A stretch of 64,000 nucleotides of DNA, from positions 3,260 to 67,259 of the forward strand of contig JAAHGR010000028.1 of the NCBI GenBank assembly GCA_010672425.1, given 5' to 3'. Positions 1-64,000 of this stretch are shown piece by piece. The notes below the pieces were generated by a model. That model saw nothing but the letters and a program-made list of their open reading frames with translations. It searched no databases and had not been told where the DNA came from. The DNA is from Symploca sp. SIO2E6 (GTDB lineage Bacteria; Cyanobacteriota; Cyanobacteriia; Cyanobacteriales; Coleofasciculaceae). How positions within the stretch are numbered: position 1 is the stretch's first letter; the number at the start of each line of letters is the position of its first letter. A program made the translations under genes and the position numbers.

Positions 1-863
1 TTGTAGAGGGAATCTCATCTCATGCATGGCAGAATATTCCCACTCTCTCGGACTTCATTTTGTTCTGTAGAGCCGAGTCGCTAAATCTCTCACAAATTGG
101 CACTCAAAGTAAACAAGCCTTAGAGTTTATTGAGCTAAGACTTGCCTCTTGGGTGCAAAGTCCAGGGTTAGGAGAGTCTATATCTCAGCCTAGTACCTTT
201 CGCAGTGATGCTCCACTGCTGGTTTTTGCGTTAACCAACTTAGGCGATGACAATGAGGCAGCGGTAATTGCCTTGAGTGTTTACCTGGCTGCACTTCGTC
301 GCGCATTTGCGAGTGAGACAAGTCTGGTGGTAGTAGATGAAGCACCAGTTTTATTCCAATTTGATTCCATAAGTAATCTGATTGGTAGGCTTTTTGCCAC
401 CGGAGCTGGAGCTGGAATGAAAGTAGTACTTACTGGACAAGACCCAGATACCATTAAAAGCTCAAAAGCAGGTGAGCAAATCTTCCAAAATATGTCCACG
501 AAAATGGTTGGAAGGATTCAAAACTCGGCTGTGGGAAGTTTTGAGAAGATATTTGGCTACCCTCGTGAGCTTATCAGCAAAAATGCTAGTGAGAGTTTCT
601 TCCCAAAACGAGAGGGCATCTACAGTCAATGGCTGCTTGATAACAACGGCAAGTTTACCTTTTGTCGCTATTATCCACCGCTTATTTTATTGGCGCTGGT
701 TGCCAGCAATCCCGATGAGCAAATAGCAAGAGCCAAGGTGCTAAACCTCTACCCTCACGACCAACTAAAGGCAATAGCTGAGTTCTCTCAGCTATTAAAA
801 CTTTCCATACAATCAGGGACATCTATCAAACAGGTGGTAGATGATAAGATTTCCGGTCTTTAG
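1..863 (+). CDS. VirB4/TrbE-like type IV secretion ATPase, C-terminal part (5-prime end lies outside the window)
   Basis: The frame is open from base 3 to the stop at 861-863; the listed ORF 60..863 only begins at an internal TTG. Walker-B-like LVVVDEAPVLF and downstream VVLTGQDPD. Followed by virB5/6/8/10-like genes in canonical order. Confidence 0.6.
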   Translation, partial: VEGISSHAWQNIPTLSDFILFCRAESLNLSQIGTQSKQALEFIELRLASWVQSPGLGESISQPSTFRSDAPLLVFALTNLGDDNEAAVIALSVYLAALRRAFASETSLVVVDEAPVLFQFDSISNLIGRLFATGAGAGMKVVLTGQDPDTIKSSKAGEQIFQNMSTKMVGRIQNSAVGSFEKIFGYPRELISKNASESFFPKREGIYSQWLLDNNGKFTFCRYYPPLILLALVASNPDEQIARAKVLNLYPHDQLKAIAEFSQLLKLSIQSGTSIKQVVDDKISGL

Positions 864-919
864 GGATATAGGCAGCTTAAACTGCCTTTCTACACCTTCA
901 ATCTTTTGTAGTAATTAAC

Positions 920-1672
920 TTGTTTGGCTTTTCCAAAATGAAGCGTAAACCTCGCATCATTGCGGCAAAAATTGCCGCTTTTTTTGTTTCTCTGTGCATA
1001 CCTCTTATCTCTGCTTCGGCCTTGGCTCAAAGCAGCTATTGGTCAGAGTTGGGAGAGCTGTTTTATGACACCTATCTGGAGGCTAAAACCTACCTGGATC
1101 AACTCATTACAGAAGAATTTGGAGAAGATGCCCCTGCCATCCAGGAGGCAGTCGATGAAGCCCTTGGAGCGTTGGGATTGAGTGACCCGTTGATTGTTGA
1201 GGAGCAAATTAAGGAGGGAGTTATCAACCTTGATGAAGGATTAGAGCTTGACCTCACAAGACCCCCTGCTGTGGTAAGAGGAAGCGAGTTTGCCAAGGAG
1301 GTGGACAGACAACGGCTTCGCTCTCATACCAGCTCTGTTATTGGGCAAGAAGGGCAAGAGTTTATTCAAGAAAAACTCTCACAAATTAGTACAACCATTG
1401 TGGAAACACAGGAGCTTGGGTACGCAGCAGAGGAGGCAATATCCACTCAAGAAGCGGTCAAAAAACTTGCCCTTCAGAATAGCAAAGAAACAGAGCTTCT
1501 TGGAGCATTGCACACCGAGGTTATCAACAGCCGAATTGATACTCAATTTAATGCTGATGTCCTGGCAAATATCTCACAAACACTTGATGAAGAACGAAAA
1601 GCTCGTCTAAACGATGAGCTAAACCAAGCCATCATCAGGACGGTGCAATCTTCTCAAGCTGAGCTGTTTTAG
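920..1672 (+). CDS. Secreted helical protein, VirB5-like by position
   Basis: Signal peptide KIAAFFVSLCIPLISASALAQS. About 220-aa acidic helical mature part, directly after the VirB4-like gene. The start may be the ATG at 938 rather than the TTG at 920. Confidence 0.45.
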   Translation: MFGFSKMKRKPRIIAAKIAAFFVSLCIPLISASALAQSSYWSELGELFYDTYLEAKTYLDQLITEEFGEDAPAIQEAVDEALGALGLSDPLIVEEQIKEGVINLDEGLELDLTRPPAVVRGSEFAKEVDRQRLRSHTSSVIGQEGQEFIQEKLSQISTTIVETQELGYAAEEAISTQEAVKKLALQNSKETELLGALHTEVINSRIDTQFNADVLANISQTLDEERKARLNDELNQAIIRTVQSSQAELF

Positions 1673-1696
1673 TTGTCATCTTTTGGAGAGAAGAAA

Positions 1697-2776
1697 ATGA
1701 ATCAGACATTCTTGGCACAATTTAGCCTTTCCGATGTTCTGAGCGCAGGAGAGTTTACCTCAAATGAAGTCATTGAAGCCTTCAATCAAATCTGGACAGA
1801 CCTTTTGCTGTCACCTGGAATTTATCCCTCGATTGTCAAACTTGGACTGCTGATAGCGTTAGGTTCTATGGCAATTTTTCTTGTCCAATGGGGCAAGGAG
1901 ATGATGAAAGGAGGAAAACTTGTTGACTTTGATAAAGTTATCTGGGTTGTTGTTGTGATAATGCTGTTGAACAACGATGGCAGATTGCTTGCTGAGACAA
2001 CGCTAGGGCTAAGAGCCGTCATTAACGAAACCAACCAGATGGTGTTAAGCCAGACAGCAAATGATTTAACGCTGAGAGAAGCCTACAAACAGGCTGCTGT
2101 CCAGAAAAGTTCTGCCGAGGTTCTTGCCATTATTAAAGAACAATGTCGAACACAAGCTACCCCTGAAGCTCAGCAAAAGTGTTTGGAGCAAAAAGAGCGG
2201 CAGTTTGAGGAATATATTCGTCGGGTTCAAGAGATAAATGGCAGTGAAAACTCAAGTTATTGGGAGAGATTTACTGCTTACTTAAGACAAGAGATTGAGA
2301 CAGTTAGCAGCGGTGCTTTGGCAAGTTTTATCCGTCCAGCAATAGTGGGAGTTTTGGCATTATTGTTTGGCGCTTTTTCTTCAGCATTTCAATGGCTTCT
2401 TGAAATAGCCTTAATTCTTCAAGCCATGATTGCCCCCATCGCTGTTGGTGCATCAATTCTCCCCACCTCTTCCAAGCCAATTATTTCATGGGTTTCGGGA
2501 TTTTTTGCTTTGGGGATGGCAAAGCTTGGCTTCAATCTTGTTGCAGGTCTTGTTGCCACCGTTGATGTAACGGCAGGTGAGAGTTTATCCTCACTTGTTT
2601 TGCCAGTTTTCTTAGGGCTTTTTGCTCCGGTTTTAGCGTTGGTTGTTGCCGGAGGAAGTGGATTTGCCATGTTTGTTGCTCTCTCATCGGTTAGCAGCGG
2701 ACTGACAAATTTAGTGGTGACAAAAGTTACGACATCCTTTGCCAGAAGCTCAAAAAGCGTTGCTCCCAAAAAGTAG
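1697..2776 (+). CDS. Polytopic inner-membrane protein, VirB6/TrbL-like
   Basis: GGAGA Shine-Dalgarno 8 nt before the ATG at 1697. Multiple hydrophobic helices at both ends flank a soluble loop. Position after the B5-like gene. Confidence 0.5.
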   Translation: MNQTFLAQFSLSDVLSAGEFTSNEVIEAFNQIWTDLLLSPGIYPSIVKLGLLIALGSMAIFLVQWGKEMMKGGKLVDFDKVIWVVVVIMLLNNDGRLLAETTLGLRAVINETNQMVLSQTANDLTLREAYKQAAVQKSSAEVLAIIKEQCRTQATPEAQQKCLEQKERQFEEYIRRVQEINGSENSSYWERFTAYLRQEIETVSSGALASFIRPAIVGVLALLFGAFSSAFQWLLEIALILQAMIAPIAVGASILPTSSKPIISWVSGFFALGMAKLGFNLVAGLVATVDVTAGESLSSLVLPVFLGLFAPVLALVVAGGSGFAMFVALSSVSSGLTNLVVTKVTTSFARSSKSVAPKK

Positions 2777-2800
2777 CTATCTCCACACATTTTGTAACTC

Positions 2801-3514
2801 ATGAAAAATTCACTAATCGATAAGCGGCATAAAATTGGTATGCCGCTTTTGTTGTTGGTTATCTTAGCCTCACAAGGCTTGATTATTCTCTGCCTCCTGG
2901 GGCAATGGTTGTCTGTTCATAGGCTCTCAAAAAAACAGCTTGCCTATGTGCAGATGACATCAGGGGAGGTTGTGGCACTCAAAGCCGTTGATGCCGATGC
3001 TAGGACGCCTGAAACCATCCGCTTGTTTGTCAGCAAAACACTCTACTTGATGTTTAACTGGTCAGGCGAGATTGCCGGAGCTGATGGCAAGAAGATTTCA
3101 GACAAGGGACAAGAAATTGAGCTTGAAGGAGAGCGGATAAAGGTTCCAACAGCAGCTCTTTATGCAAGCTACGGCTGCTCAGAGGAGTTAAGACAACCCC
3201 TTCTAAAAAAGATATCCGAAATTGTCCCTCAAGGAGTCTTTGGCGGTGGCACTCAAGCCATTTTGACCATAGATCATGTCTCAATTCCCAAAGAGTTAGC
3301 CCCTGGCAGCAGTTGGGAGGTTCATGTGGTTGGGAAGCATCGCCTGATGAGGGGTTCATCTACGGTAAAAGTCGTTCCATTCAACAAGAAAGTGTATGTC
3401 CAAAGTCTCACAGCCCCTTGGGTTCCTGGAGGGGAGACCCCCTTAGAGCGAACAGTTTACTCTGTGCGTAAATCAGGACTTGAAATCTATCAAATGGATG
3501 AATTAAAGGAGTAA
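2801..3514 (+). CDS. Bitopic membrane protein, VirB8-like by position and size
   Basis: Single N-terminal TM (MPLLLLVILASQGLIILCLLGQWL) plus an approximately 190-aa periplasmic domain. Synteny only. Confidence 0.4.
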   Translation: MKNSLIDKRHKIGMPLLLLVILASQGLIILCLLGQWLSVHRLSKKQLAYVQMTSGEVVALKAVDADARTPETIRLFVSKTLYLMFNWSGEIAGADGKKISDKGQEIELEGERIKVPTAALYASYGCSEELRQPLLKKISEIVPQGVFGGGTQAILTIDHVSIPKELAPGSSWEVHVVGKHRLMRGSSTVKVVPFNKKVYVQSLTAPWVPGGETPLERTVYSVRKSGLEIYQMDELKE

Positions 3515-3526
3515 AAAACGAAACTC

Positions 3527-5602
3527 ATGAGTCAGCAGAATTTCAACGAATTAGCAGGATTTGATGTGGAAGAAGAATCGACATCATCTACCAACTCAGG
3601 ACTGTTAAATAGCGATGATGTGCAATCATTTGAAACACCCTCTGGTTGGTCGAGTAATCCTGTTGTGAGGGTAGGCGTAGTTGGTGTTGTAATTGGAGGT
3701 ATCTTATCGCTTGTAGCCGTTCTCTTTGGTGCATTTCGCCCATCTCCAGTAGCACAGCAGCCAGAAACACCTTCGACCTCTGAGTCATCAGGAAAAACAG
3801 CCGAGAAGCTAGCCGAACTTAAAGCTCAAAACGATAAGCTGCAAAAGGAGCTGTTGTTAAAAAAGCAAGAGGAGCTTACAGAACAGCCGCAGGAGAGTTC
3901 TGAGGCATCCAGTAAGCCCAAAGCGGCAACCAAGCCTGCAAGTAAACCAGAGCAAAAATCACAGCCACAACAAGAAAAACCTCAAGCTAAGCCTCAACCT
4001 ATCCCACAACCGCTTCCCGTGGTACATCCACCACAGCGTCAGGTTAGCCCTCCTGTGCCGCAGGTTCCCCATTCGGTGTCGCGCCCCGTGGTAAATTCAC
4101 AACCTGTAAAGTCGCTGCCAGCCCCGCAGCCGCGCCGTGTGTTACAGCAATTACCTATCGCACCACCAGAGTCGTCGCCTGTGGAATCCAGCGATCCAAG
4201 TGAGCTGATTGCCAAAGCACGAGCCGCAGGCAGCCACGGGCAAGGAGGAACAGGAGATAAAAAACCATCTCCAGCTTTACCCACCTCTCCCGCTGCCCTT
4301 GATTCTGTACCAAAACAAGTAGCTGGTGTCCCAGACCAGGGAACACCCAATGAGCAGCGTCTCACTCCTAAAGAACCTGTTGTAAAGCTTGAGTCTGAGC
4401 AGCAGCCACCTCCTACCACATTGGCTATTGGCTCCAGTGCTAAGGCTGTGGTTGAGACAGCTTGGGTTTCATCAGATGAGGAAAGCCCAAAGCAGTTTGT
4501 GGTAAGGCTTACAGAGACACTTCCTGCAACAGAAGGCACAGAGGGGCTTTCTGCTGGCACAAAGCTGGTTGCAGAAATTGGAGGTGTTAACAATGGCGGC
4601 ATGGTAGATGCAAAAATTGTGGCAGTAGTAAGGGGTGGTGAACGGGAATCCCTTCCCTCTGATGCTCTTGTATTAAATGCTACCTCTGGCACTCCTTTAG
4701 TCGCCAAACGCCAAGGAGGGGACATTGGCTCAGATTTAGCCCGTCTTGATGCAGAGGGAGCCTTGATTTCTGGAGTAGGCGAGATTACCCGTGGTAGCGA
4801 TGGTGTTGGAAGCCTTATCCCCCCTGGTGGAAACGGCAAGAGTGATGTTTTTGGACAGTTTTTGGATGGGGCATTGAATGAGGCGTTTGACACCCTTGAA
4901 GAAAGAAACAAGGCAGCAAAAGAAGAGCTTCAAAACCGCCCTGTTACCTGGCATCTGGCACAAGGCACAGCAGTTCAAGTGACAGTACAGGGTACTGTAT
5001 CTCTTGAGCCAAGCGAAAATTCAGCCAAAAAGCAGCCACCACAGCCTGAGACAACTCCCAATTTTTTTCCGCCTGGGGTTGATGAGGAAGGATACTTCTC
5101 TCCATCTACAACCACGCCTGTGGCTGTGCCTGTAAGCAATGAGTCACCTCCAGAGTCGGAAATTCCTAAAACACCGCTGCCACCTGCATCTGTAAATAAT
5201 GCTCCAGTGCAGCAGCGGGGAGGTGTTCAATCTCCTAACCCCACAGTCCACTCAGAGCCATCGGTGGTAAAGGTTTGGGCAGGTTCAGGCACAAATATCA
5301 GCTTTATTCCAACAGGAGAGACCATCATTCGTGCATGGCTTGATGACCCATCAATGGTCACGGTGGACTTTGACCAGCCTTTGTGTGCAGCAGATGCTCA
5401 AAGTTGTACCTCTGGTAGTCCGTCAGTGGTTCACCTGCGGCTCATTGAGGGTGTCAAAGTACCCAACATTCCTTCTGCCAACAGCTCTTTGCTTACGGTA
5501 ATTACCGAAACTGCTACCGGAGCGCAGAATCTCTACAGCTTCCGCATTGAACGCGGAACGGGAGAGCCTGAGTATCACAGCATTGAAATTTCAGGCAATT
5601 AA
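3527..5602 (+). CDS. VirB10/TrbI-like protein with an additional VirB9/CagX-like C-terminal domain
   Basis: N-terminal TM VVGVVIGGILSLVAVLF, then a long P/Q/S-rich spacer. Core AIGSSAKAVVETAW...LSAGTKLVAEIGG...VDAKIVAVV fits the VirB10 pattern. C-terminus VKVWAGSGTNISFIP...NLYSFRIERG fits the VirB9 N-domain pattern. Judged by eye. Confidence 0.5.
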   Translation: MSQQNFNELAGFDVEEESTSSTNSGLLNSDDVQSFETPSGWSSNPVVRVGVVGVVIGGILSLVAVLFGAFRPSPVAQQPETPSTSESSGKTAEKLAELKAQNDKLQKELLLKKQEELTEQPQESSEASSKPKAATKPASKPEQKSQPQQEKPQAKPQPIPQPLPVVHPPQRQVSPPVPQVPHSVSRPVVNSQPVKSLPAPQPRRVLQQLPIAPPESSPVESSDPSELIAKARAAGSHGQGGTGDKKPSPALPTSPAALDSVPKQVAGVPDQGTPNEQRLTPKEPVVKLESEQQPPPTTLAIGSSAKAVVETAWVSSDEESPKQFVVRLTETLPATEGTEGLSAGTKLVAEIGGVNNGGMVDAKIVAVVRGGERESLPSDALVLNATSGTPLVAKRQGGDIGSDLARLDAEGALISGVGEITRGSDGVGSLIPPGGNGKSDVFGQFLDGALNEAFDTLEERNKAAKEELQNRPVTWHLAQGTAVQVTVQGTVSLEPSENSAKKQPPQPETTPNFFPPGVDEEGYFSPSTTTPVAVPVSNESPPESEIPKTPLPPASVNNAPVQQRGGVQSPNPTVHSEPSVVKVWAGSGTNISFIPTGETIIRAWLDDPSMVTVDFDQPLCAADAQSCTSGSPSVVHLRLIEGVKVPNIPSANSSLLTVITETATGAQNLYSFRIERGTGEPEYHSIEISGN

Positions 5603-5663
5603 GAAGAAATTAGCAGCTTCAAGGGTGTATCTGCCATCAATTCACCCATTGGAGAACAGATAA

Positions 5664-6761
5664 ATGTACCTCAATAATTTCCTTCTTAGCAGCGTCCTTT
5701 CTGCAACATTGGCGGTTGAGAGCTTTTTTCCTAAGCCAGTTTTGAGTCAAGTTTCTGCCTCTATCCCTGATCTAAGCCGCATCACCTTTCGTAGTTTACC
5801 AGCTCAACAATCAGGCTCATTTCATGCTCCCCCTGAAATTGTAAATGCTTTAGGCTACGATCCTTCTCGAAGCTGGTATGCCGGACAGACAGCCGACCAC
5901 ATTATGCAGTTGGGAGATTTTGCTCAGAGCTTTGGTTTTGAGAGGTATTCATTGCGCTACATTGAACAGCTTACAGGCATTGATACAACCAGGCTTAGGC
6001 TCTCCGATATGGCGCTTCTTTCCTGGCAGACCATTGGTGAGCTCGTAAATGCCATACCAGAGCTTTCCCATTATCGCATAGCAGACATTGCTCCCATTGC
6101 TGACCTCTTGAGTCTCTATGGTGTGGGCTTTTCAGCAGATAACCTGATTGCAGATATCTTAGGCGACCAGTCATTATCAGCCCTGCCACTTAATCAAGTT
6201 GACTTAAGCCGCTATTCACTGTTTGAGCTTCCAGGACTTGAAACCACACCCTTTGGGTATTTTAACAACTGGCAACGTTCAACTATAAGCCAAGTTCCAG
6301 GACTTAACACCATTTCTTTGGGAACGTTATTCCGCATGAGTAATAACACGACTCCTGCAATCTCTTTGGTCGATATTGTCTTTGGTACAGCGGAGAATGA
6401 CCGTAACTGGACAGTGAGTGGGAGTTACCAGGAAGGTTTCAATGTTCCTTGTGAGCGGGAGTGCGCTCATATTGAGCTAGGACAACCGTTTTTAGGGATG
6501 CAGTGGATCTCTGGCAAGTATCAAGAAGTGCAAGGCGGTTTTGGTGTTTTGGCAGTAGTAAATGGTGGCAAAGAACCAACAGGCAGACACCCCTATGGTG
6601 ATGAGTTCAAAGTGGTTATTTGGGAAACCGATGAAGCCTCTGGAACAGCAGAACAAGCTCTCTTTTTTCGTTTCTGTAAAGGTTTTTTAGGCTGTACGCC
6701 TTATTTCATTGGTCCATTTCCTTGGTTTCCTGTAGAGGAAGAAGGGTTTATTGTGCTGTAA
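5664..6761 (+). CDS. Secreted protein of unknown family within the T4SS operon
   Basis: Signal-peptide-like N-terminus MYLNNFLLSSVLSATLAVESF. Cys pairs near the C-terminus (CERECAH, FCKGFLGC). No motif I can name. Confidence 0.5.
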   Translation: MYLNNFLLSSVLSATLAVESFFPKPVLSQVSASIPDLSRITFRSLPAQQSGSFHAPPEIVNALGYDPSRSWYAGQTADHIMQLGDFAQSFGFERYSLRYIEQLTGIDTTRLRLSDMALLSWQTIGELVNAIPELSHYRIADIAPIADLLSLYGVGFSADNLIADILGDQSLSALPLNQVDLSRYSLFELPGLETTPFGYFNNWQRSTISQVPGLNTISLGTLFRMSNNTTPAISLVDIVFGTAENDRNWTVSGSYQEGFNVPCERECAHIELGQPFLGMQWISGKYQEVQGGFGVLAVVNGGKEPTGRHPYGDEFKVVIWETDEASGTAEQALFFRFCKGFLGCTPYFIGPFPWFPVEEEGFIVL

Positions 6762-6821
6762 ACCTTTTCTTGATTCCTCAAGAATTACCCTCTTTACGTC
6801 CATTCACCCCTTTCATCTCCT

Positions 6822-8555
6822 ATGTCTAGGATTTCTGAGACTACCCAACCACCAACACCAGATATTTCTCCGTTCATTGAGCAGTTAGAAAACTCTTTAC
6901 TCTCCCTCAATGGTTTAGTGCTTCTTGGTTGTCTCGGTGTACTCGGTATTGTACATCTGTTACAAGGAGGGCTAGGGAATAAGAAAAAGCTAGCCACAGC
7001 CCATTTTGGAGGTAAAAAAGAGAAAAGAGCAGCTCATAAAGTTGCCATAAAACAGATGAAGGCGAGGCTACACAATCAAGTCTCTCTTTACATCAATACA
7101 CCCTCAGATGCCTCAGATACAAGAACGCTTTACCTGCCAGATGCACAGCGGGGTACTGCGGTAAGTGGCGCACCAGGATCAGGGAAAACCTACTCCGTGA
7201 TTGACCCCATGATTCGCTCATCACTTGAGCAAGGCTTTTCCACCATTATCTACGATTTCAAATACCCAACCCAGACATCGAGAATTATTCCCTATGCCAT
7301 AAGTTTAGGCTACGAAGTCTATATCCTTGCCCCTGGATTTTCTGAATCAGGAGTCATTAACCCACTTGATTTCTTACGCGACGAAACCGACACCGATTCA
7401 GCACGGCAGCTTGCGGTAGTGCTCAATAAGAACTTCCAGCTTGCAAGCCAAAAAAAAGATGATCCGTTCTTTACCCCTGCCGGAGACCAGCTAATTGAGG
7501 CGGTTCTTGCCTATGCCAAGTCAACAAAACATCCCGACTTGATGATGGCGCAATCGGTGTTAAGCCGTCCAGGATTAGCGGAGAGAGTGGCTTCCTCAAA
7601 AGACATGAATCAGTGGATTAAGAAAAGTTTTGACCAATTTGTGTCGGTAAAAGATTCCGAGAAAACTGCTGCCAGTATTGTCGGTACAGCTAACAATTTG
7701 TTCGCACGTTTTATGAAGCAGCAGGTAATAAGTGCCTTCTGTGGAAAGACCACCATACCGTTGGATATCCAAGGCAAAAAACTGATTGTGTTTGGCATGG
7801 ATAGAGAACGCCGTGATGTAGTATCCCCTCTGCTTGCAGCAATCCTGCACATGATTGTAACCAGAAACGTCTCACGTAAGCGGCGTGACCCATTGGTGTT
7901 GGCTCTTGATGAGCTTCCCACTCTGTACTTACCAAATCTGGTTAACTGGATAAATGAGTCCAGAGAAGATGGGCTTGTCACCATCCTTGGTTTTCAAAAT
8001 CTAGGTCAATTGGAGAGTGCTTACGGACATGATTTAGCTCGTGCAATCTTTGGAGCCAGCGGGACTAAATTCCTGTTTAATCCCCAAGAAAATGCCTCAG
8101 CAGAAACATTTTCTAATTCCTTAGGACAAGAAGAGATTGTCTATAAACAGAGGTCACAAAATTATAGCAAAGGTGGCAACAGTAGAAATGTCTCAGAACA
8201 ACGCCAGGTTCGCAAGCTGTTTGAGTCCAGCCAGTTTTTGAAGCTTAAAACGGGTGAGTGTATTTTGTTGAATCCGCACTTTGAGAGCAGGGATGAGTCC
8301 TACATTCCGATTCGCCAAAAAATTCACATTCCTCCATCAGAAATCAGAAAAGCATCTACCAGCAAAAAACTCTGGGATAAAGTTCGCCAGCGTTTAATTG
8401 AGCAAAGCCCACAGACAGTACCAACTGACTCCGACTTAGAGCAGCGAAGCCAGTTAGCAGAAGAGCTTTTGCCAATGCCTGAGTCGGATGAAGGAGGTGA
8501 CAGTGTAGCAAATGAACTTGAAGAGTCTGCCAGCAAACTAGAGAGGCTTCTGTAA
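6822..8555 (+). CDS. Type IV coupling protein (VirD4/TraG family)
   Basis: N-terminal TM, Walker A GAPGSGKT, Walker B LVLALDELPTL, TILGFQNLGQLESAYG motif. Confidence 0.8.
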   Translation: MSRISETTQPPTPDISPFIEQLENSLLSLNGLVLLGCLGVLGIVHLLQGGLGNKKKLATAHFGGKKEKRAAHKVAIKQMKARLHNQVSLYINTPSDASDTRTLYLPDAQRGTAVSGAPGSGKTYSVIDPMIRSSLEQGFSTIIYDFKYPTQTSRIIPYAISLGYEVYILAPGFSESGVINPLDFLRDETDTDSARQLAVVLNKNFQLASQKKDDPFFTPAGDQLIEAVLAYAKSTKHPDLMMAQSVLSRPGLAERVASSKDMNQWIKKSFDQFVSVKDSEKTAASIVGTANNLFARFMKQQVISAFCGKTTIPLDIQGKKLIVFGMDRERRDVVSPLLAAILHMIVTRNVSRKRRDPLVLALDELPTLYLPNLVNWINESREDGLVTILGFQNLGQLESAYGHDLARAIFGASGTKFLFNPQENASAETFSNSLGQEEIVYKQRSQNYSKGGNSRNVSEQRQVRKLFESSQFLKLKTGECILLNPHFESRDESYIPIRQKIHIPPSEIRKASTSKKLWDKVRQRLIEQSPQTVPTDSDLEQRSQLAEELLPMPESDEGGDSVANELEESASKLERLL

Positions 8556-8560
8556 GTTAG

Positions 8561-8660
8561 CTTTCAATTTGGAGTTTATACGAGTTCATAGTTAGCCCTA
8601 AAAAAAGGTGGTGAACTTAAACCTCCAAGCCACTATGAACTCCTAACTCCAAATTGAAAG
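8561..8660. repeat. Long interrupted inverted repeat between the T4CP gene and the next gene
   Basis: ctttcaatttggagtt...gagttcatagt (8561-8592) is complementary to actatgaactc...aactccaaattgaaag (8632-8660). The two arm blocks are interrupted by a small asymmetric internal mismatch (ata-c versus ct), and the central spacer is about 39 nt. Confidence 0.7.
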
Positions 8661-8708
8661 ATCCTAAGCCATTTTTTTTTAACCCAATAGTTAAAGGAGT
8701 CGATGTAA

Positions 8709-10058
8709 ATGTTTTCCCCCAAAGACCCACAAAAGGAATTAGAGCAAGCAGGAAATCAAGCAACCCAAGAGGCAGTGCAGTCAATGACGGCTTCTCTGTT
8801 TACGTTATTAGAGACAGTACGAACGTTAGACAAGGAACGCACTCAAAACGGTGAGGCTAAGACCAATGGAGCAACCTCACAAGCCAAGCCCATTGAGATT
8901 ACATTGGGCGATGAAGTGGTCTATCAAGAGGATGCTCATGGAGCCTATGCCAATACTCTGAGCTTGGGAGAGGTTGATTTTTTGAGTAATGCCCTCAAAC
9001 ACTCGCCAGGTGAAAAGGTCAGTGAAGAGGAGCCGTCTGCCAGTATCATGATTGGCAATCGCCAGGTTTTTGCTCTCGAAAAGGGAGTTGTCACAGTCAA
9101 TGAGTTGCAGGGAGAAGCTCAACAAAGACAGAATGACCTTGAGAGCTTGCTTACCACCCAACCTGCTCTCAATGGAAACAATGGTAATGGACTTTACCCT
9201 ATTCCACAAGCAGGGGGTGCTGTGCCAGTTACTATCCAAGAACCCCTTACCTTCCAGGTGCAGCGTGTTCGGGAGCAACCTCCCTCCATCTTGGAGCGGT
9301 TGGAGAATACCAGTTGGCTGACTGCTCCGGCAAAGAGAGAGAAATGGATGAAGATGCCGCTTACGCAACGGCTATCGGCAGCAGTAGCAGAGCGTTTTAC
9401 TACAGTTCGCCGCCAGCAGGTAGCAGATGTGGCAATCGACCTGCTCCAAAAATACGGTAATCGTGAGGGAAAACAATTTGTTCACCAGACCGAAGGCTAT
9501 ATCCTGAAAGGGCAAGGCAACATGGTCATGGTGCATGACCATGAAGGGCGAGAGCTGTTGTTTCTCCAAACTCGTGCGATGGGATTGCCAAAGGTAAGAG
9601 GCTACTATCTTACCCCTCAGCAGGAACAGGATTTTTTGCAGGTTCGCCAGCGGATTAAACAGTTTGGTCTGAGTCGTTTTTCCAAAGATCCCTTGATTCG
9701 CTCAAAACAGTTGGGAAACCTCACACCAGCAGGAGACTTGAAATTAACCGAAGACCTCAAAGGACTGGCTGTGGTTGATGTCGCACGACGGCTGCTGGAC
9801 GTTAGCGGCAGTGTAGCAGATCGTAGCGGCAAACGGGTGCTTGAGGGGAGTCAATATCGAATTGAACAATCACCGCAGGGGTTGACAATCGAAACCAAAG
9901 ATAGGGGAGAGATTCTTAGCCTCAACAACGGTAAGCTCACCTCAAAACTCACCTCTCAAGATGTGCGGCATTTTATCTTTGTGGCAAAAGAGTTAAGCCG
10001 TGAGTTGAAACAGATTCAGTCGGTTTCAAACACCAAAATTCAGCAGATGCAGCGTTAA
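8709..10058 (+). CDS. Hypothetical protein (449 aa)
   Basis: Long ORF, AGGAG upstream of the ATG. No recognisable motif. Confidence 0.55.
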   Translation: MFSPKDPQKELEQAGNQATQEAVQSMTASLFTLLETVRTLDKERTQNGEAKTNGATSQAKPIEITLGDEVVYQEDAHGAYANTLSLGEVDFLSNALKHSPGEKVSEEEPSASIMIGNRQVFALEKGVVTVNELQGEAQQRQNDLESLLTTQPALNGNNGNGLYPIPQAGGAVPVTIQEPLTFQVQRVREQPPSILERLENTSWLTAPAKREKWMKMPLTQRLSAAVAERFTTVRRQQVADVAIDLLQKYGNREGKQFVHQTEGYILKGQGNMVMVHDHEGRELLFLQTRAMGLPKVRGYYLTPQQEQDFLQVRQRIKQFGLSRFSKDPLIRSKQLGNLTPAGDLKLTEDLKGLAVVDVARRLLDVSGSVADRSGKRVLEGSQYRIEQSPQGLTIETKDRGEILSLNNGKLTSKLTSQDVRHFIFVAKELSRELKQIQSVSNTKIQQMQR

Positions 10059-10204
10059 TTTGCTTTGTCATTTTATCAGGGTGCTGGCCAAACCAATCTT
10101 TTCATTACCAAGTTGATAGTTATAAAAAAAAATCAACCAAGCATCTCATAACTCTTTCTCTTCTTCCTTAAAACGATTACAATAACTGTAACGAAAGACG
10201 CAGT

Positions 10205-10492
10205 ATGTCAGCAACGAATCAAATATCCCGCCAACCATTTATTGTCACAGAGAATCATCCTCGAACTATCTCAATTGTCTTTGATGGAGTAGAAGTTCAT
10301 CGCATCGAAGATGGAGTTGACACCTTCATGATTGCCGGATTTACAAAGTACTACACGCCAGAGGTAATTCAACAATTTTGGGATGAAGAATTAGTCCTTG
10401 AACTGTTCCCCAAGCTAAACCTTATGACCGTCAATCGCTTACCTATTCCTCAGACAATCAAAGAACCTGTAATCTATGATAACCTCAACTAA
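10205..10492 (+). CDS. Hypothetical small protein
   Basis: 95-aa ORF overlapping the start of the downstream giant gene by 17 nt, which suggests coupling. Confidence 0.45.
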   Translation: MSATNQISRQPFIVTENHPRTISIVFDGVEVHRIEDGVDTFMIAGFTKYYTPEVIQQFWDEELVLELFPKLNLMTVNRLPIPQTIKEPVIYDNLN

Positions 10493-13400
10493 AGAGGAGC
10501 TGGTTGAATATTTTTCAGACAAACTTTTCACAAGTGTTTTTACAAACAACCAGCCGTTTAATTCCATCATTGATGCTCGAAAGAGTGCAGAGGTGTTCCT
10601 TAGAGAGCGTGTTGTTTCAGGGACACCACTTGCCAAACAAGTTGATGAGGCGATTGAGGCAGGGGTAGTTCGTGCGGCAAGAAAGTTAATTGAGGATTCC
10701 TCAACTCCCCAACAAACATACGAGCGTCTCGTAAAACTCTATGAACAACAACCAGCCTTAAATGTTCGCACCTCAACCAGTGTATCTCAACAAGCCTACA
10801 GCACCCCCACTCCCATAGCCTACCTTGCTACTACCTTAGCTGGCATCAATGAAAACAGTTTGGTCTACGAGCCGAGTGCTGGAAACGGCTCTCTGCTTAT
10901 TGGAACAAACCCAGAGAAAGCCACCGTCAATGAACTAAATCCCGACCGCGCAGCAGCACTGAGAGCACAAGGCTTCTCTGTCACAGAACAGGATGCAACC
11001 ACCTATGTGCCGGACACCCTGCATGATGTGGTGGTAATGAACCCTCCGTTTGGCAGTGTGAAAGAAGGTGATGGAAGAGCAAAGCAGTTTGCAAATGATT
11101 ATTACCGTACAACTCAGATAGACCATGCCATTGCCCTTAATGCGCTGAAAGCCATGAAGCCCGACGGGAAGGCAGTGCTGGTTGTTGGTAGCAGTCGAGG
11201 AATAGAGGAAGAGGAACGCTCAAACCGTTACAACTCTCGGCAAAATAGAAGTTTTTACCACACGCTGTACAAAAACTATAATGTCACCGAGCATTTTACC
11301 ATTTCAGGGAACTTGTATCGTAAGCAGGGAGCAGGATTTCCAATTGATGTAATTGTGATTGAAGGGCGCGGTAAATCCCATCGCTCTTTACCTGCGGTAG
11401 CAGTCCCTCGCATCTATAAATCATTTGACTCCTTAGGGGGATTTTTCAATGAGTTTTTACTATCCCAATCCAAACGTCTGGACACCACAAGAGGAGGCAC
11501 GTCTGCTGGCAGTATTAGTGCCAGAGGACGAGACAATGATAGAGAGCCAGGAGTTGTATCTGAATTATCTAGCACATCGGCTGGACTGGCTGATAGAGCA
11601 GTGGATGGAGAACTCGGAAGAATCTCAGAAGGAAGTGGAGCAGAGATTAGACCGGACAATAAGCGAGTTGACCCCATCTCAATCAACCCCATCAATGACG
11701 GACAACGAGACAGGGGAGACCATGCCAATTCCCGAATGGCGGCAGGCATGGGCAGAGGCGATAGTGTTTCACAACGGCATAATTCAGGAGAAATTGGGGT
11801 TGCTCGGAGTCGAGTTTCCCGTGAACGTGACCACAGACGAGGAGGAGAAGGAGTCACTGTTATGGATGTTCAAGAGCAGCAAGGAGATAGCAGAGCCAAC
11901 GCTGGAGGAGTGGTTAAGCAGTCTGACAGTCCATCTGCGGGAGGACTGGATGTAGCAGCAGCATCAAGCCAGGTTGCCTACATTCCCCACAGCAAAGGTC
12001 AGTCGGTAGGCTCTCTTGTACCTGTTAATATGCAGACTGCCATTGACCAGGCACTTGATAAGTTGGAGCAGAGGGTAGGGGCAGTTGATGAGTATGTGGC
12101 AGACCGCTTGCAGTATGGAAACAGCCAAAGGCTCCACCAATATTTTAGTGCTGAACAGGTCGATGCCCTAGCTCTTGCGATCGCAAATATCGAACAGAAA
12201 AGCGGCTTTGTAATCGGTGACCAGACAGGAATCGGCAAAGGTCGGGTAGGTGCAGGCATTATCCGATATGCCAAACTCTCTGGCAAAACCCCTATCTTTG
12301 TCACCAAAGACCCTGCACTCTATGCAGATATGATTCGAGACCTTGGTGATATTAATATGCCAGATTTTGAGGCATTTGTAACCAATCAAGACCTAAAAGC
12401 AATTCCACTGCCTGATGGTCGGATGCTAAAGACCTCAGCCAAAAGCCATCAGCGCAAGATGGATGAGATGCAAAAAAACGGTAGTCTTGACTCGTATGAC
12501 GGGATTTTTACCACCTACTCGCAGATGCAAACGGTCAAGGGCAGAGAGACCCCACGGCGTGAGTTTTTGCGAACGTTTGCTCCAGATTCTATTATTATCC
12601 TGGATGAAAGCCATGAGGCAGGTGGTGATGCCAACCAAAAGCGCAAAGCATTGGCTGCACCCAATCGCGCTGACTTTGCCCGTGAACTCACTCAGCTAGC
12701 TTCTGGGGTTCTCTACAGTTCAGCCACCTATGCTAAACGTCCTGATGTGATGGATTTGTACCACCGGACAAATATGCGCTCAGCATTGCCAAACATGAGT
12801 GATTTATCTGAGCTGGTACAACGAGGTGGTATCCCCATGCAACAGGCACTTGCTACCACACTTACCCATGACGGGCAGTATACCCGCCGTGAACGCTCCT
12901 TTGAGGGAACCTCTTTTACCTCTGATGTTGTGCCAGTAAATAAGGAGAGTGCAGAGAATATCTCACTTATTATGCGCCGCATTACCGATTTTGATAAGCA
13001 TAAACAAAGAGGTATCAAGAAGCTGGACAAGGAGCTTAAGGCTGAAGCCAAAGCTGTGTCAAGCGATAGTGCTGTAGGCAAAGCAGGGGTGAGCAGCACC
13101 AATTTCACCTCTGTCATGCACAATTTGGTTGGTCAGATGCTTTTGAGCCTCAAAGCTGAAGCCACCGTAAACAAAGCACTTGAAGCGTTAGGTAAAGATG
13201 AAAAACCTGTCATTGCCCTCTCAAACACAATGGGTAGTTTTATCGGTGAGTATGCCGAGCAGCAGGAGCTACAACCTGGTGATGTCATTGATGCTGATTT
13301 TGGCGATCTGCTCAGACGTTACCTGGAACGCTCACGGGAGATCATGGTTGGCAGTCCCTATGGCAAAAAAGAGCGTCGCCGTTTGAGTGATGAAGAATTG

Positions 13401-16073
13401 GGTGCTGAGGGTGTGGCTGAGTACAATGCTATCTTGGAGCTTATTGATGATACAGACTTGAGCGGTATTCCGATAAGCCCGATTGACTACATAACACAGC
13501 GGCTTGCTGAGAAAGGGTATCAGGTGCGGGAGATTACCGGACGTGAGCATACTGTTGAGTATAATGCTGACGGCAGGGCACAGTACCAGAAACGCTCTGG
13601 TAGTGAACGCAGCAAAACAGCAGCAGTAAAGTATGTAGCTGATTTTAACAGCGGCAAGGTAGATGCCATTATCCTCAACCGCTCTGGCTCGACAGGAATT
13701 TCACTTCATGCCTCAGAGAAATTTACTGACCAGCGGCGCAGGCACATGATGATCACACAACCAGAGCTTGATATCAATCTGTTCATGCAAACATTAGGCA
13801 GGGTTCACAGAACCGGACAGGTTGTACCTCCAGCATTCTCTTTGCTGGTAGCCGATATTCCTGCTGAGAAGAGACCAAGTGCAGTGCTGGCAAAGAAGAT
13901 GGCATCTCTTAATGCCAACACCACAGCCGCTCGCAGCAGTGGCGCATCACTGGAAGAGATTCCTGACTTTTTTAACCAGTATGGCAATCAGGTTGTAGCG
14001 GATCTCATGACAGCCTATCCCACCGTTCATGAGCAACTTGGTTTCCCCTTGAAAAAAGCGGATGAGGGGCTTGAAACAGAAGATGCAGTTCGCAAGGTCA
14101 CGGGACGACTGCCACTGCTACCCCTTGCAGAACAGGAGCATATCTATGACCTAATTGAACATGAATACCGTGACCTGGTAGCACAGCAGACAGCCTTGGG
14201 TGAGTCCATCCTGGAGGCACAATCGCTTGATTTGGATGCTCAAACAGTTGCCAAAATGAAGGTTGAACCTGCCGACCCTGGCAGCACCTCTCCTTTTACG
14301 GGTGCTGTGTATTTGGAGGTAGTTGATGCCAAAACACAGCGAAAGCCTTATACAACGCTTGAAGCGGTAAACAAAGTGAGGCAAAATCTTGACTTATCTG
14401 CTCTTAAGCGATTGCCAAAAGATTATGATTTTGGGGAGCTTGAGAATTTAGGACAAGAACAGACGGACACGCTGCTTTCAGAGCTTTCTGAGCAGGTAGA
14501 GCAGTATAAAGCCCATCTTGAGGCAACCGTAAAGCCCGCAGCCTTTGAACGAGCTATTCGCAACCTTGAGTATCAGCTTCCCTTTGTTAGACAAGCATTG
14601 ACAGAGTTTCCAGTGGGTACAACCGTTAGGCTTAGAACCAACAGAAGCGACCAGACACTCTTTGGTGTGGTTAATCGGGTGCGGCGCATCGGCAATGAGA
14701 AGGGAAATCCGGCAGCTCCTTCTTCATGGAAGATGCAATTTCTGCTAGCTGATGGGGCACGGGAGATTACAGTACCCCTCTCACAGCTTAATACAAGTGG
14801 TGAGAACGCAATTACAGTTACTCCATTTAATGATGCAGAGCTTGCCTACAGCCTCTTTGACAAGCACCGTGGACGCGCTCGTGAGGAGCGGCAGATTTTT
14901 ACAGGCAATCTCCTTCGAGCCTTTGGGAAGTTTCCCAATACTCAGGTTATCAATTATACCGACTGCTACGGAAATACACGCACTGGACTTCTGACCAAGC
15001 AAGACTTTGATATTGGGAAAGCTCTGGAGGTACAGCCCGTACAGATGCGCTCGGTGGAGGAGGCAGCAAAGGTGCTGCGCTCAGGGTATGGCTATGGACA
15101 ACTGCAAACATTGGATCGTCTGCTTACCGTAAAATCAAGAGGTAGAGGAGATGAGTATGTGCTGCAAACTCCAAAAGCCAAGGCGGTTGGGGGTAAGTAC
15201 TTTCTTGACTCTGACTTGCTGACAGCAGTTGAAAGTGATTTTGTCTCAGTTGACAAACGGATGGAGTGTGCTATTCCAGCAGATAGGTTAGAGCCTGTTC
15301 TCAAAGTAATTTATGATAATCAATGGAGGCTTGCAGCGTTTGAAGACCAAGCACAGGTGCGCTCTCAGCTTGGCATTGAACTGCCAGAGTTGCAGAAGGT
15401 AGAAGAACCAGCACCAGAGCCAACACAGAAGCTACCCTCTTCACCCTTGCCTTCTGAGAGTACACAGCGTAAACTCCCATTAGAGGTAGTAGACTCCACA
15501 GTTATCATGCAGCAGCAGTTAGATCGTGTAGCCCCTGCTACCGGAGACTATTATGCTGGTGCTCATGATAATCAGAAGACTGAAAACGTTTCCTTAGAGA
15601 AGCTTAGAAACTGGTATCGCGCAGCTCGTGATATGGAGTTAGGGCAGGAGAAGTTAAGCAGTATTCGCCAGATAGGGCTTGATGCGAAAGCTAGCGTTGC
15701 ACAAGGGCAGCAGCTTCAGCTCTCAGCCAAGTCGATTACAGCAATGGAGCAAGACTTGGAGCAGTACCAACAGTTTCAAGAGAGGGGGGAGGCGATAGCC
15801 CAGGCAGCGTCAGTGATTTTGAAAACTGTAGGGAAACAAACGGCTGGTGGTACTCGACATTTTAAGGGTAGTGTCTATGAGCTGACCAAAACACCAGATG
15901 CTCTCTCTGTAGTCAAACATCAGGGAGGGAAGACTCCAACCAAAATTTTAGAGATGAAAAATGGACAGCTTGAACGCAGCCAGGTGAGTAAGAGCGACTG
16001 CCAGAATTTTCTGCGTTTCGTTCAAACATTGCAAAAGTCAGTACCAACTCGTCAAGTCGATATTCAGCGGTAG
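10476..16073 (+). CDS. N6-adenine DNA methyltransferase fused to a strawberry-notch-like (SNF2-related) helicase, 1865 aa
   Basis: MTase motifs EPSAGNG and VVVMNPPFGS. Helicase motifs GDQTGIGKGR, IILDESHEAG and LGRVHRTGQ. Typical large conjugative-element protein. Confidence 0.8.
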   Translation: MITSTKEELVEYFSDKLFTSVFTNNQPFNSIIDARKSAEVFLRERVVSGTPLAKQVDEAIEAGVVRAARKLIEDSSTPQQTYERLVKLYEQQPALNVRTSTSVSQQAYSTPTPIAYLATTLAGINENSLVYEPSAGNGSLLIGTNPEKATVNELNPDRAAALRAQGFSVTEQDATTYVPDTLHDVVVMNPPFGSVKEGDGRAKQFANDYYRTTQIDHAIALNALKAMKPDGKAVLVVGSSRGIEEEERSNRYNSRQNRSFYHTLYKNYNVTEHFTISGNLYRKQGAGFPIDVIVIEGRGKSHRSLPAVAVPRIYKSFDSLGGFFNEFLLSQSKRLDTTRGGTSAGSISARGRDNDREPGVVSELSSTSAGLADRAVDGELGRISEGSGAEIRPDNKRVDPISINPINDGQRDRGDHANSRMAAGMGRGDSVSQRHNSGEIGVARSRVSRERDHRRGGEGVTVMDVQEQQGDSRANAGGVVKQSDSPSAGGLDVAAASSQVAYIPHSKGQSVGSLVPVNMQTAIDQALDKLEQRVGAVDEYVADRLQYGNSQRLHQYFSAEQVDALALAIANIEQKSGFVIGDQTGIGKGRVGAGIIRYAKLSGKTPIFVTKDPALYADMIRDLGDINMPDFEAFVTNQDLKAIPLPDGRMLKTSAKSHQRKMDEMQKNGSLDSYDGIFTTYSQMQTVKGRETPRREFLRTFAPDSIIILDESHEAGGDANQKRKALAAPNRADFARELTQLASGVLYSSATYAKRPDVMDLYHRTNMRSALPNMSDLSELVQRGGIPMQQALATTLTHDGQYTRRERSFEGTSFTSDVVPVNKESAENISLIMRRITDFDKHKQRGIKKLDKELKAEAKAVSSDSAVGKAGVSSTNFTSVMHNLVGQMLLSLKAEATVNKALEALGKDEKPVIALSNTMGSFIGEYAEQQELQPGDVIDADFGDLLRRYLERSREIMVGSPYGKKERRRLSDEELGAEGVAEYNAILELIDDTDLSGIPISPIDYITQRLAEKGYQVREITGREHTVEYNADGRAQYQKRSGSERSKTAAVKYVADFNSGKVDAIILNRSGSTGISLHASEKFTDQRRRHMMITQPELDINLFMQTLGRVHRTGQVVPPAFSLLVADIPAEKRPSAVLAKKMASLNANTTAARSSGASLEEIPDFFNQYGNQVVADLMTAYPTVHEQLGFPLKKADEGLETEDAVRKVTGRLPLLPLAEQEHIYDLIEHEYRDLVAQQTALGESILEAQSLDLDAQTVAKMKVEPADPGSTSPFTGAVYLEVVDAKTQRKPYTTLEAVNKVRQNLDLSALKRLPKDYDFGELENLGQEQTDTLLSELSEQVEQYKAHLEATVKPAAFERAIRNLEYQLPFVRQALTEFPVGTTVRLRTNRSDQTLFGVVNRVRRIGNEKGNPAAPSSWKMQFLLADGAREITVPLSQLNTSGENAITVTPFNDAELAYSLFDKHRGRAREERQIFTGNLLRAFGKFPNTQVINYTDCYGNTRTGLLTKQDFDIGKALEVQPVQMRSVEEAAKVLRSGYGYGQLQTLDRLLTVKSRGRGDEYVLQTPKAKAVGGKYFLDSDLLTAVESDFVSVDKRMECAIPADRLEPVLKVIYDNQWRLAAFEDQAQVRSQLGIELPELQKVEEPAPEPTQKLPSSPLPSESTQRKLPLEVVDSTVIMQQQLDRVAPATGDYYAGAHDNQKTENVSLEKLRNWYRAARDMELGQEKLSSIRQIGLDAKASVAQGQQLQLSAKSITAMEQDLEQYQQFQERGEAIAQAASVILKTVGKQTAGGTRHFKGSVYELTKTPDALSVVKHQGGKTPTKILEMKNGQLERSQVSKSDCQNFLRFVQTLQKSVPTRQVDIQR

Positions 16074-16085
16074 ACAAACTCCACC

Positions 16086-16292
16086 CTATGACCCTGAGCG
16101 AGTCTTGCTGCTTTTGAGATCGCCAACCATCACGATAAGCTCGGTTAGGCTGTTGTCTAACTCTTCCCCCAAAGCCTCTTGTGCATAAGGGCTTTGCTCC
16201 CTTGCAAGTCTTTGGGCGAGTACTTTTATTGACTCTAATTGTTGATACAACAACAAGAGATTTTTGTCAACACTAAAAGGAGGATTAGCCAT
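16086..16292 (-). CDS. Hypothetical small protein (weak call)
   Basis: 68-aa ORF. Its ATG shares the CATG with the divergent DUF488 start. Confidence 0.25.
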
Positions 16293-16713
16293 GAATAAGT
16301 TTTTTACTATCGGCTACGGTGGCAGAAAGCCAGAGGAGCTTCTGCAATTACTTTCTGACAACAGCGTAAAAGCAATTGTTGATGTAAGATTACGTCCTGA
16401 TAAGGCACACATGGGTTCTTTTGTTAAGGCAAAATCAGCAGAGAAGGGTATTGAGCGGCTTTTGTCCACAGGTGGAATTGAGTATTACTCGCTGGTGGAG
16501 TTGGGAAATGTGTTCATGGACTACTGTGATTGGCGTGAACGCTACGCCACACTTCTGGAGCAGACAAAAGACCTTTTGGTAGCCAGATTGGACGGCATTC
16601 CCACACCTTTTTGTCTCATGTGTGCAGAAAAGAGAGTCTCTGAATGTCATCGCAAACAGATTGCCGAGCATCTCTGCTCTTTGTATGGCTACACGGTTGA
16701 ACACATTGAATGA
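16291..16713 (+). CDS. DUF488 family protein
   Basis: AAGGAGG Shine-Dalgarno before the ATG at 16291. N-terminus [18 protein letters not shown]...VDVRLRP is characteristic of DUF488. Confidence 0.7.
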
Positions 16714-16895
16714 GAGTGTTTTCTATCACGCAAAAATCCCCCTCGGCAAACCTCAGTTTCAGCGAAGTACAAGCGAGGGGTGGAACTTGGTATGTTGTTC
16801 GGATGCATCTCTTGAGAAGTTTGGCTATTTGAGTTAGGCTTCTTTACCTTGGAGTAATGCTAGAGATGCCACACTAGTCCTAAATGGCTGGAGTT

Positions 16896-17654
16896 CTAAG
16901 CCTTGTCAACTTCTTCTTTTGCTATTTTTTTCTTGTTCATTGCTACCCCTATTCCTATGGCGGTTAGCGTTCCCAGAATAGAGGTAGGTTCGGGGACTGA
17001 CTTGGTTGAGGTAATCTTAGTCGGTTGAAAATTTATATTATCGATTGAAAATACATCTTTAGCGACTAGATCCACAAATAGTAAATTTGTCAAATTTTGA
17101 TTTTTAGATAAAATTTGAGTTGAAATGGACTGAGGAGAAGAGAGGGTAGCCGCAATAATAGGTTTCTCTATTTCAAAGTTATCTTCTCCTGTTGGGTCTA
17201 AAAACGATGAGTTTGTGGAATTTCCAGGCGACAATTGGTTGAAAGAGGGAATGGACGAAATAATGTTACCTATCCTCAAGCTAACAGAACCTTTTAAATC
17301 TAGGCTTAATAAATCAAAGGGATTTAGTACACCATCTCCCTCAGGATCGTAAGTCATTCTAATTTCTGCATCTCCAGCATGAGGATTTAGCAATCTAGGT
17401 GTATCATCTGGAATAGGAAATGAAATATCATCAGGATTTTCTGGACTAAGGTGATAATGATTATATACAAGAGGTTTGAATGTCATACCATCTTCAACAT
17501 AACAAGGTATAACGTCACCATTTGTTAGTTCAGTACAAGCAAAAGTAAAAGGGGCAGGAAAAGGTTCATTAAAATCAATAGTCGTCGCAACCGAGGGTGT
17601 TGTTGCAGCTACAGTTCCTAAGACGATTACCCCTGCTAACCAATCGCGTTTCAT
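16896..17654 (-). CDS. PEP-CTERM-anchored secreted protein
   Basis: Signal peptide MKRDWLAGVIVLGTVAATTPSVA. C-terminal VPEPTSILGTLTAIGIGVAMNKKK sorting signal. Confidence 0.7.
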   Translation of the reverse strand: MKRDWLAGVIVLGTVAATTPSVATTIDFNEPFPAPFTFACTELTNGDVIPCYVEDGMTFKPLVYNHYHLSPENPDDISFPIPDDTPRLLNPHAGDAEIRMTYDPEGDGVLNPFDLLSLDLKGSVSLRIGNIISSIPSFNQLSPGNSTNSSFLDPTGEDNFEIEKPIIAATLSSPQSISTQILSKNQNLTNLLFVDLVAKDVFSIDNINFQPTKITSTKSVPEPTSILGTLTAIGIGVAMNKKKIAKEEVDKA

Positions 17655-18331
17655 AAATACTTTCCTTAACCATCGAAAATGCCATAGCACTTAGAGGCTG
17701 TTTGTAAACAATTGTTAAGAGCTAAATTGAGAGGCTAAGAGTTGTTTTAGCATCAGACGAACCATACTTTCAATGACAGCATTACTGAGTTTTGCGCCCT
17801 TTACATTTCTTTGTAAACAGTCTCTTATTGGCTATTTTTTATTAAACATCTTTGAAAGAATATTTTCTGTAAATTTTGAATGAAGTATTTGTTTTTTTTG
17901 TGAAGATTCAATGAAGGAAGCAATAGCTTCACTTTGAGAGTGCTTCTACCTCCATGCCTTAGCTTTACAATGTAGTTCCTCTACCTCTTCTTGAGTAAAG
18001 ACTTGAGCTATGTCTGCTGTGTTGAGGATAGATTGTAGCTCCTTAGACCATTCTCCATAACTTGACTGTCCGATTACCCCATCAGAGGTTTGCACATAAT
18101 CAACCAACACCAAGGGATTGAGCTTAAAACCCTCTGGTCTCCATACTATTCAGCAAGTTGTTACTATCTTCCAACTCTGCAAAATAGAAAAATTTAAATA
18201 TCCGTCTTCATAGAATTTTTAAGCAGACTTATACCAACTTTACAATTATTTACTTTATAATCCAGGGAAAGACCATTCCAGGGATTTATGCGCTACCGCC
18301 TCCTTTTAAATTCCTACAAACCAAGAAAAAT

Positions 18332-18430
18332 ATGAATGGCACAAGAAGACTTTTTACTGTATTGAGTAGTGCTGTTTTAGCAAGTACATTTCTGACAACA
18401 ACCCATGCTCAAGAAAGATTCCGTAAATAA
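18332..18430 (+). other. 32-codon mini-ORF encoding only a signal peptide (possible gene remnant)
   Basis: MNGTRRLFTVLSSAVLASTFLTTTHAQERFRK then a stop, 17 nt before the next gene. Confidence 0.25.
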
Positions 18431-18447
18431 GTACTTGTGAGGATTAG

Positions 18448-19374
18448 ATGATAAAAATTACTAGAAAAACCTTAGCTGTAGCTATTTCAACTCTTTCCAT
18501 TCTGCTGCCATGCAGTAAAGCAGTTGCAGCTACTTTCTCTCAAGCCGAAAATTTAGTAATTGATGATGCAGTTTTTGCCTATGATTTCGAGACGGTACAA
18601 AATGACACGATACAAGCGCTTCGAGGCTCAGATGCTACAAAGACATCTAACGTTGTCGTAGATGCAGTTGACCCAATTGAGAGAATATCTAATCAACATC
18701 TTCAAGCACCAACAGGTTCAGGATTTTCAAGTATAAACAGTAATACTCGTTTATCGGAGTCGATTTCTGAGTTCTCCTTCAGCATTTTTTACAATGATCG
18801 AGGCGATAACGGTAGAGACGGAAGTTCTACAAGTGCGGCAAGATTACTTTCAAGCTATAACGGTACTGGAGTAGCTCAAGAAGATGAAGTTGTTTTTGAT
18901 CTTCTCTCAAATGCAGGTAGACGTCTCCGCTTCGTAACAAAAGGAACTTCTGTATTTTCTTCAGAAGCAATTCCATTTCGGGATGAAATATGGCATCAGG
19001 CTGGGTTTGTTTTTGATAACGGTAGTCTGACGTTTTACTTTGATGGTTTACCATTAGGTGATTCTCGTATAATACCTGGCATCACTTCTATCTCAGCCCA
19101 AAGCTTTAATTGGTCTCTCTTAGAGGATGCTCGTCCTGTAAGTATCCTTTCTGAGTACTTCGATAGTGGAGATTATGATGAAGCTGCTCTTTGGTATCGG
19201 GCACTTTCTCCACAAGAAATGAACGCTTTATATACCCAAGGAGTTAATCAAGCCAGCATCGGCAATACTGAGGATAAAAGCGTTAATATTCCTGAGCCAA
19301 CCTCAATGTTCGCTTTAATTTTAATGGGTGGAATTTTGACAGCTTCCGCATTGCGTAAGGAAAATAATTCGTGA
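18448..19374 (+). CDS. LamG/concanavalin-like PEP-CTERM protein
   Basis: Signal peptide. WHQAGFVFDNGSLTFYFDG pattern of LamG-type lectin folds. C-terminal IPEPTSMFALILMGGILTASALRK. Confidence 0.65.
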   Translation: MIKITRKTLAVAISTLSILLPCSKAVAATFSQAENLVIDDAVFAYDFETVQNDTIQALRGSDATKTSNVVVDAVDPIERISNQHLQAPTGSGFSSINSNTRLSESISEFSFSIFYNDRGDNGRDGSSTSAARLLSSYNGTGVAQEDEVVFDLLSNAGRRLRFVTKGTSVFSSEAIPFRDEIWHQAGFVFDNGSLTFYFDGLPLGDSRIIPGITSISAQSFNWSLLEDARPVSILSEYFDSGDYDEAALWYRALSPQEMNALYTQGVNQASIGNTEDKSVNIPEPTSMFALILMGGILTASALRKENNS

Positions 19375-19454
19375 ATCGAGCAATGCTAATTAGTAACGCA
19401 CTTGAGTAGTATAAGAACGGAAAAGAAGGAAGTCTACGACTTAGGGAGAGCTGC

Positions 19455-20342
19455 CTACAATGGCAAATACCGTGAGCTACTATCCTTTGGTCGTGCCTTC
19501 AAATACCGCGAGGTAGTTGAGAGCGACTTGTGCCCCAAGCCATCTCTAACCAGATGCGGTGGACAACCTCTATCAAGAGAATGGGAGGCATGACTGTGGC
19601 GAAACCAGTGCGGCGAGACGTTTTTGCCAATCCCTGCTCTTACAGCCGCATCCCTTACAATCCGATTAACCCTTGACGGATCAAGCCGCCCCTCATGGCT
19701 ATGCTTTCTGGAGCGAAACACCGGAGCATCACCTGCCGCCCCTTGGCGAAGCTGGCACAAGAGCTTCCAGACGGGAGCTGGCAGCTCCATTACTCTGGTG
19801 ATACCACCTTTGCCAAAGATGGTGATTATCCCCTCCTCTCCCCTCTCACTCAAATCGTTCCAGCTAAGGGATACCAGCTCACTTACTCTCAAACACCCAT
19901 AATAGAGAAGCCGCAAGATTGCCTCATTTCGAGGATTAGGCTCCATTGCAATCATCTTCTGGACTTCAACCTCAGTTAAAATCCGCTCACCCAAGGTATC
20001 CTTGGCTTTGGGAGGCTTCACAATCCTTGCCACATTAAAGGGCAGCACCCCCAACTCATGCCCGAAGGTAAAAAGGGACTTGATGCTTGCCAGTGCATTT
20101 CGTTGAGTGTTGGGAGAGTATCTCTCAAGGGAGGATTGCCAGTGCTGTAGCTCTTCAAGGGTAACAAGATGAAGAGGTTTATAGTCCACCGACTCAAGAA
20201 ACCGCTCAACCCAGATGGTGTACTTGCGGATGGTGTTGTCTGGTTTTCCATGCAGCCACATTGAGATCAGCCGCTCATTTGAGACGGCTTGGCGTTCAAT
20301 GATAGTTGAGGTTCCTTGGTCGGTTATTGTAACTAAATCCAT
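19455..20342 (-). CDS. Tyrosine recombinase (XerC/D-like integrase)
   Basis: LRVSELVSLSW (Arg box), HWFRHSHASH and LGHKSLSTTSRYL catalytic motifs. Confidence 0.85.
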   Translation of the reverse strand: MDLVTITDQGTSTIIERQAVSNERLISMWLHGKPDNTIRKYTIWVERFLESVDYKPLHLVTLEELQHWQSSLERYSPNTQRNALASIKSLFTFGHELGVLPFNVARIVKPPKAKDTLGERILTEVEVQKMIAMEPNPRNEAILRLLYYGCLRVSELVSLSWNDLSERGEEGIITIFGKGGITRVMELPAPVWKLLCQLRQGAAGDAPVFRSRKHSHEGRLDPSRVNRIVRDAAVRAGIGKNVSPHWFRHSHASHSLDRGCPPHLVRDGLGHKSLSTTSRYLKARPKDSSSRYLPL

Positions 20343-20378
20343 GAGCTTGTGCTTTGAAGCTATTGTAGAGGTTGCGTT

Positions 20379-20699
20379 TCAGCCTCTTTCTCCATAGATC
20401 GATTCACGACTAATCGCTTCATCAGAGAGCAGAGGAAGCTGTAAATCTCGGTGGCTTTCTACCCATTCAATAAAAGCTTTTCTGCGTTCAGTTGGAACAA
20501 TCGTTTCATCCTCATTAGTTACCAATTGTCCGAGTAAAGTATTGAGATATGGCTTAATTTGTTCAGGAGTACGGCTTGTAATCTTAACCAAAGTCATAAG
20601 GATATCTTCTAACTCATCCTTATAGGTACGGGCAAACTCTTGCAGATTTCCAGCGAGTAGTCGTTGCCCATTATCTTCTTTTGACGTGCTGGTATCCAT
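20379..20699 (-). CDS. Hypothetical protein, possible antitoxin-like third gene of the TA operon
   Basis: Start chosen at the ATG at 20699 (AAGGA upstream). C-terminus LSDEAISRESIYGERG resembles cyanobacterial antitoxin tails. Weak. Confidence 0.4.
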   Translation of the reverse strand: MDTSTSKEDNGQRLLAGNLQEFARTYKDELEDILMTLVKITSRTPEQIKPYLNTLLGQLVTNEDETIVPTERRKAFIEWVESHRDLQLPLLSDEAISRESIYGERG

Positions 20700-20763
20700 A
20701 ATCGTTGGTGCTTCCTTACTCTTCATCCTCAAAAAAATTTTCAATACGAGCCATTTTCCTTGT

Positions 20764-21333
20764 CTAAAAATCTTCATCTTCTAGTGATTTAACAACTCGT
20801 TTAAGGTCTGAACGCCAAAGGGTATTAAGAAATTCGTCTCTATTCATTGGTGGTTTCTTCAATGAACGCCGTTGCAAACCCACTGCCATCACAAATTCAT
20901 CTGGGTACATTTTTCTGAGCATAAGCAAAAATTCATCTGGATGCTGTACACTCAAACCATATTCATTCAACACATCTCGCGGAAAGTCTTTCAAATTTGT
21001 GGTAACAATTACATCCGATTGAGACTGAATTGCTGCTGCTACAACATGCCGATCATTCGGATCGGGAAGTAAGATTTTCTCGATATGAGATTCGTAATCC
21101 TCAACGAGACAACCCACAACATTTTCATTCATTAACAAACTGGTACGCTGTAGTCGCTCCCTTGAAAGATGAGGCTTTCTCTCCAAGACTGAGCGTATCC
21201 ATTCCTCATGAATACGGGCAGTCCATCGTGGACGAAAGATTCTTTGTAATGCAACCTGCATAAATAAATCTCGAACAGGCGCAGGATGTAATACACATGC
21301 ATCAAGAACCGCTGTTATCTTCTTATTTGACAC
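20764..21333 (-). CDS. PIN-domain nuclease toxin
   Basis: N-terminal VLDACVL and conserved acidic positions (PDPNDRHVVAAAI...VTTNLKDF) typical of PIN. 4-nt gap to the upstream HTH gene. Confidence 0.7.
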   Translation of the reverse strand: MSNKKITAVLDACVLHPAPVRDLFMQVALQRIFRPRWTARIHEEWIRSVLERKPHLSRERLQRTSLLMNENVVGCLVEDYESHIEKILLPDPNDRHVVAAAIQSQSDVIVTTNLKDFPRDVLNEYGLSVQHPDEFLLMLRKMYPDEFVMAVGLQRRSLKKPPMNRDEFLNTLWRSDLKRVVKSLEDEDF

Positions 21334-21336
21334 AAG

Positions 21337-21762
21337 CTAATACCCTAAATCTAATTCTTGTGCCTCTTCTGCAAGCTGTTCAAGAGTAGTTGCCCGTTTT
21401 CTATCTAATGCTTCTCTAAATTCCATAACATCCTCGACACGTAGCCTTCGGTGTCCATTTCCAAGCCGTTCACAAGGAATAGCAATTTTGCCGTTATCAA
21501 GAAGGTCACAAAGATGTTGCCTACTAATATCTAATACCTCCGCTGCTTCTGAAGTTGTCATATATTGTTTTTTGGGTGAAACAACGAGTGTTTTTCCTTT
21601 TTCAAGTTCACGAATGATTTGATGTAAGACATTAAACAAGTCCGGCGGTACAGGTAACTCTGTTTTCGCACCTTCAAGTGTAGCGGTTAGCTTAGTAAGC
21701 TTGGCATTTTTAAGAGGTTCAATCGCTTTTTTAATACGAGATGAATCAAATTGAATAGTCAT
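21337..21762 (-). CDS. Excisionase/MerR-type HTH DNA-binding protein (antitoxin candidate)
   Basis: MTTSEAAEVLDISRQHLCDLLDNGKI...RRLRVEDVMEF helix-turn-helix pattern. Confidence 0.65.
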   Translation of the reverse strand: MTIQFDSSRIKKAIEPLKNAKLTKLTATLEGAKTELPVPPDLFNVLHQIIRELEKGKTLVVSPKKQYMTTSEAAEVLDISRQHLCDLLDNGKIAIPCERLGNGHRRLRVEDVMEFREALDRKRATTLEQLAEEAQELDLGY

Positions 21763-21970
21763 AAGCGACTCTATTATTTTTATTTATAAATAACCTTATA
21801 GTGATAATAACACAACAAACACCACAAACGCAACAAACACCACAGCATTAATTTTACTATAGGGCAAACCCACCACCTACATCGAATGTGTTGAGCTATT
21901 TTGACCTTACTCTACCCCTACCTGCGAACACCATATAACATCACTTCTCTTGCGTTCGCACTGTCTTGAC

Positions 21971-22042
21971 TTACAGTAATTTATACCGTAATTATCGTAT
22001 TAAATACAATATAAATTACTACTATTATCGTAATTACTGTAA
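21971..22042. promoter_or_regulatory. Inverted and direct repeats in the divergent promoter region before the kfrA-like gene
   Basis: ttacagtaatt (21971-21981) is complementary to aattactgtaa (22032-22042). cgtaatta is repeated at 21987 and 22029. Confidence 0.4.
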
Positions 22043-23079
22043 TGGCAAGAATTAAACTTTCCGCAGCAATGGCGTTTGAAGCCGCCAAGGAGCTTGCACA
22101 AGAGGGTGAGGAGGTAAACTCAAGCACTCTCTGGATGAGGTGTGGTGGTATAGGATCAGTTACCACCGCAAAGAAATGGGCAGAACTCTGGCAAGCCTTT
22201 GAGAAGCAAGAGCAGGTAGACAAAAAGCTTGAGCAGTATCGCCCCGTCTATGAGACAGTAAAAGAGGGAGAGGAGGTAGATGCTGCTGGTGATGAGTATG
22301 CAGAAGAAGAGCCTATCCCACAAGTTGTTGGGGCAACTCAAGATTATGCCATACAGATTTCAGCCATTGTACGGGAGCTGGTTGAGGAGAAAACCCGTGA
22401 ACTTGCCTCCGCTTCCAGTGCGCTGGTAGAGAAAGCAGAGCAAAAGGAAAGGCAAGCAACTCATCAGGTGGCAGCATCTAAGGAAGAGCTTAATGAAGCC
22501 CAGAAGAAGATAGCCTCCCTTGAAGCAAACAAACAGCAGCTTCACAACGACTTGCAGACAAGGCAGGGACAAATTCAGGAGTTAGAAAAACAACTCAAAG
22601 ATGCTCAGCAGAGGCATACCACTATAGAGGAACACAATAGGGAGCTTTCAAAGCAGCTTGGGGAAGCAGAGGAGAGAGTAGCAACCCTTGAGCGGGAGGG
22701 TGAGGCATCCAAGCAAGAGTTAAAGAACCTTAATGCAGAGCGGGAGAAACTAGGAAGCCAGTTGGTGTCAACTCAAGAGTTAATACGAGAGCGTGAGGTA
22801 AGCATTAGCAGCTTGGAGCGGGATAAGGCAATAGCCGAGGCAAGGGCAGGTGATCTTGTTCATCAAGTGGAAAGGGAACAACATCATGCTGAGGTGCTAG
22901 AAGCCAGAAATCAAGAGCTTTCAGAGCGGTTAACCCAGGAGGCGGCAAAGGCTGCAAGTGCTCAAGAGAGGGCAAGGCAGCTTGAGGCGCAGGTGGCAAA
23001 GTTTGAGGAGGAGAGGCTTATGGCTAAAGAAGGGGAAACCAAAAGTAGACGCAAAGTGTCACAGGAGAAACAAAAATGA
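22042..23079 (+). CDS. KfrA-like DNA-binding coiled-coil protein
   Basis: N-terminus AFEAAKELAQEGEEVNSSTLWMRCGGIGSVTTAKKWAELW fits the KfrA_N pattern. The rest is long E/K/Q-rich coiled coil. Confidence 0.6.
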   Translation: MARIKLSAAMAFEAAKELAQEGEEVNSSTLWMRCGGIGSVTTAKKWAELWQAFEKQEQVDKKLEQYRPVYETVKEGEEVDAAGDEYAEEEPIPQVVGATQDYAIQISAIVRELVEEKTRELASASSALVEKAEQKERQATHQVAASKEELNEAQKKIASLEANKQQLHNDLQTRQGQIQELEKQLKDAQQRHTTIEEHNRELSKQLGEAEERVATLEREGEASKQELKNLNAEREKLGSQLVSTQELIREREVSISSLERDKAIAEARAGDLVHQVEREQHHAEVLEARNQELSERLTQEAAKAASAQERARQLEAQVAKFEEERLMAKEGETKSRRKVSQEKQK

Positions 23080-23453
23080 TTGATGAGACATTCCATTACC
23101 ACACACGGTATAACCTGGTCAGTGCATTAGACCTTAGCACAGAGGCGTTTCAGGGGGAGGCTAAGTGTCGGGTGAGGGTGAATGGCAATACGGTAATAGC
23201 TTCAGAGCTTCCAGATAATCCAGGAATGAGTTTGACCAATGCAGCAGAGGAGGTAGCAATGCAAGTGGCTGGCCACTACGAGATTCCACTTGGAGAACTC
23301 ACCTGGATTGAACACTATCCAGAAGAGCCAAATCATGAGGAAAGTTTTGACCGTGTGGACTTTTCCTTTGAGCGGGGACGGCTTACCAAACCTCGCTGGA
23401 AGCCGATTACAAAAGAGGAAGCGATAGGTATGCTTGGGGACTATCATGACTGA
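23076..23453 (+). CDS. Hypothetical protein
   Basis: 125-aa ORF, ATGA overlap with the kfrA-like stop. Confidence 0.5.
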   Translation: MIDETFHYHTRYNLVSALDLSTEAFQGEAKCRVRVNGNTVIASELPDNPGMSLTNAAEEVAMQVAGHYEIPLGELTWIEHYPEEPNHEESFDRVDFSFERGRLTKPRWKPITKEEAIGMLGDYHD

Positions 23454-23712
23454 ACTAACACACCCCTTTACTCCAGATTGGGTCTCCCCTCCTGGCGATA
23501 CGATTGCCGATTTGTTAGAGGAGCGCGACTGGACACAGGCTCAATTAGCAGAGCGTCTAGGGTACACGACAAAACATATAAGCCAGCTCATCAACGGCAA
23601 AGCACCAATTGGCGAGGAGACTGCTCTCAAGTTAGAACGAGTTCTAGGCAGTACGGCAGGGTTTTGGCTCAATCGAGAAGCCCACTACCGCGCTCAACTG
23701 AGGAAGTGTTGA
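23434..23712 (+). CDS. XRE/HigA-type HTH antitoxin
   Basis: WTQAQLAERLGYTTKHISQLINGK HTH. C-terminal FWLNREAHY typical of HigA-like proteins. Confidence 0.75.
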   Translation: MGTIMTELTHPFTPDWVSPPGDTIADLLEERDWTQAQLAERLGYTTKHISQLINGKAPIGEETALKLERVLGSTAGFWLNREAHYRAQLRKC

Positions 23713-24074
23713 AATTGCACGAGCAAGTAATTGAGCAAAGGGGTGGAAGTACCGGAGTTCGAGATAGGGGTGCGTTGGAGTCCGCAGTGGCTCAGCCGCA
23801 GATGACGTTTGCTGGAGAATACCTCTATCCCACGCTGGTGGATAAAGCAGCCGCTTTGGGGTTCTCCCTAACCATGAATCATCCGTTTGTAGATGGCAAT
23901 AAGCGAACGGCTCATGCCGCGATGGAGGTGTTTTTGGTACTCAATGGGTTTGAGATTAATGCTTCAGTCGATAATCAGGAGGCGGTGATGCTGGCGTTGG
24001 CAGCGGGAAATCTCAAGCGTGAAGCATTTGTGAAATGGTTGGAGCAGCATCTTCAGTCTAGGAAAAGGGGGTAG
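23706..24074 (+). CDS. doc: Doc (death-on-curing, Fic-fold) toxin
   Basis: HPFVDGNKRTA Doc/Fic motif. In-frame GTG at 23706 gives a protein of about 122 aa, overlapping the antitoxin stop by 7 nt. Confidence 0.7.
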   Translation: MLKLHEQVIEQRGGSTGVRDRGALESAVAQPQMTFAGEYLYPTLVDKAAALGFSLTMNHPFVDGNKRTAHAAMEVFLVLNGFEINASVDNQEAVMLALAAGNLKREAFVKWLEQHLQSRKRG

Positions 24075-24166
24075 AAAATGCCTGAAGAGTTGTTTTGCTA
24101 TTCAAGTCAGAAAATCATGCAGGGCAAAGGAAACCTTGCTCCTCTATCCTGCATGGCTGTGATGCC

Positions 24167-24541
24167 CTAGTACTCAGACGGGAGGTGTAAAACACCATTC
24201 TGGAAGTACAGTTTTACCCGTTTTAGCGGAAAGTCGGTGAAGGGAATGTCTTGTGTAACCGCAACATTTCCTTCGTCCCGCTCGCATACCAACCTTGCTG
24301 AACGGTTATCATTGACCGTCAGCGTCCAAAACTGGAACTGCTGAAGCATTGCATCTTGACTAACTCGTGGATCGGTTTGCCAAGAGGCAATCGCATCAAT
24401 CAGCCAGTAAGCTCCCCCGCGCTCCGCCAGATATTGAACGCCGTCTGTGTAATGAATCCCCATCCAGTGCTGGTGGTAGCAACTCGTTCCCACGAACTGA
24501 GCTAGATCAGCTTCTTTCAGCGTCTTTGGTGCAATAGTCAT
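24167..24541 (-). CDS. DUF6876-like plasmid protein
   Basis: DLAQFVGTSCYHQHW...GGAYWLIDAIASWQ...VLHLPSEY matches my recollection of DUF6876. Start at the internal ATG at 24541. Confidence 0.55.
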   Translation of the reverse strand: MTIAPKTLKEADLAQFVGTSCYHQHWMGIHYTDGVQYLAERGGAYWLIDAIASWQTDPRVSQDAMLQQFQFWTLTVNDNRSARLVCERDEGNVAVTQDIPFTDFPLKRVKLYFQNGVLHLPSEY

Positions 24542-24968
24542 AAGGCAGTGCCCTCTATTCAACAGGGAGTTCCTGCAATCACAGGTCATGCCGATGAAAA
24601 AAACCTATGGCTATTAACCACAAAGCCTTTTCCCCGCATGGTTTTCTGACCATTAGCAGCAGCCTTCTACTCGCACCTTCATTCGTGAGAGTCAGAATAG
24701 CCATCCTAGTTCATGGGTTCAAGGGAGAGCGTTTAGGGGAGCCGTTTTGACCTTGCTGGAGCAAGAGACCCACTCTCTGCTCTGGCAAGCATTGAAGCTG
24801 AGAAGAAAAATAGAGCATGGCTTTTGCTATAGTGACAACTTGCGATAGTATATTTGTACTGCAAAAGAGAAATCGGTATGTCAAACCATAGCGGCAGCTA
24901 CATAATAAACAACGCGGCTAGATAACGGCATAAAGTCAGGGTAAGCATTTGATGTGAGGAGTAAATAA

Positions 24969-25964
24969 ATGACCGAGTATGATAGCCCGTGGAAAGAAAG
25001 CATTTCATTATATTTTCGTGAATTTCTGCGTTTTTTCTATCCATTGATAGAAGCAGATATAGAGTGGCAGAGAGGATTTGAGTTCTTAGATGTAGAGCTT
25101 CAAAAGATAAAAAGAGAGAGCGAAACTGGCAAGAGGGAAGTTGATAAATTAGTAAAAGTATGGCGAAAAAGTGGAGAAGAACAGTGGGTATTCTTGCACA
25201 TCGAAATCCAATCGCAACGCCGAAGCGATTTTCAGGAACGTATATACATCTACCACAACAGGATTTTTGATCGGTATCGCAAAAGTGTGGTGAGCGTTGC
25301 GGTACTCGGAGATGAGGAAAATGGATGGCGACCAAACAATTATAAGCGAGAGCTGTGGGGATGTCGGGCACTATTAGAGTTTCCCGTGGTAAAGCTCTTG
25401 GACTATGATATTGATGAGCTGGCACAAAATCCCAACCCATTGGCAGCGATAGTGCAAGCACATCGAACCGCGCAAATTGCCAAAAACGATGTAGGAGTTG
25501 GATATGCAAATAAACTTTCCCTGATCAAAAGTTTGTATGAACGTGGATACGGGAGAGAGGATATTGTTCAATTATTCAGGTTGATTGACTGGTTTATTGC
25601 TTTACCAAAATTTGAAGAAGATAGACTGTGGCAAGAGATACAAACATTAGAGGAGAACAAAAAGATGCCTTACATTACAAGTGTTGAACGCAGAGGAATA
25701 GAAAAAGGATTACAGCAAGGATTACAGCAGGGCAAGCAGCAGGATATTCTCCAGCTCCTTGAGATTAGGTTTGAAGATGTAGCACAGGAATTGAAGCAGA
25801 TAATTGAGAAGCTAGATGATATTGAGCTACTCGGAAAACTTTTTGCTCAGGCAGTGACAACTCAGTCCTTAGAGGAGTTTGAATCTGTCGTCAGTCAAAA
25901 TGTCACTGATGGAGAAGAGCGCAATGTTGCTGAGAGTGAGAGCGAGGCCGAAAAAGAAGAGTAG
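24969..25964 (+). CDS. Rpn-family PD-(D/E)XK recombination-promoting nuclease / putative transposase with DUF4351 C-terminus
   Basis: N-terminus YDSPWKESISLYFREFLRFFYP and FLHIEIQSQ core, typical of cyanobacterial Rpn-like proteins. Confidence 0.65.
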   Translation: MTEYDSPWKESISLYFREFLRFFYPLIEADIEWQRGFEFLDVELQKIKRESETGKREVDKLVKVWRKSGEEQWVFLHIEIQSQRRSDFQERIYIYHNRIFDRYRKSVVSVAVLGDEENGWRPNNYKRELWGCRALLEFPVVKLLDYDIDELAQNPNPLAAIVQAHRTAQIAKNDVGVGYANKLSLIKSLYERGYGREDIVQLFRLIDWFIALPKFEEDRLWQEIQTLEENKKMPYITSVERRGIEKGLQQGLQQGKQQDILQLLEIRFEDVAQELKQIIEKLDDIELLGKLFAQAVTTQSLEEFESVVSQNVTDGEERNVAESESEAEKEE

Positions 25965-26041
25965 CAGGAGTTACGTTGCCACATTTGACCCCAAAGATGG
26001 ACTACTGTCTGGTCTCATTAGAACCTATCTGCACCTAAACG

Positions 26042-26758
26042 ATGAGGAGGAAAATGCCTTACATTACAAGCATTGAACGCCGAGGAATTGAGAAGGGCAA
26101 AAAGGAGAGTATTGTTCAGATACTTGAGTTTCGTTTTGAAGACGTAACGCAGGAATTGAGACAGATAATTGAAAAATTAGATGATATTGAGGTGCTAGGA
26201 AAACTTCTCATTCAAGCGGTTGCAACACCATCATTAGAGGCATTTGAGTCTTTCGTAAGTCAGAATGTTGCTGGCGATGCGCCAGGATTGAAAAAAGGAG
26301 AGCAGAGTTTCGGTGAAGACGATGATGAGCATTCCCTCATGACTCCAGTTGAGCTTGTCCACCATTTCTATGAAGATATCTGGAACAAGCAAGACAATAG
26401 CCAGATTCCTATTCTGCTGAGGAAAGAGCTAGTATTTCATGGCTCACTTGGTCAATATAAACGTGGACTATCAGAATTTGCTGACTATGTACGGATGGTA
26501 ACAACAGCCCTTGATGATTATTGCTGCACAGTGGAGGAATTGATTGTCGAAGAAAATAAGGCGTTTGCCAAGATGTTGTTTGAAGGCGTACATCAGGGTT
26601 ATTTCATGGGCTATGCCCCAACTGGCAAACGTGTCTGTTGGGCTGGAGCAGCCTTGTTTACCTGTAGGGCAGGCAAGATTGCGGAGCTTTGGGTACAAGG
26701 TGATGTTTATGGACTTCTCTCTCAACTTGAGAATGCTGAATCTCTTGTGGAGAAATAA
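26042..26758 (+). CDS. DUF4351-like segment fused to a SnoaL-like ester cyclase domain
   Basis: MPYITSIERRGIEKG...DDIEVLGKL duplicates the upstream gene's tail. C-terminal HHFYEDIWNK...GKIAELWVQGD is SnoaL/ester-cyclase-like. Alternative start at 26054. Confidence 0.6.
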   Translation: MRRKMPYITSIERRGIEKGKKESIVQILEFRFEDVTQELRQIIEKLDDIEVLGKLLIQAVATPSLEAFESFVSQNVAGDAPGLKKGEQSFGEDDDEHSLMTPVELVHHFYEDIWNKQDNSQIPILLRKELVFHGSLGQYKRGLSEFADYVRMVTTALDDYCCTVEELIVEENKAFAKMLFEGVHQGYFMGYAPTGKRVCWAGAALFTCRAGKIAELWVQGDVYGLLSQLENAESLVEK

Positions 26759-26938
26759 TATACACTCAACCGTGGGGTATATCTAAGCTTCATCAACCCT
26801 TTACACAAACCTCATCAACTCTTTATGCAACAGTGGCTACAACCCTGTCTTGATAGAGGATAATTAAATTAACAAAGAGAGACATACTCTCGCAGAGCAC
26901 CCCTTAAATTCTATAAATAACTACTATATTTACCCAAG

Positions 26939-26963
26939 ACCCGCCTGTACAGCTCAGGCGGGT
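26939..26963. terminator. Hairpin between convergent genes
   Basis: acccgcctg tacagct caggcgggt: 9-bp GC-rich stem. The T tract is weak. Confidence 0.35.
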
Positions 26964-26994
26964 AATTTAATGGCTGAAAGGCAATTTAGCAGAG

Positions 26995-27219
26995 TTAGAG
27001 CAATGGAGGCATTGGTCTAGCATAAGTGCCAGCCGGTTTGCGGTCATCAGGTCTTCCCGTAACAGGAGGTTTGTCTTGGCGCGAGTTGAGCTGCACCTTG
27101 AGTTTTTGGGAGTAAGGCTGCATCAACTGGCAACGGTGAGCTGATTTGACAAAGAGGGGAGATTGCACCATCAACAAGGTGGCGGTGGCAAAAAAAGTTA
27201 GCAAAAACCGTCGGTTCAT
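26995..27219 (-). CDS. Small secreted protein (74 aa)
   Basis: GGAGGG Shine-Dalgarno 8 nt before the ATG at 27219. Signal-peptide-like MNRRFLLTFFATATLLMVQSPLFV. Confidence 0.45.
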   Translation of the reverse strand: MNRRFLLTFFATATLLMVQSPLFVKSAHRCQLMQPYSQKLKVQLNSRQDKPPVTGRPDDRKPAGTYARPMPPLL

Positions 27220-27954
27220 TAGACACTCCCTCCAATGAACTTGTTGACAAACAAGGAAATAGAAGTTTTTGAAGTCTGAAATAGCTCCTTGAGCTGTGTG
27301 TTTAGGATAGGGCAATTAGCCCCGTAAGCCAGCTACAAGCGCACACCACTTGCGGCGCAAGAAAAGAAAAAGCAGCGTTGCTACTTGGGCTTTTCTTAAC
27401 TCACAAGAAAGTCCGTTTGTCTTGAGTGAAAATCTTTCATTATTTAAAGAGGACTAGTCAAACCTTAATCGGCAGGCAATGATCTCATATCGGGAAAATC
27501 CGCCATTGATGCCAGCACCATGCAGAGCTTGTAGAGTATATTTATTTGGTCTCGGCACATTGTCTAGCACCTCCTGAAGTGTTCAAGTCGGGCGAGAAAA
27601 AACAGAAGCTCCATTGATAACGGTAAGTGTTTGGGAGAGTACCTCAAAAGCGTTCTAAGAGTTACTCACATCCACAGGCAGCAATTTATGCATGGCCAAA
27701 GTATTTTTTACAAATGTTTACAACTCCCCGAAGGTGAGTTTCTCCTTAAGCTGCGCTACCCCGTCTTGGTGGAAGAAAGTAGAAGCATTTATCGGCAGAT
27801 GGAAAGTTAGAGAGGAAGGTTTCATTAGCTTAGATGAGGTGGAAGACCTCCTACATGGTCGTTGGTAACAACTAAGTTAAAAGCGGTTTTGTTGATAGTT
27901 GCTTCCCTTCCCCACAATTAAAGAACCTACACTGATAATCTCGCCTATTCTCTC

Positions 27955-28090
27955 CGCATACTCCCCCCCTCGTGGCATTTTGGCACAGGGGTACTCCATC
28001 GCAAGGGACGCTTGCGCTCTACACTTCGTTCCGCCCTTGCGACAGAGCCTCCCCCCTGTGCCTTGAAAAATGACCACGGGGGGGTATGCT
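27955..28090. repeat. Approximately 135-nt interrupted inverted repeat (large hairpin) followed by a T-rich run
   Basis: Paired blocks gcatac/gtatgc, ccccccc/ggggggg, gtgg/ccac, ggcacagggg/cccctgtgcc and cgcaaggg/cccttgcg, then ctttgttttttg. Confidence 0.75.
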
Positions 28091-28228
28091 TTGTTTTTTG
28101 CTCTATGAGAGAGAGTAGCAATTCACGCTACTTCGCTTTCGGCAACTTTCATCGATGAAAGCAACAGCAACCTGTCTCTTTATGTACAAAAATTGTAACA
28201 ATGATTGTCGGTTATTTGCGAAAAAATT

Positions 28229-28237
28229 TGTTATAAT
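28229..28237 (+). promoter_or_regulatory. Extended -10 promoter element (TGtTATAAT)
   Basis: tgttataat sits about 70 nt upstream of the ATG at 28308. No good -35. Confidence 0.35.
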
Positions 28238-28307
28238 AGAAGGGTAAGTAAAGGATAAGAGGCATCGCTACACCTCGTATACCTCGCAACATAAAGGTTT
28301 TTGAACA

Positions 28308-28886
28308 ATGGAAGATATGCTACTCGCTACGGCTTTGTTTATTGTTTATTTTTGCTTTACTTGCTGTTTGCTCAACCCGCCAAAAGCAACGGCAACAACC
28401 GCAACAGTGCCAACAACTTCTCAACCCAAAGCAGAAGAAGTTGTTGACGCACCACAGGTTCCACAACAAGAGGAGGTTTCCAAGGAGGCAATTGCCATTG
28501 ATGGCAACGATTGGACTGAGCAGGAACGAGCAATAATTGCTGAGAGTCCTGCCATTCTTGCTGACTTGCACTATTGCTTAAACAGCACTTACTTTGATGG
28601 TTTATGGACTGAGAACAATATGGAGTTCCTTAAGTCTTTGTTGCCTCCCGTAACGCCAGAAGAGCCAACCGCCCATGACTTGTTAGACGGCATTGAAGTA
28701 GAGCAAATTACGCTTCGGCAAGCTCGGAAAATTGCTAAACGTCTGAACATCAAACAGACTGTTACCAATCATGGCAAGAAGAAAGATAAGCCGCTTGACT
28801 GGCTGAAACGCGAGATTCGGCAGCGCTTGGAGAAAAGTCCTAAAGCTGTCGCACCTGTAATTCATGAAGTGTTGAGTGCAGCTTAA
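28308..28886 (+). CDS. Hypothetical membrane-anchored protein
   Basis: N-terminal hydrophobic segment LLATALFIVYFCFTCCLL. Basic C-terminal helix. Confidence 0.5.
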   Translation: MEDMLLATALFIVYFCFTCCLLNPPKATATTATVPTTSQPKAEEVVDAPQVPQQEEVSKEAIAIDGNDWTEQERAIIAESPAILADLHYCLNSTYFDGLWTENNMEFLKSLLPPVTPEEPTAHDLLDGIEVEQITLRQARKIAKRLNIKQTVTNHGKKKDKPLDWLKREIRQRLEKSPKAVAPVIHEVLSAA

Positions 28887-28896
28887 GGAGGAAGTT

Positions 28897-29004
28897 ATGA
28901 CACTCAACAAATCAGCATTGCAGTTTTTAGGTGCGACACTGCTCTGGACAACGGCACTTTTGCTAGCTCCCGTATGGATAGAACTCATTAGCCGTCTACC
29001 GTAG
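28897..29004 (+). CDS. 35-aa hydrophobic peptide
   Basis: Strong AAGGAGG Shine-Dalgarno 6 nt before the ATG. MTLNKSALQFLGATLLWTTALLLAPVWIELISRLP. Below the ORF-track length cutoff. Confidence 0.4.
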   Translation: MTLNKSALQFLGATLLWTTALLLAPVWIELISRLP

Positions 29005-29190
29005 TGTTCCACAAAGGTTTAAGCCCCTTGGCTTGAACCTCAGATCCCGCCAGATGTGAGGTTCAAGCCGCCCAAAGGTTTTTCATCTACCACCATTTCA
29101 AAGGGTAAGGCAGTGCCGCAAGACTGCCCATCTCAAGCACTGCCTTACCCCCCAAAACAGGACAAATCGATCTCACTTGGAGAACTATTT

Positions 29191-30957
29191 ATGAATATTT
29201 TCGCACAAGAATTAACCCAACAAGACACCCTTATTGAATCTTTGCTGGCACAACTGGGAAAAGCCAAGGCAAGGAAAGAAAGCCTAGAGCAGAGCCAAGC
29301 AACGTGTCAGACGGCAATAGAGAGCGTTGAGACTGCTATCAAAGAGATTAAGAGCCACGGCATTGTTGAAGCCCTAACCCTCTTTAGAGCCTCCCTGGAG
29401 CAGCTTTTTGAGAGCAATGGCGACAGTGGCAATAGTGGAGGCAACGATCCCCCATCGCCTGATAGCCCAGATGATAATGGCACTGGTGCTGAAGTTCAGA
29501 ATACTCATGATGCCTCTCAGGAGTCCCCTACTCCTCAAGCACATGACCGCAACGGGCATGAGATCACAAACGGAGACCGAGTAAAGATTGTTGGTGGCAG
29601 TAGCATTTACTACGGGGATATTGGCACAGCCACAGTAATTGGACAAAACTACCTTGCAGTTGATATTGATACCCCTGCTTCACCTGATTGTGACAGCACA
29701 GGTATTGCCTATCCTGACTCTTTTAATGTTGTGAAAGTTGCACCATTGCCAGAAGGTGAGCTTGGGCAGGCATTCCCTAAACCTGTAGCTACAATTGCCG
29801 ACCCAGAGACGGGAGCGCAGTACACCATCAGTGCAGTCAAGGATAATGAAACTGGTGAACTGCAATATTCAGCTACTCATGTTGTGCCAGCCACTACAAA
29901 CAACAACGGTGACACTGCTGTTGAGAAGGAAGCCAGCCCCTCAGTGGTGGAAGCACAGCCCACTGACAATGAAGATAACACCGAACATTCAGATATTGTG
30001 CATCTGGGAGAGCGGGTAATTTACCTGCACAATGTAGGCGAATACGCTATGAGTGCCTGGTTTGGCTTTGATTTGGTCAAAGATGCCAAAGCCTTCATCA
30101 AAGACGCCAAAGTCGCCTTCTATAACATCTCAAAAGCCGAGCTACAGCGCACTTCAACTCGCACTGGCTGCAAAGTAGAAGTAGTTCTTGAAGGTGATTT
30201 AGAGATATCCCGCATCTCAGGAGCAGCCAAGAAACTATTTGGCTGGCAACCACCTCAAGATCCGCCCAAGCTAGAGACAAAGCTGGATGTCGAAGAGTTC
30301 AGCATTACGGTAGATGGAAGTACCATCAACGTGGAATACAGTTCCCACTACAATCACCTGTCATTTATAAGCCCCTATTATCCACTCGAACCAATTCCGG
30401 TAAGTGAAACGGGATATCTGCTACATTGTTGCACCCACAAAGACATCGAAGCGGTTGGTACACCACAGGATTATGCCATAGCCTACTGCCATGCTGCTCT
30501 GCGGTACAATCCAGGGAAACAGCCATCATTGAAGCAGATAGTTGCTGTGGCTCAAGAACTGTCATTGCCACATGAGCCAACTCAGGAAACCACCTCGGCA
30601 CAGCAACTTTATTCAGACCAGGATAGAGCATTGTTTAGCCCACTGTTTCAACGCTATCTGGCAACCAAAGATGCCAACCCTGGCAAGATTGTTCTGTTTC
30701 ACGTTGGGGATTTTTATGAAACCTTCTTCCAGGATGCAGAAATCATCTCAGAAGCACTTGAGTTAGTTATTACCTCCAAAAATTCAGGCAATCCCCAGGC
30801 TGGACGGATACCGATGGCTGGTTTTCCAGATCATACCTTGCAACGCTATTGCGCTCTGCTTGAGGAGAAGGGCTACAACATATTGGTAATAGAGAAAGAA
30901 ACGCCCCAAAAGCTCATGCCCCAAGAGGAAGAAGAACAACTGGCATTGGTTCTTTAG
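29191..30957 (+). CDS. Protein with a C-terminal MutS domain I (mismatch-recognition domain) only
   Basis: FSPLFQRYLATKDANPGKIVLFHVGDFYETFFQDAE...IPMAGFPDHTLQRYCALL aligns by eye with the E. coli MutS N-terminus, including the GDFYE motif. GGAGA Shine-Dalgarno before the ATG at 29191. Confidence 0.7.
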   Translation: MNIFAQELTQQDTLIESLLAQLGKAKARKESLEQSQATCQTAIESVETAIKEIKSHGIVEALTLFRASLEQLFESNGDSGNSGGNDPPSPDSPDDNGTGAEVQNTHDASQESPTPQAHDRNGHEITNGDRVKIVGGSSIYYGDIGTATVIGQNYLAVDIDTPASPDCDSTGIAYPDSFNVVKVAPLPEGELGQAFPKPVATIADPETGAQYTISAVKDNETGELQYSATHVVPATTNNNGDTAVEKEASPSVVEAQPTDNEDNTEHSDIVHLGERVIYLHNVGEYAMSAWFGFDLVKDAKAFIKDAKVAFYNISKAELQRTSTRTGCKVEVVLEGDLEISRISGAAKKLFGWQPPQDPPKLETKLDVEEFSITVDGSTINVEYSSHYNHLSFISPYYPLEPIPVSETGYLLHCCTHKDIEAVGTPQDYAIAYCHAALRYNPGKQPSLKQIVAVAQELSLPHEPTQETTSAQQLYSDQDRALFSPLFQRYLATKDANPGKIVLFHVGDFYETFFQDAEIISEALELVITSKNSGNPQAGRIPMAGFPDHTLQRYCALLEEKGYNILVIEKETPQKLMPQEEEEQLALVL

Positions 30958-31090
30958 CCAAACACCCCTCCTTGGACTATCCCTCATGATGCCATTCATA
31001 GCCTGGTGTCACCCCGTAAGCCAGCACCAGGCTGTAAATCATTCATGAACGCACCCACGCTTCAAGTATTGCCGATATTTCTTACCCCTC

Positions 31091-32059
31091 ATGTTTTTCC
31101 ATACAGAACTCATCTTTGATGAGACTCCTCCCGTCATCGATGCTATCCTAAAACGCCCAGATGCCATGCTGGTTATCAATTTAAGCGGTGGCAAGGACAG
31201 CTACGCCATGCTTCGCTACCTTGTAAGACTTCACGCCCAACGAGGCTACCAGGCACAGATTGTAGCAGTTCATGCCAACCTGGGACTGGCTGAATGGGAG
31301 GGAACCGAGGCAATTATTCATGCCCAATGCAGTGATGTTGGTATCCCACTCACCGTTGTCAGACGCAGCCGAGGTGGGCTGGTAAAACGGTTTTGGCAAC
31401 GGTGGCAAGCACTTCAAGCGGAAGGCAAAGATGTCCCACCGTTTAGCGACTCGAAAAATCGCTTTTGTACTTCGGATACTAAAGTGCAGCCAATAGACAA
31501 ATTTATTCGCACTTTTTCAAGTCGTATTGTTGTTAATGCAATGGGATTACGAGCGGAGGAAAGCACAAAACGAGCTAAAAAACCTGTATGCGCTGTCCGC
31601 CCTAGTATAACAACTAAACCACTCAAGAAATTGTCCCCAGAAGAGGCTTGGGAGCGATGGGAGGATGGCAGGTTGGCGATTGACTGGCTACCGATTCATC
31701 ATTTCCCGTTGGAGAGAGTCTGGCAGGAAGCTGGCAGCAGTGGCAAAGATTTAGAACGGAGACAACGGCTTTTTAACAAGGGAAAGATCACAGAAGCCTT
31801 GAGAGGCTGGCGAAACCACTATGCCTATGTGCTTGGCAACCAGAGGCTCTCCTGTGCGCTGTGCGTCTTTGCTGGAGCTAAAGAGCTAGCCCGTGGAGCC
31901 AGTTATCACCCGTTATTGTATGCCAATTACCGAAAACTTGAGGAGATAAGTGGCTACCACTTCAAAAAAGACCTTTCTCTACAAGATATTCCACTGTTTA
32001 CTCCCACAATTTCAGCACAGACACTTGCTTCAAAACTTTTGGAAGTTAGACACGGATAA
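31091..32059 (+). CDS. PAPS-reductase-family PP-loop ATP pyrophosphatase
   Basis: PP-loop NLSGGKDS. Later MGLRAEES and a C-terminal CALCVF cysteine pair. Confidence 0.7.
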   Translation: MFFHTELIFDETPPVIDAILKRPDAMLVINLSGGKDSYAMLRYLVRLHAQRGYQAQIVAVHANLGLAEWEGTEAIIHAQCSDVGIPLTVVRRSRGGLVKRFWQRWQALQAEGKDVPPFSDSKNRFCTSDTKVQPIDKFIRTFSSRIVVNAMGLRAEESTKRAKKPVCAVRPSITTKPLKKLSPEEAWERWEDGRLAIDWLPIHHFPLERVWQEAGSSGKDLERRQRLFNKGKITEALRGWRNHYAYVLGNQRLSCALCVFAGAKELARGASYHPLLYANYRKLEEISGYHFKKDLSLQDIPLFTPTISAQTLASKLLEVRHG

Positions 32060-32063
32060 CACC

Positions 32064-32735
32064 ATGCAACTGTCAATCTTTAAGCGTTCACTGAAATCAC
32101 TCTCAGAAGGCGCATACCACATTCCTGACTTTTTATCGCCTGAAGAACAGCAACACCTTCTGTCTACCTGCCGAAAATCGCTTCTTTCACTTCGTATGAA
32201 AGGCTTTGACTTGGAACACCCTAAGACTCACTTTGGGGAGATGAAGGTAGGTGTTGCCTCACTCGGACATTGGTGGAGACTTTATCAGCATTATCTCCCA
32301 CCGCGTGTGCCAGTGCCAGAGCTTATCTACGAGTTTTGCCAACGGGCAATAGCAGAAGTAGGGCTTGTGACCTTTGCAGGGATTGAAACGGTCTCAGCCA
32401 TCTTGCAGCATTATGACCCCTACAAAGTACCAGGAGTGAAATTAGGTCTTCATCGGGATGACAGCGAGGATACGTCACTCTTTGGAGCCGATGCCCCACC
32501 AGTCGTGTCTTTTTCCCTTGGCTGTGATGCCGTTTTTCTGTGGGGCGGAGCTGAGTATACCTCCCCAAAAGAAAAAGTAATTCTTCTTTCAGGAGATGTG
32601 GTGTTGTTCGGCGGACACTCAAGACTTTTTTATCACGGCATCAATAAAGTGCTGCCTGACACAGAGCCTACGTTCCTGAAAACACGAGGGAGACTTAACA
32701 TCACAGTGCGCCAAGCGGTACGAGCTGTGCAGTAA
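32064..32735 (+). CDS. alkB: AlkB-type Fe(II)/2-oxoglutarate dioxygenase
   Basis: HRD...H...RLNITVRQ catalytic pattern. ATG at 32064 lies 5 nt after the upstream stop. Confidence 0.8.
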   Translation: MQLSIFKRSLKSLSEGAYHIPDFLSPEEQQHLLSTCRKSLLSLRMKGFDLEHPKTHFGEMKVGVASLGHWWRLYQHYLPPRVPVPELIYEFCQRAIAEVGLVTFAGIETVSAILQHYDPYKVPGVKLGLHRDDSEDTSLFGADAPPVVSFSLGCDAVFLWGGAEYTSPKEKVILLSGDVVLFGGHSRLFYHGINKVLPDTEPTFLKTRGRLNITVRQAVRAVQ

Positions 32736-32756
32736 TAGCCTGTTACCTGTACTCCA

Positions 32757-32791
32757 CTGTTACAAAATGTACTATACTATGGTACATCTTG
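32757..32791. repeat. Degenerate copy of the 41-bp palindromic site
   Basis: ctgttacaaaatgtac tatactatg gtacatcttg; compare 33896-33936. Confidence 0.6.
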
Positions 32792-32989
32792 CCTTGTCCT
32801 TGAGAACTCATTCTTTTGTTTTACCGGAGCCTCTACCTTGGGCTGATGATCCGCCCAATTTTCTCTCATTTAACATCGGTCACTATGTACTCGCGGCAGT
32901 ACTGTACAGGTGTAAGCTACCATGTACTAAGAAAGAAAGCGGGGCAGACACCCCGCAAACCAATAAACATATTCACCCCTAAAAGTATC

Positions 32990-33877
32990 ATGACAGCATC
33001 CAAGTACGAGGAAGTTGTTGCTGCATACCGCCAACTAACTGAAGCTGGTGAGACGCCTTCCCAAGACAAAATCAAGGCTATCATTCTTGACAGAACCAAC
33101 GTCAAAATGAGCAACACTACGGTCTCCAAACATTTGCGGACGTTAAGGGCATCAGACCCAGATGAGTTTCTCAAGGGTACTCAATCAGAAGACAACGAAC
33201 CAATTCCCGCAGATCACCAGCCTTTGATGCAAAAGGTCTACCACAGCATCAGGAGAGCCACTGAGCTTACCTACAGCAATGACAAAATGGAAAAGCTTGA
33301 GGCAGAGATCGAAGTGTTGCAAGAGAAGCTTGCTGATGCCAAAGCCACCAAACAAAAGCTAGAAGGAATGGAGGCAGTCCACAATCAGCTCTTAGATCGG
33401 ATGCAAGACCTCATGAGAGAAAATGAGCGGTTATCTCAGGGCATCTCCCCTGAGCAAGCACCACTGGTTGAACAGCTTGAGAGTCAGTTAAAAGAAGCCA
33501 CAGGCAAAAATGAACCACTGGTGCAGAAGGTGGAATCACTCCGGCAGCAGTTATCAGAAGCTCAGGATGAGATTGCCATCCTTGCCAATCGAAGCGAAGA
33601 GCTAGATGAGACGCGATTAGAGCAGGAGTCCACAATTCACAACCTAAAAATCCAAAACGGGGAAATTGAACGGCTAAAGGCGCAGATAGAAGAACACAAA
33701 GACACCATTGAAAAACTCACTCAGAAGATTGGCGCAAACAATGACCAAATGACCTCCATTGCCGGTGAGGTTTACTACATCTCACCTGATGTTGCCCAAG
33801 CTCTCGAAACCGAACGTCAACAGCACCAAGCTGAGATTGAACAGCTCAAAAATCAAACAACCTCGGTAGGAGCATAG
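32990..33877 (+). CDS. Second KfrA-like DNA-binding coiled-coil protein
   Basis: YEEVVAAYRQLTEAGETPSQDKIKAIILDRTNVKMSNTTVSKHLRTL followed by a long coiled coil. Start taken at the ATG at 32990. Confidence 0.5.
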   Translation: MTASKYEEVVAAYRQLTEAGETPSQDKIKAIILDRTNVKMSNTTVSKHLRTLRASDPDEFLKGTQSEDNEPIPADHQPLMQKVYHSIRRATELTYSNDKMEKLEAEIEVLQEKLADAKATKQKLEGMEAVHNQLLDRMQDLMRENERLSQGISPEQAPLVEQLESQLKEATGKNEPLVQKVESLRQQLSEAQDEIAILANRSEELDETRLEQESTIHNLKIQNGEIERLKAQIEEHKDTIEKLTQKIGANNDQMTSIAGEVYYISPDVAQALETERQQHQAEIEQLKNQTTSVGA

Positions 33878-33895
33878 ACTACTTGCCAGTGTGTA

Positions 33896-33936
33896 CTGTT
33901 ACAAGATGTACTGTACTACGGTACATCTTGTAACAG
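33896..33936. repeat. Perfect 16-bp-arm palindrome with a 9-nt spacer
   Basis: ctgttacaagatgtac tgtactacg gtacatcttgtaacag, 4 nt from the recombinase stop codon. Confidence 0.85.
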
Positions 33937-33940
33937 TCCT

Positions 33941-34600
33941 TTATTCATCTACCACCTCTGTCTCTCTCTCTGCTTTTACTGGCTTGTTCTGTGTTACGTC
34001 AATATTTGTTAATTTATTGACATACGATATCTGAGAAAGGCTTGAGATTGCCCCCTTGACCTGCTCGTCGCTTACCGCCAAATATTCTTCCAGTGTAGCA
34101 AGAGATCGATGTCCACTTACCCGCTGGATAATTCTTAAAGGGACACGGCTGTTATGCATGGTGGTAAGTGCTGTACGGCGAAGGGAATGGGTTGAGGCTC
34201 CCTCAATCCCAATATCTTCAAGGGCAAGTCGTAAGATTCTTGAGGCTGACATAGGGTTAATATGCTTTTTGCCATGCCTTCCTGGAAACAGCCAATACTG
34301 GTGAAGCGGTGGACTGTACTCAGTAAGAAGAGCTTGCAAGTCTTCACCTACGGGAATGCAGCGGGTGTCAAGTTTTCCCTTGGTGTTTTTTTTACGGATA
34401 ATAAGCTCTGGTCTCACTTGCCGCTTTTTATCAAAAACGTCAACTCGCCGAAGCGTACACGCCTCGTTAATTCGAGCGGCTGTGTAAAGGCAGACTCCAA
34501 AGAGGCAGCGATCGCGAAGAGTTTGTAGTCCTTCACTGAACAAAAGCTGAATCTCTTCTACCGTTAAGACTTTACCTTTTCCGTGACGGTCGATTTTCAC
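33941..34600 (-). CDS. Short tyrosine recombinase (catalytic domain only, 219 aa)
   Basis: ARINEACTLRR, HSLRRTALT and GHRSLATLEEYL motifs. No N-terminal core-binding domain. Confidence 0.8.
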   Translation of the reverse strand: MKIDRHGKGKVLTVEEIQLLFSEGLQTLRDRCLFGVCLYTAARINEACTLRRVDVFDKKRQVRPELIIRKKNTKGKLDTRCIPVGEDLQALLTEYSPPLHQYWLFPGRHGKKHINPMSASRILRLALEDIGIEGASTHSLRRTALTTMHNSRVPLRIIQRVSGHRSLATLEEYLAVSDEQVKGAISSLSQISYVNKLTNIDVTQNKPVKAERETEVVDE

Positions 34601-34804
34601 CCTTTGATGCCACCTGTTATCTTTTTGGCAATCTTAAATTGTACCGCAAAAGAAAATCCCCTGCCTCGTGCAAAAGCAAGGGAGATGTATGGTGCTTTAG
34701 TAGTAGAGTTAAACTGTTATGCTTTCTCCATCTTCGGGTAGTTGACAGAACTCAGGGGAGATTTTAAGAATGTCTATTCTGCTGCTGTCGATTCATAGTA
34801 ACTT

Positions 34805-34966
34805 TTAGTACGTGTCAATTCGTGACCAGCCAGTAAAATCCATGATGTGGAAGAAGAAATCGTCCCATTCACCCGTGGCAATAGCTTGAACAGCCAGTGT
34901 TTCTAGTTGCTTTAGCCACTCCTCGTGTTGCTGACGGATAATATTTAGGTTCTGTTTCTGATTCAT
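34805..34966 (-). CDS. Hypothetical small protein
   Basis: AAGGAG Shine-Dalgarno before the ATG at 34966. 53 aa. Confidence 0.4.
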   Translation of the reverse strand: MNQKQNLNIIRQQHEEWLKQLETLAVQAIATGEWDDFFFHIMDFTGWSRIDTY

Positions 34967-35013
34967 GATGCTCCTTTGAGAAAATTTGGGTTGATGCATA
35001 CAGGATGGTTGTT

Positions 35014-35895
35014 CTAACGCCAGTACGGGGCTTCGGAGCATTGCTCTTTTATAAGCTTGAGTGCGACTGAAATAAGGTGGTCTTTTAAGACCACCTTGGT
35101 TTGGGGATATAAGACCAGTCCGGTGATTAGTCCTTCACACCAGTCTTTGGAACTGCCATCGGGAACCCAGGCTCTGACAATGCGCCGCAGGGCTGCTATT
35201 TCTTCGTCTGTCGGTTCAGGAGTTGGTGGTAACAGGGCTAAAGCTGAACGCTCATGTTTCACCGTCTCAAAAGGCAGTGATTCATCCTCATCTTCGTCAT
35301 AATCTTCATTGCGCTGACGGGCTTTTTCTGTCAGAAATTTGATGCCGTAATTGAGCCACAAATGTTTTTTGCTATCTAGCCCTCTTTGTTCCCAAGGGAT
35401 TGTAGCAGCCAGTTCTGTTAGTTCCTCAGCGGGATTATCACAGTAAAGCACATCCAACTCCTGTTCATACCAGTGGAGGAATGCTTCATCCATCTTGCGC
35501 AGGACTTGACGCTCATCAAGACGCGCTGTATCAGCTTTGAGGCTTTCTGTATCCAGTCCGCCTACGCCCAATTCTTCCAGTCCGTCTGCCCAGGCTTGCC
35601 AGTTAATCAGCCCTGGATTGAGTTTGATGGGTTCACTCAGCTCAACCCAGGCAAGTTCCAGTTTGAGAAAATCAGGGTGAGTGCTGGACAGGAGTGCGTT
35701 TCCTTGTTTGGCAATTGAATTATAAGCATCTTCTTTATCAGACACCCATTTGCCAAAGCCACCAATCAAAGCGTCGTTATAAGCAGCTATGGCTTCATTG
35801 AGCCGTTCTTCAGCTTTTTTCAAACGGGCAACCAGGTCGCGGGCTTGTTGAGCTTGTTCTGTAGTCAGTTTGGTCATTGTGCCTTTCTCTTTCAA
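35014..35895 (-). CDS. Hypothetical acidic protein (293 aa)
   Basis: Long ORF in the operon. No motif recognised. Confidence 0.55.
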   Translation of the reverse strand: MKEKGTMTKLTTEQAQQARDLVARLKKAEERLNEAIAAYNDALIGGFGKWVSDKEDAYNSIAKQGNALLSSTHPDFLKLELAWVELSEPIKLNPGLINWQAWADGLEELGVGGLDTESLKADTARLDERQVLRKMDEAFLHWYEQELDVLYCDNPAEELTELAATIPWEQRGLDSKKHLWLNYGIKFLTEKARQRNEDYDEDEDESLPFETVKHERSALALLPPTPEPTDEEIAALRRIVRAWVPDGSSKDWCEGLITGLVLYPQTKVVLKDHLISVALKLIKEQCSEAPYWR

Positions 35896-35903
35896 GTAGC
35901 TGT

Positions 35904-36089
35904 TTAGTTTTGGTGGGACTTTTGGCTGTTAAGTGCTGCTTGGTTTATCTGTAGCTGTGTGGTCTGATTCAAGACAATCGCTTCGGGCAGGGACAGGTCA
36001 TCCAGCTTCTCCATAAGCTCCAAATAGTCACAGCCAAAGCGTTCAGCCAGCTTTTGACAAGCAGCCGTGGTTTCTTTAGGGGTAAGCAT
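35904..36089 (-). CDS. Hypothetical small protein
   Basis: 61-aa ORF packed between operon genes. Confidence 0.4.
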   Translation of the reverse strand: MLTPKETTAACQKLAERFGCDYLELMEKLDDLSLPEAIVLNQTTQLQINQAALNSQKSHQN

Positions 36090-36132
36090 TTTCGTTCCTC
36101 CTTACAGATTCATCAATGTGTGAGCTGTTTCA

Positions 36133-37824
36133 TCAGGCGATACCCGCATCGTGGAGTATCTGCTCCAGCCTTTTTTTTGCAGCCTGGTAGCCTTTGGAGC
36201 CACCTTTTTTGGTTCCCCAGAGTTTGAAAATGATGTCATCTTTAGGCATTCCTGAACGCCTGAACTCAATGGCAAAACCTTTCTCTTCTGCGGTGATTTC
36301 CAGGCTGAACGGATCAAAAGGTTCAGCAGGTTCAAGAGGTTCAGGATTGCTGAACGCTTTATCCAGTAAGACGTTCAGCGTTTGAACTTCTTCTGGTTCA
36401 GGCGGGTTCACTGAACGTTCAGCAGGTTCAGTCGAACCTTTTTTGAACCCCACAAGGTTCAGCAAAAAATCTTCTGTCATCCATTCAGGAATCTTGCCTT
36501 CTGCCCTGCTGCCATCAAGTTCTTTGACTTTGAATTTGCCTGTACCTTTGATAGTTTCGAGTCCATCCTCGTCAATGGTTTTCTCACCTATGGTCTCAAC
36601 TCTGACTGTGCCGCTAAGGAATACCTTGACCAGCCCTTTGCTGCCAGGAAGAAAGGCTTGGGTCTCCCCGTGGACGATAAAGAGGGGATATTCGCCAAAT
36701 TTCATGGTCTCCCGCAGGGTAGAAGTTAAGACTTTGGTTAAATCTTCTGCTTCTACCACCTGATCCATTAGTCCAAACTCATCCCAGATGGTGGTAATTG
36801 AGCTAACTGTGCCGTCTTTGACCCGTTCGGCTAGCCCGTACCACTGTGTTCTGATAGCCGGATAGTCGCGCTTGCCGTTTTTGATACCGACAATCTGAAA
36901 CACATCAGGATAAGCATTTGTAGGTTCATAATGTGGGGTGCTGGCAATGACCTGATGGTCTGGCAGCAGTACCATTCTGAGTAGTGCGAGTTTCTTTGCC
37001 AGTGTGGTTTTGCCTGAGCGCTGTACCCCAACACAGCGGATTGGGTGAGACTTCACCAGACTTAACAGAGCTGGACATTCCTGGCGCAGGGCTTTGAGCA
37101 GCTCCTCCTTTGAACTTGGGGAACCAGTTATCTTATCTGTGGGGTTAGTAATTTCATCAACTGTCCCAGGATTGCCATGCGGCAGGGCTGCGGCTGTTGA
37201 GCCAGTGGCTTCTTTGATAGCTTGCTCTGCTGCTTGTTGAGCTTCAAGCCTTGCCTGTTCCTGGTAAAGTGCGATTTCTTCTGGAGAAAGCATGGATAAC
37301 TGCTTTGCTCTTGCTGCCCTGTCAGCACTAAACTGCCACAGCTCCCAATCAAGGTTGGCTGCGTATTCTACCTTACGGGCTTGATTAATCGCATTGATTT
37401 TACCGAGTAACCAACTCTGTTTAACCTCCTGGCGGTATTGAGGCATGAACTCCAGCAGTTTCCTGACTCTGGCTTGATTAAGCAGGTAAGCCAGTCCAAA
37501 CGCTGAAGCACTGATAAAGCCCCAAAGCGGCTTGTAGGGGTTGGTGGGCTTGATGATTCTAAGGGCTTTGGCTTTCTTGGGAATTTGGCTCTTGGGGTTG
37601 GAAGCTGGTGCGTTAACCAGTTTTTTAAATTCATGGGCTGGCATAATGTAGCGCTTGTCTGAAGTACAGAACTGCGGGTCATCAGACGGCTTAAAGCAAT
37701 ACTCAATGAGCATTGTCTGTCTGCCATAAAGCGCTCCGCCTAATGTGAGAATACCGATAGTCCCCAAAACGAGTACAGCACCAGTATTCCAGCGTTCCTG
37801 TTTGCGGAATTTATCAAGACTCAT
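36133..37824 (-). CDS. Membrane-anchored P-loop NTPase (FtsK/HerA/coupling-protein-like topology)
   Basis: Two N-terminal TMs (GAVLVLGTIGILTLGGALY; LWGFISASAFGLAYLL), Walker A GVQRSGKT, Walker B TTIWDEFG. Confidence 0.6.
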   Translation of the reverse strand: MSLDKFRKQERWNTGAVLVLGTIGILTLGGALYGRQTMLIEYCFKPSDDPQFCTSDKRYIMPAHEFKKLVNAPASNPKSQIPKKAKALRIIKPTNPYKPLWGFISASAFGLAYLLNQARVRKLLEFMPQYRQEVKQSWLLGKINAINQARKVEYAANLDWELWQFSADRAARAKQLSMLSPEEIALYQEQARLEAQQAAEQAIKEATGSTAAALPHGNPGTVDEITNPTDKITGSPSSKEELLKALRQECPALLSLVKSHPIRCVGVQRSGKTTLAKKLALLRMVLLPDHQVIASTPHYEPTNAYPDVFQIVGIKNGKRDYPAIRTQWYGLAERVKDGTVSSITTIWDEFGLMDQVVEAEDLTKVLTSTLRETMKFGEYPLFIVHGETQAFLPGSKGLVKVFLSGTVRVETIGEKTIDEDGLETIKGTGKFKVKELDGSRAEGKIPEWMTEDFLLNLVGFKKGSTEPAERSVNPPEPEEVQTLNVLLDKAFSNPEPLEPAEPFDPFSLEITAEEKGFAIEFRRSGMPKDDIIFKLWGTKKGGSKGYQAAKKRLEQILHDAGIA

Positions 37825-38405
37825 GACTTCCTCCCGAAAATGACTAGGATTGTCAGGAGGACAAAGATTGTCACGAGTGCAACACCTGGCTTTGTCCAGA
37901 CAGGATTAACAGGCTCGGTAACCTCAAAAGCTTTGACTTCTTCAAGAAACTGTTTGGCTCCTTTGTGAGATGCTTTGGAGACTTCCCCACTTTCGCCAGA
38001 GAAAGCAAGTAAAGCAGCGCCTACAGCTCCGGTTTTTACCGCTTCAGTCCAGAAGTCTCCATCAATTTTGGGATGTCCGTTGGTTATAGTTATTTTGGTA
38101 AGCGTGTGAGCAGTAAAGAGGGCTAAGGCAATACCCCCGATGGTTGCCGTAGCCAATCCTGGAATTCCCCATCTGGCAAACAACAGCAGACTTTCACCTA
38201 CAGCAGAGAAGCCCAGAAAAGTCACCAGCGCCGAGGATATCATCCGGTGTTGGCTAAAAGCTGCTTCAATTTCTTCTGAGAGCCTTTCGTTATCTAGCTC
38301 TTCGGACGTTTCAGGCGGACGCTCATTCTCATTCCTCACCTGAAATCCTTGAATTAACTCGTTGAAATCGTCCATCGTATCTACCTTTTGAGACTTTTGT
38401 GTCAA
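37821..38405 (-). CDS. Polytopic membrane protein
   Basis: Several hydrophobic helices (ALVTFLGFSAV, IGGIALALFTAHTL, GAVGAALLAF, VALVTIFVLLTILVIF). 4-nt overlap with the next gene. Confidence 0.55.
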   Translation of the reverse strand: MTQKSQKVDTMDDFNELIQGFQVRNENERPPETSEELDNERLSEEIEAAFSQHRMISSALVTFLGFSAVGESLLLFARWGIPGLATATIGGIALALFTAHTLTKITITNGHPKIDGDFWTEAVKTGAVGAALLAFSGESGEVSKASHKGAKQFLEEVKAFEVTEPVNPVWTKPGVALVTIFVLLTILVIFGRKS

Positions 38406-38447
38406 AGCAGCGCTGAATGAGGAAGCGCTGCCTTTTTCATGAGTTGG

Positions 38448-39125
38448 TTAGATACCAAACGTGTCTTTAAAGCCTTTCCAGAGCTTTCCTAGTCCGTAGG
38501 CACTGCCTTTGTAGTTGGGCTTGGGAATTTTGCTTAAGTCAGCTTCTGAGCCTTTAGCCCAGAGCGTTGCAGCAACAGCTTTGTCATATTCGATGTCAGC
38601 TTGCTGTTGTGCCAGTGGGATTTTGTTCTGTTCTCTGGTAAGAGCAGTCTGGTATCTGACCAATGCCATCAAGTCAGCCGTATAGCCGCGAACCTGAATC
38701 AAGCTTGTTTGCCGCAAATGCCTGGAGGTCTCAGCACTTACGTCGTTAGCGTATTTGGATGAAGCCTCGGTTAGCTCGTTAGCAAAGCGTTTTTCTGCCA
38801 ACTGAGAGTCCAGAATGGCTGTCGTGACCAGTTTGCCGGACTTCTGAGTTTGTTTGACCAGCTCTGAGAGAGCTTTATTGAGATCACCGGTGGTTTCAAT
38901 CGTGAGCTTCGCCGCTTGCAGTGCAGGCTCAAGGTTTGTTTGGGTCAGCTCAGAGAGTCTGCCAAGGTCTGAGAGCTTTTTGATAGATTCGTGGTCGCCG
39001 TGACAAGCTTTGAGGAAATCGTGAACACTGATGCCAAACAGATTGTGCATAGCATTAAGTGTTCCAGGTGCAGCAGAGCTGACATGGTTTTTATGCTTGG
39101 CTTTTCCGAAGTTTCTTCGTTTCAT
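38448..39125 (-). CDS. Hypothetical helical protein (225 aa)
   Basis: ORF in the operon. No motif recognised. Confidence 0.5.
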   Translation of the reverse strand: MKRRNFGKAKHKNHVSSAAPGTLNAMHNLFGISVHDFLKACHGDHESIKKLSDLGRLSELTQTNLEPALQAAKLTIETTGDLNKALSELVKQTQKSGKLVTTAILDSQLAEKRFANELTEASSKYANDVSAETSRHLRQTSLIQVRGYTADLMALVRYQTALTREQNKIPLAQQQADIEYDKAVAATLWAKGSEADLSKIPKPNYKGSAYGLGKLWKGFKDTFGI

Positions 39126-39289
39126 TAGTCCTCTTCTTCTTCAATAGGGGCAGTGCTTTCCAGTCCAATGCCTGTACGGGTTATGTACAGGCAGAAGCCA
39201 AAGGCTTCCACCAGGGTTGTGCAACGAGAAAGATGCATGATTTTTACCCCTGGTGGGTCTGGCTTCTGTGGGAAAAATCGAATGAACAT
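39125..39289 (-). CDS. 54-aa protein missed by the ORF track
   Basis: The ATG overlaps the upstream stop (TAATG) and its own stop overlaps the downstream ATG (TAATG). MFIRFFPQKPD...APIEEEED. Confidence 0.45.
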   Translation of the reverse strand: MFIRFFPQKPDPPGVKIMHLSRCTTLVEAFGFCLYITRTGIGLESTAPIEEEED

Positions 39290-39453
39290 TACTGATTTGT
39301 GGTGAGAATGGTTTTGACTGGTGTTGAGGTAGGCTCTGGTAATGGTTCAGGTTTGACAGCGCTTGCTATGAGGTAAGCGGCTGTGCCTGTTGCTACAGCT
39401 AAACTTGTAATTGCTACCACATCAGTGGTGGTGATTGGAGTCTGCTTAACCAT
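39289..39453 (-). CDS. 54-aa single-pass membrane protein
   Basis: AGGAGGG Shine-Dalgarno before the ATG at 39453. TM VVAITSLAVATGTAAYLIASAV. Confidence 0.5.
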   Translation of the reverse strand: MVKQTPITTTDVVAITSLAVATGTAAYLIASAVKPEPLPEPTSTPVKTILTTNQ

Positions 39454-39458
39454 TTGAG

Positions 39459-39677
39459 TTAGCCCTCCTGCTTTTCGACAAGAGTTGACTGCTGCCTTTG
39501 AGCAATAAGCCAAGTACGTGCATCAAGGACGGCTTTAAGCTCTGGACTGCCTTGAGCAAGAGGGACTGTCAGCTCACCTGAAGCTTGGCGGTCAAGGGCT
39601 TCAGCCGCAGCAGCAGCTTGATTAACGGGCACACCAGCTCTTTCAAGTTGAGCTTGGAATCGCTGTTTTCTGTCCAT
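39459..39677 (-). CDS. Hypothetical small protein
   Basis: 72-aa ORF, 1-nt overlap with the upstream gene. Confidence 0.45.
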   Translation of the reverse strand: MDRKQRFQAQLERAGVPVNQAAAAAEALDRQASGELTVPLAQGSPELKAVLDARTWLIAQRQQSTLVEKQEG

Positions 39678-39886
39678 CAGCCGATCCTCCGGTACATAAA
39701 AGAGTTTCGGGCAGAGCCACTGCTGGCTTGCTCAGGAATATCAGCCTCATCCATATCAGCAATGGTTTCCGACCAGCCAGAGGTAGGATTTAAGATGTTT
39801 TGCTGTGCGACAGCACCCAAGCCTGGGTTGGCAGCTTCAAAAGCCTGAACTACTTTTTGTTCTTTAGGTGTAAGTTCTCTTGTCAT
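39677..39886 (-). CDS. Hypothetical small protein
   Basis: 69-aa ORF, 4-nt overlap with the upstream gene. Confidence 0.45.
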   Translation of the reverse strand: MTRELTPKEQKVVQAFEAANPGLGAVAQQNILNPTSGWSETIADMDEADIPEQASSGSARNSFMYRRIG

Positions 39887-40113
39887 GCTTCTGCTCCATT
39901 AGCTTTAACGGGCTGGTCTGTATCTTCAGCAATCCATTCGTCGATAAGCTGCTGACACATACTCCAATCGCGTTCAAGAAGGAGCTTATGGAGCTTTGCT
40001 GTTCGTTCAGCGCAGATTTGTTCCCATTGGCTTAGGACTGGTGGTTGCCAGTTCATTGCTGTCTCGACAAAAGACGGGCGGTCAACTAGCGACCGAATAT
40101 CGGAAATATTCAT
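39883..40113 (-). CDS. Hypothetical small protein
   Basis: 76-aa ORF in the operon. Confidence 0.45.
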   Translation of the reverse strand: MNISDIRSLVDRPSFVETAMNWQPPVLSQWEQICAERTAKLHKLLLERDWSMCQQLIDEWIAEDTDQPVKANGAEA

Positions 40114-40125
40114 CTTTTTGCCTCC

Positions 40126-40848
40126 TTATACAGCCACATCAACTGGAGTGATACCGAGCAGTTCAGCCACACTTTTGTGTCCCTGCTCTTCTTCTGTTAG
40201 AGTCAGCAGATGCGAGGCAATGGATGTGTTTGGAACTGAGAAGTCTGCCTGTTCTGGGTAGCAATACATGGTAAAGCCAGGTTCGTCTTCTGTCCCTTCG
40301 TGACAGACGCCCTCACCCCAGAAATATTCGCCAACTTCCCACTGGAAATGTCCAACAGGAAAGTCGGTGCCCTCCTCAAGACCAGGAGCTGAAGGGAGTG
40401 GACGGTAGTAGCAGGTGTAGTAGATGCTTGGTTGTGGCTGTTCTTCTTCTTCCCAGGCACCTTCTTCAAAAACCAGCACCATTTCAAAGTCGGGATAGCG
40501 CTCTTTGGATTCTTGATACCAGTCACGAAGCTGTTCTTGTGAGAAAATATGCAGGGTTAAATTGCCCTCAATCTCATGTTCTGTATGTGTTAGAACCCAC
40601 TCAAGCACCTCATAGCGCATCTTTGCGGTAAGATGTCCACCTCGTTTGTGAATCTGCTGATAATCGGTATCACAGAATACATCGCAGTGGCTACCAATGC
40701 GAAAGAGTACATCATCCCGCTGTTCAAAGGTGGCGTCTTGCTGGTTAAATTCCCCAACCTGCTTGGCGATATAGTTGGGATTTACGCCTTCGGGTAGAGC
40801 TGCTGGAGGCATGGCTCCAGGCTCCTGGAACGTGGTGTGTTGTATCAT
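40126..40848 (-). CDS. Hypothetical acidic protein (240 aa)
   Basis: ORF in the operon. No motif recognised. Confidence 0.55.
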   Translation of the reverse strand: MIQHTTFQEPGAMPPAALPEGVNPNYIAKQVGEFNQQDATFEQRDDVLFRIGSHCDVFCDTDYQQIHKRGGHLTAKMRYEVLEWVLTHTEHEIEGNLTLHIFSQEQLRDWYQESKERYPDFEMVLVFEEGAWEEEEQPQPSIYYTCYYRPLPSAPGLEEGTDFPVGHFQWEVGEYFWGEGVCHEGTEDEPGFTMYCYPEQADFSVPNTSIASHLLTLTEEEQGHKSVAELLGITPVDVAV

Positions 40849-41023
40849 GAGAAGGTTTCCTCAATTTCATTTGGTGGAATTGGGTGGAAATGAGCGCCAG
40901 CACTGAAACTTTGGACGGTTAGCGGTGCTGGTTCTCTTTTGGGCTGAAAAACTGGGAGTCAGTGTAAAGTTTGTACCTCCGTAATATTCCGTAGATAATG
41001 GAGTAAGATTGGAGTCTGGTGGA

Positions 41024-41347
41024 TCAGGAATTAAGAAGCTGATTAAGCGCATCTTCAGCACTCACCGTTGATGGTGGATCTGTTTGACTATCCTGGGGTA
41101 TTTCCTTGTCTTGCTGGCAATTTTGTCCCGCTTTGTCCAGCTCGGCGTTGGCTAAAACGGGATGAATAGTCCCGAAGTTTCTAGCCTCTGGCCGCAGCCG
41201 TTCCAATGCTGCCAGGATTTGTGTCTGAATGAGGTATCCGATAGCATCAGTGACCGAAACACCGCCTAAGCTGCTCATCAGATCCAACACAGCTTGTTGG
41301 TGCTGTGCTTTGATGGTGGCTCTCATCGGTGATTTTCTATCGCTCAT
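41024..41347 (-). CDS. ParR-like ribbon-helix-helix adaptor candidate
   Basis: Directly follows ParM with an ATGA overlap. N-terminus RATIKAQHQQAVLDLMSSLGGVSVTDAIGYLI has a strand-helix-helix pattern. Confidence 0.4.
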   Translation of the reverse strand: MSDRKSPMRATIKAQHQQAVLDLMSSLGGVSVTDAIGYLIQTQILAALERLRPEARNFGTIHPVLANAELDKAGQNCQQDKEIPQDSQTDPPSTVSAEDALNQLLNS

Positions 41348-42309
41348 GCTGCCATCGCCTTGCGTTTTTGCACTTTGGTTTCGGGAAGGAGACCACGAAC
41401 ATTGGCAAACCTGGGTTCAGGAATGACGGTAAAAAGTGGAGCCACTTCTACTTTGTGTGCAATAAGATGAGATGCCCCACCAGTCACCAAGAACTTTCTG
41501 ACACGGGGAAGGTACGGTTGATACTGATTCCTGACCTCACCAAAAATGCCTTTGAACCAAGGTTCAAGGTGTTCATCAAGCCAGTTTTTCCAACTGGCAT
41601 CTGGATTGTTGGGATAGTGGTGAGAGCAATCAGCAAAACCGTTGGCAATCAGTCCCGCATCTGGTTTATCACCGAGTACTTTTGTCAGGCGTTCATCGAA
41701 TTTGATAGCTGTGGCTAAATCGTAAGCGCCACCCCGTTTGGAAACCGTAGAGTCGATAATCTCTCCCTCTTCATCAATCAGGCGTGAAAGCCACGTACCA
41801 CCACCGATATCAATCACGACGGTAAAGCCAGTTTCAGGAACAAGCCCAAGTGACTTGGCGTACTGGTAAGCAGGATAGCCTTCATGAGCAATATGTACCG
41901 CCTTAATGTGGGCTTTAATAAGGTGTCCGTTTCGCTTGTAGCAGACCGTCCTGATAAGCTGTTGGCGCATGGTATCACCAGCTTTTTCCGGTTCAGGGTG
42001 GGATGTATGAATGGTCAGGGTAAATTCCGGTTCATACTGTTCGATACAAGCCAGCGCGTTTAGGAGTGCTACCTGCTCTTTTTCCTCTTCGACGGTATGG
42101 GACTGCCGACGGTATTTATACGCCTGATAGCCGAAGTGATACCGTTTGCCATCGAATTCAATGAGTGGGCTGGTGTTGCTTGAACTCAACGGAAAACGTC
42201 CGTTTGGGAGTTGGAAACGGACAGAGCGTATGGCTTTTGGCTTGTTACTGCCGTCAAAGTATTTGAGATCGAAATTCCCTTCATCAAGGGCTAGGGTGTA
42301 GTTTTTCAT
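41344..42309 (-). CDS. ParM/StbA-like actin-family segregation ATPase
   Basis: N-terminal LALDEGNFDLKY (phosphate 1) and VVIDIGGGTW (phosphate 2) actin-fold motifs. About 320 aa. Confidence 0.65.
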   Translation of the reverse strand: MKNYTLALDEGNFDLKYFDGSNKPKAIRSVRFQLPNGRFPLSSSNTSPLIEFDGKRYHFGYQAYKYRRQSHTVEEEKEQVALLNALACIEQYEPEFTLTIHTSHPEPEKAGDTMRQQLIRTVCYKRNGHLIKAHIKAVHIAHEGYPAYQYAKSLGLVPETGFTVVIDIGGGTWLSRLIDEEGEIIDSTVSKRGGAYDLATAIKFDERLTKVLGDKPDAGLIANGFADCSHHYPNNPDASWKNWLDEHLEPWFKGIFGEVRNQYQPYLPRVRKFLVTGGASHLIAHKVEVAPLFTVIPEPRFANVRGLLPETKVQKRKAMAA

Positions 42310-42329
42310 GGAACAAAAGAACTAAACGA

Positions 42330-42557
42330 CTAGGGTTTTGTGGGATCAGAAGCACTCTCGCAGTGTCCTGCGCGTGACGGGAAAATGCCACCTTGCTTGA
42401 GTTTTTTGGCTCTAGCGGCTTCTGCTGCGCCATAGACGGTAATGAGATACTTCACCGCGCTACTTCTAGCGGTAAATCCGCACATACGTTGTAAAGATTC
42501 AAGAATTTCCAAGTGCTCATCATCAAGGAAAAATCTTATTTCTTTGCGGCTAATCAT
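42330..42557 (-). CDS. Ribbon-helix-helix (CopG/Arc-like) regulator
   Basis: KEIRFFLDDEHLEILESLQRMCGFTARSSAVKYLI strand-helix-helix pattern. First gene of the operon. Confidence 0.5.
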   Translation of the reverse strand: MISRKEIRFFLDDEHLEILESLQRMCGFTARSSAVKYLITVYGAAEAARAKKLKQGGIFPSRAGHCESASDPTKP

Positions 42558-42843
42558 AGAAATCCCTCCTCACAGCATGAGGATCTGTTCGTTTTGGCAT
42601 AGTGAGAATCTGGTGAAACAGTGGTGGAGACCCTCTCCGCCTTGTCATCACGACGTTATGGGTAACGCTGGATGGCTTTGGGAGGGGGAAAGGTATTGAG
42701 CTGGTGAATCTTTACCTTTGCTTATCAGCATAGCAGGTTTTGCTGTAATGTGCAGCAAAAAATACTAAAATAATTTGATTCATTTCACTGAAGCGCTGCG
42801 CAGCACTGGAATGTTTTGCGCTGTAAGGTGTACATTAGTATGT

Positions 42844-43050
42844 ATGGCACAAGACCGCGCATCCGTAGACCTGAGAAACATCAGACATCGGGTAGAAAAT
42901 GCCCGTAGCGATAAAGCATGGCAACTTCTTCCCTTGTCCAAGAAAATAAGGCTCTTGCTTGAAGAGCGACTTGACCAAATTGAGAAGGAGGCTCAGGACT
43001 TAGAAGAAGACCCCACCGAAAAACCCGAAAAAAAACAATCTGGCAAATAA
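42844..43050 (+). CDS. Hypothetical small protein upstream of rep
   Basis: Internal ATG of ORF 42775..43050. Followed by a terminator-like hairpin. Confidence 0.3.
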   Translation: MAQDRASVDLRNIRHRVENARSDKAWQLLPLSKKIRLLLEERLDQIEKEAQDLEEDPTEKPEKKQSGK

Positions 43051-43072
43051 TTTGCCTGTCCGCACAAAAAAA

Positions 43073-43100
43073 TCCCCTATCCAGCAAGGATGGGGTTTTG
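43073..43100 (+). terminator. Rho-independent terminator candidate
   Basis: cccctatcc agcaa ggatgggg followed by tttt. Confidence 0.45.
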
Positions 43101-43446
43101 TCCGAAACGTAAAACCAGCCTACAGGCAAAAATCCTATAGACTGGTTTTAGATGAGTTTTGACAGACTCATTGTTTTCAATTTAAGGACGCAGGTTTATC
43201 TGGCAGATAACACCAAACGTCATCGTTGACCGAAACGTGCCGAAAGTTTGGCGACAGGAAGCACGTATTCTAGGTCACAAAGCAAGCGCGGGTTTTCCCC
43301 TAGCTTTGTTCCATTCTAACTGAAAAAAGCTTATCACATTCTTTCATCAGAAAGAAGACAGCTTTTTTCCCTTATGAATAGGATTTCGGTGATGTGGTGA
43401 ATCTCTGCCTTAGTGCCCATGTTGCACAAGGAAGTAGAGGTTAATC

Positions 43447-45381
43447 ATGTTTGTCACGCAGCAAGACGCCAGTGACGGTACATCTGGCAAAGCGGCTCAA
43501 AAACGCCGCCGTCGTAGCTTTCTGGAAATATGGAAAGAAACGTTTACCAAAGCCGAGGAAGCCAAGTCTCGCCAGCATTTTGCACATACGGATGATCAGG
43601 CGTTTAATACCCTGCTAAAGTTCCTGGGCGAGAACTTGTTCAATGTAATTGTGCGGGAAAACCTTCAGGGCGCAAACTGGATTACTCAGCACAAGTACCC
43701 TACCCCACCGCGCAATCTGCAAGAAATGTACCACGATAAGAATCTGATTGTGGGGATGCGCTTCAATATCCTGACACAAGTGCTGATTATTGACCTTGAT
43801 CGAGGGTCACTGTACCACCCATACAATGATTTTCCAGAATACCGCCGACTGTTGGGTATTCTGGAGGATATGGGCTTAGTAGGCGTGGAAGTGGTACAAA
43901 GCAGCTTTAGCGAAGGTATTCACCTGTATATTCCACTGCCGAAACCAGTACCAAGCTGGTTAGCAGCCCATGCGTTGTATGTGGTGCTATCAAAAGCCAA
44001 ATTCCGCATTGTCAAAGGGCACTTAGAGATATTCCCCAACCGCAAAGGGTATAGTCCAGATACGATTATCAATTACAACGGGATTCGCTTGCCTTTGCAA
44101 CCAGGCACAGGCAGTTATGTTTTAGACTCGCTGACTTTGGCTCCGGTCCACGGTAATCTGAACCTATTTGTCAAGCATTTGAAACATCATGCGCGGCGGC
44201 AAGACATGGTGGCTTTTCGGCAAGTGATGGAAGGAGCCTATGAAGATTTTGGGGTGAGCAGCAGTGGGTTTGTCAAAGGCAGAAATGGCAGCGCAGCCGA
44301 GTGGCATAATGATTTACTGGTCAGGCTCTCTCAAGGGTGGACAGGAGATGCCCAAACAAATGACTTGGTATTTGAAGCAGTAAAAGAAGCTTATGTGTTT
44401 CAGAAGCTTGACGGGGAAGAGCTGGTGGAGAGAACGGCTGCATATATGCGATCGCTTCCAGGTTATAAGCAGTATTGCGGGCATCAGCACAACCTGGAGC
44501 AGCGAGTGAGAGACTGGCTCAAATCCACCAAGAACCTCGGTTACTATCCGTATACAGGGGAATACCGCCCCCGAAGCAGTTCGCCGCATTATGGTAGCAC
44601 AGTGGCATTAACTTCAGCAGCAGGTCATGAGGATGGGAGGAAGCATAATCCGGCAAATGCAGCGAGGGTAAAAGAATCGCGCAGCAGGCTGGCTCATGTA
44701 GAAAGATTAATCCGCAAAGGAATCCGAGAAAAAAGTATCACGGGGATACCTCAGACAATCAGTGGTGTGATGGACTTCCTGAGCAAAATAGCCAAAGAAG
44801 AATTGGGCACAGGATTCAGCAGAGCTTTTTTACAAAAATACAAAGAGTCAATCGAAAGGTTACGGCGGTTTGCGGAAAGATGTCGGGAAAAAATAGCAAG
44901 GGAAAGAGAAAGAGTAGCTGCAGAAAAACCATCAGTAGAAAGGCCAGAACCAGCACCAGTGGAGGAGTCACTGGCATTTTGTGGAAAAGCCGGAGCAGAT
45001 AAGGGAGCTCAAAGCAGCATGGCAAAAGGGATTACTGGCAATCGGGACAATAATGAAGGTGGAGGGCATCACGAATCCGTTTCTGAAGTGCCCCAATTAT
45101 CTCTCCATGAGCGCATTAACCTCTACCGCTCCTCCAGGACAATTTTGCGGTACACAGGTCGCGTAGCCTCTAATTTGGTTCAAGTACTTTTCTCAAAATC
45201 GACTTCATCAAGATTTCAGTGCAGATCCATTGAACCAGGGGATCTGGTTCAGCTTACTGATGAGGTTCACTCAAGAGAAGACCGAGACGGTATGGTTTGT
45301 GTCAAACTTGTTCAAGAGCCACCAGGAGAACAATGGCTTGGCAGCATTTTTGTTCAAGTTGATAAACTTGTTCCTGTGTGA
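43447..45381 (+). CDS. Putative replication protein with a primase-polymerase (AEP)-like N-terminal domain
   Basis: LIIDLDRG (DxD) and SFSEGIHLYIPL (sGxH) resemble AEP motifs I and II. 644 aa with a basic C-terminal half. Confidence 0.45.
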   Translation: MFVTQQDASDGTSGKAAQKRRRRSFLEIWKETFTKAEEAKSRQHFAHTDDQAFNTLLKFLGENLFNVIVRENLQGANWITQHKYPTPPRNLQEMYHDKNLIVGMRFNILTQVLIIDLDRGSLYHPYNDFPEYRRLLGILEDMGLVGVEVVQSSFSEGIHLYIPLPKPVPSWLAAHALYVVLSKAKFRIVKGHLEIFPNRKGYSPDTIINYNGIRLPLQPGTGSYVLDSLTLAPVHGNLNLFVKHLKHHARRQDMVAFRQVMEGAYEDFGVSSSGFVKGRNGSAAEWHNDLLVRLSQGWTGDAQTNDLVFEAVKEAYVFQKLDGEELVERTAAYMRSLPGYKQYCGHQHNLEQRVRDWLKSTKNLGYYPYTGEYRPRSSSPHYGSTVALTSAAGHEDGRKHNPANAARVKESRSRLAHVERLIRKGIREKSITGIPQTISGVMDFLSKIAKEELGTGFSRAFLQKYKESIERLRRFAERCREKIARERERVAAEKPSVERPEPAPVEESLAFCGKAGADKGAQSSMAKGITGNRDNNEGGGHHESVSEVPQLSLHERINLYRSSRTILRYTGRVASNLVQVLFSKSTSSRFQCRSIEPGDLVQLTDEVHSREDRDGMVCVKLVQEPPGEQWLGSIFVQVDKLVPV

Positions 45382-45506
45382 TTATACGCACTGATTGATA
45401 AGCAAACTTTATCCCCAAAAAAATCCGGCGCAGCGCTAATTGGGTATAAGTAACGCTTATCAATCACCAAGTATCGCTTCAATCCTTTTCCTGAGATTAC
45501 CATCCA

Positions 45507-47882
45507 TCAGCTAGCCAAACTCCCTGCCATCTCCAACCGCTGCTGCAATCTGGTATGGCGTTGCTGTCTTTCACCAGAGTTCACCGCGATGCCAATTACC
45601 TTCTTTGCCCCAATGACAATCGCCAGCTTCTTAGCGCGAGTAAGTCCTGTGTAGAGCAGGTGGCGAGAGAGCATCAGATAGTGCTGCATGTACAGAGGCA
45701 AAATAACCACCGGATACTCCGAGCCTTGGCTTTTGTGGATAGTTACCGCCCAGGCTAGGGTAATCTCATTGAGGTCAGCGTAGTCATAACTCACATTTCT
45801 CTGGTCATACTGCACACTTACCTCCTGCTCTGTGGTATCAATCTTGGTAATTGTGCCCAAATCCCCGTTGAAGACCTCCCGCTGATAGTCATTGGTTTGT
45901 TGTATCACGCGATCGCCAACTCTCAAGAGCATCCCACCTCTTTGAATCTCAGTCTTATCAGGACTTATGGGATTTACGAGCTGCTGCAAAACTTGGTTGA
46001 GGTTGCGAGTCCCCACCAACCCTCTGGTCATAGGGCAAAGCACTTGAACATCTGTGGCGGGATTAAAGCCCAATTTGGGAATCAGCTCTCTAATCAACTC
46101 CCCAATTACCTGCACCCCATGCTCAGGCTGATGTCCGCCCCCGTGCCAGAGGCAGTCAGAGCGGGGTGTGTCGGAAATGCGTTCAATTGTCGGATACTGA
46201 CCCCGATTGATGTGATGAGCTGCTGCAATAATGGCGCTTTGGGCTGCTTGGCGAAAGACTTGGGTTAGGCGCACTACAGGCACTCGCTTGGAGTTAATTA
46301 AATCCTGCAATACCTTCCCTGCTCCAACCGAGGGCAGTTGGTCAATGTCTCCCACCAGCAGAAGTTGAGCATCTGGCGGCAGAGCTTTTACCAAAGAGTT
46401 GGCTAAAAACATATCCAGCATACTGGCTTCATCCACCACAATCGCCTGATGGGGCAGAGGGTTATCAATGCCGCGCTTAAAATCCATTGTTCTGGGGTCA
46501 AACTCCAACAGCCGGTGCAGGGTTTTTGCTTCTAGCCCTGTCATCTCAGCAAGCCTCTGTGCAGCGCGTCCTGTGGGTGCAGCCAAGGCAATGGATTTGC
46601 CCATTGCTTTCCACAACGAGACAATGGTGTGGGTGGTGAAGGTCTTGCCACAGCCAGGACCTCCTGTAAGAACCATGATTCTTGAATAAGCCGCCATCTC
46701 CACCGCCTGTTGTTGCTGGTGGGAGAGAGCTATACCCCGACTCTCGGTAAACCGTTCAATCCAGTTTCTCACACGGGGTAAATCAGCCGCGACGGGTTGG
46801 CTTAAGTGCTGACTTAGCCGTTGTGCCAAGTTCATCTCGGTGTAGTAGAAGGAGGGCTTGTAGCACAGGAGCATCCCTTCTTCAGATGCATCAACAATTA
46901 ACTCCTTCTGCTCTACCATGTCCTTGGCAACATCAACCACCGTCTCAGGTTGGGCTTGGTACTCTTCTGTCGAAAGCTGCTTTGCGCTCAAGTTCACCAA
47001 AAGCGGTTGTGGCAAGCAGCTATGTCCCTCCTCTGCCGCCTCACCTAGAACGTGCAAAATACCCGCCTGATAGCGGAACTTGGAGCTAAGGGGAATACCC
47101 AAATTTTGTGCAATCTTGTCAGCCGTGAGAAAGCCAATGCCATAAATATCAACGGCTAATTGGTAGGGGTTATTTTGAACGGTGGCTATCGCCCCATCAC
47201 CATATTGCTTATAAATTTTGACTGCATAGGTGGTGGAAACTCCATGCCCCTGCAAAAACACCATCACCTCTTTGATGGCTTTTTGGGTCTCCCAAGCATT
47301 TTGAATCATCTCGACTCGCTTGTGAGCTATTCCTGGAACTTCCAGCAGACGTTCAATATGGTTTTCTATGACATCAAGAGTGGTGAGTCCAAAATGGGCT
47401 ACAATTCGCTTGGCGGTGACAGCTCCAACACCCTTAATCAGACCACTGCCCAAATATTTCTCAATTCCTGTGAGGGTAGCAGGTTTGGTTTCAATGTATT
47501 TGCTAACCTGGAACTGAGAGCCGTATTGGGGATGCTCTCGCCAAAAGCCTGTCAGTTGAAGCGTCTGTCCAGGCTGGATATTGGCGAAGCTGCCGACAAT
47601 GGTTGTCAGCTCTTTGGCTTTGGGGCGCATCAAACGCGCAACGGTATAGCCTGACTCCTCCGAATAGAAAGTCAAACGCTCCACAACTCCGGTGAGCGTT
47701 TCATATTGGGGAGAGGCGAATGGAGGTTGGTTCGTTGATGTGGACAAGAGTTCTGCCAGTTGCAGGTAGAAAATCTGTGCTTCACTTCTCAGTTTACAGT
47801 TCTTATCTACTGTATAAAGTAGATGAAATAGGCGATCGCCGTCCGTTTCTGTACGAAATCGTAGCTCTTGATTCAAGGGCAA
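45507..47882 (-). CDS. RecD2-type SF1 DNA helicase
   Basis: LTGGPGCGKTF, VVDEASMLD, LVGDIDQLPSVGAG, VFRQ, TIHKSQGSEYPVV. N-terminal helix-hairpin-helix region. Confidence 0.85.
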   Translation of the reverse strand: MPLNQELRFRTETDGDRLFHLLYTVDKNCKLRSEAQIFYLQLAELLSTSTNQPPFASPQYETLTGVVERLTFYSEESGYTVARLMRPKAKELTTIVGSFANIQPGQTLQLTGFWREHPQYGSQFQVSKYIETKPATLTGIEKYLGSGLIKGVGAVTAKRIVAHFGLTTLDVIENHIERLLEVPGIAHKRVEMIQNAWETQKAIKEVMVFLQGHGVSTTYAVKIYKQYGDGAIATVQNNPYQLAVDIYGIGFLTADKIAQNLGIPLSSKFRYQAGILHVLGEAAEEGHSCLPQPLLVNLSAKQLSTEEYQAQPETVVDVAKDMVEQKELIVDASEEGMLLCYKPSFYYTEMNLAQRLSQHLSQPVAADLPRVRNWIERFTESRGIALSHQQQQAVEMAAYSRIMVLTGGPGCGKTFTTHTIVSLWKAMGKSIALAAPTGRAAQRLAEMTGLEAKTLHRLLEFDPRTMDFKRGIDNPLPHQAIVVDEASMLDMFLANSLVKALPPDAQLLLVGDIDQLPSVGAGKVLQDLINSKRVPVVRLTQVFRQAAQSAIIAAAHHINRGQYPTIERISDTPRSDCLWHGGGHQPEHGVQVIGELIRELIPKLGFNPATDVQVLCPMTRGLVGTRNLNQVLQQLVNPISPDKTEIQRGGMLLRVGDRVIQQTNDYQREVFNGDLGTITKIDTTEQEVSVQYDQRNVSYDYADLNEITLAWAVTIHKSQGSEYPVVILPLYMQHYLMLSRHLLYTGLTRAKKLAIVIGAKKVIGIAVNSGERQQRHTRLQQRLEMAGSLAS

Positions 47883-48784
47883 AGAGTCAGCATTGATTCA
47901 TCTTGCCAAATTGCCAGCTCGTCAGCACTGAGGACTTTCTTCCTCATCTGGCAGAGGTCTTCCAAGACAGGTTCTACTGCTGAGAACTTGAAATATTCAG
48001 TTAGCGACCCAATTGGGTGATTAAATGCTCGATAGCGGTGCTTAAAGTACAGTTCTACGTTTCCCCGATGCTCCCAAGTGCCTAACACCTGAATCTCAAT
48101 GTGTCGGTAATGCTTGAGCAAATCCCGCTCCACCTCCGCCACCCGTTCAAAGATTGAGCGTCGTGTTACCCCGATTTTGTGCAGCGTTTCACGGTCGGTC
48201 TTTACCTGAAGAAAGTACAACCTCAACTGGAGGATACGCCTGAATTGAGCGCGGTAGAGCTTAAAATCAGCCAGTCGTTGTTCGAGGGATGAGGAGTTAA
48301 GAATTTGAGCGCGTTCGGCTGCTCCTTTGAGCTTTGCTAGCTCCTCCAACAGCAAGGGTTTTTGCACTTGGTTAAACTGCGCCAGAGGCAGTGCCCCCAC
48401 AGGAATTTTGCTCAGAGGGGTGAAATCGTAACCATCTTGTTGGCTGTTCCAGACAAACAACTTTCGCAGAACCAGCCGAAAAGGCACAAAGGGAATGGAA
48501 TAGTCAGTGTTTCCATACTCTCGCCAGAGCTGCTTTAACTGCTGCAACTCTTTGCCCGATAGACGAATGTTGAAGTTGTCATACAGTGGCAGAGTGGGGA
48601 AGCTGCGATTGGCAACCGGATAGCAGGTCTCTTCGGTATGAGCAAAGTGATGGGCTTTGATTTTGCCCTTCTTGGCAGTCAAGGAGCCCCCACAGTAGAT
48701 GCAGGTTAAATCGGTTTTACCACTTGGGACATCTTCAATCGCAACCAGGTTGTTATCAGCATCGACACCAAACTTAAGCCACAT
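47873..48784 (-). CDS. CoiA-like zinc-finger N-terminus plus T5orf172/GIY-YIG-superfamily domain protein
   Basis: CIYCGGSLTAKKGKIKAHHFAH (CoiA-like). LHKIGVTRRSIFERVAEVERDL...LTEYFKF (T5orf172-like). 10-nt overlap with the helicase gene. Confidence 0.55.
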   Translation of the reverse strand: MWLKFGVDADNNLVAIEDVPSGKTDLTCIYCGGSLTAKKGKIKAHHFAHTEETCYPVANRSFPTLPLYDNFNIRLSGKELQQLKQLWREYGNTDYSIPFVPFRLVLRKLFVWNSQQDGYDFTPLSKIPVGALPLAQFNQVQKPLLLEELAKLKGAAERAQILNSSSLEQRLADFKLYRAQFRRILQLRLYFLQVKTDRETLHKIGVTRRSIFERVAEVERDLLKHYRHIEIQVLGTWEHRGNVELYFKHRYRAFNHPIGSLTEYFKFSAVEPVLEDLCQMRKKVLSADELAIWQDESMLTLCP

Positions 48785-49006
48785 CTGAGGTTTGAAAACT
48801 TCCTAATAGTTCTTTTTCTCCAGTGTGCCTATTTTGTTGATAAGAAAAAATGCGAGGGGGTGGTGGATTGGTTGGGGGAGAGTTGTAAGTCTTAAGTTTC
48901 CTTACCCCAAGCAACTGTGCTTTGGGCGCGACTGAGCGACGAGTTCTGCTACCTTTCGGGAGAATAAATACAAAATCTGACTGAAGACCACTTGAAATGT
49001 TTTTCT

Positions 49007-49030
49007 CTTGGTCATAACGTTATGACCAAG
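49007..49030. promoter_or_regulatory. Perfect 24-bp palindrome upstream of parA (parS/operator candidate)
   Basis: cttggtcataac gttatgaccaag. Confidence 0.6.
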
Positions 49031-49078
49031 CCTCGGAAGCTTTATAGTATCTCAACTTATTTACGCAAATAAAAGACA

Positions 49079-49735
49079 ATGACTTCCAATGAAAGCAGAA
49101 AACCCATAACTATCGGCTTCGTCAACCAAAAAGGAGGCGTAGGGAAGACAACACTAGCTGTCCACTGTGCATATTGGTTGAGCCAACGTGGTTCTGTGAT
49201 TGTGATCGATGCTGATGCCCAACAGAGCAGCTCAAATTGGCTCAAAGATCTAAATCTTCCTTGTAAAGTAATCAACGACCCAGAAGATATTTTGGATATA
49301 CTCTCAGTTTTACCAGAGAAGTATGATGCTGTCGTAGTAGATGGACCAGGTGGAATGAGCGAAGTGACCAAAGCAATTCTCTACGGAGTTGATGTAGCTT
49401 TGGTGCCATGCAAGCCCTCGGCTTTGGACACTCACAGCAGTAGCCGAATTATTCGTATGATTAGACAATCTCAGAAGATACGAGGCGGTAAACCTAAAGC
49501 TGCCATGTTTCTGAATCAAGCGGTAAAGGGAACTCTCCTCCTGCGCGACTCAAAGGAGATGCTTAAACATTTTGGTTTTCCTTACCTCAATAGCGTTATT
49601 TATAATCGACAGGTTATATGTGATGCCCCAGGACAAGGCGCAACAGTCTGGGGGCTTTCTGGCACTGCTGCACAAGCTGCTAATAAGGATTTTGAGGGAA
49701 TTTTTCGAGAAGTCATGGAGTTTGCCCATGAGTAA
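49079..49735 (+). CDS. parA: ParA partition ATPase
   Basis: Deviant Walker A NQKGGVGKTT. Size and context. Confidence 0.85.
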   Translation: MTSNESRKPITIGFVNQKGGVGKTTLAVHCAYWLSQRGSVIVIDADAQQSSSNWLKDLNLPCKVINDPEDILDILSVLPEKYDAVVVDGPGGMSEVTKAILYGVDVALVPCKPSALDTHSSSRIIRMIRQSQKIRGGKPKAAMFLNQAVKGTLLLRDSKEMLKHFGFPYLNSVIYNRQVICDAPGQGATVWGLSGTAAQAANKDFEGIFREVMEFAHE

Positions 49736-50660
49736 GAACAGAAGATCGTTGGTTGACTTTACCTTTCGTGCTGACACTGAGGCAGGAGCAATTATCCCCT
49801 TAGAACTGATTCATCTACCGGAGCAACAACCGCGACGGTACTTTGATCAGGAAAAGCTTGAGCAGCTTACTGAGTCGGTCAAAGAACATGGCATTTTAGA
49901 GCCTCTACTTGTCCGTCCTCATCCACATAACAAAAGTGGATACGAGCTGGTAGCCGGAGAACGTCGCTATCGAGCAGCTCAAGCAGCAGGTCTTAGTGAA
50001 GTGCCAGTTGTTGTAAGAAACTTCAACGACCAAGAAGCACTGCAAGTAGCCATCATAGAAAATCTTCAGCGCGAAGACCTCAATCCGATTGAAGAGGTTG
50101 AAGGCATCCTACAAATTTTGGCGATAGAACTCAATGTTGAAGTGCAGGAAGTGTCTCCCCTTCTCTATCGGCTAAGACACAGCGTTGGTCTAGTGGAGAG
50201 CGATGCCAATGGTGATAACGCCACTGGTCATAACGTTATGAGCAAGGAGTTAAGCCAGGTAGAGAAAGTATTTCGGGGATTGGGAATGTCATGGCAGTCT
50301 TTTGCTACAAATAGACTCCCCCTCCTCCACTTGCCAGAGGAGCTTCTTGAGGCTCTAAGAGTTGGAAAAGTAGCTTACACCAAAGCACAAGCTATCTCTC
50401 GAATTAAAGAAGAGAAGCTCAGAAAATCCCTTTTAGAAGAGGTGATTAGCAAAAAACTGTCTCTGCAAGAGATTAGAAAGCGTGTGAAGGAGTGCAATTC
50501 AAGCCAAAAGGAATCGGAAAATAAGCAGCAGAGCTTTAAGAGAAGGCTGGATGAGACCCTTCGTCAAGCTAAAAAAGTGAAAGTCTGGGAGAACCCGCAA
50601 AGATGGAAAAAGGTGGAAAAAGCCTTAGCTCACTTAGAGTCTTTGCTGGAGGAAGAGTAA
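49728..50660 (+). CDS. parB: ParB/Spo0J partition protein
   Basis: GILEPLLVRP...ELVAGERRYRAAQAAGL...IENLQREDLNPIEE. ATGA overlap with parA. Confidence 0.85.
   Translation: MSKNRRSLVDFTFRADTEAGAIIPLELIHLPEQQPRRYFDQEKLEQLTESVKEHGILEPLLVRPHPHNKSGYELVAGERRYRAAQAAGLSEVPVVVRNFNDQEALQVAIIENLQREDLNPIEEVEGILQILAIELNVEVQEVSPLLYRLRHSVGLVESDANGDNATGHNVMSKELSQVEKVFRGLGMSWQSFATNRLPLLHLPEELLEALRVGKVAYTKAQAISRIKEEKLRKSLLEEVISKKLSLQEIRKRVKECNSSQKESENKQQSFKRRLDETLRQAKKVKVWENPQRWKKVEKALAHLESLLEEE
50224..50246. repeat. Second near-copy of the parA-upstream palindrome, inside parB
   Basis: ctggtcataacgttatgagcaag versus cttggtcataacgttatgaccaag. Confidence 0.55.
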
Positions 50661-50687
50661 CTGCATATGTAGTTAAATGAGTGAAAA

Positions 50688-51740
50688 ATGGACAAGAAGA
50701 AGCCTTCATCCAGTGATATGCAGCTAAAGCTGTTTTCAGCAATCTTTACTGATATCGCAACTCGTGACATGCAAGAAACGATGGAGGTTCCCTTCCTAAG
50801 TCTTTCCAAAAAACCTCGCTTTACACCAATAAATTACAGCAGCAACGGTGTAAAAGTCATAGTCAGTGGAGGTGAACCGTATGGAATTGCCAACATCTGG
50901 GATTGGGATTTGATTATGTGGCTTCTGTCCCAGATTCGCCAAGCACTAGATGTTGGTGAACCCATCTCAAGAAAAATACGCTTCAGCCGTCGAGCTTTTC
51001 TCAAAGAGGCACGTCGAGATGTTGGTGGTGCTCAATATGAAAGATTTGAGAAATGTATTGCCCGACTAAAAAACACAACGGTCACTACCACCATTAGAGC
51101 GCGAAAAGGCAAGACAGTTATGTTCAATTGGATTGAGTATGTAGAGATTGAACGGGATAAAGACGGATATCTCCAAAGTGCGGTTGTTACTCTTCCTGAA
51201 TGGCTCTTTGAGGCGGTCTGTGAGCGTCAACTTATCCTTTCAATTCACAAAGACTATTTCTTGCTAACTGGTGGTCTCCAACGTTGGCTGTACCGTTTTG
51301 TCCGCAAGCAAGCGGGTAATAATCGAGCAGGTTGGAATTGGAAACTGAGGACTCTCCATGAACGCTCTGGAAGTCTTCAACGCTATTCGGATTTTGTTGG
51401 AGATATTCGCAAAATTGTTAGTAAAAAGCAACTTCTTGACTATAAGTTAGACATCTTTACAAGAAGTAAAGAGTACTTTCTCCACGCTCAAAGAGTGTTC
51501 GCCCCAGAAAAGAAGGCATATGAAGTAGAAGTCACCCCACCTCGACTAGTCAATTTTCTCTCACTTAAGACAACAACCTATGAAAAAGCCAAGCAAATAG
51601 CACCTGGATACGATATCTACGCTTTAGAAGATGATTGGCGAAAAGCAACTGTAAATAACGGTATCAAACTCAAAGATCCAGATGCGGCGTTCTTAGCATG
51701 GTGTAAAAAAGTTGCTCAGAGGAATCCCCTTTGTTCTTAA
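50688..51740 (+). CDS. repA: Replication initiator protein A (RPA family RepA)
   Basis: MEVPFLSLSKKPRFTPINY...YGIANIWDWDLIMWLLSQI pattern of RPA-type initiators. Iterons immediately downstream. Confidence 0.75.
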   Translation: MDKKKPSSSDMQLKLFSAIFTDIATRDMQETMEVPFLSLSKKPRFTPINYSSNGVKVIVSGGEPYGIANIWDWDLIMWLLSQIRQALDVGEPISRKIRFSRRAFLKEARRDVGGAQYERFEKCIARLKNTTVTTTIRARKGKTVMFNWIEYVEIERDKDGYLQSAVVTLPEWLFEAVCERQLILSIHKDYFLLTGGLQRWLYRFVRKQAGNNRAGWNWKLRTLHERSGSLQRYSDFVGDIRKIVSKKQLLDYKLDIFTRSKEYFLHAQRVFAPEKKAYEVEVTPPRLVNFLSLKTTTYEKAKQIAPGYDIYALEDDWRKATVNNGIKLKDPDAAFLAWCKKVAQRNPLCS

Positions 51741-51775
51741 AATCCTTAGAGACAGCCTCAAAGACAGGTGACAAG

Positions 51776-52236
51776 CACGGTCTATTACCCGTATATGCCA
51801 TCGGTTTATCCAGAGCTTGAACAGATTTTACGATATTGACATGGCTTTAGCTCTCAGGTTGAGAGAGTGATTTCAACTTTAATAGATGTCTAGTCTCTAT
51901 AATCCTTTCGGATACTTAACTGCTTTCCCATGAGAAAGCAACTTAATGTCAAATCACGACGGTCTATTACCCGCAGAGCCACGGTCTATTAACGGTATAA
52001 GTACGGTCTATTACCCGCAGAGCCACGGTCTATTACCCGCAGAGGTTTCCAGATACTTCAAACATAATCAGATGGTTAGAGGACTTTTGCCGCCCCTAAA
52101 CTCTATCTAAACGTTATTAAACATCTATTAAACGAAGCGTTTCGTTAGATTTTTATTTGAATTAAGAAAGATTTTATTACGGCTAGGTATTTTGATGTAG
52201 TCGGTTAGGCTCTATTCGGCACGGTCTATTACCCGC
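51776..52236. repeat. Iteron array / oriV candidate
   Basis: acggtctattacccg(cagagc) at 51777, 51959, 51981 (degenerate), 52003, 52025 and 52221. The four central copies are spaced exactly 22 bp apart. An AT-rich stretch at 52080-52200 lies between them. Confidence 0.8.
51806..51814 (+). promoter_or_regulatory. DnaA-box-like 9-mer
   Basis: ttatccaga, one mismatch from TTATCCACA. Confidence 0.3.
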
Positions 52237-52738
52237 ACGGCGTTGGTAGAGAAAGATTTACAACGTGTCCACCACTAGACCGAGCAGCTCTTTCAACAAA
52301 GCTACTTGATAAAGGGATTTCGAGATGTAGGTAGGGTAAAAAAAAGAGAGAGTCACGGGAAGTGGCTCTCGGCTTATCAGGGTGCATCTACTTAACTCAA
52401 GATTAACGCATAGGGGTGAGGGGTGTCACCCCCTATTGAGATTTTTTTTCCCACCAATGCTTAATTGACTGCCATGTAACCGTTTCACAGCAACATTTAC
52501 AAGGTTTCCAGCAGGTATACGGGGGCGGCAAATGCTCTGTTGTTCTACAGGTGACGATTACAAATCATAATGTTCCACACTTTTTGGCAATTTACTATAA
52601 AGAGAGAAGGGGATTGTGATAACACATTGAATCAGCTCGACAATCTGTTATCAAACAAAGCTCTAAGCCAGGAATCTGCAAGGCTTTAGCTGTGGAACAA
52701 GCATGTTTTTTAGCGCCAAATTAGGATGGATGTGATAG

Positions 52739-53476
52739 TTGTCTGTTATGGAACTATCACACTGTCTGCAACAGGAGGTCTTGCAGCTCTATCATTCAAA
52801 AGTCCCCACCCCTGAGATATGCCAGAGGTTAGGGCTTAATGCCGAGACAGTTGTTGCCCTTATCACCAATGCTCTCTTAGGAGTCTCAAGCGGCGGCAGG
52901 AGGCGACTGGAGAAGCGTCCCGTTGGACGACCACGGAAGAAACTGAGTGAGGATGAGGTGAGCAGTCTGCTCTCCCTCCTGTGTCGCCCTGCCAGCGAAT
53001 ATGGCTACCACAGCCCGCTCTGGACGCCACAGCGGGTAATAAAGAGCGTAGGGGAAGAGCTAGGGCTACCCCTCAAGAAAGACACCGTATGGGCGAACCT
53101 CAAGCGTTGGGGGATGAGCTTTGATGAGCAACTACACCGGTGTCTTGGTGGCAGAGGCATACCTGTTGAATGTACCGAGCTATTCAAGAAGAAGAGGGGA
53201 CTGCTGTACGTTGTTACAGAATATCAGGTAAAGTCGCTTGGAATTGTAGCTCTGGTTGGTTTAACCCCCTCAAAAAAAACCCCGCTTGCCTGTGCTGTCT
53301 GGCAACGCCATCGGATCATGACAGATTTAGTAAAATATTTCTTGAGGGGACTCTTGACGCTGCACCCAGAACGGCATTTGGCTGTACTGATGAAGCATAA
53401 ATCAGCATACCGTACCCAAAGGTTAGAGCAGCTAGCATCTTACCAGAGGCGATTGCATCTGTTTTTAGTTGATTGA
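52739..53476 (+). pseudogene. IS630-family transposase-derived ORF lacking recognisable DDE residues
   Basis: N-terminal HTH and GRPRKKLSEDE...WTPQRV pattern of IS630 transposases. The C-terminal region is short with no clear DDE triad. Confidence 0.4.
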
Positions 53477-53509
53477 GGGGTTCCCATTGCGTTGGAGGAA
53501 TTTTTAATT

Positions 53510-53734
53510 ATGGGGCAGTACTATAAATTTGTTAATGCAACGAAGAGGTCAGAATCAACGATTCCGCTTCCCTTCAATTTTAATATGCCGTGGGCTAAGA
53601 GTTTAGAGAGATACTCAAGGGAAGAGCTTAGAGAAAAATTTGATTTTGTAATTCAAAACAACAATTGGAGCCAAGAGGATGAGGTTATGGCTATAGGCGA
53701 TTATGGAACTATTTTTTATTATCCCAAAGATTGA
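53510..53734 (+). CDS. Hypothetical small protein
   Basis: GGAGG Shine-Dalgarno 10 nt before the ATG at 53510. Confidence 0.4.
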   Translation: MGQYYKFVNATKRSESTIPLPFNFNMPWAKSLERYSREELREKFDFVIQNNNWSQEDEVMAIGDYGTIFYYPKD

Positions 53735-53817
53735 GCTTTGACCAAAGAGTACACGGAAACAGGAGCAGTTTTCTCTATTTTTCGTACAATGCTCTCACAC
53801 CCGATACATCTTGTGAT

Positions 53818-54065
53818 GTAGACAGCAGATTGCAAAACCGCTTGATATCACTGGGTTTTTAACGTCTAAAATTTGTTCTGAATTTGTCTACATTTGTAGT
53901 TTGCTGTTAAAAAAGCGTCTACCCGTTGTCTACATTTTAAATTTATCCGTCTACACTTTGTCTGCAATTTCTCCTGATAATTACTATTTTGGTCAACGCT
54001 CTTGTGCCTTTTTGTTGGATAACTTAGTAATTTAATTATCATAGGGAGAAAATTCCCCCGTCTAC
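53818..54065. promoter_or_regulatory. oriT / relaxosome-binding region candidate with GTCTAC repeats
   Basis: gtctac at 53886, 53917, 53928, 53949 and 54060. Inverted copy gtagac at 53818. Variants cgtcta at 53863 and gtctgc at 53960. Immediately upstream of the RHH and relaxase genes. Confidence 0.5.
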
Positions 54066-54087
54066 CGTCTTTTCTGAGAGGCTGTCA

Positions 54088-54438
54088 ATGAAAAGAAAGA
54101 GTGAATCCATTAGCTTTCGCCTTCCAGGTCACTATTTGACGAAACTTGAAAGTAGAGCAGCCTCCATGAATTTTGCAAGCAAAGACCTTTGTGCCAAGCA
54201 ACTTGCCATAGAAGGGCTTGAGGAGACAAAGATGAGGGAGCTGCACTATAGGCTGGCTAGCTTTGAGCAAAAATTGGAAGTGCTAGAAAAGCACATTGAA
54301 CAAGTGCCAAAGAAGTTAGCCCAGGTCTTATATTTTGTCTTAAGTGAAGTAAGCGGAATAAAGGAAGAAGATGCGGCCAAGATAGCCAATCATGTAGCAC
54401 CTGGCACTATTACATTTCCCAGCAGCATGAGGCAGTAA
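54088..54438 (+). CDS. Ribbon-helix-helix relaxosome accessory protein (MobC/TraY-like role)
   Basis: ESISFRLPGHYLTKLESRAAS...DLCAKQLAIEGL RHH pattern. TAATG overlap with the relaxase. Confidence 0.5.
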   Translation: MKRKSESISFRLPGHYLTKLESRAASMNFASKDLCAKQLAIEGLEETKMRELHYRLASFEQKLEVLEKHIEQVPKKLAQVLYFVLSEVSGIKEEDAAKIANHVAPGTITFPSSMRQ

Positions 54439-57098
54439 TGCTCAGTGTGAAACGAGCCAGCAGCGACCAGTATTTTACCTCCTCTTCCAAACACGACTAC
54501 TACGTTAGTAACACAGGCTCTTGGTTTGGATTGGGAGCAGAAAAACTTGGACTCTCTGGTGAGATTGAGGCAAGCCATTTTGAGAACATCTTCTATGGCT
54601 ATCATCCCTTTGCCCCTTATGGAGAAAAGCCCTTGGTGCAAAATGCAGGCAAATGGCAGCGGGTGACATTAAGGAATGGCAAGCAGGTTGTCCAGGAGCG
54701 CCGCCACGCTTGGGATTTGACCTTTTCTGCACCAAAATCAGTTAGCATACTCTGGGCGCTTTCTCCTGAACCGATTCGGGTTATTATCGAGCAATCACAT
54801 ATGGCAGCGGTTAAGGAGGTACTTTCCTGGGGTGAACAGGAATTTGGCTCTATCCGTCGCGGTAGAAATGGTGTTGAGATTCAAAAAGCGTCTTTGCTCA
54901 TCGGACTCTTTCAACATGGGGCAAGCAGGGAGTTAGACCCACAACTTCATACCCATTGCTGTGTGCTTGGGGTTGGTGTGACAGAAGATGGTCATACCGG
55001 ACAGATTCAAAGTTATGATTTTTATCGTAACAAGATGCTACTTGGTGCAGCCTATAGGGCAGCATTGGCAAGAGAACTTGAGGAGCGTTTAGCAGTAGCA
55101 GTTAGACCCCACAAAGAACATCATGTCAAAAGTTTTGAGTTAGTCGGGGTTCCCCAAGAGGTGATTGATGGGTTCTCTAAAAGGGCGCAGCAAATTACAG
55201 AAGCCTTAAAAGAGAAGGGGTACACCGAAGGGATGCGGGCAGATTCCAAGGTAGCAGAAAGGCTTACCCTGATTACCAGAAAGCATAAGAGCGGTGTTGG
55301 TGAGAGTAAACTGTTTGAGCAGTGGCAAAGGGAAGGGGAGTCGCTTGGGTTTAGCCAAACAGAGGCGGTGCAGGTTATCGGAAAATTAGTACGGGATGCT
55401 CAAAGCCTTGGAGCGCAGCCACGGGAGACAGTACGGGAAGGGGTAGCAGAACTGATAAGCCGCAAGAGCTATTTTTCTCGGTATGAGCTTTTGCGTAGAA
55501 GTTTAGAGCTGGCACAGTTTTCTGGCATAGGGTTTGGTAAAGCCCTTTCAGGAGTAGAGCAGTGGATTGGCAACAGCCATGAGCAATGGACAAATGCTCC
55601 TGAGCAAGCAGTGGTACTTGGAGAGCGCTTTGGTGAGATGCAGTACTCAACCCAGGCTATGATTGACCTTGAGCGTGAGATGATGGGTAAGGTTACAAGG
55701 CTTAAAGAGCAGGAAGCCTTTGCTGTGAGAGAGTCCACTGTTCAAGAGGTTATCTCCGAACGAGAGAAGGCAGGAATACCTTTGCGCCAGGAGCAGGAGG
55801 AAGCCGTGTGGTATCTGGCTACTGGTCTGGGAAAGGTGAAGGTACTAACCGGTGTTCCAGGAGCAGGGAAAACTGAAGTTTTAGGAGTGCTAAAGACAAT
55901 CTTTGAACAAGAAGGGTATCGAGTGATTGGTGTAGCACTCCAGGGGCGAACGGCTGAAGACCTGGAGCGAAAAACGGGAGCCAGGAGTGAGACAATTCAT
56001 AAGACGGTTTTGCTCAATGAAGAAGGAAACTTTGTAATTGATCCGTTACTCATCAAAGCCGTTGAGTCCGGCAGAGCCACTTACAAGCAGCGGGAGTTTT
56101 ATGCAGGACTTCTCCAACGGATGCAGCATGAGATTGACGATCGCACTGTAGTTCTTACTGATGAAGGCAGCATGGTGGACACTCCACTGTTGAAGCGTCT
56201 GATAGATGCGGTTGAGCTATCAAGAGCACAATTAGTGCTGGCAGGTGATGCCAACCAGCTTGCTCCTATAGGAGCAGGTGGAGGCTTTGCTGCAATCTCA
56301 GAAGCCGTAGGATATGCCATGCTCACTGAACCAGTGAGGCAGCAGCAAGAATGGCAAAGAGACCAGACAAAGCATTTGGCACGAGGTGAAGTTGAGAAAG
56401 CAATAAGAGCCTACCAAGAATCAGGGCGTCTTAAAGTTGAGCCAACTCTTGAGAAAGCCCGAAGTAGTTTGATTCAAGACTGGAAAGCTTACGGGCTAAA
56501 GAATCCCCAAGACCATGTAATCATTGCTATGACCAATGCTGAAGCTTCAGCCTACAACAAAGCGGCGCAAGAGGCACGGCAGATGGCAGGAGAGATAGGC
56601 GGGGAGAGTTTGAAGGTAGGGGGAAATAGATTTTATGAAGGAGATAGGATTCTGTTTCGACGAGCCGCTGTAGACGAATTTGTACCATTTCGCCGCTATG
56701 GAGTAAGAAACGGTCAATTTGCCACGATTGAGCGGGTAGATTCCTTTGAGGCGGAAATCAGTGTACGGCTGGACAACGGCACACGAGTTACCATTCCCGT
56801 AGATGAGCTTCCCCATTTTCGCTTGGGCTATGCCGGAACAACCCACTTTTTTCAAGGAGAGAGCGTATCTCGTACCTTTGTCCATGTTGGCGGCTCAATG
56901 CAGGACATGGAGCAGACGGTGGTGCAGCTAACCCGCCACAGGCAAGATGTCATGATGTACACCGATATGGAGCAGGCAGGAGATGAGCTAAGAAAACTTC
57001 TCTCCCAGATGGAGCGTTCAAGGCAGAAAGAGCTTGCGGTAAATGTGCTGGAAGCTCACGAAGTCATGCAGCAGCAGAGCTATGGAGTGGTTTGGTAA
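54438..57098 (+). CDS. MobF-family (TrwC/TraA-like) relaxase fused to an SF1 helicase
   Basis: HDYYVSNTGSWFGLGAEKLGL, FSAPKSVS, HGASRELDPQLHTHCCV relaxase motifs. GVPGAGKTE, LTDEGSMVD and LAGDANQLAPIGAGG helicase motifs. Confidence 0.85.
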   Translation: MLSVKRASSDQYFTSSSKHDYYVSNTGSWFGLGAEKLGLSGEIEASHFENIFYGYHPFAPYGEKPLVQNAGKWQRVTLRNGKQVVQERRHAWDLTFSAPKSVSILWALSPEPIRVIIEQSHMAAVKEVLSWGEQEFGSIRRGRNGVEIQKASLLIGLFQHGASRELDPQLHTHCCVLGVGVTEDGHTGQIQSYDFYRNKMLLGAAYRAALARELEERLAVAVRPHKEHHVKSFELVGVPQEVIDGFSKRAQQITEALKEKGYTEGMRADSKVAERLTLITRKHKSGVGESKLFEQWQREGESLGFSQTEAVQVIGKLVRDAQSLGAQPRETVREGVAELISRKSYFSRYELLRRSLELAQFSGIGFGKALSGVEQWIGNSHEQWTNAPEQAVVLGERFGEMQYSTQAMIDLEREMMGKVTRLKEQEAFAVRESTVQEVISEREKAGIPLRQEQEEAVWYLATGLGKVKVLTGVPGAGKTEVLGVLKTIFEQEGYRVIGVALQGRTAEDLERKTGARSETIHKTVLLNEEGNFVIDPLLIKAVESGRATYKQREFYAGLLQRMQHEIDDRTVVLTDEGSMVDTPLLKRLIDAVELSRAQLVLAGDANQLAPIGAGGGFAAISEAVGYAMLTEPVRQQQEWQRDQTKHLARGEVEKAIRAYQESGRLKVEPTLEKARSSLIQDWKAYGLKNPQDHVIIAMTNAEASAYNKAAQEARQMAGEIGGESLKVGGNRFYEGDRILFRRAAVDEFVPFRRYGVRNGQFATIERVDSFEAEISVRLDNGTRVTIPVDELPHFRLGYAGTTHFFQGESVSRTFVHVGGSMQDMEQTVVQLTRHRQDVMMYTDMEQAGDELRKLLSQMERSRQKELAVNVLEAHEVMQQQSYGVVW

Positions 57099-59124
57099 AA
57101 GTCTTGCTAAGCTTGGGCACAAAGAGCTGGTAGGTGTTCTCCTTGCTGAGATAGTTTTTCTCGTTGCTGCCTTTGGCATAACCCACTACCTCATTGAGAC
57201 AGCAGGACTTGAGTGGTGGCAATTTTGGCTGAGGCTTATCCCCTTGGTGGTTGGTTACGGTTTTTTTGAGCTTATCACCGGTATCGTGTTGCACTTAAAG
57301 GAGAATACCAGACTTCGGGGTGACAGTTTTATTCTGTATTTATACAAAACGGTAAGGCGAGTCTCAGTTCTTTGGATTGCTCCGCCGTTATTTGGGATAA
57401 TTTTCTATTACCTGATACTTAAACAATTCAATCACGGGCTTCTTGCAGCCACTTTTGGCTTTATTGCTGCATTTATCTGTTTCTATCTGGCTGACCGAGC
57501 ATTTCCTGTAGAGACGCAAGAGGGAGAGCGTAAAATAGTGCAGGGTGGGCAACTGCTCTCCTATGAGGAAGCTTCAAGCAGGTCAGAGGAGGTTACAAAA
57601 AACAAACAGTTTCGCGTCCTGTTAGGCGGAATCTGGCTACCCCTGGAAGCACTGTTTAGCCACGTCCTGATTATGGGCGCACCAGGAAGCGGAAAAACTT
57701 TGCTCATTCGAGGGTTCATCAAACATCTTTTTCAATGGATTGGTAAAGGATATCAACAAAAAGCCTTTGTCTATAGCAACAAAAATCAAGACCTCTCCTA
57801 CCTTTCAGCTCTTCGCCTCACAGGTGAGATAGATTGCTCTATTGTTATCCTTACCCCAGGTGATGTGAGAGCAGTTAAGCCCGACTTGGCTTCATCTGTT
57901 ACGGATGAGGCAATGGCGTTGGCACTGGCTAGAAGTCTTGTTCCTTCAGATCCTCAGAGCAAGCAGCCGTATTTTGCCAGGACAGCACAGATAGTTCTCT
58001 CAGGTCTGATACAAGCCTTGATGGAATTGTATCCTGGCACATGGGGCTTGCGACATCTGCTTTTGGTTTCAGAGAGTGCAGAGCGCATCAGACAGGTTTT
58101 AGAGAAAGTACCTTACACCAAGCGGTACATTGAACAACACGCCAAGGAAGGAAAAGCTGAAGATACCCTGCAAAATGTCATTTCGGAATTAGGTGGTAAG
58201 CTCGAACCCTACCGCCCTCTGGCTGCACTGTGGGAAAAAGCCGAGAGTACACTTGACCTGGAAGATTGGGTAATGCACCAAGAGTCTATACTCTACTGTG
58301 GCTATGACGAAAAGCGTCCAGAGGTTTCAGCTTTAGCCATCAGGATTTATGTTAATCTCCTGGCAATGTTTATTCTCGATTTGCCAGATAATTTCGACAG
58401 GGAGAAAACGCGGCATCGGATGTTTGCCTTTCTGTTGGATGAATTTCCCTCTCTGGAGCGGGTTGATGCCTTGCTGCCACTGCTTTCGAGGGGAAGAGAC
58501 AGAGGGGTTGTTGGAGTGTTGACAGCACAGGCATGGAGTCAGATTAGAAAAGTGTGGGGTGAGGATGATGGGAACTCCATCATGGGACAGATATCCAATA
58601 AGCTGTTTTTGCGTGTTGAAGATGATGTGTCTGAAGCCAAGATCTTGAAGCTGTTTGGCTCCCATAAAAAGCATGAGACAAGTGTGAGTAGGCAACATTC
58701 TGCTCACGGAATTTCTTTGGGAGAGAGAGATGCCATAAAAGATTCACCCCTCATCTCCAGCTCCGAACTATGGAATATTCCACCTCCTTCTGCTGAATAT
58801 GGTATCCAAGGATTTGGCAGAACACCCTGGGTTGGGCGGTATCGGCTGGTTGCACCGTTTGAGATTCCACCCCGCGACCCGAATCAATTAAATTATGCTC
58901 GTCGTGATAATGCTGATATGAGATTGGCAGATTTTGACAAGTCGGAAAAGTCCCATCTTGGCATCACTGAAAAGAACAAACCAAAGGGGCAACGCAACTC
59001 CGCAGCTCTTGAGGTGACTTTACCGCAGCGGCAAGACAGAGAGGAACGTTCACCATCGGTTCAGCGTGAGAAGAGACGAGCGAAGGAGGTTAATTTGCGG
59101 CTCATTGGAGCCAAGGTGGATTGA
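57082..59124 (+). CDS. Second type IV coupling protein (TraD/TraG-like)
   Basis: N-terminal TMs, GAPGSGKT, FAFLLDEFPSL, GVLTAQAWSQIRKVWG. The ATG at 57082 overlaps the relaxase end. Confidence 0.75.
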   Translation: MEWFGKSLAKLGHKELVGVLLAEIVFLVAAFGITHYLIETAGLEWWQFWLRLIPLVVGYGFFELITGIVLHLKENTRLRGDSFILYLYKTVRRVSVLWIAPPLFGIIFYYLILKQFNHGLLAATFGFIAAFICFYLADRAFPVETQEGERKIVQGGQLLSYEEASSRSEEVTKNKQFRVLLGGIWLPLEALFSHVLIMGAPGSGKTLLIRGFIKHLFQWIGKGYQQKAFVYSNKNQDLSYLSALRLTGEIDCSIVILTPGDVRAVKPDLASSVTDEAMALALARSLVPSDPQSKQPYFARTAQIVLSGLIQALMELYPGTWGLRHLLLVSESAERIRQVLEKVPYTKRYIEQHAKEGKAEDTLQNVISELGGKLEPYRPLAALWEKAESTLDLEDWVMHQESILYCGYDEKRPEVSALAIRIYVNLLAMFILDLPDNFDREKTRHRMFAFLLDEFPSLERVDALLPLLSRGRDRGVVGVLTAQAWSQIRKVWGEDDGNSIMGQISNKLFLRVEDDVSEAKILKLFGSHKKHETSVSRQHSAHGISLGERDAIKDSPLISSSELWNIPPPSAEYGIQGFGRTPWVGRYRLVAPFEIPPRDPNQLNYARRDNADMRLADFDKSEKSHLGITEKNKPKGQRNSAALEVTLPQRQDREERSPSVQREKRRAKEVNLRLIGAKVD

Positions 59125-59442
59125 GCTGAGGAAAGGAGTTAGGCAATAGTTTGAGGACTCACGCTCAAAGAAACTGGAATGGTGATTTTAATCGGCAGCA
59201 AATCTTGATAATGTCCTTTGAGAGAAAGGATTTGTTCGTCAGTTAGAGGTACAAACAGCACTTTCAAGTTGTTGTGCTATGGAAGGTATGTATGAAAAGG
59301 CGGTTGCTAACATTGTCAAGCAAGGGTTGCAGGATATGTTCTTAGGGCGTTGTCGAAGAATTGTCGAGGAAACATCAGGGACAGGATGGGGATTCCATGA
59401 TGCTCTCAGCGATATATATGATGAGGCTTTTTGAGTGTTTGT

Positions 59443-60087
59443 CTATGTATCTTCTTTCATTAATTGGGGAAACTTCTGTGTTAAATTTTGTCCCAAATAG
59501 TACTGACACCAAAACTCAGCAATTTCCAGCAGCATAGGAGCAGAGGATGGAATCAAGCCTGTGCCGTATTGAGGTTCATAGCCTTCGACATATTCTCTAG
59601 CCAATTTATAAGCCCAGGCCGAAAAATCTGGCTCAACAAAACAGCGCAGAGCATAGTCAAGTTTGAGCAGATAACCACTGCGGACAAAATGCACGGTAGA
59701 CCAATGAACTTTGCGTACATCGTCTCCTTGCAACTCATCTATCTGCCTCAATAGCTTCCTGATAGATTGCTTGCCTTCATGAGTGGGAGTTTCCAGGAAG
59801 CTTTCCATCATCTCAATCCCATCAGCAATAACACTTTTGTGAGTCTCCAATTCTTCAGGAGTGAAATCGCTGCGAGGGGAGGCGGTGTTGATTTGCAGCT
59901 CAACCTGTTTTGAGAAATGAAGAGCAAACTTTTGAGCAGCTATTTCATCTTGACAAAGGCTTTTGATGCTAGTCAGTCGAGTGATTGGTAGTGCAACCCT
60001 AATATTTTGGGTGCGAAGTTGTTGAGCTGTTTCAACCCATTTTTTAATTTTGGCAGCAAACTTTGCCTGTTGAGTTTTCTGTTTCAT
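59443..60087 (-). CDS. Hypothetical protein (214 aa)
   Basis: Long ORF. No motif recognised. Confidence 0.5.
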   Translation of the reverse strand: MKQKTQQAKFAAKIKKWVETAQQLRTQNIRVALPITRLTSIKSLCQDEIAAQKFALHFSKQVELQINTASPRSDFTPEELETHKSVIADGIEMMESFLETPTHEGKQSIRKLLRQIDELQGDDVRKVHWSTVHFVRSGYLLKLDYALRCFVEPDFSAWAYKLAREYVEGYEPQYGTGLIPSSAPMLLEIAEFWCQYYLGQNLTQKFPQLMKEDT

Positions 60088-60304
60088 CGGAGTATGTGGT
60101 TGTGTGGGTCACAAAGTTTGGTTTGTTATTTGGCTTACACATCTCCATCAGTTTTTCCATCTCAGCCGATGTGTTCTGGCTAACCGACAGGTGGGTAGCA
60201 ATGACGTTATATTTTACCAGCCTCAGCTAGAGACACATGTGTTTGGTATTTTTCCAAAGTCCAGGGCTTGCATACCGCCTGGGCTTCTTTCCATGTGCTT
60301 TCCT

Positions 60305-60472
60305 TCAAGGTTTATCTCCACTCTCCAATTTTTTGTGTCTCACCTCTGGTCTTTCCGCCCAGATGTGTTTGTGATAGCAACGCTTGCAAACTCTTGGCGG
60401 ACAGTTTTTATATTTCCAAGGGGGGCGTTTTTTGCAGATTCGACAAACAGGTTGTTTTTTTCGTTTTGACAT
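60305..60472 (-). CDS. Small basic zinc-ribbon protein
   Basis: Two CxxC pairs (VCRIC, VCKRC). Start at the internal ATG at 60472. Confidence 0.4.
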   Translation of the reverse strand: MSKRKKQPVCRICKKRPPWKYKNCPPRVCKRCYHKHIWAERPEVRHKKLESGDKP

Positions 60473-60559
60473 AGGACATATACAAGCAAATGGGTGAGCG
60501 GGTGTTAGCTTAATTCTAAAGCCGTACACTTAGTTTTTCACCTTAAGCTGTGCCTGAAG

Positions 60560-60580
60560 GGTATCACAAAATGTGATACC
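60560..60580. promoter_or_regulatory. Perfect 9-bp-arm palindrome (operator candidate)
   Basis: ggtatcaca aaa tgtgatacc, between divergent genes. Confidence 0.5.
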
Positions 60581-60740
60581 AAAAGAAGTTTTCAACTTTT
60601 AAGAAATAAATTGCGCCCTGTTTTCATTGCGCCAATACTAAATCCCTCAACAAAACGGTAACGGGTAGAGGAGGACAGGAAAAGGCGAAGGGATGAAGGT
60701 TTCCCTGCCTTTTTTGTTGCGCGTAAGAGATTAACAAATT

Positions 60741-63700
60741 ATGGAACAAGAGCAGCTTTCGCTGTTTGATACGAGCGCGGTTATTAAGGCACGTCCCTAT
60801 GAAGTAAATCTTGTAGAAGTAGCACAGAAGATATCAGAACATTTTTGGGCTTCCCACAAGCTTCATTCCAACCAAGTACGCACCTGGATGAGCAAAGCGT
60901 TTGGAGGCAGTGATGCCGAGGGGAGCTGGAGTTGGAAAGATGTGTATGAAGCCCAGGAAGCTGCATTTGTACTGCTGTGTGCAAGACAAGGCAGAGGCTT
61001 TTTGCAAGGTTCTACTGCTGATGTTCTTAAGCGATTGGCAGTGGTTAAGAGTTTGGGACTTACCCACACCAAGCGCAGTGAAGAGAGTGTTGCCTTACAG
61101 CAGTTCTCAACACCATTTGAGCTTGGGTATTTAGCTATCAAGTGCGCTCAGATTCAGCCAACAGACCTTGTGCTTGAACCCTCTGCCGGAACGGGCATTC
61201 TGGCACGTCTGGCAGAGGTAGAGGGTGCAACGGTGGTACTCAATGAGCTGAGTAAACATCGTACTGCAATCCTGCGGAAACTGTTTCCAGGACAAACCGT
61301 TTATTCATTCAATGCTGAACAGATAAACGATTACCTCCCTGGTGGGATTTGTCCCACGGTAGTTGTCATGAATCCGCCGTTTTCTGCAAGTCCCAATATT
61401 GACCGCCGAAATTCATTTGCACTGAGCAATCATGTGCGCTCGGCGTTCCTGCGGCTTGCCCCTGGTGGACGCCTGGTGCTGATCTCAGCCCATTGGTTTT
61501 ATCCAGGGCGTAAGGAATGGCAGGAAGCGTTTAGAGGATTAACCGATGTTCGAGTTTGTCTAACCGCCTGGGTGGACGGATGTGTGTATGTCAAACACGG
61601 CACATCAATGGAAACCCGCTTGACGGTAATTGATAAGGTTGCTCTACATGATAGCAGTGAACCTGCTCACTTTAACCTTGAGCAGAAACTTGCTGCGGTA
61701 AGGATTGAGGGTAAAGCTACGCAAGTACGCTCCTTCAATCCCCATGAGTTAGACAGGCTTCTTGCCGCACTGCCAGCCAGGGCGGTTCAGGAACCACCAG
61801 CAGTTAAGCCTCATCAGGGTAGCCAAGTAACCAAGAGGCAGAAAGCCAAGGAGAGGGGGAACAAGCAAACCCCATTGAAAAAAGACCGCTTGCAGCAGTC
61901 TTTAACCGAGTCTCTGCCCTTGTGGACAGGTATTCCAACACTTCAATCGGAGGAGGAAAGCACATCCACAGGGCTTACTCAGCCTTCAGTTCCGGTAAGC
62001 TATGACCTGAAAGAAGCTCAAGAGGAAGCAAAGCCTCTTGCTGAAACACTCTATGAAGTATACCAGCCGCAGCGCATAGCTATCCACGGAGCATTACCGC
62101 ATCCCACAACACTTTGCGAATCAGCAGCTCTATCCTCGGTGAAACCTCCGGCTGTAAGCTATCAGCCTCTTCTTGCACCTTCTGTGGTAGAGAAAGGGCT
62201 GTTATCAGAGGTGCAGTTGGAGTCAGTCATTTACGCAGGGGAAGCCCACTCACATCTTTTGAGAGGCTTTTATCTGGTTAGTGAATCGTTTGATAAAGTT
62301 GAGGTGACAAGCAGCGACCATCCCGATGCTGTACAGTTTCGCCGAGGCTGGTTTCTGGGTGACGGTACAGGTACGGGCAAGGGAAGACAGGTAGCAGGTG
62401 TTATTCTCGATAATTGGAATAACAAACGCACCAAAGCCTTGTGGATATCCAAGTCTGACAAGCTTATAGAAGATGCTCGTCGTGATTGGGTGGCATTGGG
62501 TGGAAGCCCCAAAGATATTATCTCACTGTCTCGCTATAAGCTGGGAGAAGAGATTGTCTTAAGCAAAGGCATCATCTTCACCACCTATGCAACCTTGCGA
62601 AGAGAGAAGCCAGGGAAAAAATCCCGATTGCAGCAACTCATTGACTGGCTTGGACGGGATTTTGAAGGGGTAATTGCTTTTGATGAGTCTCACGCAATGG
62701 GAAATGCTATGGCAGAGGCAGGGGAGAGAGGCATGAAGGCAGCGTCTCAACAAGGACTTGCCGGACTGCGGCTGCAAAATGCTCTACCCAAGGCACGAGT
62801 GCTTTACGTTTCAGCAACAGGGGCAACAGAGGTAAGCAATCTTGCCTATGCTACTCGCCTCGGACTGTGGCAAACGGGGGATTTTCCCTTTCCAAGTCGT
62901 GCTGATTTTATCAGCTCCATTGAGGCAGGTGGTGTGGCAGCAATGGAGGTTGTCTGCCGTGATTTGAAAGCTCTTGGGCTTTACTTTGCCCGTAATTTGA
63001 GCTTTGACGGGGTACAATATGAGGCACTCGAAGTTCCACTTTCTGCTGAGCAGGTAGGTATCTATGATGCCTACGCTCAAGCCTTCCAGGTGATTCATTC
63101 TCACATGGAAGAGGCGCTAAAAGCCTGCCATATTGTTGCTTCTAACGATAAGACGCTCAACCGTCAGGCGAAGATGGCTGCAAAGGCAATGTTTGAGTCC
63201 CACAAGCAGCGGTTCTTCAATCATCTGATTACCGCCATTAAGTGTCCCATACTCATGCGGTCGATTGAGGATGACTTACAAAAAGGTCTTGCTGTGGTGA
63301 TTCAGATTGTCTCAACGAATGAGGAGCTGATGAAGCGTCGGCTGGCTGAGATTCCGGTGGAGGAATGGCATGATCTCAACATTGACATCACCCCACGGGA
63401 GTATGTGATGGAATATCTTGTTCATGCTTTCCCCATTCACCTCTATGAAAGCTACATGACAGAGGATGGTGATGTGCTATCGCGTCAAGTGCTTGACGGC
63501 GAGGGCAATCCTGTTATCTGCCAAGAGGCATTAGCTAAACGAGATAAGCTCATTGAGCGATTAGCCAGCCTACCGCCACTTCCAGGGGCGCTTGACCAAC
63601 TGATTCATCACTTCGGACACGAACAATTAGCTGAGGTAACAGGGCGATCGCAAAGGATTCTCTGTGAGCCGGAAACCGGACGGATGTTTGTGAGCAAACG

Positions 63701-64000
63701 TCCCGCATCTGCCAACATTGATGAAGCCCAAAGCTTTATGGATGGCAAAAAGCAGATTCTCATCTTCAGCGATGCGGGAGGAACAGGCAGAAGTTATCAT
63801 GCAGACCTGTGCTGCAAAAACACTCGTCGTAGGGTTCACTACTTGTTGGAAGCTGGCTGGAGAGCTGATAATGCCATCCAGGGATTGGGACGTTCACATC
63901 GAACCAATCAAGCCTCAGCTCCCATCTTTCGTCCAGTAATTACAGATGTTCGAGGAGAGCGACGCTTTATCTCAACCATAGCACGGCGTCTTGATGCTTT
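60741..64000 (+). CDS. Second N6-methyltransferase / strawberry-notch-like helicase (3-prime end outside the window)
   Basis: ATG at 60741 preceded by an in-frame TAA. LEPSAGTG, VVVMNPPFSAS, FLGDGTGTGKGRQ, AFDESHAMG and GLGRSHRTNQ read in one frame that stays open to the window end. Confidence 0.8.
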   Translation, partial: MEQEQLSLFDTSAVIKARPYEVNLVEVAQKISEHFWASHKLHSNQVRTWMSKAFGGSDAEGSWSWKDVYEAQEAAFVLLCARQGRGFLQGSTADVLKRLAVVKSLGLTHTKRSEESVALQQFSTPFELGYLAIKCAQIQPTDLVLEPSAGTGILARLAEVEGATVVLNELSKHRTAILRKLFPGQTVYSFNAEQINDYLPGGICPTVVVMNPPFSASPNIDRRNSFALSNHVRSAFLRLAPGGRLVLISAHWFYPGRKEWQEAFRGLTDVRVCLTAWVDGCVYVKHGTSMETRLTVIDKVALHDSSEPAHFNLEQKLAAVRIEGKATQVRSFNPHELDRLLAALPARAVQEPPAVKPHQGSQVTKRQKAKERGNKQTPLKKDRLQQSLTESLPLWTGIPTLQSEEESTSTGLTQPSVPVSYDLKEAQEEAKPLAETLYEVYQPQRIAIHGALPHPTTLCESAALSSVKPPAVSYQPLLAPSVVEKGLLSEVQLESVIYAGEAHSHLLRGFYLVSESFDKVEVTSSDHPDAVQFRRGWFLGDGTGTGKGRQVAGVILDNWNNKRTKALWISKSDKLIEDARRDWVALGGSPKDIISLSRYKLGEEIVLSKGIIFTTYATLRREKPGKKSRLQQLIDWLGRDFEGVIAFDESHAMGNAMAEAGERGMKAASQQGLAGLRLQNALPKARVLYVSATGATEVSNLAYATRLGLWQTGDFPFPSRADFISSIEAGGVAAMEVVCRDLKALGLYFARNLSFDGVQYEALEVPLSAEQVGIYDAYAQAFQVIHSHMEEALKACHIVASNDKTLNRQAKMAAKAMFESHKQRFFNHLITAIKCPILMRSIEDDLQKGLAVVIQIVSTNEELMKRRLAEIPVEEWHDLNIDITPREYVMEYLVHAFPIHLYESYMTEDGDVLSRQVLDGEGNPVICQEALAKRDKLIERLASLPPLPGALDQLIHHFGHEQLAEVTGRSQRILCEPETGRMFVSKRPASANIDEAQSFMDGKKQILIFSDAGGTGRSYHADLCCKNTRRRVHYLLEAGWRADNAIQGLGRSHRTNQASAPIFRPVITDVRGERRFISTIARRLDA

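Follow-up and report, generated by a model that had tools for sequence, protein, structure and literature searches.

What does a long run of minus-strand genes encode when few of its products can be named, and do its members belong together? The window (the whole 64,000-nt stretch of Symploca sp. SIO2E6 DNA analysed here) carries 16 consecutive minus-strand ORFs between positions 33941 and 42557, all of which were judged to be genuine genes. A preliminary sequence-only reading had taken them for a single, tightly packed operon and had likened them to DNA-transfer modules such as TcpA or TraB plus Spd proteins; its observations were confirmed in part and its interpretation was partly supported. 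The count and strand were verified, but rather than one sixteen-gene operon the locus forms a four-part mosaic (orf1-3, orf4-orf12, orf13-15 and the recombinase gene), with a ParMR cassette that is swapped in a relative, a variable tail and a recombinase gene that is set apart.

42330-42557, minus strand: orf1, 75 aa, basic, RHH/CopG-like regulator by pattern, first gene of the ParMR cassette
41344-42309, minus strand: orf2, 321 aa, ParM-like actin-fold ATPase (phrog_691, weak ALP_N)
41024-41347, minus strand: orf3, 107 aa, acidic, ParR-like adaptor by position, coupled to parM by a 4-nt overlap
40126-40848, minus strand: orf4, 240 aa, acidic (pI 4.4), first gene of the conserved block, preceded by a 175-nt gap
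39125-40113, minus strand: orf5-orf9, five small genes of 76, 69, 72, 74 (probably 54) and 54 aa with start/stop overlaps
38448-39125, minus strand: orf10, 225 aa, basic, all-helical (homology and AlphaFold2)
37821-38405, minus strand: orf11, 194 aa, membrane protein with three TM-like segments, coupled to the ATPase gene by a 4-nt overlap
36133-37824, minus strand: orf12, 563-aa membrane ATPase (AlphaFold2, Foldseek, homologues)
36257-36461, no strand: repeat array, 16 copies of (C)TGAAC(C/G) within the ATPase linker codons
34805-36089, minus strand: orf13-15, acidic ORFs of 61, 293 and 78 aa, variable tail
34657-34683, minus strand: terminator-like hairpin plus T-run, inside the 204-nt gap preceding the recombinase gene
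33941-34600, minus strand: orf16, 219-aa tyrosine recombinase (PF00589) without an N-terminal core-binding domain
33895-33937, no strand: inverted repeat of 43 bp, near-perfect (arms of 17 nt that match fully, 9-nt centre), in the gap where kfrA and the recombinase gene converge
32756-32798, no strand: partial second copy, CAAAATGTAC-N9-GTACATCTTG, upstream of kfrA

Gene organization and the ParM/ParR-like cassette

The junctions at 41347/41344, 39886/39883 and 37824/37821 are 4-nt overlaps and those at 39677, 39289 and 39125 are 1-nt overlaps, as described earlier; packing is nevertheless interrupted between orf3 and orf4 (41023-40849) and between orf15 and the recombinase gene (34804-34601). 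Relative to their orthologues in L059, the closest related plasmid, 45-76% of the changed codons in orf4-orf11 were synonymous-only, and the small ORFs are therefore real genes. TM-like segments were found in three products, orf8 (one segment), orf11 and orf12. Among the five products named previously, the ParM-like protein, the two-TM P-loop NTPase (with which the AlphaFold2 model agrees) and the tyrosine recombinase held up, while both RHH calls rest on sequence pattern and gained no family match; the remaining products, as anticipated, matched no Pfam, PHROG, NCBIfam or PADLOC family.

The first part, orf1-3 (42557-41024), is a ParM/ParR-like actin partition cassette with a putative RHH regulator. 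The ParM-like protein matched the phrog_691 ‘partition protein’ (3.4e-22, residues 4-308) and, under the Pfam cut-off, ALP_N (0.002), and its homologues head the module in 42 loci. Profile searches gave no family match for orf1, whose homologue was found in the near-identical locus L009 only, or for orf3, whose homologues are restricted to L001, L002 and L009. Unrelated genes take the place of the cassette in L059, and on the plasmids pMIC7113.08 and pANA03 the triad of orf10, orf11 and ATPase genes has no annotated ParM-sized neighbour; ParMR is dispensable for the module in L059, and apparently also on these two plasmids.

Conservation and distribution of the core module

The conserved block comprises orf4-orf12 (40848-36133), and DNA homology to L059 begins within orf4 (40809-36143, 85.7%). 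The orf4 product is 37% identical to a 275-aa protein of L002, and orf5-orf9 are under purifying selection when compared with L059 and weakly conserved outside close relatives, a pattern reminiscent of Spd proteins. The most conserved protein of the module is orf10, which shares 47% identity with its Nostoc homologues and 74-94% with nearer relatives. It was found in 52 loci, and 35 PLSDB plasmids carry it; its AlphaFold2 model (pLDDT 54) consists of long helices and had no PDB match. Homologues of orf11 occur in 47 loci, and in every case orf10 lies on one side and the ATPase gene on the other.

A search of other loci and plasmids, proposed at the outset as a check on whole-order conservation, showed that the gene order recurs: the core triad is syntenic in about 50 loci, and the succession of ParM-like gene, small genes, orf10, orf11 and ATPase gene likewise recurs in about 50, among them the complete plasmids pCC7120delta and pNPUN04. 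All named cyanobacterial hosts are filamentous (Symploca, Caldora, Coleofasciculus, Allocoleopsis, Phormidesmis, Potamolinea, Nostoc, Anabaena, Calothrix, Tolypothrix, Cylindrospermopsis and others). The sole non-cyanobacterial label belongs to a 4.6-kb contig in a bin named Acetobacteraceae, which was taken as mis-binned. One MAG is named Merismopedia by NCBI, and the same proteins are assigned to Symploca in nr.

Replication genes lie alongside the module, as befits a feature of the plasmid backbone, and Nostoc HK-01 plasmid4 carries the module plus ParA/ParB. The 35 PLSDB plasmids with orf10 were typed as non-mobilizable (20, no relaxase called) or mobilizable (15), and none as conjugative. 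Chromosomal copies adjoin XisA/C-type integrases and large helicase-type genes, surroundings like those of integrative elements. The window plasmid itself encodes ParA (49079-49735) and ParB (49572-50660), along with a TrwC relaxase, a TrbI-like gene and two genuine type IV coupling proteins (T4CPs) that match T4CP models at 1e-29 to 1e-38.

A membrane-anchored FtsK-fold ATPase

At the centre of the conserved core is an uncharacterised ATPase. The AlphaFold2 model of orf12 (pLDDT 80.5) comprises, in order, TM1, a beta-rich periplasmic domain with conserved Cys, TM2, a long coiled coil, a motor of RecA/FtsK fold (roughly residues 240-460, with GVQRSGKT as Walker A and IWDEF as Walker B), a disordered linker and a C-terminal three-helix bundle (512-559), a prediction that suggests an HTH-like domain. 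Among PDB structures, Foldseek ranked TcpA, the coupling protein of pCW3, first (5.6e-6), then the FtsK motor (2e-5) and RecA; the resemblance is modest, with a TM-score of about 0.4 on the target, and RecA scored nearly as high. The sequence had no Pfam, NCBIfam or PDB-sequence match, and membership in FtsK/SpoIIIE, HerA, VirB4 or VirD4 was not found at this level. Its relatives gave weak Pfam matches to DUF87/HerA, AAA_10, FtsK_SpoIIIE and P-loop_TraG, and the pCC7120delta homologue a weak match to the SXT TraD coupling-protein model (3.4e-4). Over 120 homologues were collected, those with a named organism being cyanobacterial, and 132 motor relatives were found among 1.84 billion representatives.

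A fold of this kind also packages DNA in membrane-containing viruses, where FtsK/HerA-fold ATPases do the work, and a cryptic virus of that type, or a vesicle-forming plasmid, might use orf12 as its genome-packaging motor within a morphogenesis module. Consistent with this, viral fold matches (BFVD) include A32-like packaging ATPases, a Corticoviridae NTPase and a Zot protein besides FtsK translocases, although most others are unnamed or unrelated; orf12 weakly matches phrog_29669 (1.9e-5), the block holds numerous small membrane and acidic proteins, and a homologue lies on an IMG/VR contig. That contig, however, is one in 2.9 million, and tblastn against 50,697 phage records returned no match. 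Capsid, portal and lysis genes were not recognised, PHROG matches are limited to the ATPase (weak), ParM and the integrase, and the module is constantly found among plasmid replication and partition genes. We consider this reading, whose phage-like form had been offered earlier as an alternative, very improbable.

A conserved repeat array within the ATPase gene

Within 205 bp, the linker codons of orf12 contain 16 CTGAAC copies, whereas the background density is 0.55 per 200 bp. Nine lie on the coding strand and seven are inverted, the palindrome CTGAACGTTCAG included, and the array is the top 6-mer cluster of the 64-kb window (11 versus 5 for the next best). It had gone unmentioned in the sequence-only reading, although no other sequence feature of the block is as strong. 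The array is kept in L001, L009 and L059, in the last despite the absence of ParMR. Synonymous codons were identical to those of L001 at 31 of 39 positions within the array and 145 of 323 elsewhere (Fisher p = 6e-5), and to those of L059 at 48 of 51 and 372 of 458, respectively (p = 0.019). Synonymous change is suppressed across the array, and the constraint acts at the level of the DNA.

Of 51 related loci, 46 have an analogous array at the 3′ end of the ATPase gene, defined as one 6-mer present at least six times in a 200-nt window (a level reached by 1.25% of background windows), and in 38 of the 51 it is the locus-wide maximum. No clear array was seen in the other five, among them the ParM-less plasmids pMIC7113.08 and pANA03. 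Nine distinct motif types occur across these loci. The natural chimera L020 combines an L008/L052-type motor with an L007-type C-terminus and L007-type AGACAC repeats, and motif type therefore tracks the C-terminal domain of the ATPase; it tracked neither the Rep protein nor, at the family level, the protein in the ParR position. The association could be mere physical linkage, since domain and array are adjacent. We regard the array as a candidate clt-like cis site for the C-terminal domain.

A possible plasmid DNA translocase

Taken with the fold, the array led us to favour, tentatively and at somewhat less than an even chance, a TraB/clt/Spd-like plasmid DNA translocase that would distribute plasmid copies between neighbouring cells of the filament. 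In Streptomyces, such a machine moves double-stranded plasmids between cells. The FtsK-like TraB, its clt repeats and the Spd proteins there form functionally the same arrangement as the ATPase, array and small proteins described here, and the C-terminus of TraB binds direct 8-bp clt repeats (PMC4447253). With TcpA and FtsK as top structural matches and a clt-like array at the ATPase 3′ end, the TcpA or TraB-plus-Spd analogy drawn at the outset is the best supported. We infer that the ATPase would be anchored in the cytoplasmic membrane via its two TM helices and conserved periplasmic domain, and that its C-terminal helical (HTH-like) domain would recognise the CTGAAC array within its own linker-coding region. 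The motor would then pump double-stranded plasmid DNA through the membrane or septum, and an accessory complex would be built from orf10, orf11 and the small membrane and acidic proteins, which evolve fast; the likely role would be to move plasmid copies among adjacent cells. Against such a translocase, cyanobacteria are diderm, and crossing of the septal peptidoglycan or outer membrane is unaccounted for; moreover, an additional transfer system is not obviously needed beside the relaxase, T4CPs and TrbI-like gene of the window plasmid. A literature search found no experimental or other report of such transfer in cyanobacteria.

Alternatively, the ATPase could be a divergent T4CP that passes a single strand, processed by a relaxase, on to a type IV secretion system of the same or a co-resident plasmid, with the array in an oriT/relaxosome region. 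In PGAP annotation the homologues from Nostoc appear as ‘type IV secretory system conjugative DNA transfer family protein’, the N-terminal two-TM topology and the weak SXT_TraD match fit, and TcpA is itself a coupling protein; in addition, L005 has a MOBQ-type relaxase and a NikA-like gene 2 kb downstream, 15 of the 35 plasmids are typed as mobilizable and type IV secretion genes are present in the window. Yet Pfam and NCBIfam T4CP models, which readily detect the two true T4CPs of the window, match neither orf12 nor the Nostoc proteins. A relaxase is uncalled in 20 of the 35 plasmids, a recognised mating-pair system is found in none, and a site-specific C-terminal DNA-binding domain with an adjoining repeat array is atypical of T4CPs, all of which makes this account improbable.

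Somewhat less doubtful, but still unlikely in our judgement, is a segregation or anchoring device in which the ATPase binds the array as a centromere and, with the upstream ParMR, tethers plasmids to the membrane or, in the manner of FtsK/SpoIIIE at a closing septum, clears plasmid DNA into both daughter cells. In most loci the block runs in the same direction as ParM, and it is internally translationally coupled; arrays of short repeats facing both ways are typical of centromeres, and the FtsK-like fold, the backbone position beside replication genes and the many plasmids with no relaxase called (20 of 35) point the same way. Nonetheless, module plasmids already have complete ParA/ParB systems (the window; Nostoc HK-01 plasmid4), ParMR can be lost as noted above, and we know of no partition ATPase that is integral to the membrane and has a conserved domain in the periplasm.

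Very little weight is given to protein export of the type VII kind, in which the ATPase would export the adjacent small acidic helical proteins. A single- or double-pass membrane FtsK-fold ATPase is indeed paired with several acidic proteins of 54-107 aa, and pMIC7113.08 carries an FHA-domain gene; however, no WXG100 or EccC/EssC family matches were found, the motor has a single domain, and the conserved repeat array with its tracking C-terminal domain indicates a DNA substrate.

The variable tail, the recombinase and the palindromes around kfrA

Downstream of the core, orf13-15 occur together in L009 only, with an orf15 homologue positioned elsewhere in L001, and L059 has 57- and 204-aa genes at this place. 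The PF00589 (Phage_integrase) match of orf16 (1.5e-22, residues 11-179 of 219) confirmed the short, catalytic-domain-only recombinase proposed earlier; it also matched the phrog_216 integrase (3e-34) and, weakly, the FimB/E-type invertase model NF007370 (1e-5). In relatives the recombinase lies 2.6-6 kb off or on the opposite strand, the Nostoc homologues (189 aa, 55% identity) being 2.6-6 kb downstream of the ATPase. It is probably a separate transcription unit, and its simplest interpretation is an enzyme that resolves plasmid multimers or carries out inversion.

The neighbouring palindrome, given before as a perfect 41 bp, measures 43 bp with 21-nt arms that are 95% complementary, and additionally scores as a terminator-like hairpin. 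A TcpM-like relaxase acting on it, as had been suggested, is not supported: orf16 is an ordinary PF00589 member, and the palindrome is not specific to the recombinase, its motif being absent beside the Nostoc homologues and present on both sides of kfrA. For the second copy 0.03-0.08 chance matches are expected, and in L059 both copies likewise flank kfrA.

Gene content and unit structure of the ORF run

The ORF list contains the sixteen consecutive minus-strand ORFs of the sequence-only reading (orf1-orf16, 42557 down to 33941), and all of the start/stop overlaps reported there (41347/41344, 39886/39883, 39677, 39289, 39125 and 37824/37821) were recovered. The run is not tightly packed throughout, as had been supposed, since two wide junctions of 175 nt (orf3-orf4) and 204 nt (orf15-recombinase gene) interrupt it. 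The second junction contains one feature:

34683-34657, terminator-like hairpin with a T-run, in the 204-nt gap between orf15 and the recombinase gene

Between orf4-orf11 and their orthologues in L059, the closest related locus (a Symploca contig without ParMR), 45-76% of the changed codons carry synonymous-only changes, which indicates that the small ORFs are genes. The block's nearest relatives are Symploca MAG contigs, with protein identities of 94-96%.

The proposal of one sixteen-gene unit did not survive comparison with related loci, and the run reads best as a ParMR cassette followed by a conserved block (orf4-orf12), a variable tail and, as a fourth unit, the recombinase gene on its own. 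In L059 the ATPase (orf12) is 94% identical and the DNA 85.7% identical over 40809 to 36143, and unrelated genes of 113, 227 and 80 aa stand in place of the ParMR cassette. The plasmids pMIC7113.08 and pANA03 have the orf10-orf11-ATPase triad and no ParM-sized gene annotated beside it. Furthermore, orf13-orf15 recur together only in L009, a near-identical locus, and the placement of the recombinase gene is variable. These four observations underlie the division.

Searches of the products against Pfam, PHROGs and NCBIfam gave known-family matches for orf2 and orf16 only. The product of orf2 matched phrog_691 ('partition protein') over its full length (3.4e-22) and ALP_N at 0.002, which lies under the Pfam cut-off; by these matches it is classed as a ParM-family protein, the actin-fold ATPase of a ParMRC system. 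A ParR-like position, size and coupling by a 4-nt overlap characterize orf3, which had no family match in Pfam, PHROGs or NCBIfam; orf1 and orf3 fit RHH/ParR proteins by pattern and position alone. The remaining products had no family in Pfam, PHROGs, NCBIfam or PADLOC, and beyond ParM and the integrase the searches returned one weak PHROG of unknown function (for the ATPase). TM-like segments occur in orf8, orf11 and orf12, and acidic proteins account for six of the small products. The AlphaFold2 model of orf10 was of low confidence (pLDDT 54), and a PDB profile search with orf10 gave generic P-loop matches at most. A defence system was also considered and set aside, PADLOC giving no match.

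The cassette resembles ParMRC of plasmid R1 in that a ParM-family gene (orf2) is followed by a gene in the ParR position with a 4-nt overlap, with an RHH gene before both. It differs in being joined to a nine-gene downstream block, in having no upstream parC-like repeat array (none in 42558-43446), and in being replaceable (L059) or apparently missing (pMIC7113.08, pANA03). The plasmid has two partition systems, ParA/ParB beside RepA (49079-50660) and the ParM/ParR-like cassette (41024-42309).

Distribution of the conserved core

The sequence-only reading had called for a search for the gene order elsewhere, and a recurrent order of ParM-like gene, four to six small genes, orf10, orf11 and ATPase was found in ∼50 loci. 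All but one of these have named cyanobacterial hosts, and those hosts are all filamentous (including Symploca, Coleofasciculus, Allocoleopsis, Phormidesmis, Potamolinea, Nostoc, Anabaena, Trichormus, Mojavia and Dendronalium); the exception, a contig of 4.6 kb whose bin carries the label Acetobacteraceae, is taken to be mis-binned. The module is present on the complete plasmids pCC7120delta and pNPUN04, and the orf10 family occurs on 35 PLSDB plasmids (Nostoc, 19; Calothrix, 11; Anabaena, 2; Tolypothrix, Allocoleopsis and Cylindrospermopsis, 1 each), typed as non-mobilizable (20), mobilizable (15) and conjugative (0). A megablast search with the block found no near-identical plasmid in PLSDB, and no description of the module was found in the searchable library of literature.

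With XisA/C-type integrases and large helicase genes beside them, chromosomal copies of the module look like parts of integrative elements. In two related loci, L002 (1-3643) and L003 (1-3067), the chromosomal copies lie ∼6-10 kb from XisA/XisC-type integrases (XisAC_N) and helicase-like genes of 809-855 aa, a hint that the module is part of some heterocyst-type excision elements. Nostoc-type modules have a conserved 217-223-aa protein after the repeat array (L007, 11854-12525; L005, 8700-9353; many Nostoc loci), which is a response-regulator transcription factor in the pCC7120delta annotation and has a GerE domain in the L005 member; it could be a module regulator, and its gene is absent from the window. 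On a 33-kb contig of Phormidesmis priestleyi (L061, 11122-17635), a type III-A (Csm) CRISPR-Cas operon is found immediately downstream of the module.

The ATPase

36133-37824, minus strand, orf12, ATPase of 563 aa

The AlphaFold2 model of the ATPase (pLDDT 80.5) has, in order, TM1, a beta-rich extracytoplasmic domain with conserved cysteines, TM2, a coiled coil of ∼90 residues, a RecA-type motor (∼240-460), a disordered linker (464-505) and a C-terminal three-helix bundle; the TM helices and the bundle are predictions. The top Foldseek matches in the PDB were TcpA of pCW3 (6o1w, 5.6e-6) and the FtsK motor (6t8b, 2e-5), at TM-scores of just ∼0.4 and with RecA close behind both. The predicted motor fold is accordingly described as RecA-type and most like FtsK-family structures, a modest assignment. 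Named viral fold matches included FtsK translocases, A32-like packaging ATPases and a Zot protein. A virus-like packaging module is nevertheless very improbable: none of the products matched a structural PHROG, tblastn gave no match in phage records, and a single IMG/VR contig had a homologue.

By sequence, the motor is an orphan. The window ATPase has no Pfam match, FtsK_SpoIIIE (PF01580) included; three of 34 relatives reach E = 0.0046 with that family, and some of the closer ones match DUF87/HerA, AAA_10, FtsK_SpoIIIE and P-loop_TraG weakly. The motor family comprised 132 relatives at E <= 1e-3 among 1.84 billion representatives, from fragments of ∼100 aa to proteins of 650 aa. Matches of 36 sampled distant relatives were weak and mostly to generic P-loop families, and PDB sequence searches (single and profile) with the ATPase, the Nostoc-type ATPase and distant relatives returned generic P-loop matches only. 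A search with the N-terminal domain for fusions with T4CP or FtsK domains produced seven uninformative fragments. Some relatives have weak winged-helix matches (HTH_IclR, MarR_2, RPA_C).

Over its N-terminal 235 residues, the ATPase has 41% identity with Nostoc proteins of 607-630 aa that have a different motor variant, and profile-profile comparison gave a probability of 99.4. These Nostoc proteins (WP_012413369.1 of pNPUN04, L008 8893-10716, and relatives) bear the RefSeq/PGAP name 'type IV secretory system conjugative DNA transfer family protein', under which the ATPase would be a divergent T4CP. T4CP models did not match them (Pfam, E <= 0.01; NCBIfam, 0.1), and T4SS-DNA_transf, TrwB_AAD_bind and TraG-D_C were found neither in the window ATPase nor in the PGAP-named proteins; the genuine T4CPs of the window (6822-8555 and 57043-59124) match T4CP models at 1e-29 to 1e-38. 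The family name thus appears unsupported by current models. A T4CP would moreover be expected to occur with a relaxase and mating-pair genes, but 20 of the 35 module plasmids are typed non-mobilizable and none conjugative, and we consider this alternative improbable.

A repeat array probably tied to the ATPase C-terminus

36257-36461, CTGAAC repeat array, in codons of the disordered ATPase linker

This array, the strongest sequence feature of the block, had been overlooked. A k-mer scan counted 16 (C)TGAAC(C/G) copies in it, nine on the coding strand and seven inverted, against a CTGAAC background of 0.55 per 200 bp, and the array is the densest 6-mer cluster of the 64-kb window (11, versus 5 for the next best). 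The related locus L001 has an array of the same motif despite an ATPase identity of just 67%. In most other relatives an analogous array lies directly behind the stop codon of the ATPase gene, usually with two forward copies in front of an inverted block, and with different motifs:

ACGGCA, array motif of the Nostoc L008 type
AGACACC, array motif of the pCC7120delta type
GGTAGCA, array motif of L003, 15 copies in two inverted blocks
GACACC, array motif of L004
GCGACA, CGTGCC and CTCAAC, array motifs of other relatives

At least six copies of one 6-mer per 200-nt window were present at the ATPase 3' end in 46 of 51 loci, compared to 1.25% of background windows, and in 38 loci the count at this position was the locus maximum. 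Many of the Nostoc loci are close relatives, and the nine motif types are a fairer count of independent cases.

Synonymous codon identity was higher in the array than elsewhere, both relative to L001 (31/39 versus 145/323; p = 6e-5) and to L059 (48/51 versus 372/458; p = 0.019), although amino-acid identity was lower in the array region. A natural chimera, L020, combines a motor of the L008/L052 type with an L007-type C-terminus (98 residues, 75% identical) and L007-type AGACAC repeats; L052, with the same motor type, has another C-terminus and no AGACAC-type array. The array motif therefore seems to follow the C-terminal domain in this chimera, with physical linkage as an alternative explanation. 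These patterns support a function of the array as DNA, tied to the C-terminal end of the ATPase. In its presence, its conservation and the association of its motif with the C-terminal domain it corresponds to a clt/TRS-like cis array, with recognition by the ATPase being putative.

Three other explanations of the array were rejected. It is the sole array in the locus, sits 6 kb downstream and is kept in L059 without ParMR, and the Nostoc family in the ParR position is common to loci with different motifs; these points argue against a parC for ParR. Rep iterons were discarded because the motif is independent of Rep type. A mere by-product of Glu-Pro codons would not account for seven inverse copies, suppressed synonymous change and the intergenic location in most relatives.

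Comparison with known DNA translocases

In Streptomyces, the FtsK-like membrane ATPase TraB recognises the direct 8-bp repeats of clt with its C-terminus (PMC4447253). The anatomy of the block appears to match the TraB/clt/Spd systems (pSVH1, pIJ101, pSAM2-type AICEs) feature by feature. In both, a membrane-associated FtsK-fold ATPase is the sole NTPase and its C-terminal DNA-recognition domain (putative here) is paired with a short-repeat array beside or inside the gene. Both also have several small, diverse, translationally coupled genes, some for membrane proteins, without detectable homologues between plasmids. The hosts are multicellular filaments, the systems are found on small plasmids as well as in integrated elements that have integrase and replication genes, and most replicons have no need of a recognised relaxase. 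Unlike TraB, the window ATPase falls outside FtsK_SpoIIIE by sequence and has two TM helices, a conserved Cys-containing periplasmic domain and a long coiled coil. The repeats here are 6-7 bp, in both orientations and often in two inverted blocks, the hosts are diderm cyanobacteria, a ParM-like gene usually heads the module, and orf10 and orf11 are strongly conserved, whereas TraB systems have no such partners.

Of the other translocases, TcpA of Clostridium perfringens pCW3 matches the motor domain best by structure and is likewise plasmid-encoded with an N-terminal membrane anchor. Identity is only 14-15%, however, no repeat array is known for TcpA, and its partners TcpF (VirB4-like), TcpH (VirB6-like) and the relaxase TcpM are all missing from the module. 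FtsK/SpoIIIE, the second-best fold match, shares the order of membrane anchor, linker, RecA-fold motor and C-terminal domain (DNA recognition again putative here), and its KOPS/SRS are short oriented motifs read by the C-terminal domain. FtsK is nevertheless chromosomal, with at least four TM helices, genome-dispersed motifs rather than a local array, and no sequence-level relation to the window ATPase.

Because of the match to the TraB system, we tentatively infer, at somewhat less than an even chance, that the orf4-orf12 block comprises a translocase for plasmid DNA, the site on which it loads and an accessory membrane complex. The ATPase would load on the plasmid-specific array, and dsDNA plasmid would be moved from cell to cell along filaments. 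Filamentous-only hosts and the frequent lack of a relaxase are consistent with such movement. The diderm envelope poses a problem for the proposed translocase, for which we infer DNA binding, translocation and biological role alike. The main alternative, a plasmid-specific FtsK acting at the closing septum in segregation or anchoring, would draw on the same motor fold and array; it differs from the translocase more in biological reading than in biochemistry, and we regard it as rather unlikely. The T4CP and virus-like readings, as well as a T7SS-like exporter (a long shot), are less well supported than this segregation role.

The wider form of the translocase proposal is an unrecognised, relaxase-independent plasmid route in filamentous cyanobacteria. 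An FtsK-fold ATPase with an exchangeable C-terminal domain acting on 6-7-bp repeats, together with orf10, orf11 and Spd-like proteins, would pump dsDNA through the septum along the filament and possibly between filaments, as an independent or anciently related counterpart of TraB/clt in a diderm phototroph. We put this forward as a speculative scenario, with perhaps one chance in several of being right. To our knowledge, dsDNA conjugation by a single FtsK-like pump is known from mycelial actinomycetes only. A comparable module in cyanobacteria would suggest that this mode of transfer goes with a filamentous body plan, here in the second great multicellular filamentous lineage. What would be new is an FtsK-fold plasmid translocase with a repeat array in a new phylum, having an orphan motor family, a distinctive membrane/periplasmic domain and two conserved partners.

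Dozens of Nostoc, Calothrix, Anabaena and Symploca-type plasmids that current tools type as non-mobilizable or merely mobilizable have the module in their backbone, and the mobility of such plasmids, and of the natural-product and symbiosis genes they can carry, may therefore be underestimated. The module is widespread, and since the model strain Anabaena/Nostoc PCC 7120 has a copy on pCC7120delta, the hypothesis, and with it dsDNA conjugation outside actinomycetes, becomes directly testable. Pairs of array and matching C-terminal domain could also serve as orthogonal DNA-moving parts in cyanobacterial engineering.

The recombinase gene and the repeats flanking kfrA

The product of orf16 matched PF00589 at 1.5e-22 and consists of an intact catalytic domain only, of a size like FimB/E. 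Its translation contains TAARINE, HSLRR and GHRS...EEY (the R..K..HxxR..H..Y residues), which identifies it, by sequence, as a tyrosine recombinase. FimB/FimE and Xer-type short recombinases are similar in having PF00589 in ∼200 aa without an N-terminal core-binding domain (NF007370 at 1e-5), but orf16 scores far under all curated cut-offs. Homologues with 55% identity occur in four Nostoc loci, 2.6-6 kb downstream of the ATPase and, in L003, on the opposite strand.

The perfect 41-bp palindrome previously described beside this gene is an inverted repeat of 43 bp with one mismatched pair, 17-nt perfect arms and a 9-nt centre, and its core has a second copy:

33895-33937, inverted repeat abutting the recombinase gene, between this gene and kfrA, which are convergent; scored as a terminator as well
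32756-32798, second copy of the core, CAANATGTAC-N9-GTACATCTTG, upstream of kfrA

The two copies form a motif pair flanking kfrA, with 10-nt arms CAAGATGTAC/GTACATCTTG and a 9-nt centre, the downstream copy being extended to the 17-nt perfect arms. Both likewise flank kfrA in L059, where the outer arms are different. No such inverted repeat was found beside the Nostoc recombinase homologues. Given this and the duplication across kfrA, the palindrome was rejected as a recombinase site conserved with the enzyme, and the TcpM-like relaxase role suggested for the recombinase finds no support. For the site beside orf16, a KfrA operator or terminator is thus as plausible as a role with the recombinase, and the flanking motif may be an operator for KfrA, a terminator working in both directions or a site for a recombinase.

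Other features of the replicon

The window is a conjugative-plasmid-like replicon, with the following features:

54438-57098, TrwC relaxase
57043-59124 and 6822-8555, genuine T4CPs
3527-5602, TrbI-like protein, weak match
49079-49735, ParA; ParB and RepA are also present
KfrA and RecD2, also in the window
10476-16073, plus strand, Sno-type helicase/methylase of 1865 aa, with Strawberry-notch-type AAA_34 and Helicase_C_4 and a weak N6-methylase match
43447-45381, plus strand, 644-aa gene divergent from the block, with hhhDLD and GIHLY motifs

No VirB4 was recognised among the window ORFs scanned, and Rfam and tRNA scans of the window returned nothing. Strawberry-notch helicase/methylase proteins are frequent cargo of conjugative plasmids. 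The 644-aa product had no Pfam, NCBIfam or PADLOC match and has homologues in the same divergent position in L009 (70%) and on Nostoc HK-01 plasmid4 (37%); it resembles an archaeo-eukaryotic primase-polymerase and is a candidate replication protein of the element.

Upstream of kfrA lies a trio of genes (29056-32735) for a 633-aa protein, whose sole match is MutS domain I at its C-terminus, a PAPS-reductase/PP-loop protein (31091-32059) and an overlapping AlkB-like 2OG-Fe(II) oxygenase (31950-32735); oxygenase and kfrA are likewise adjacent in L059. A second, full-length tyrosine recombinase (SAM-like N-terminal domain and PF00589) is encoded at 19455-20342 on the minus strand.
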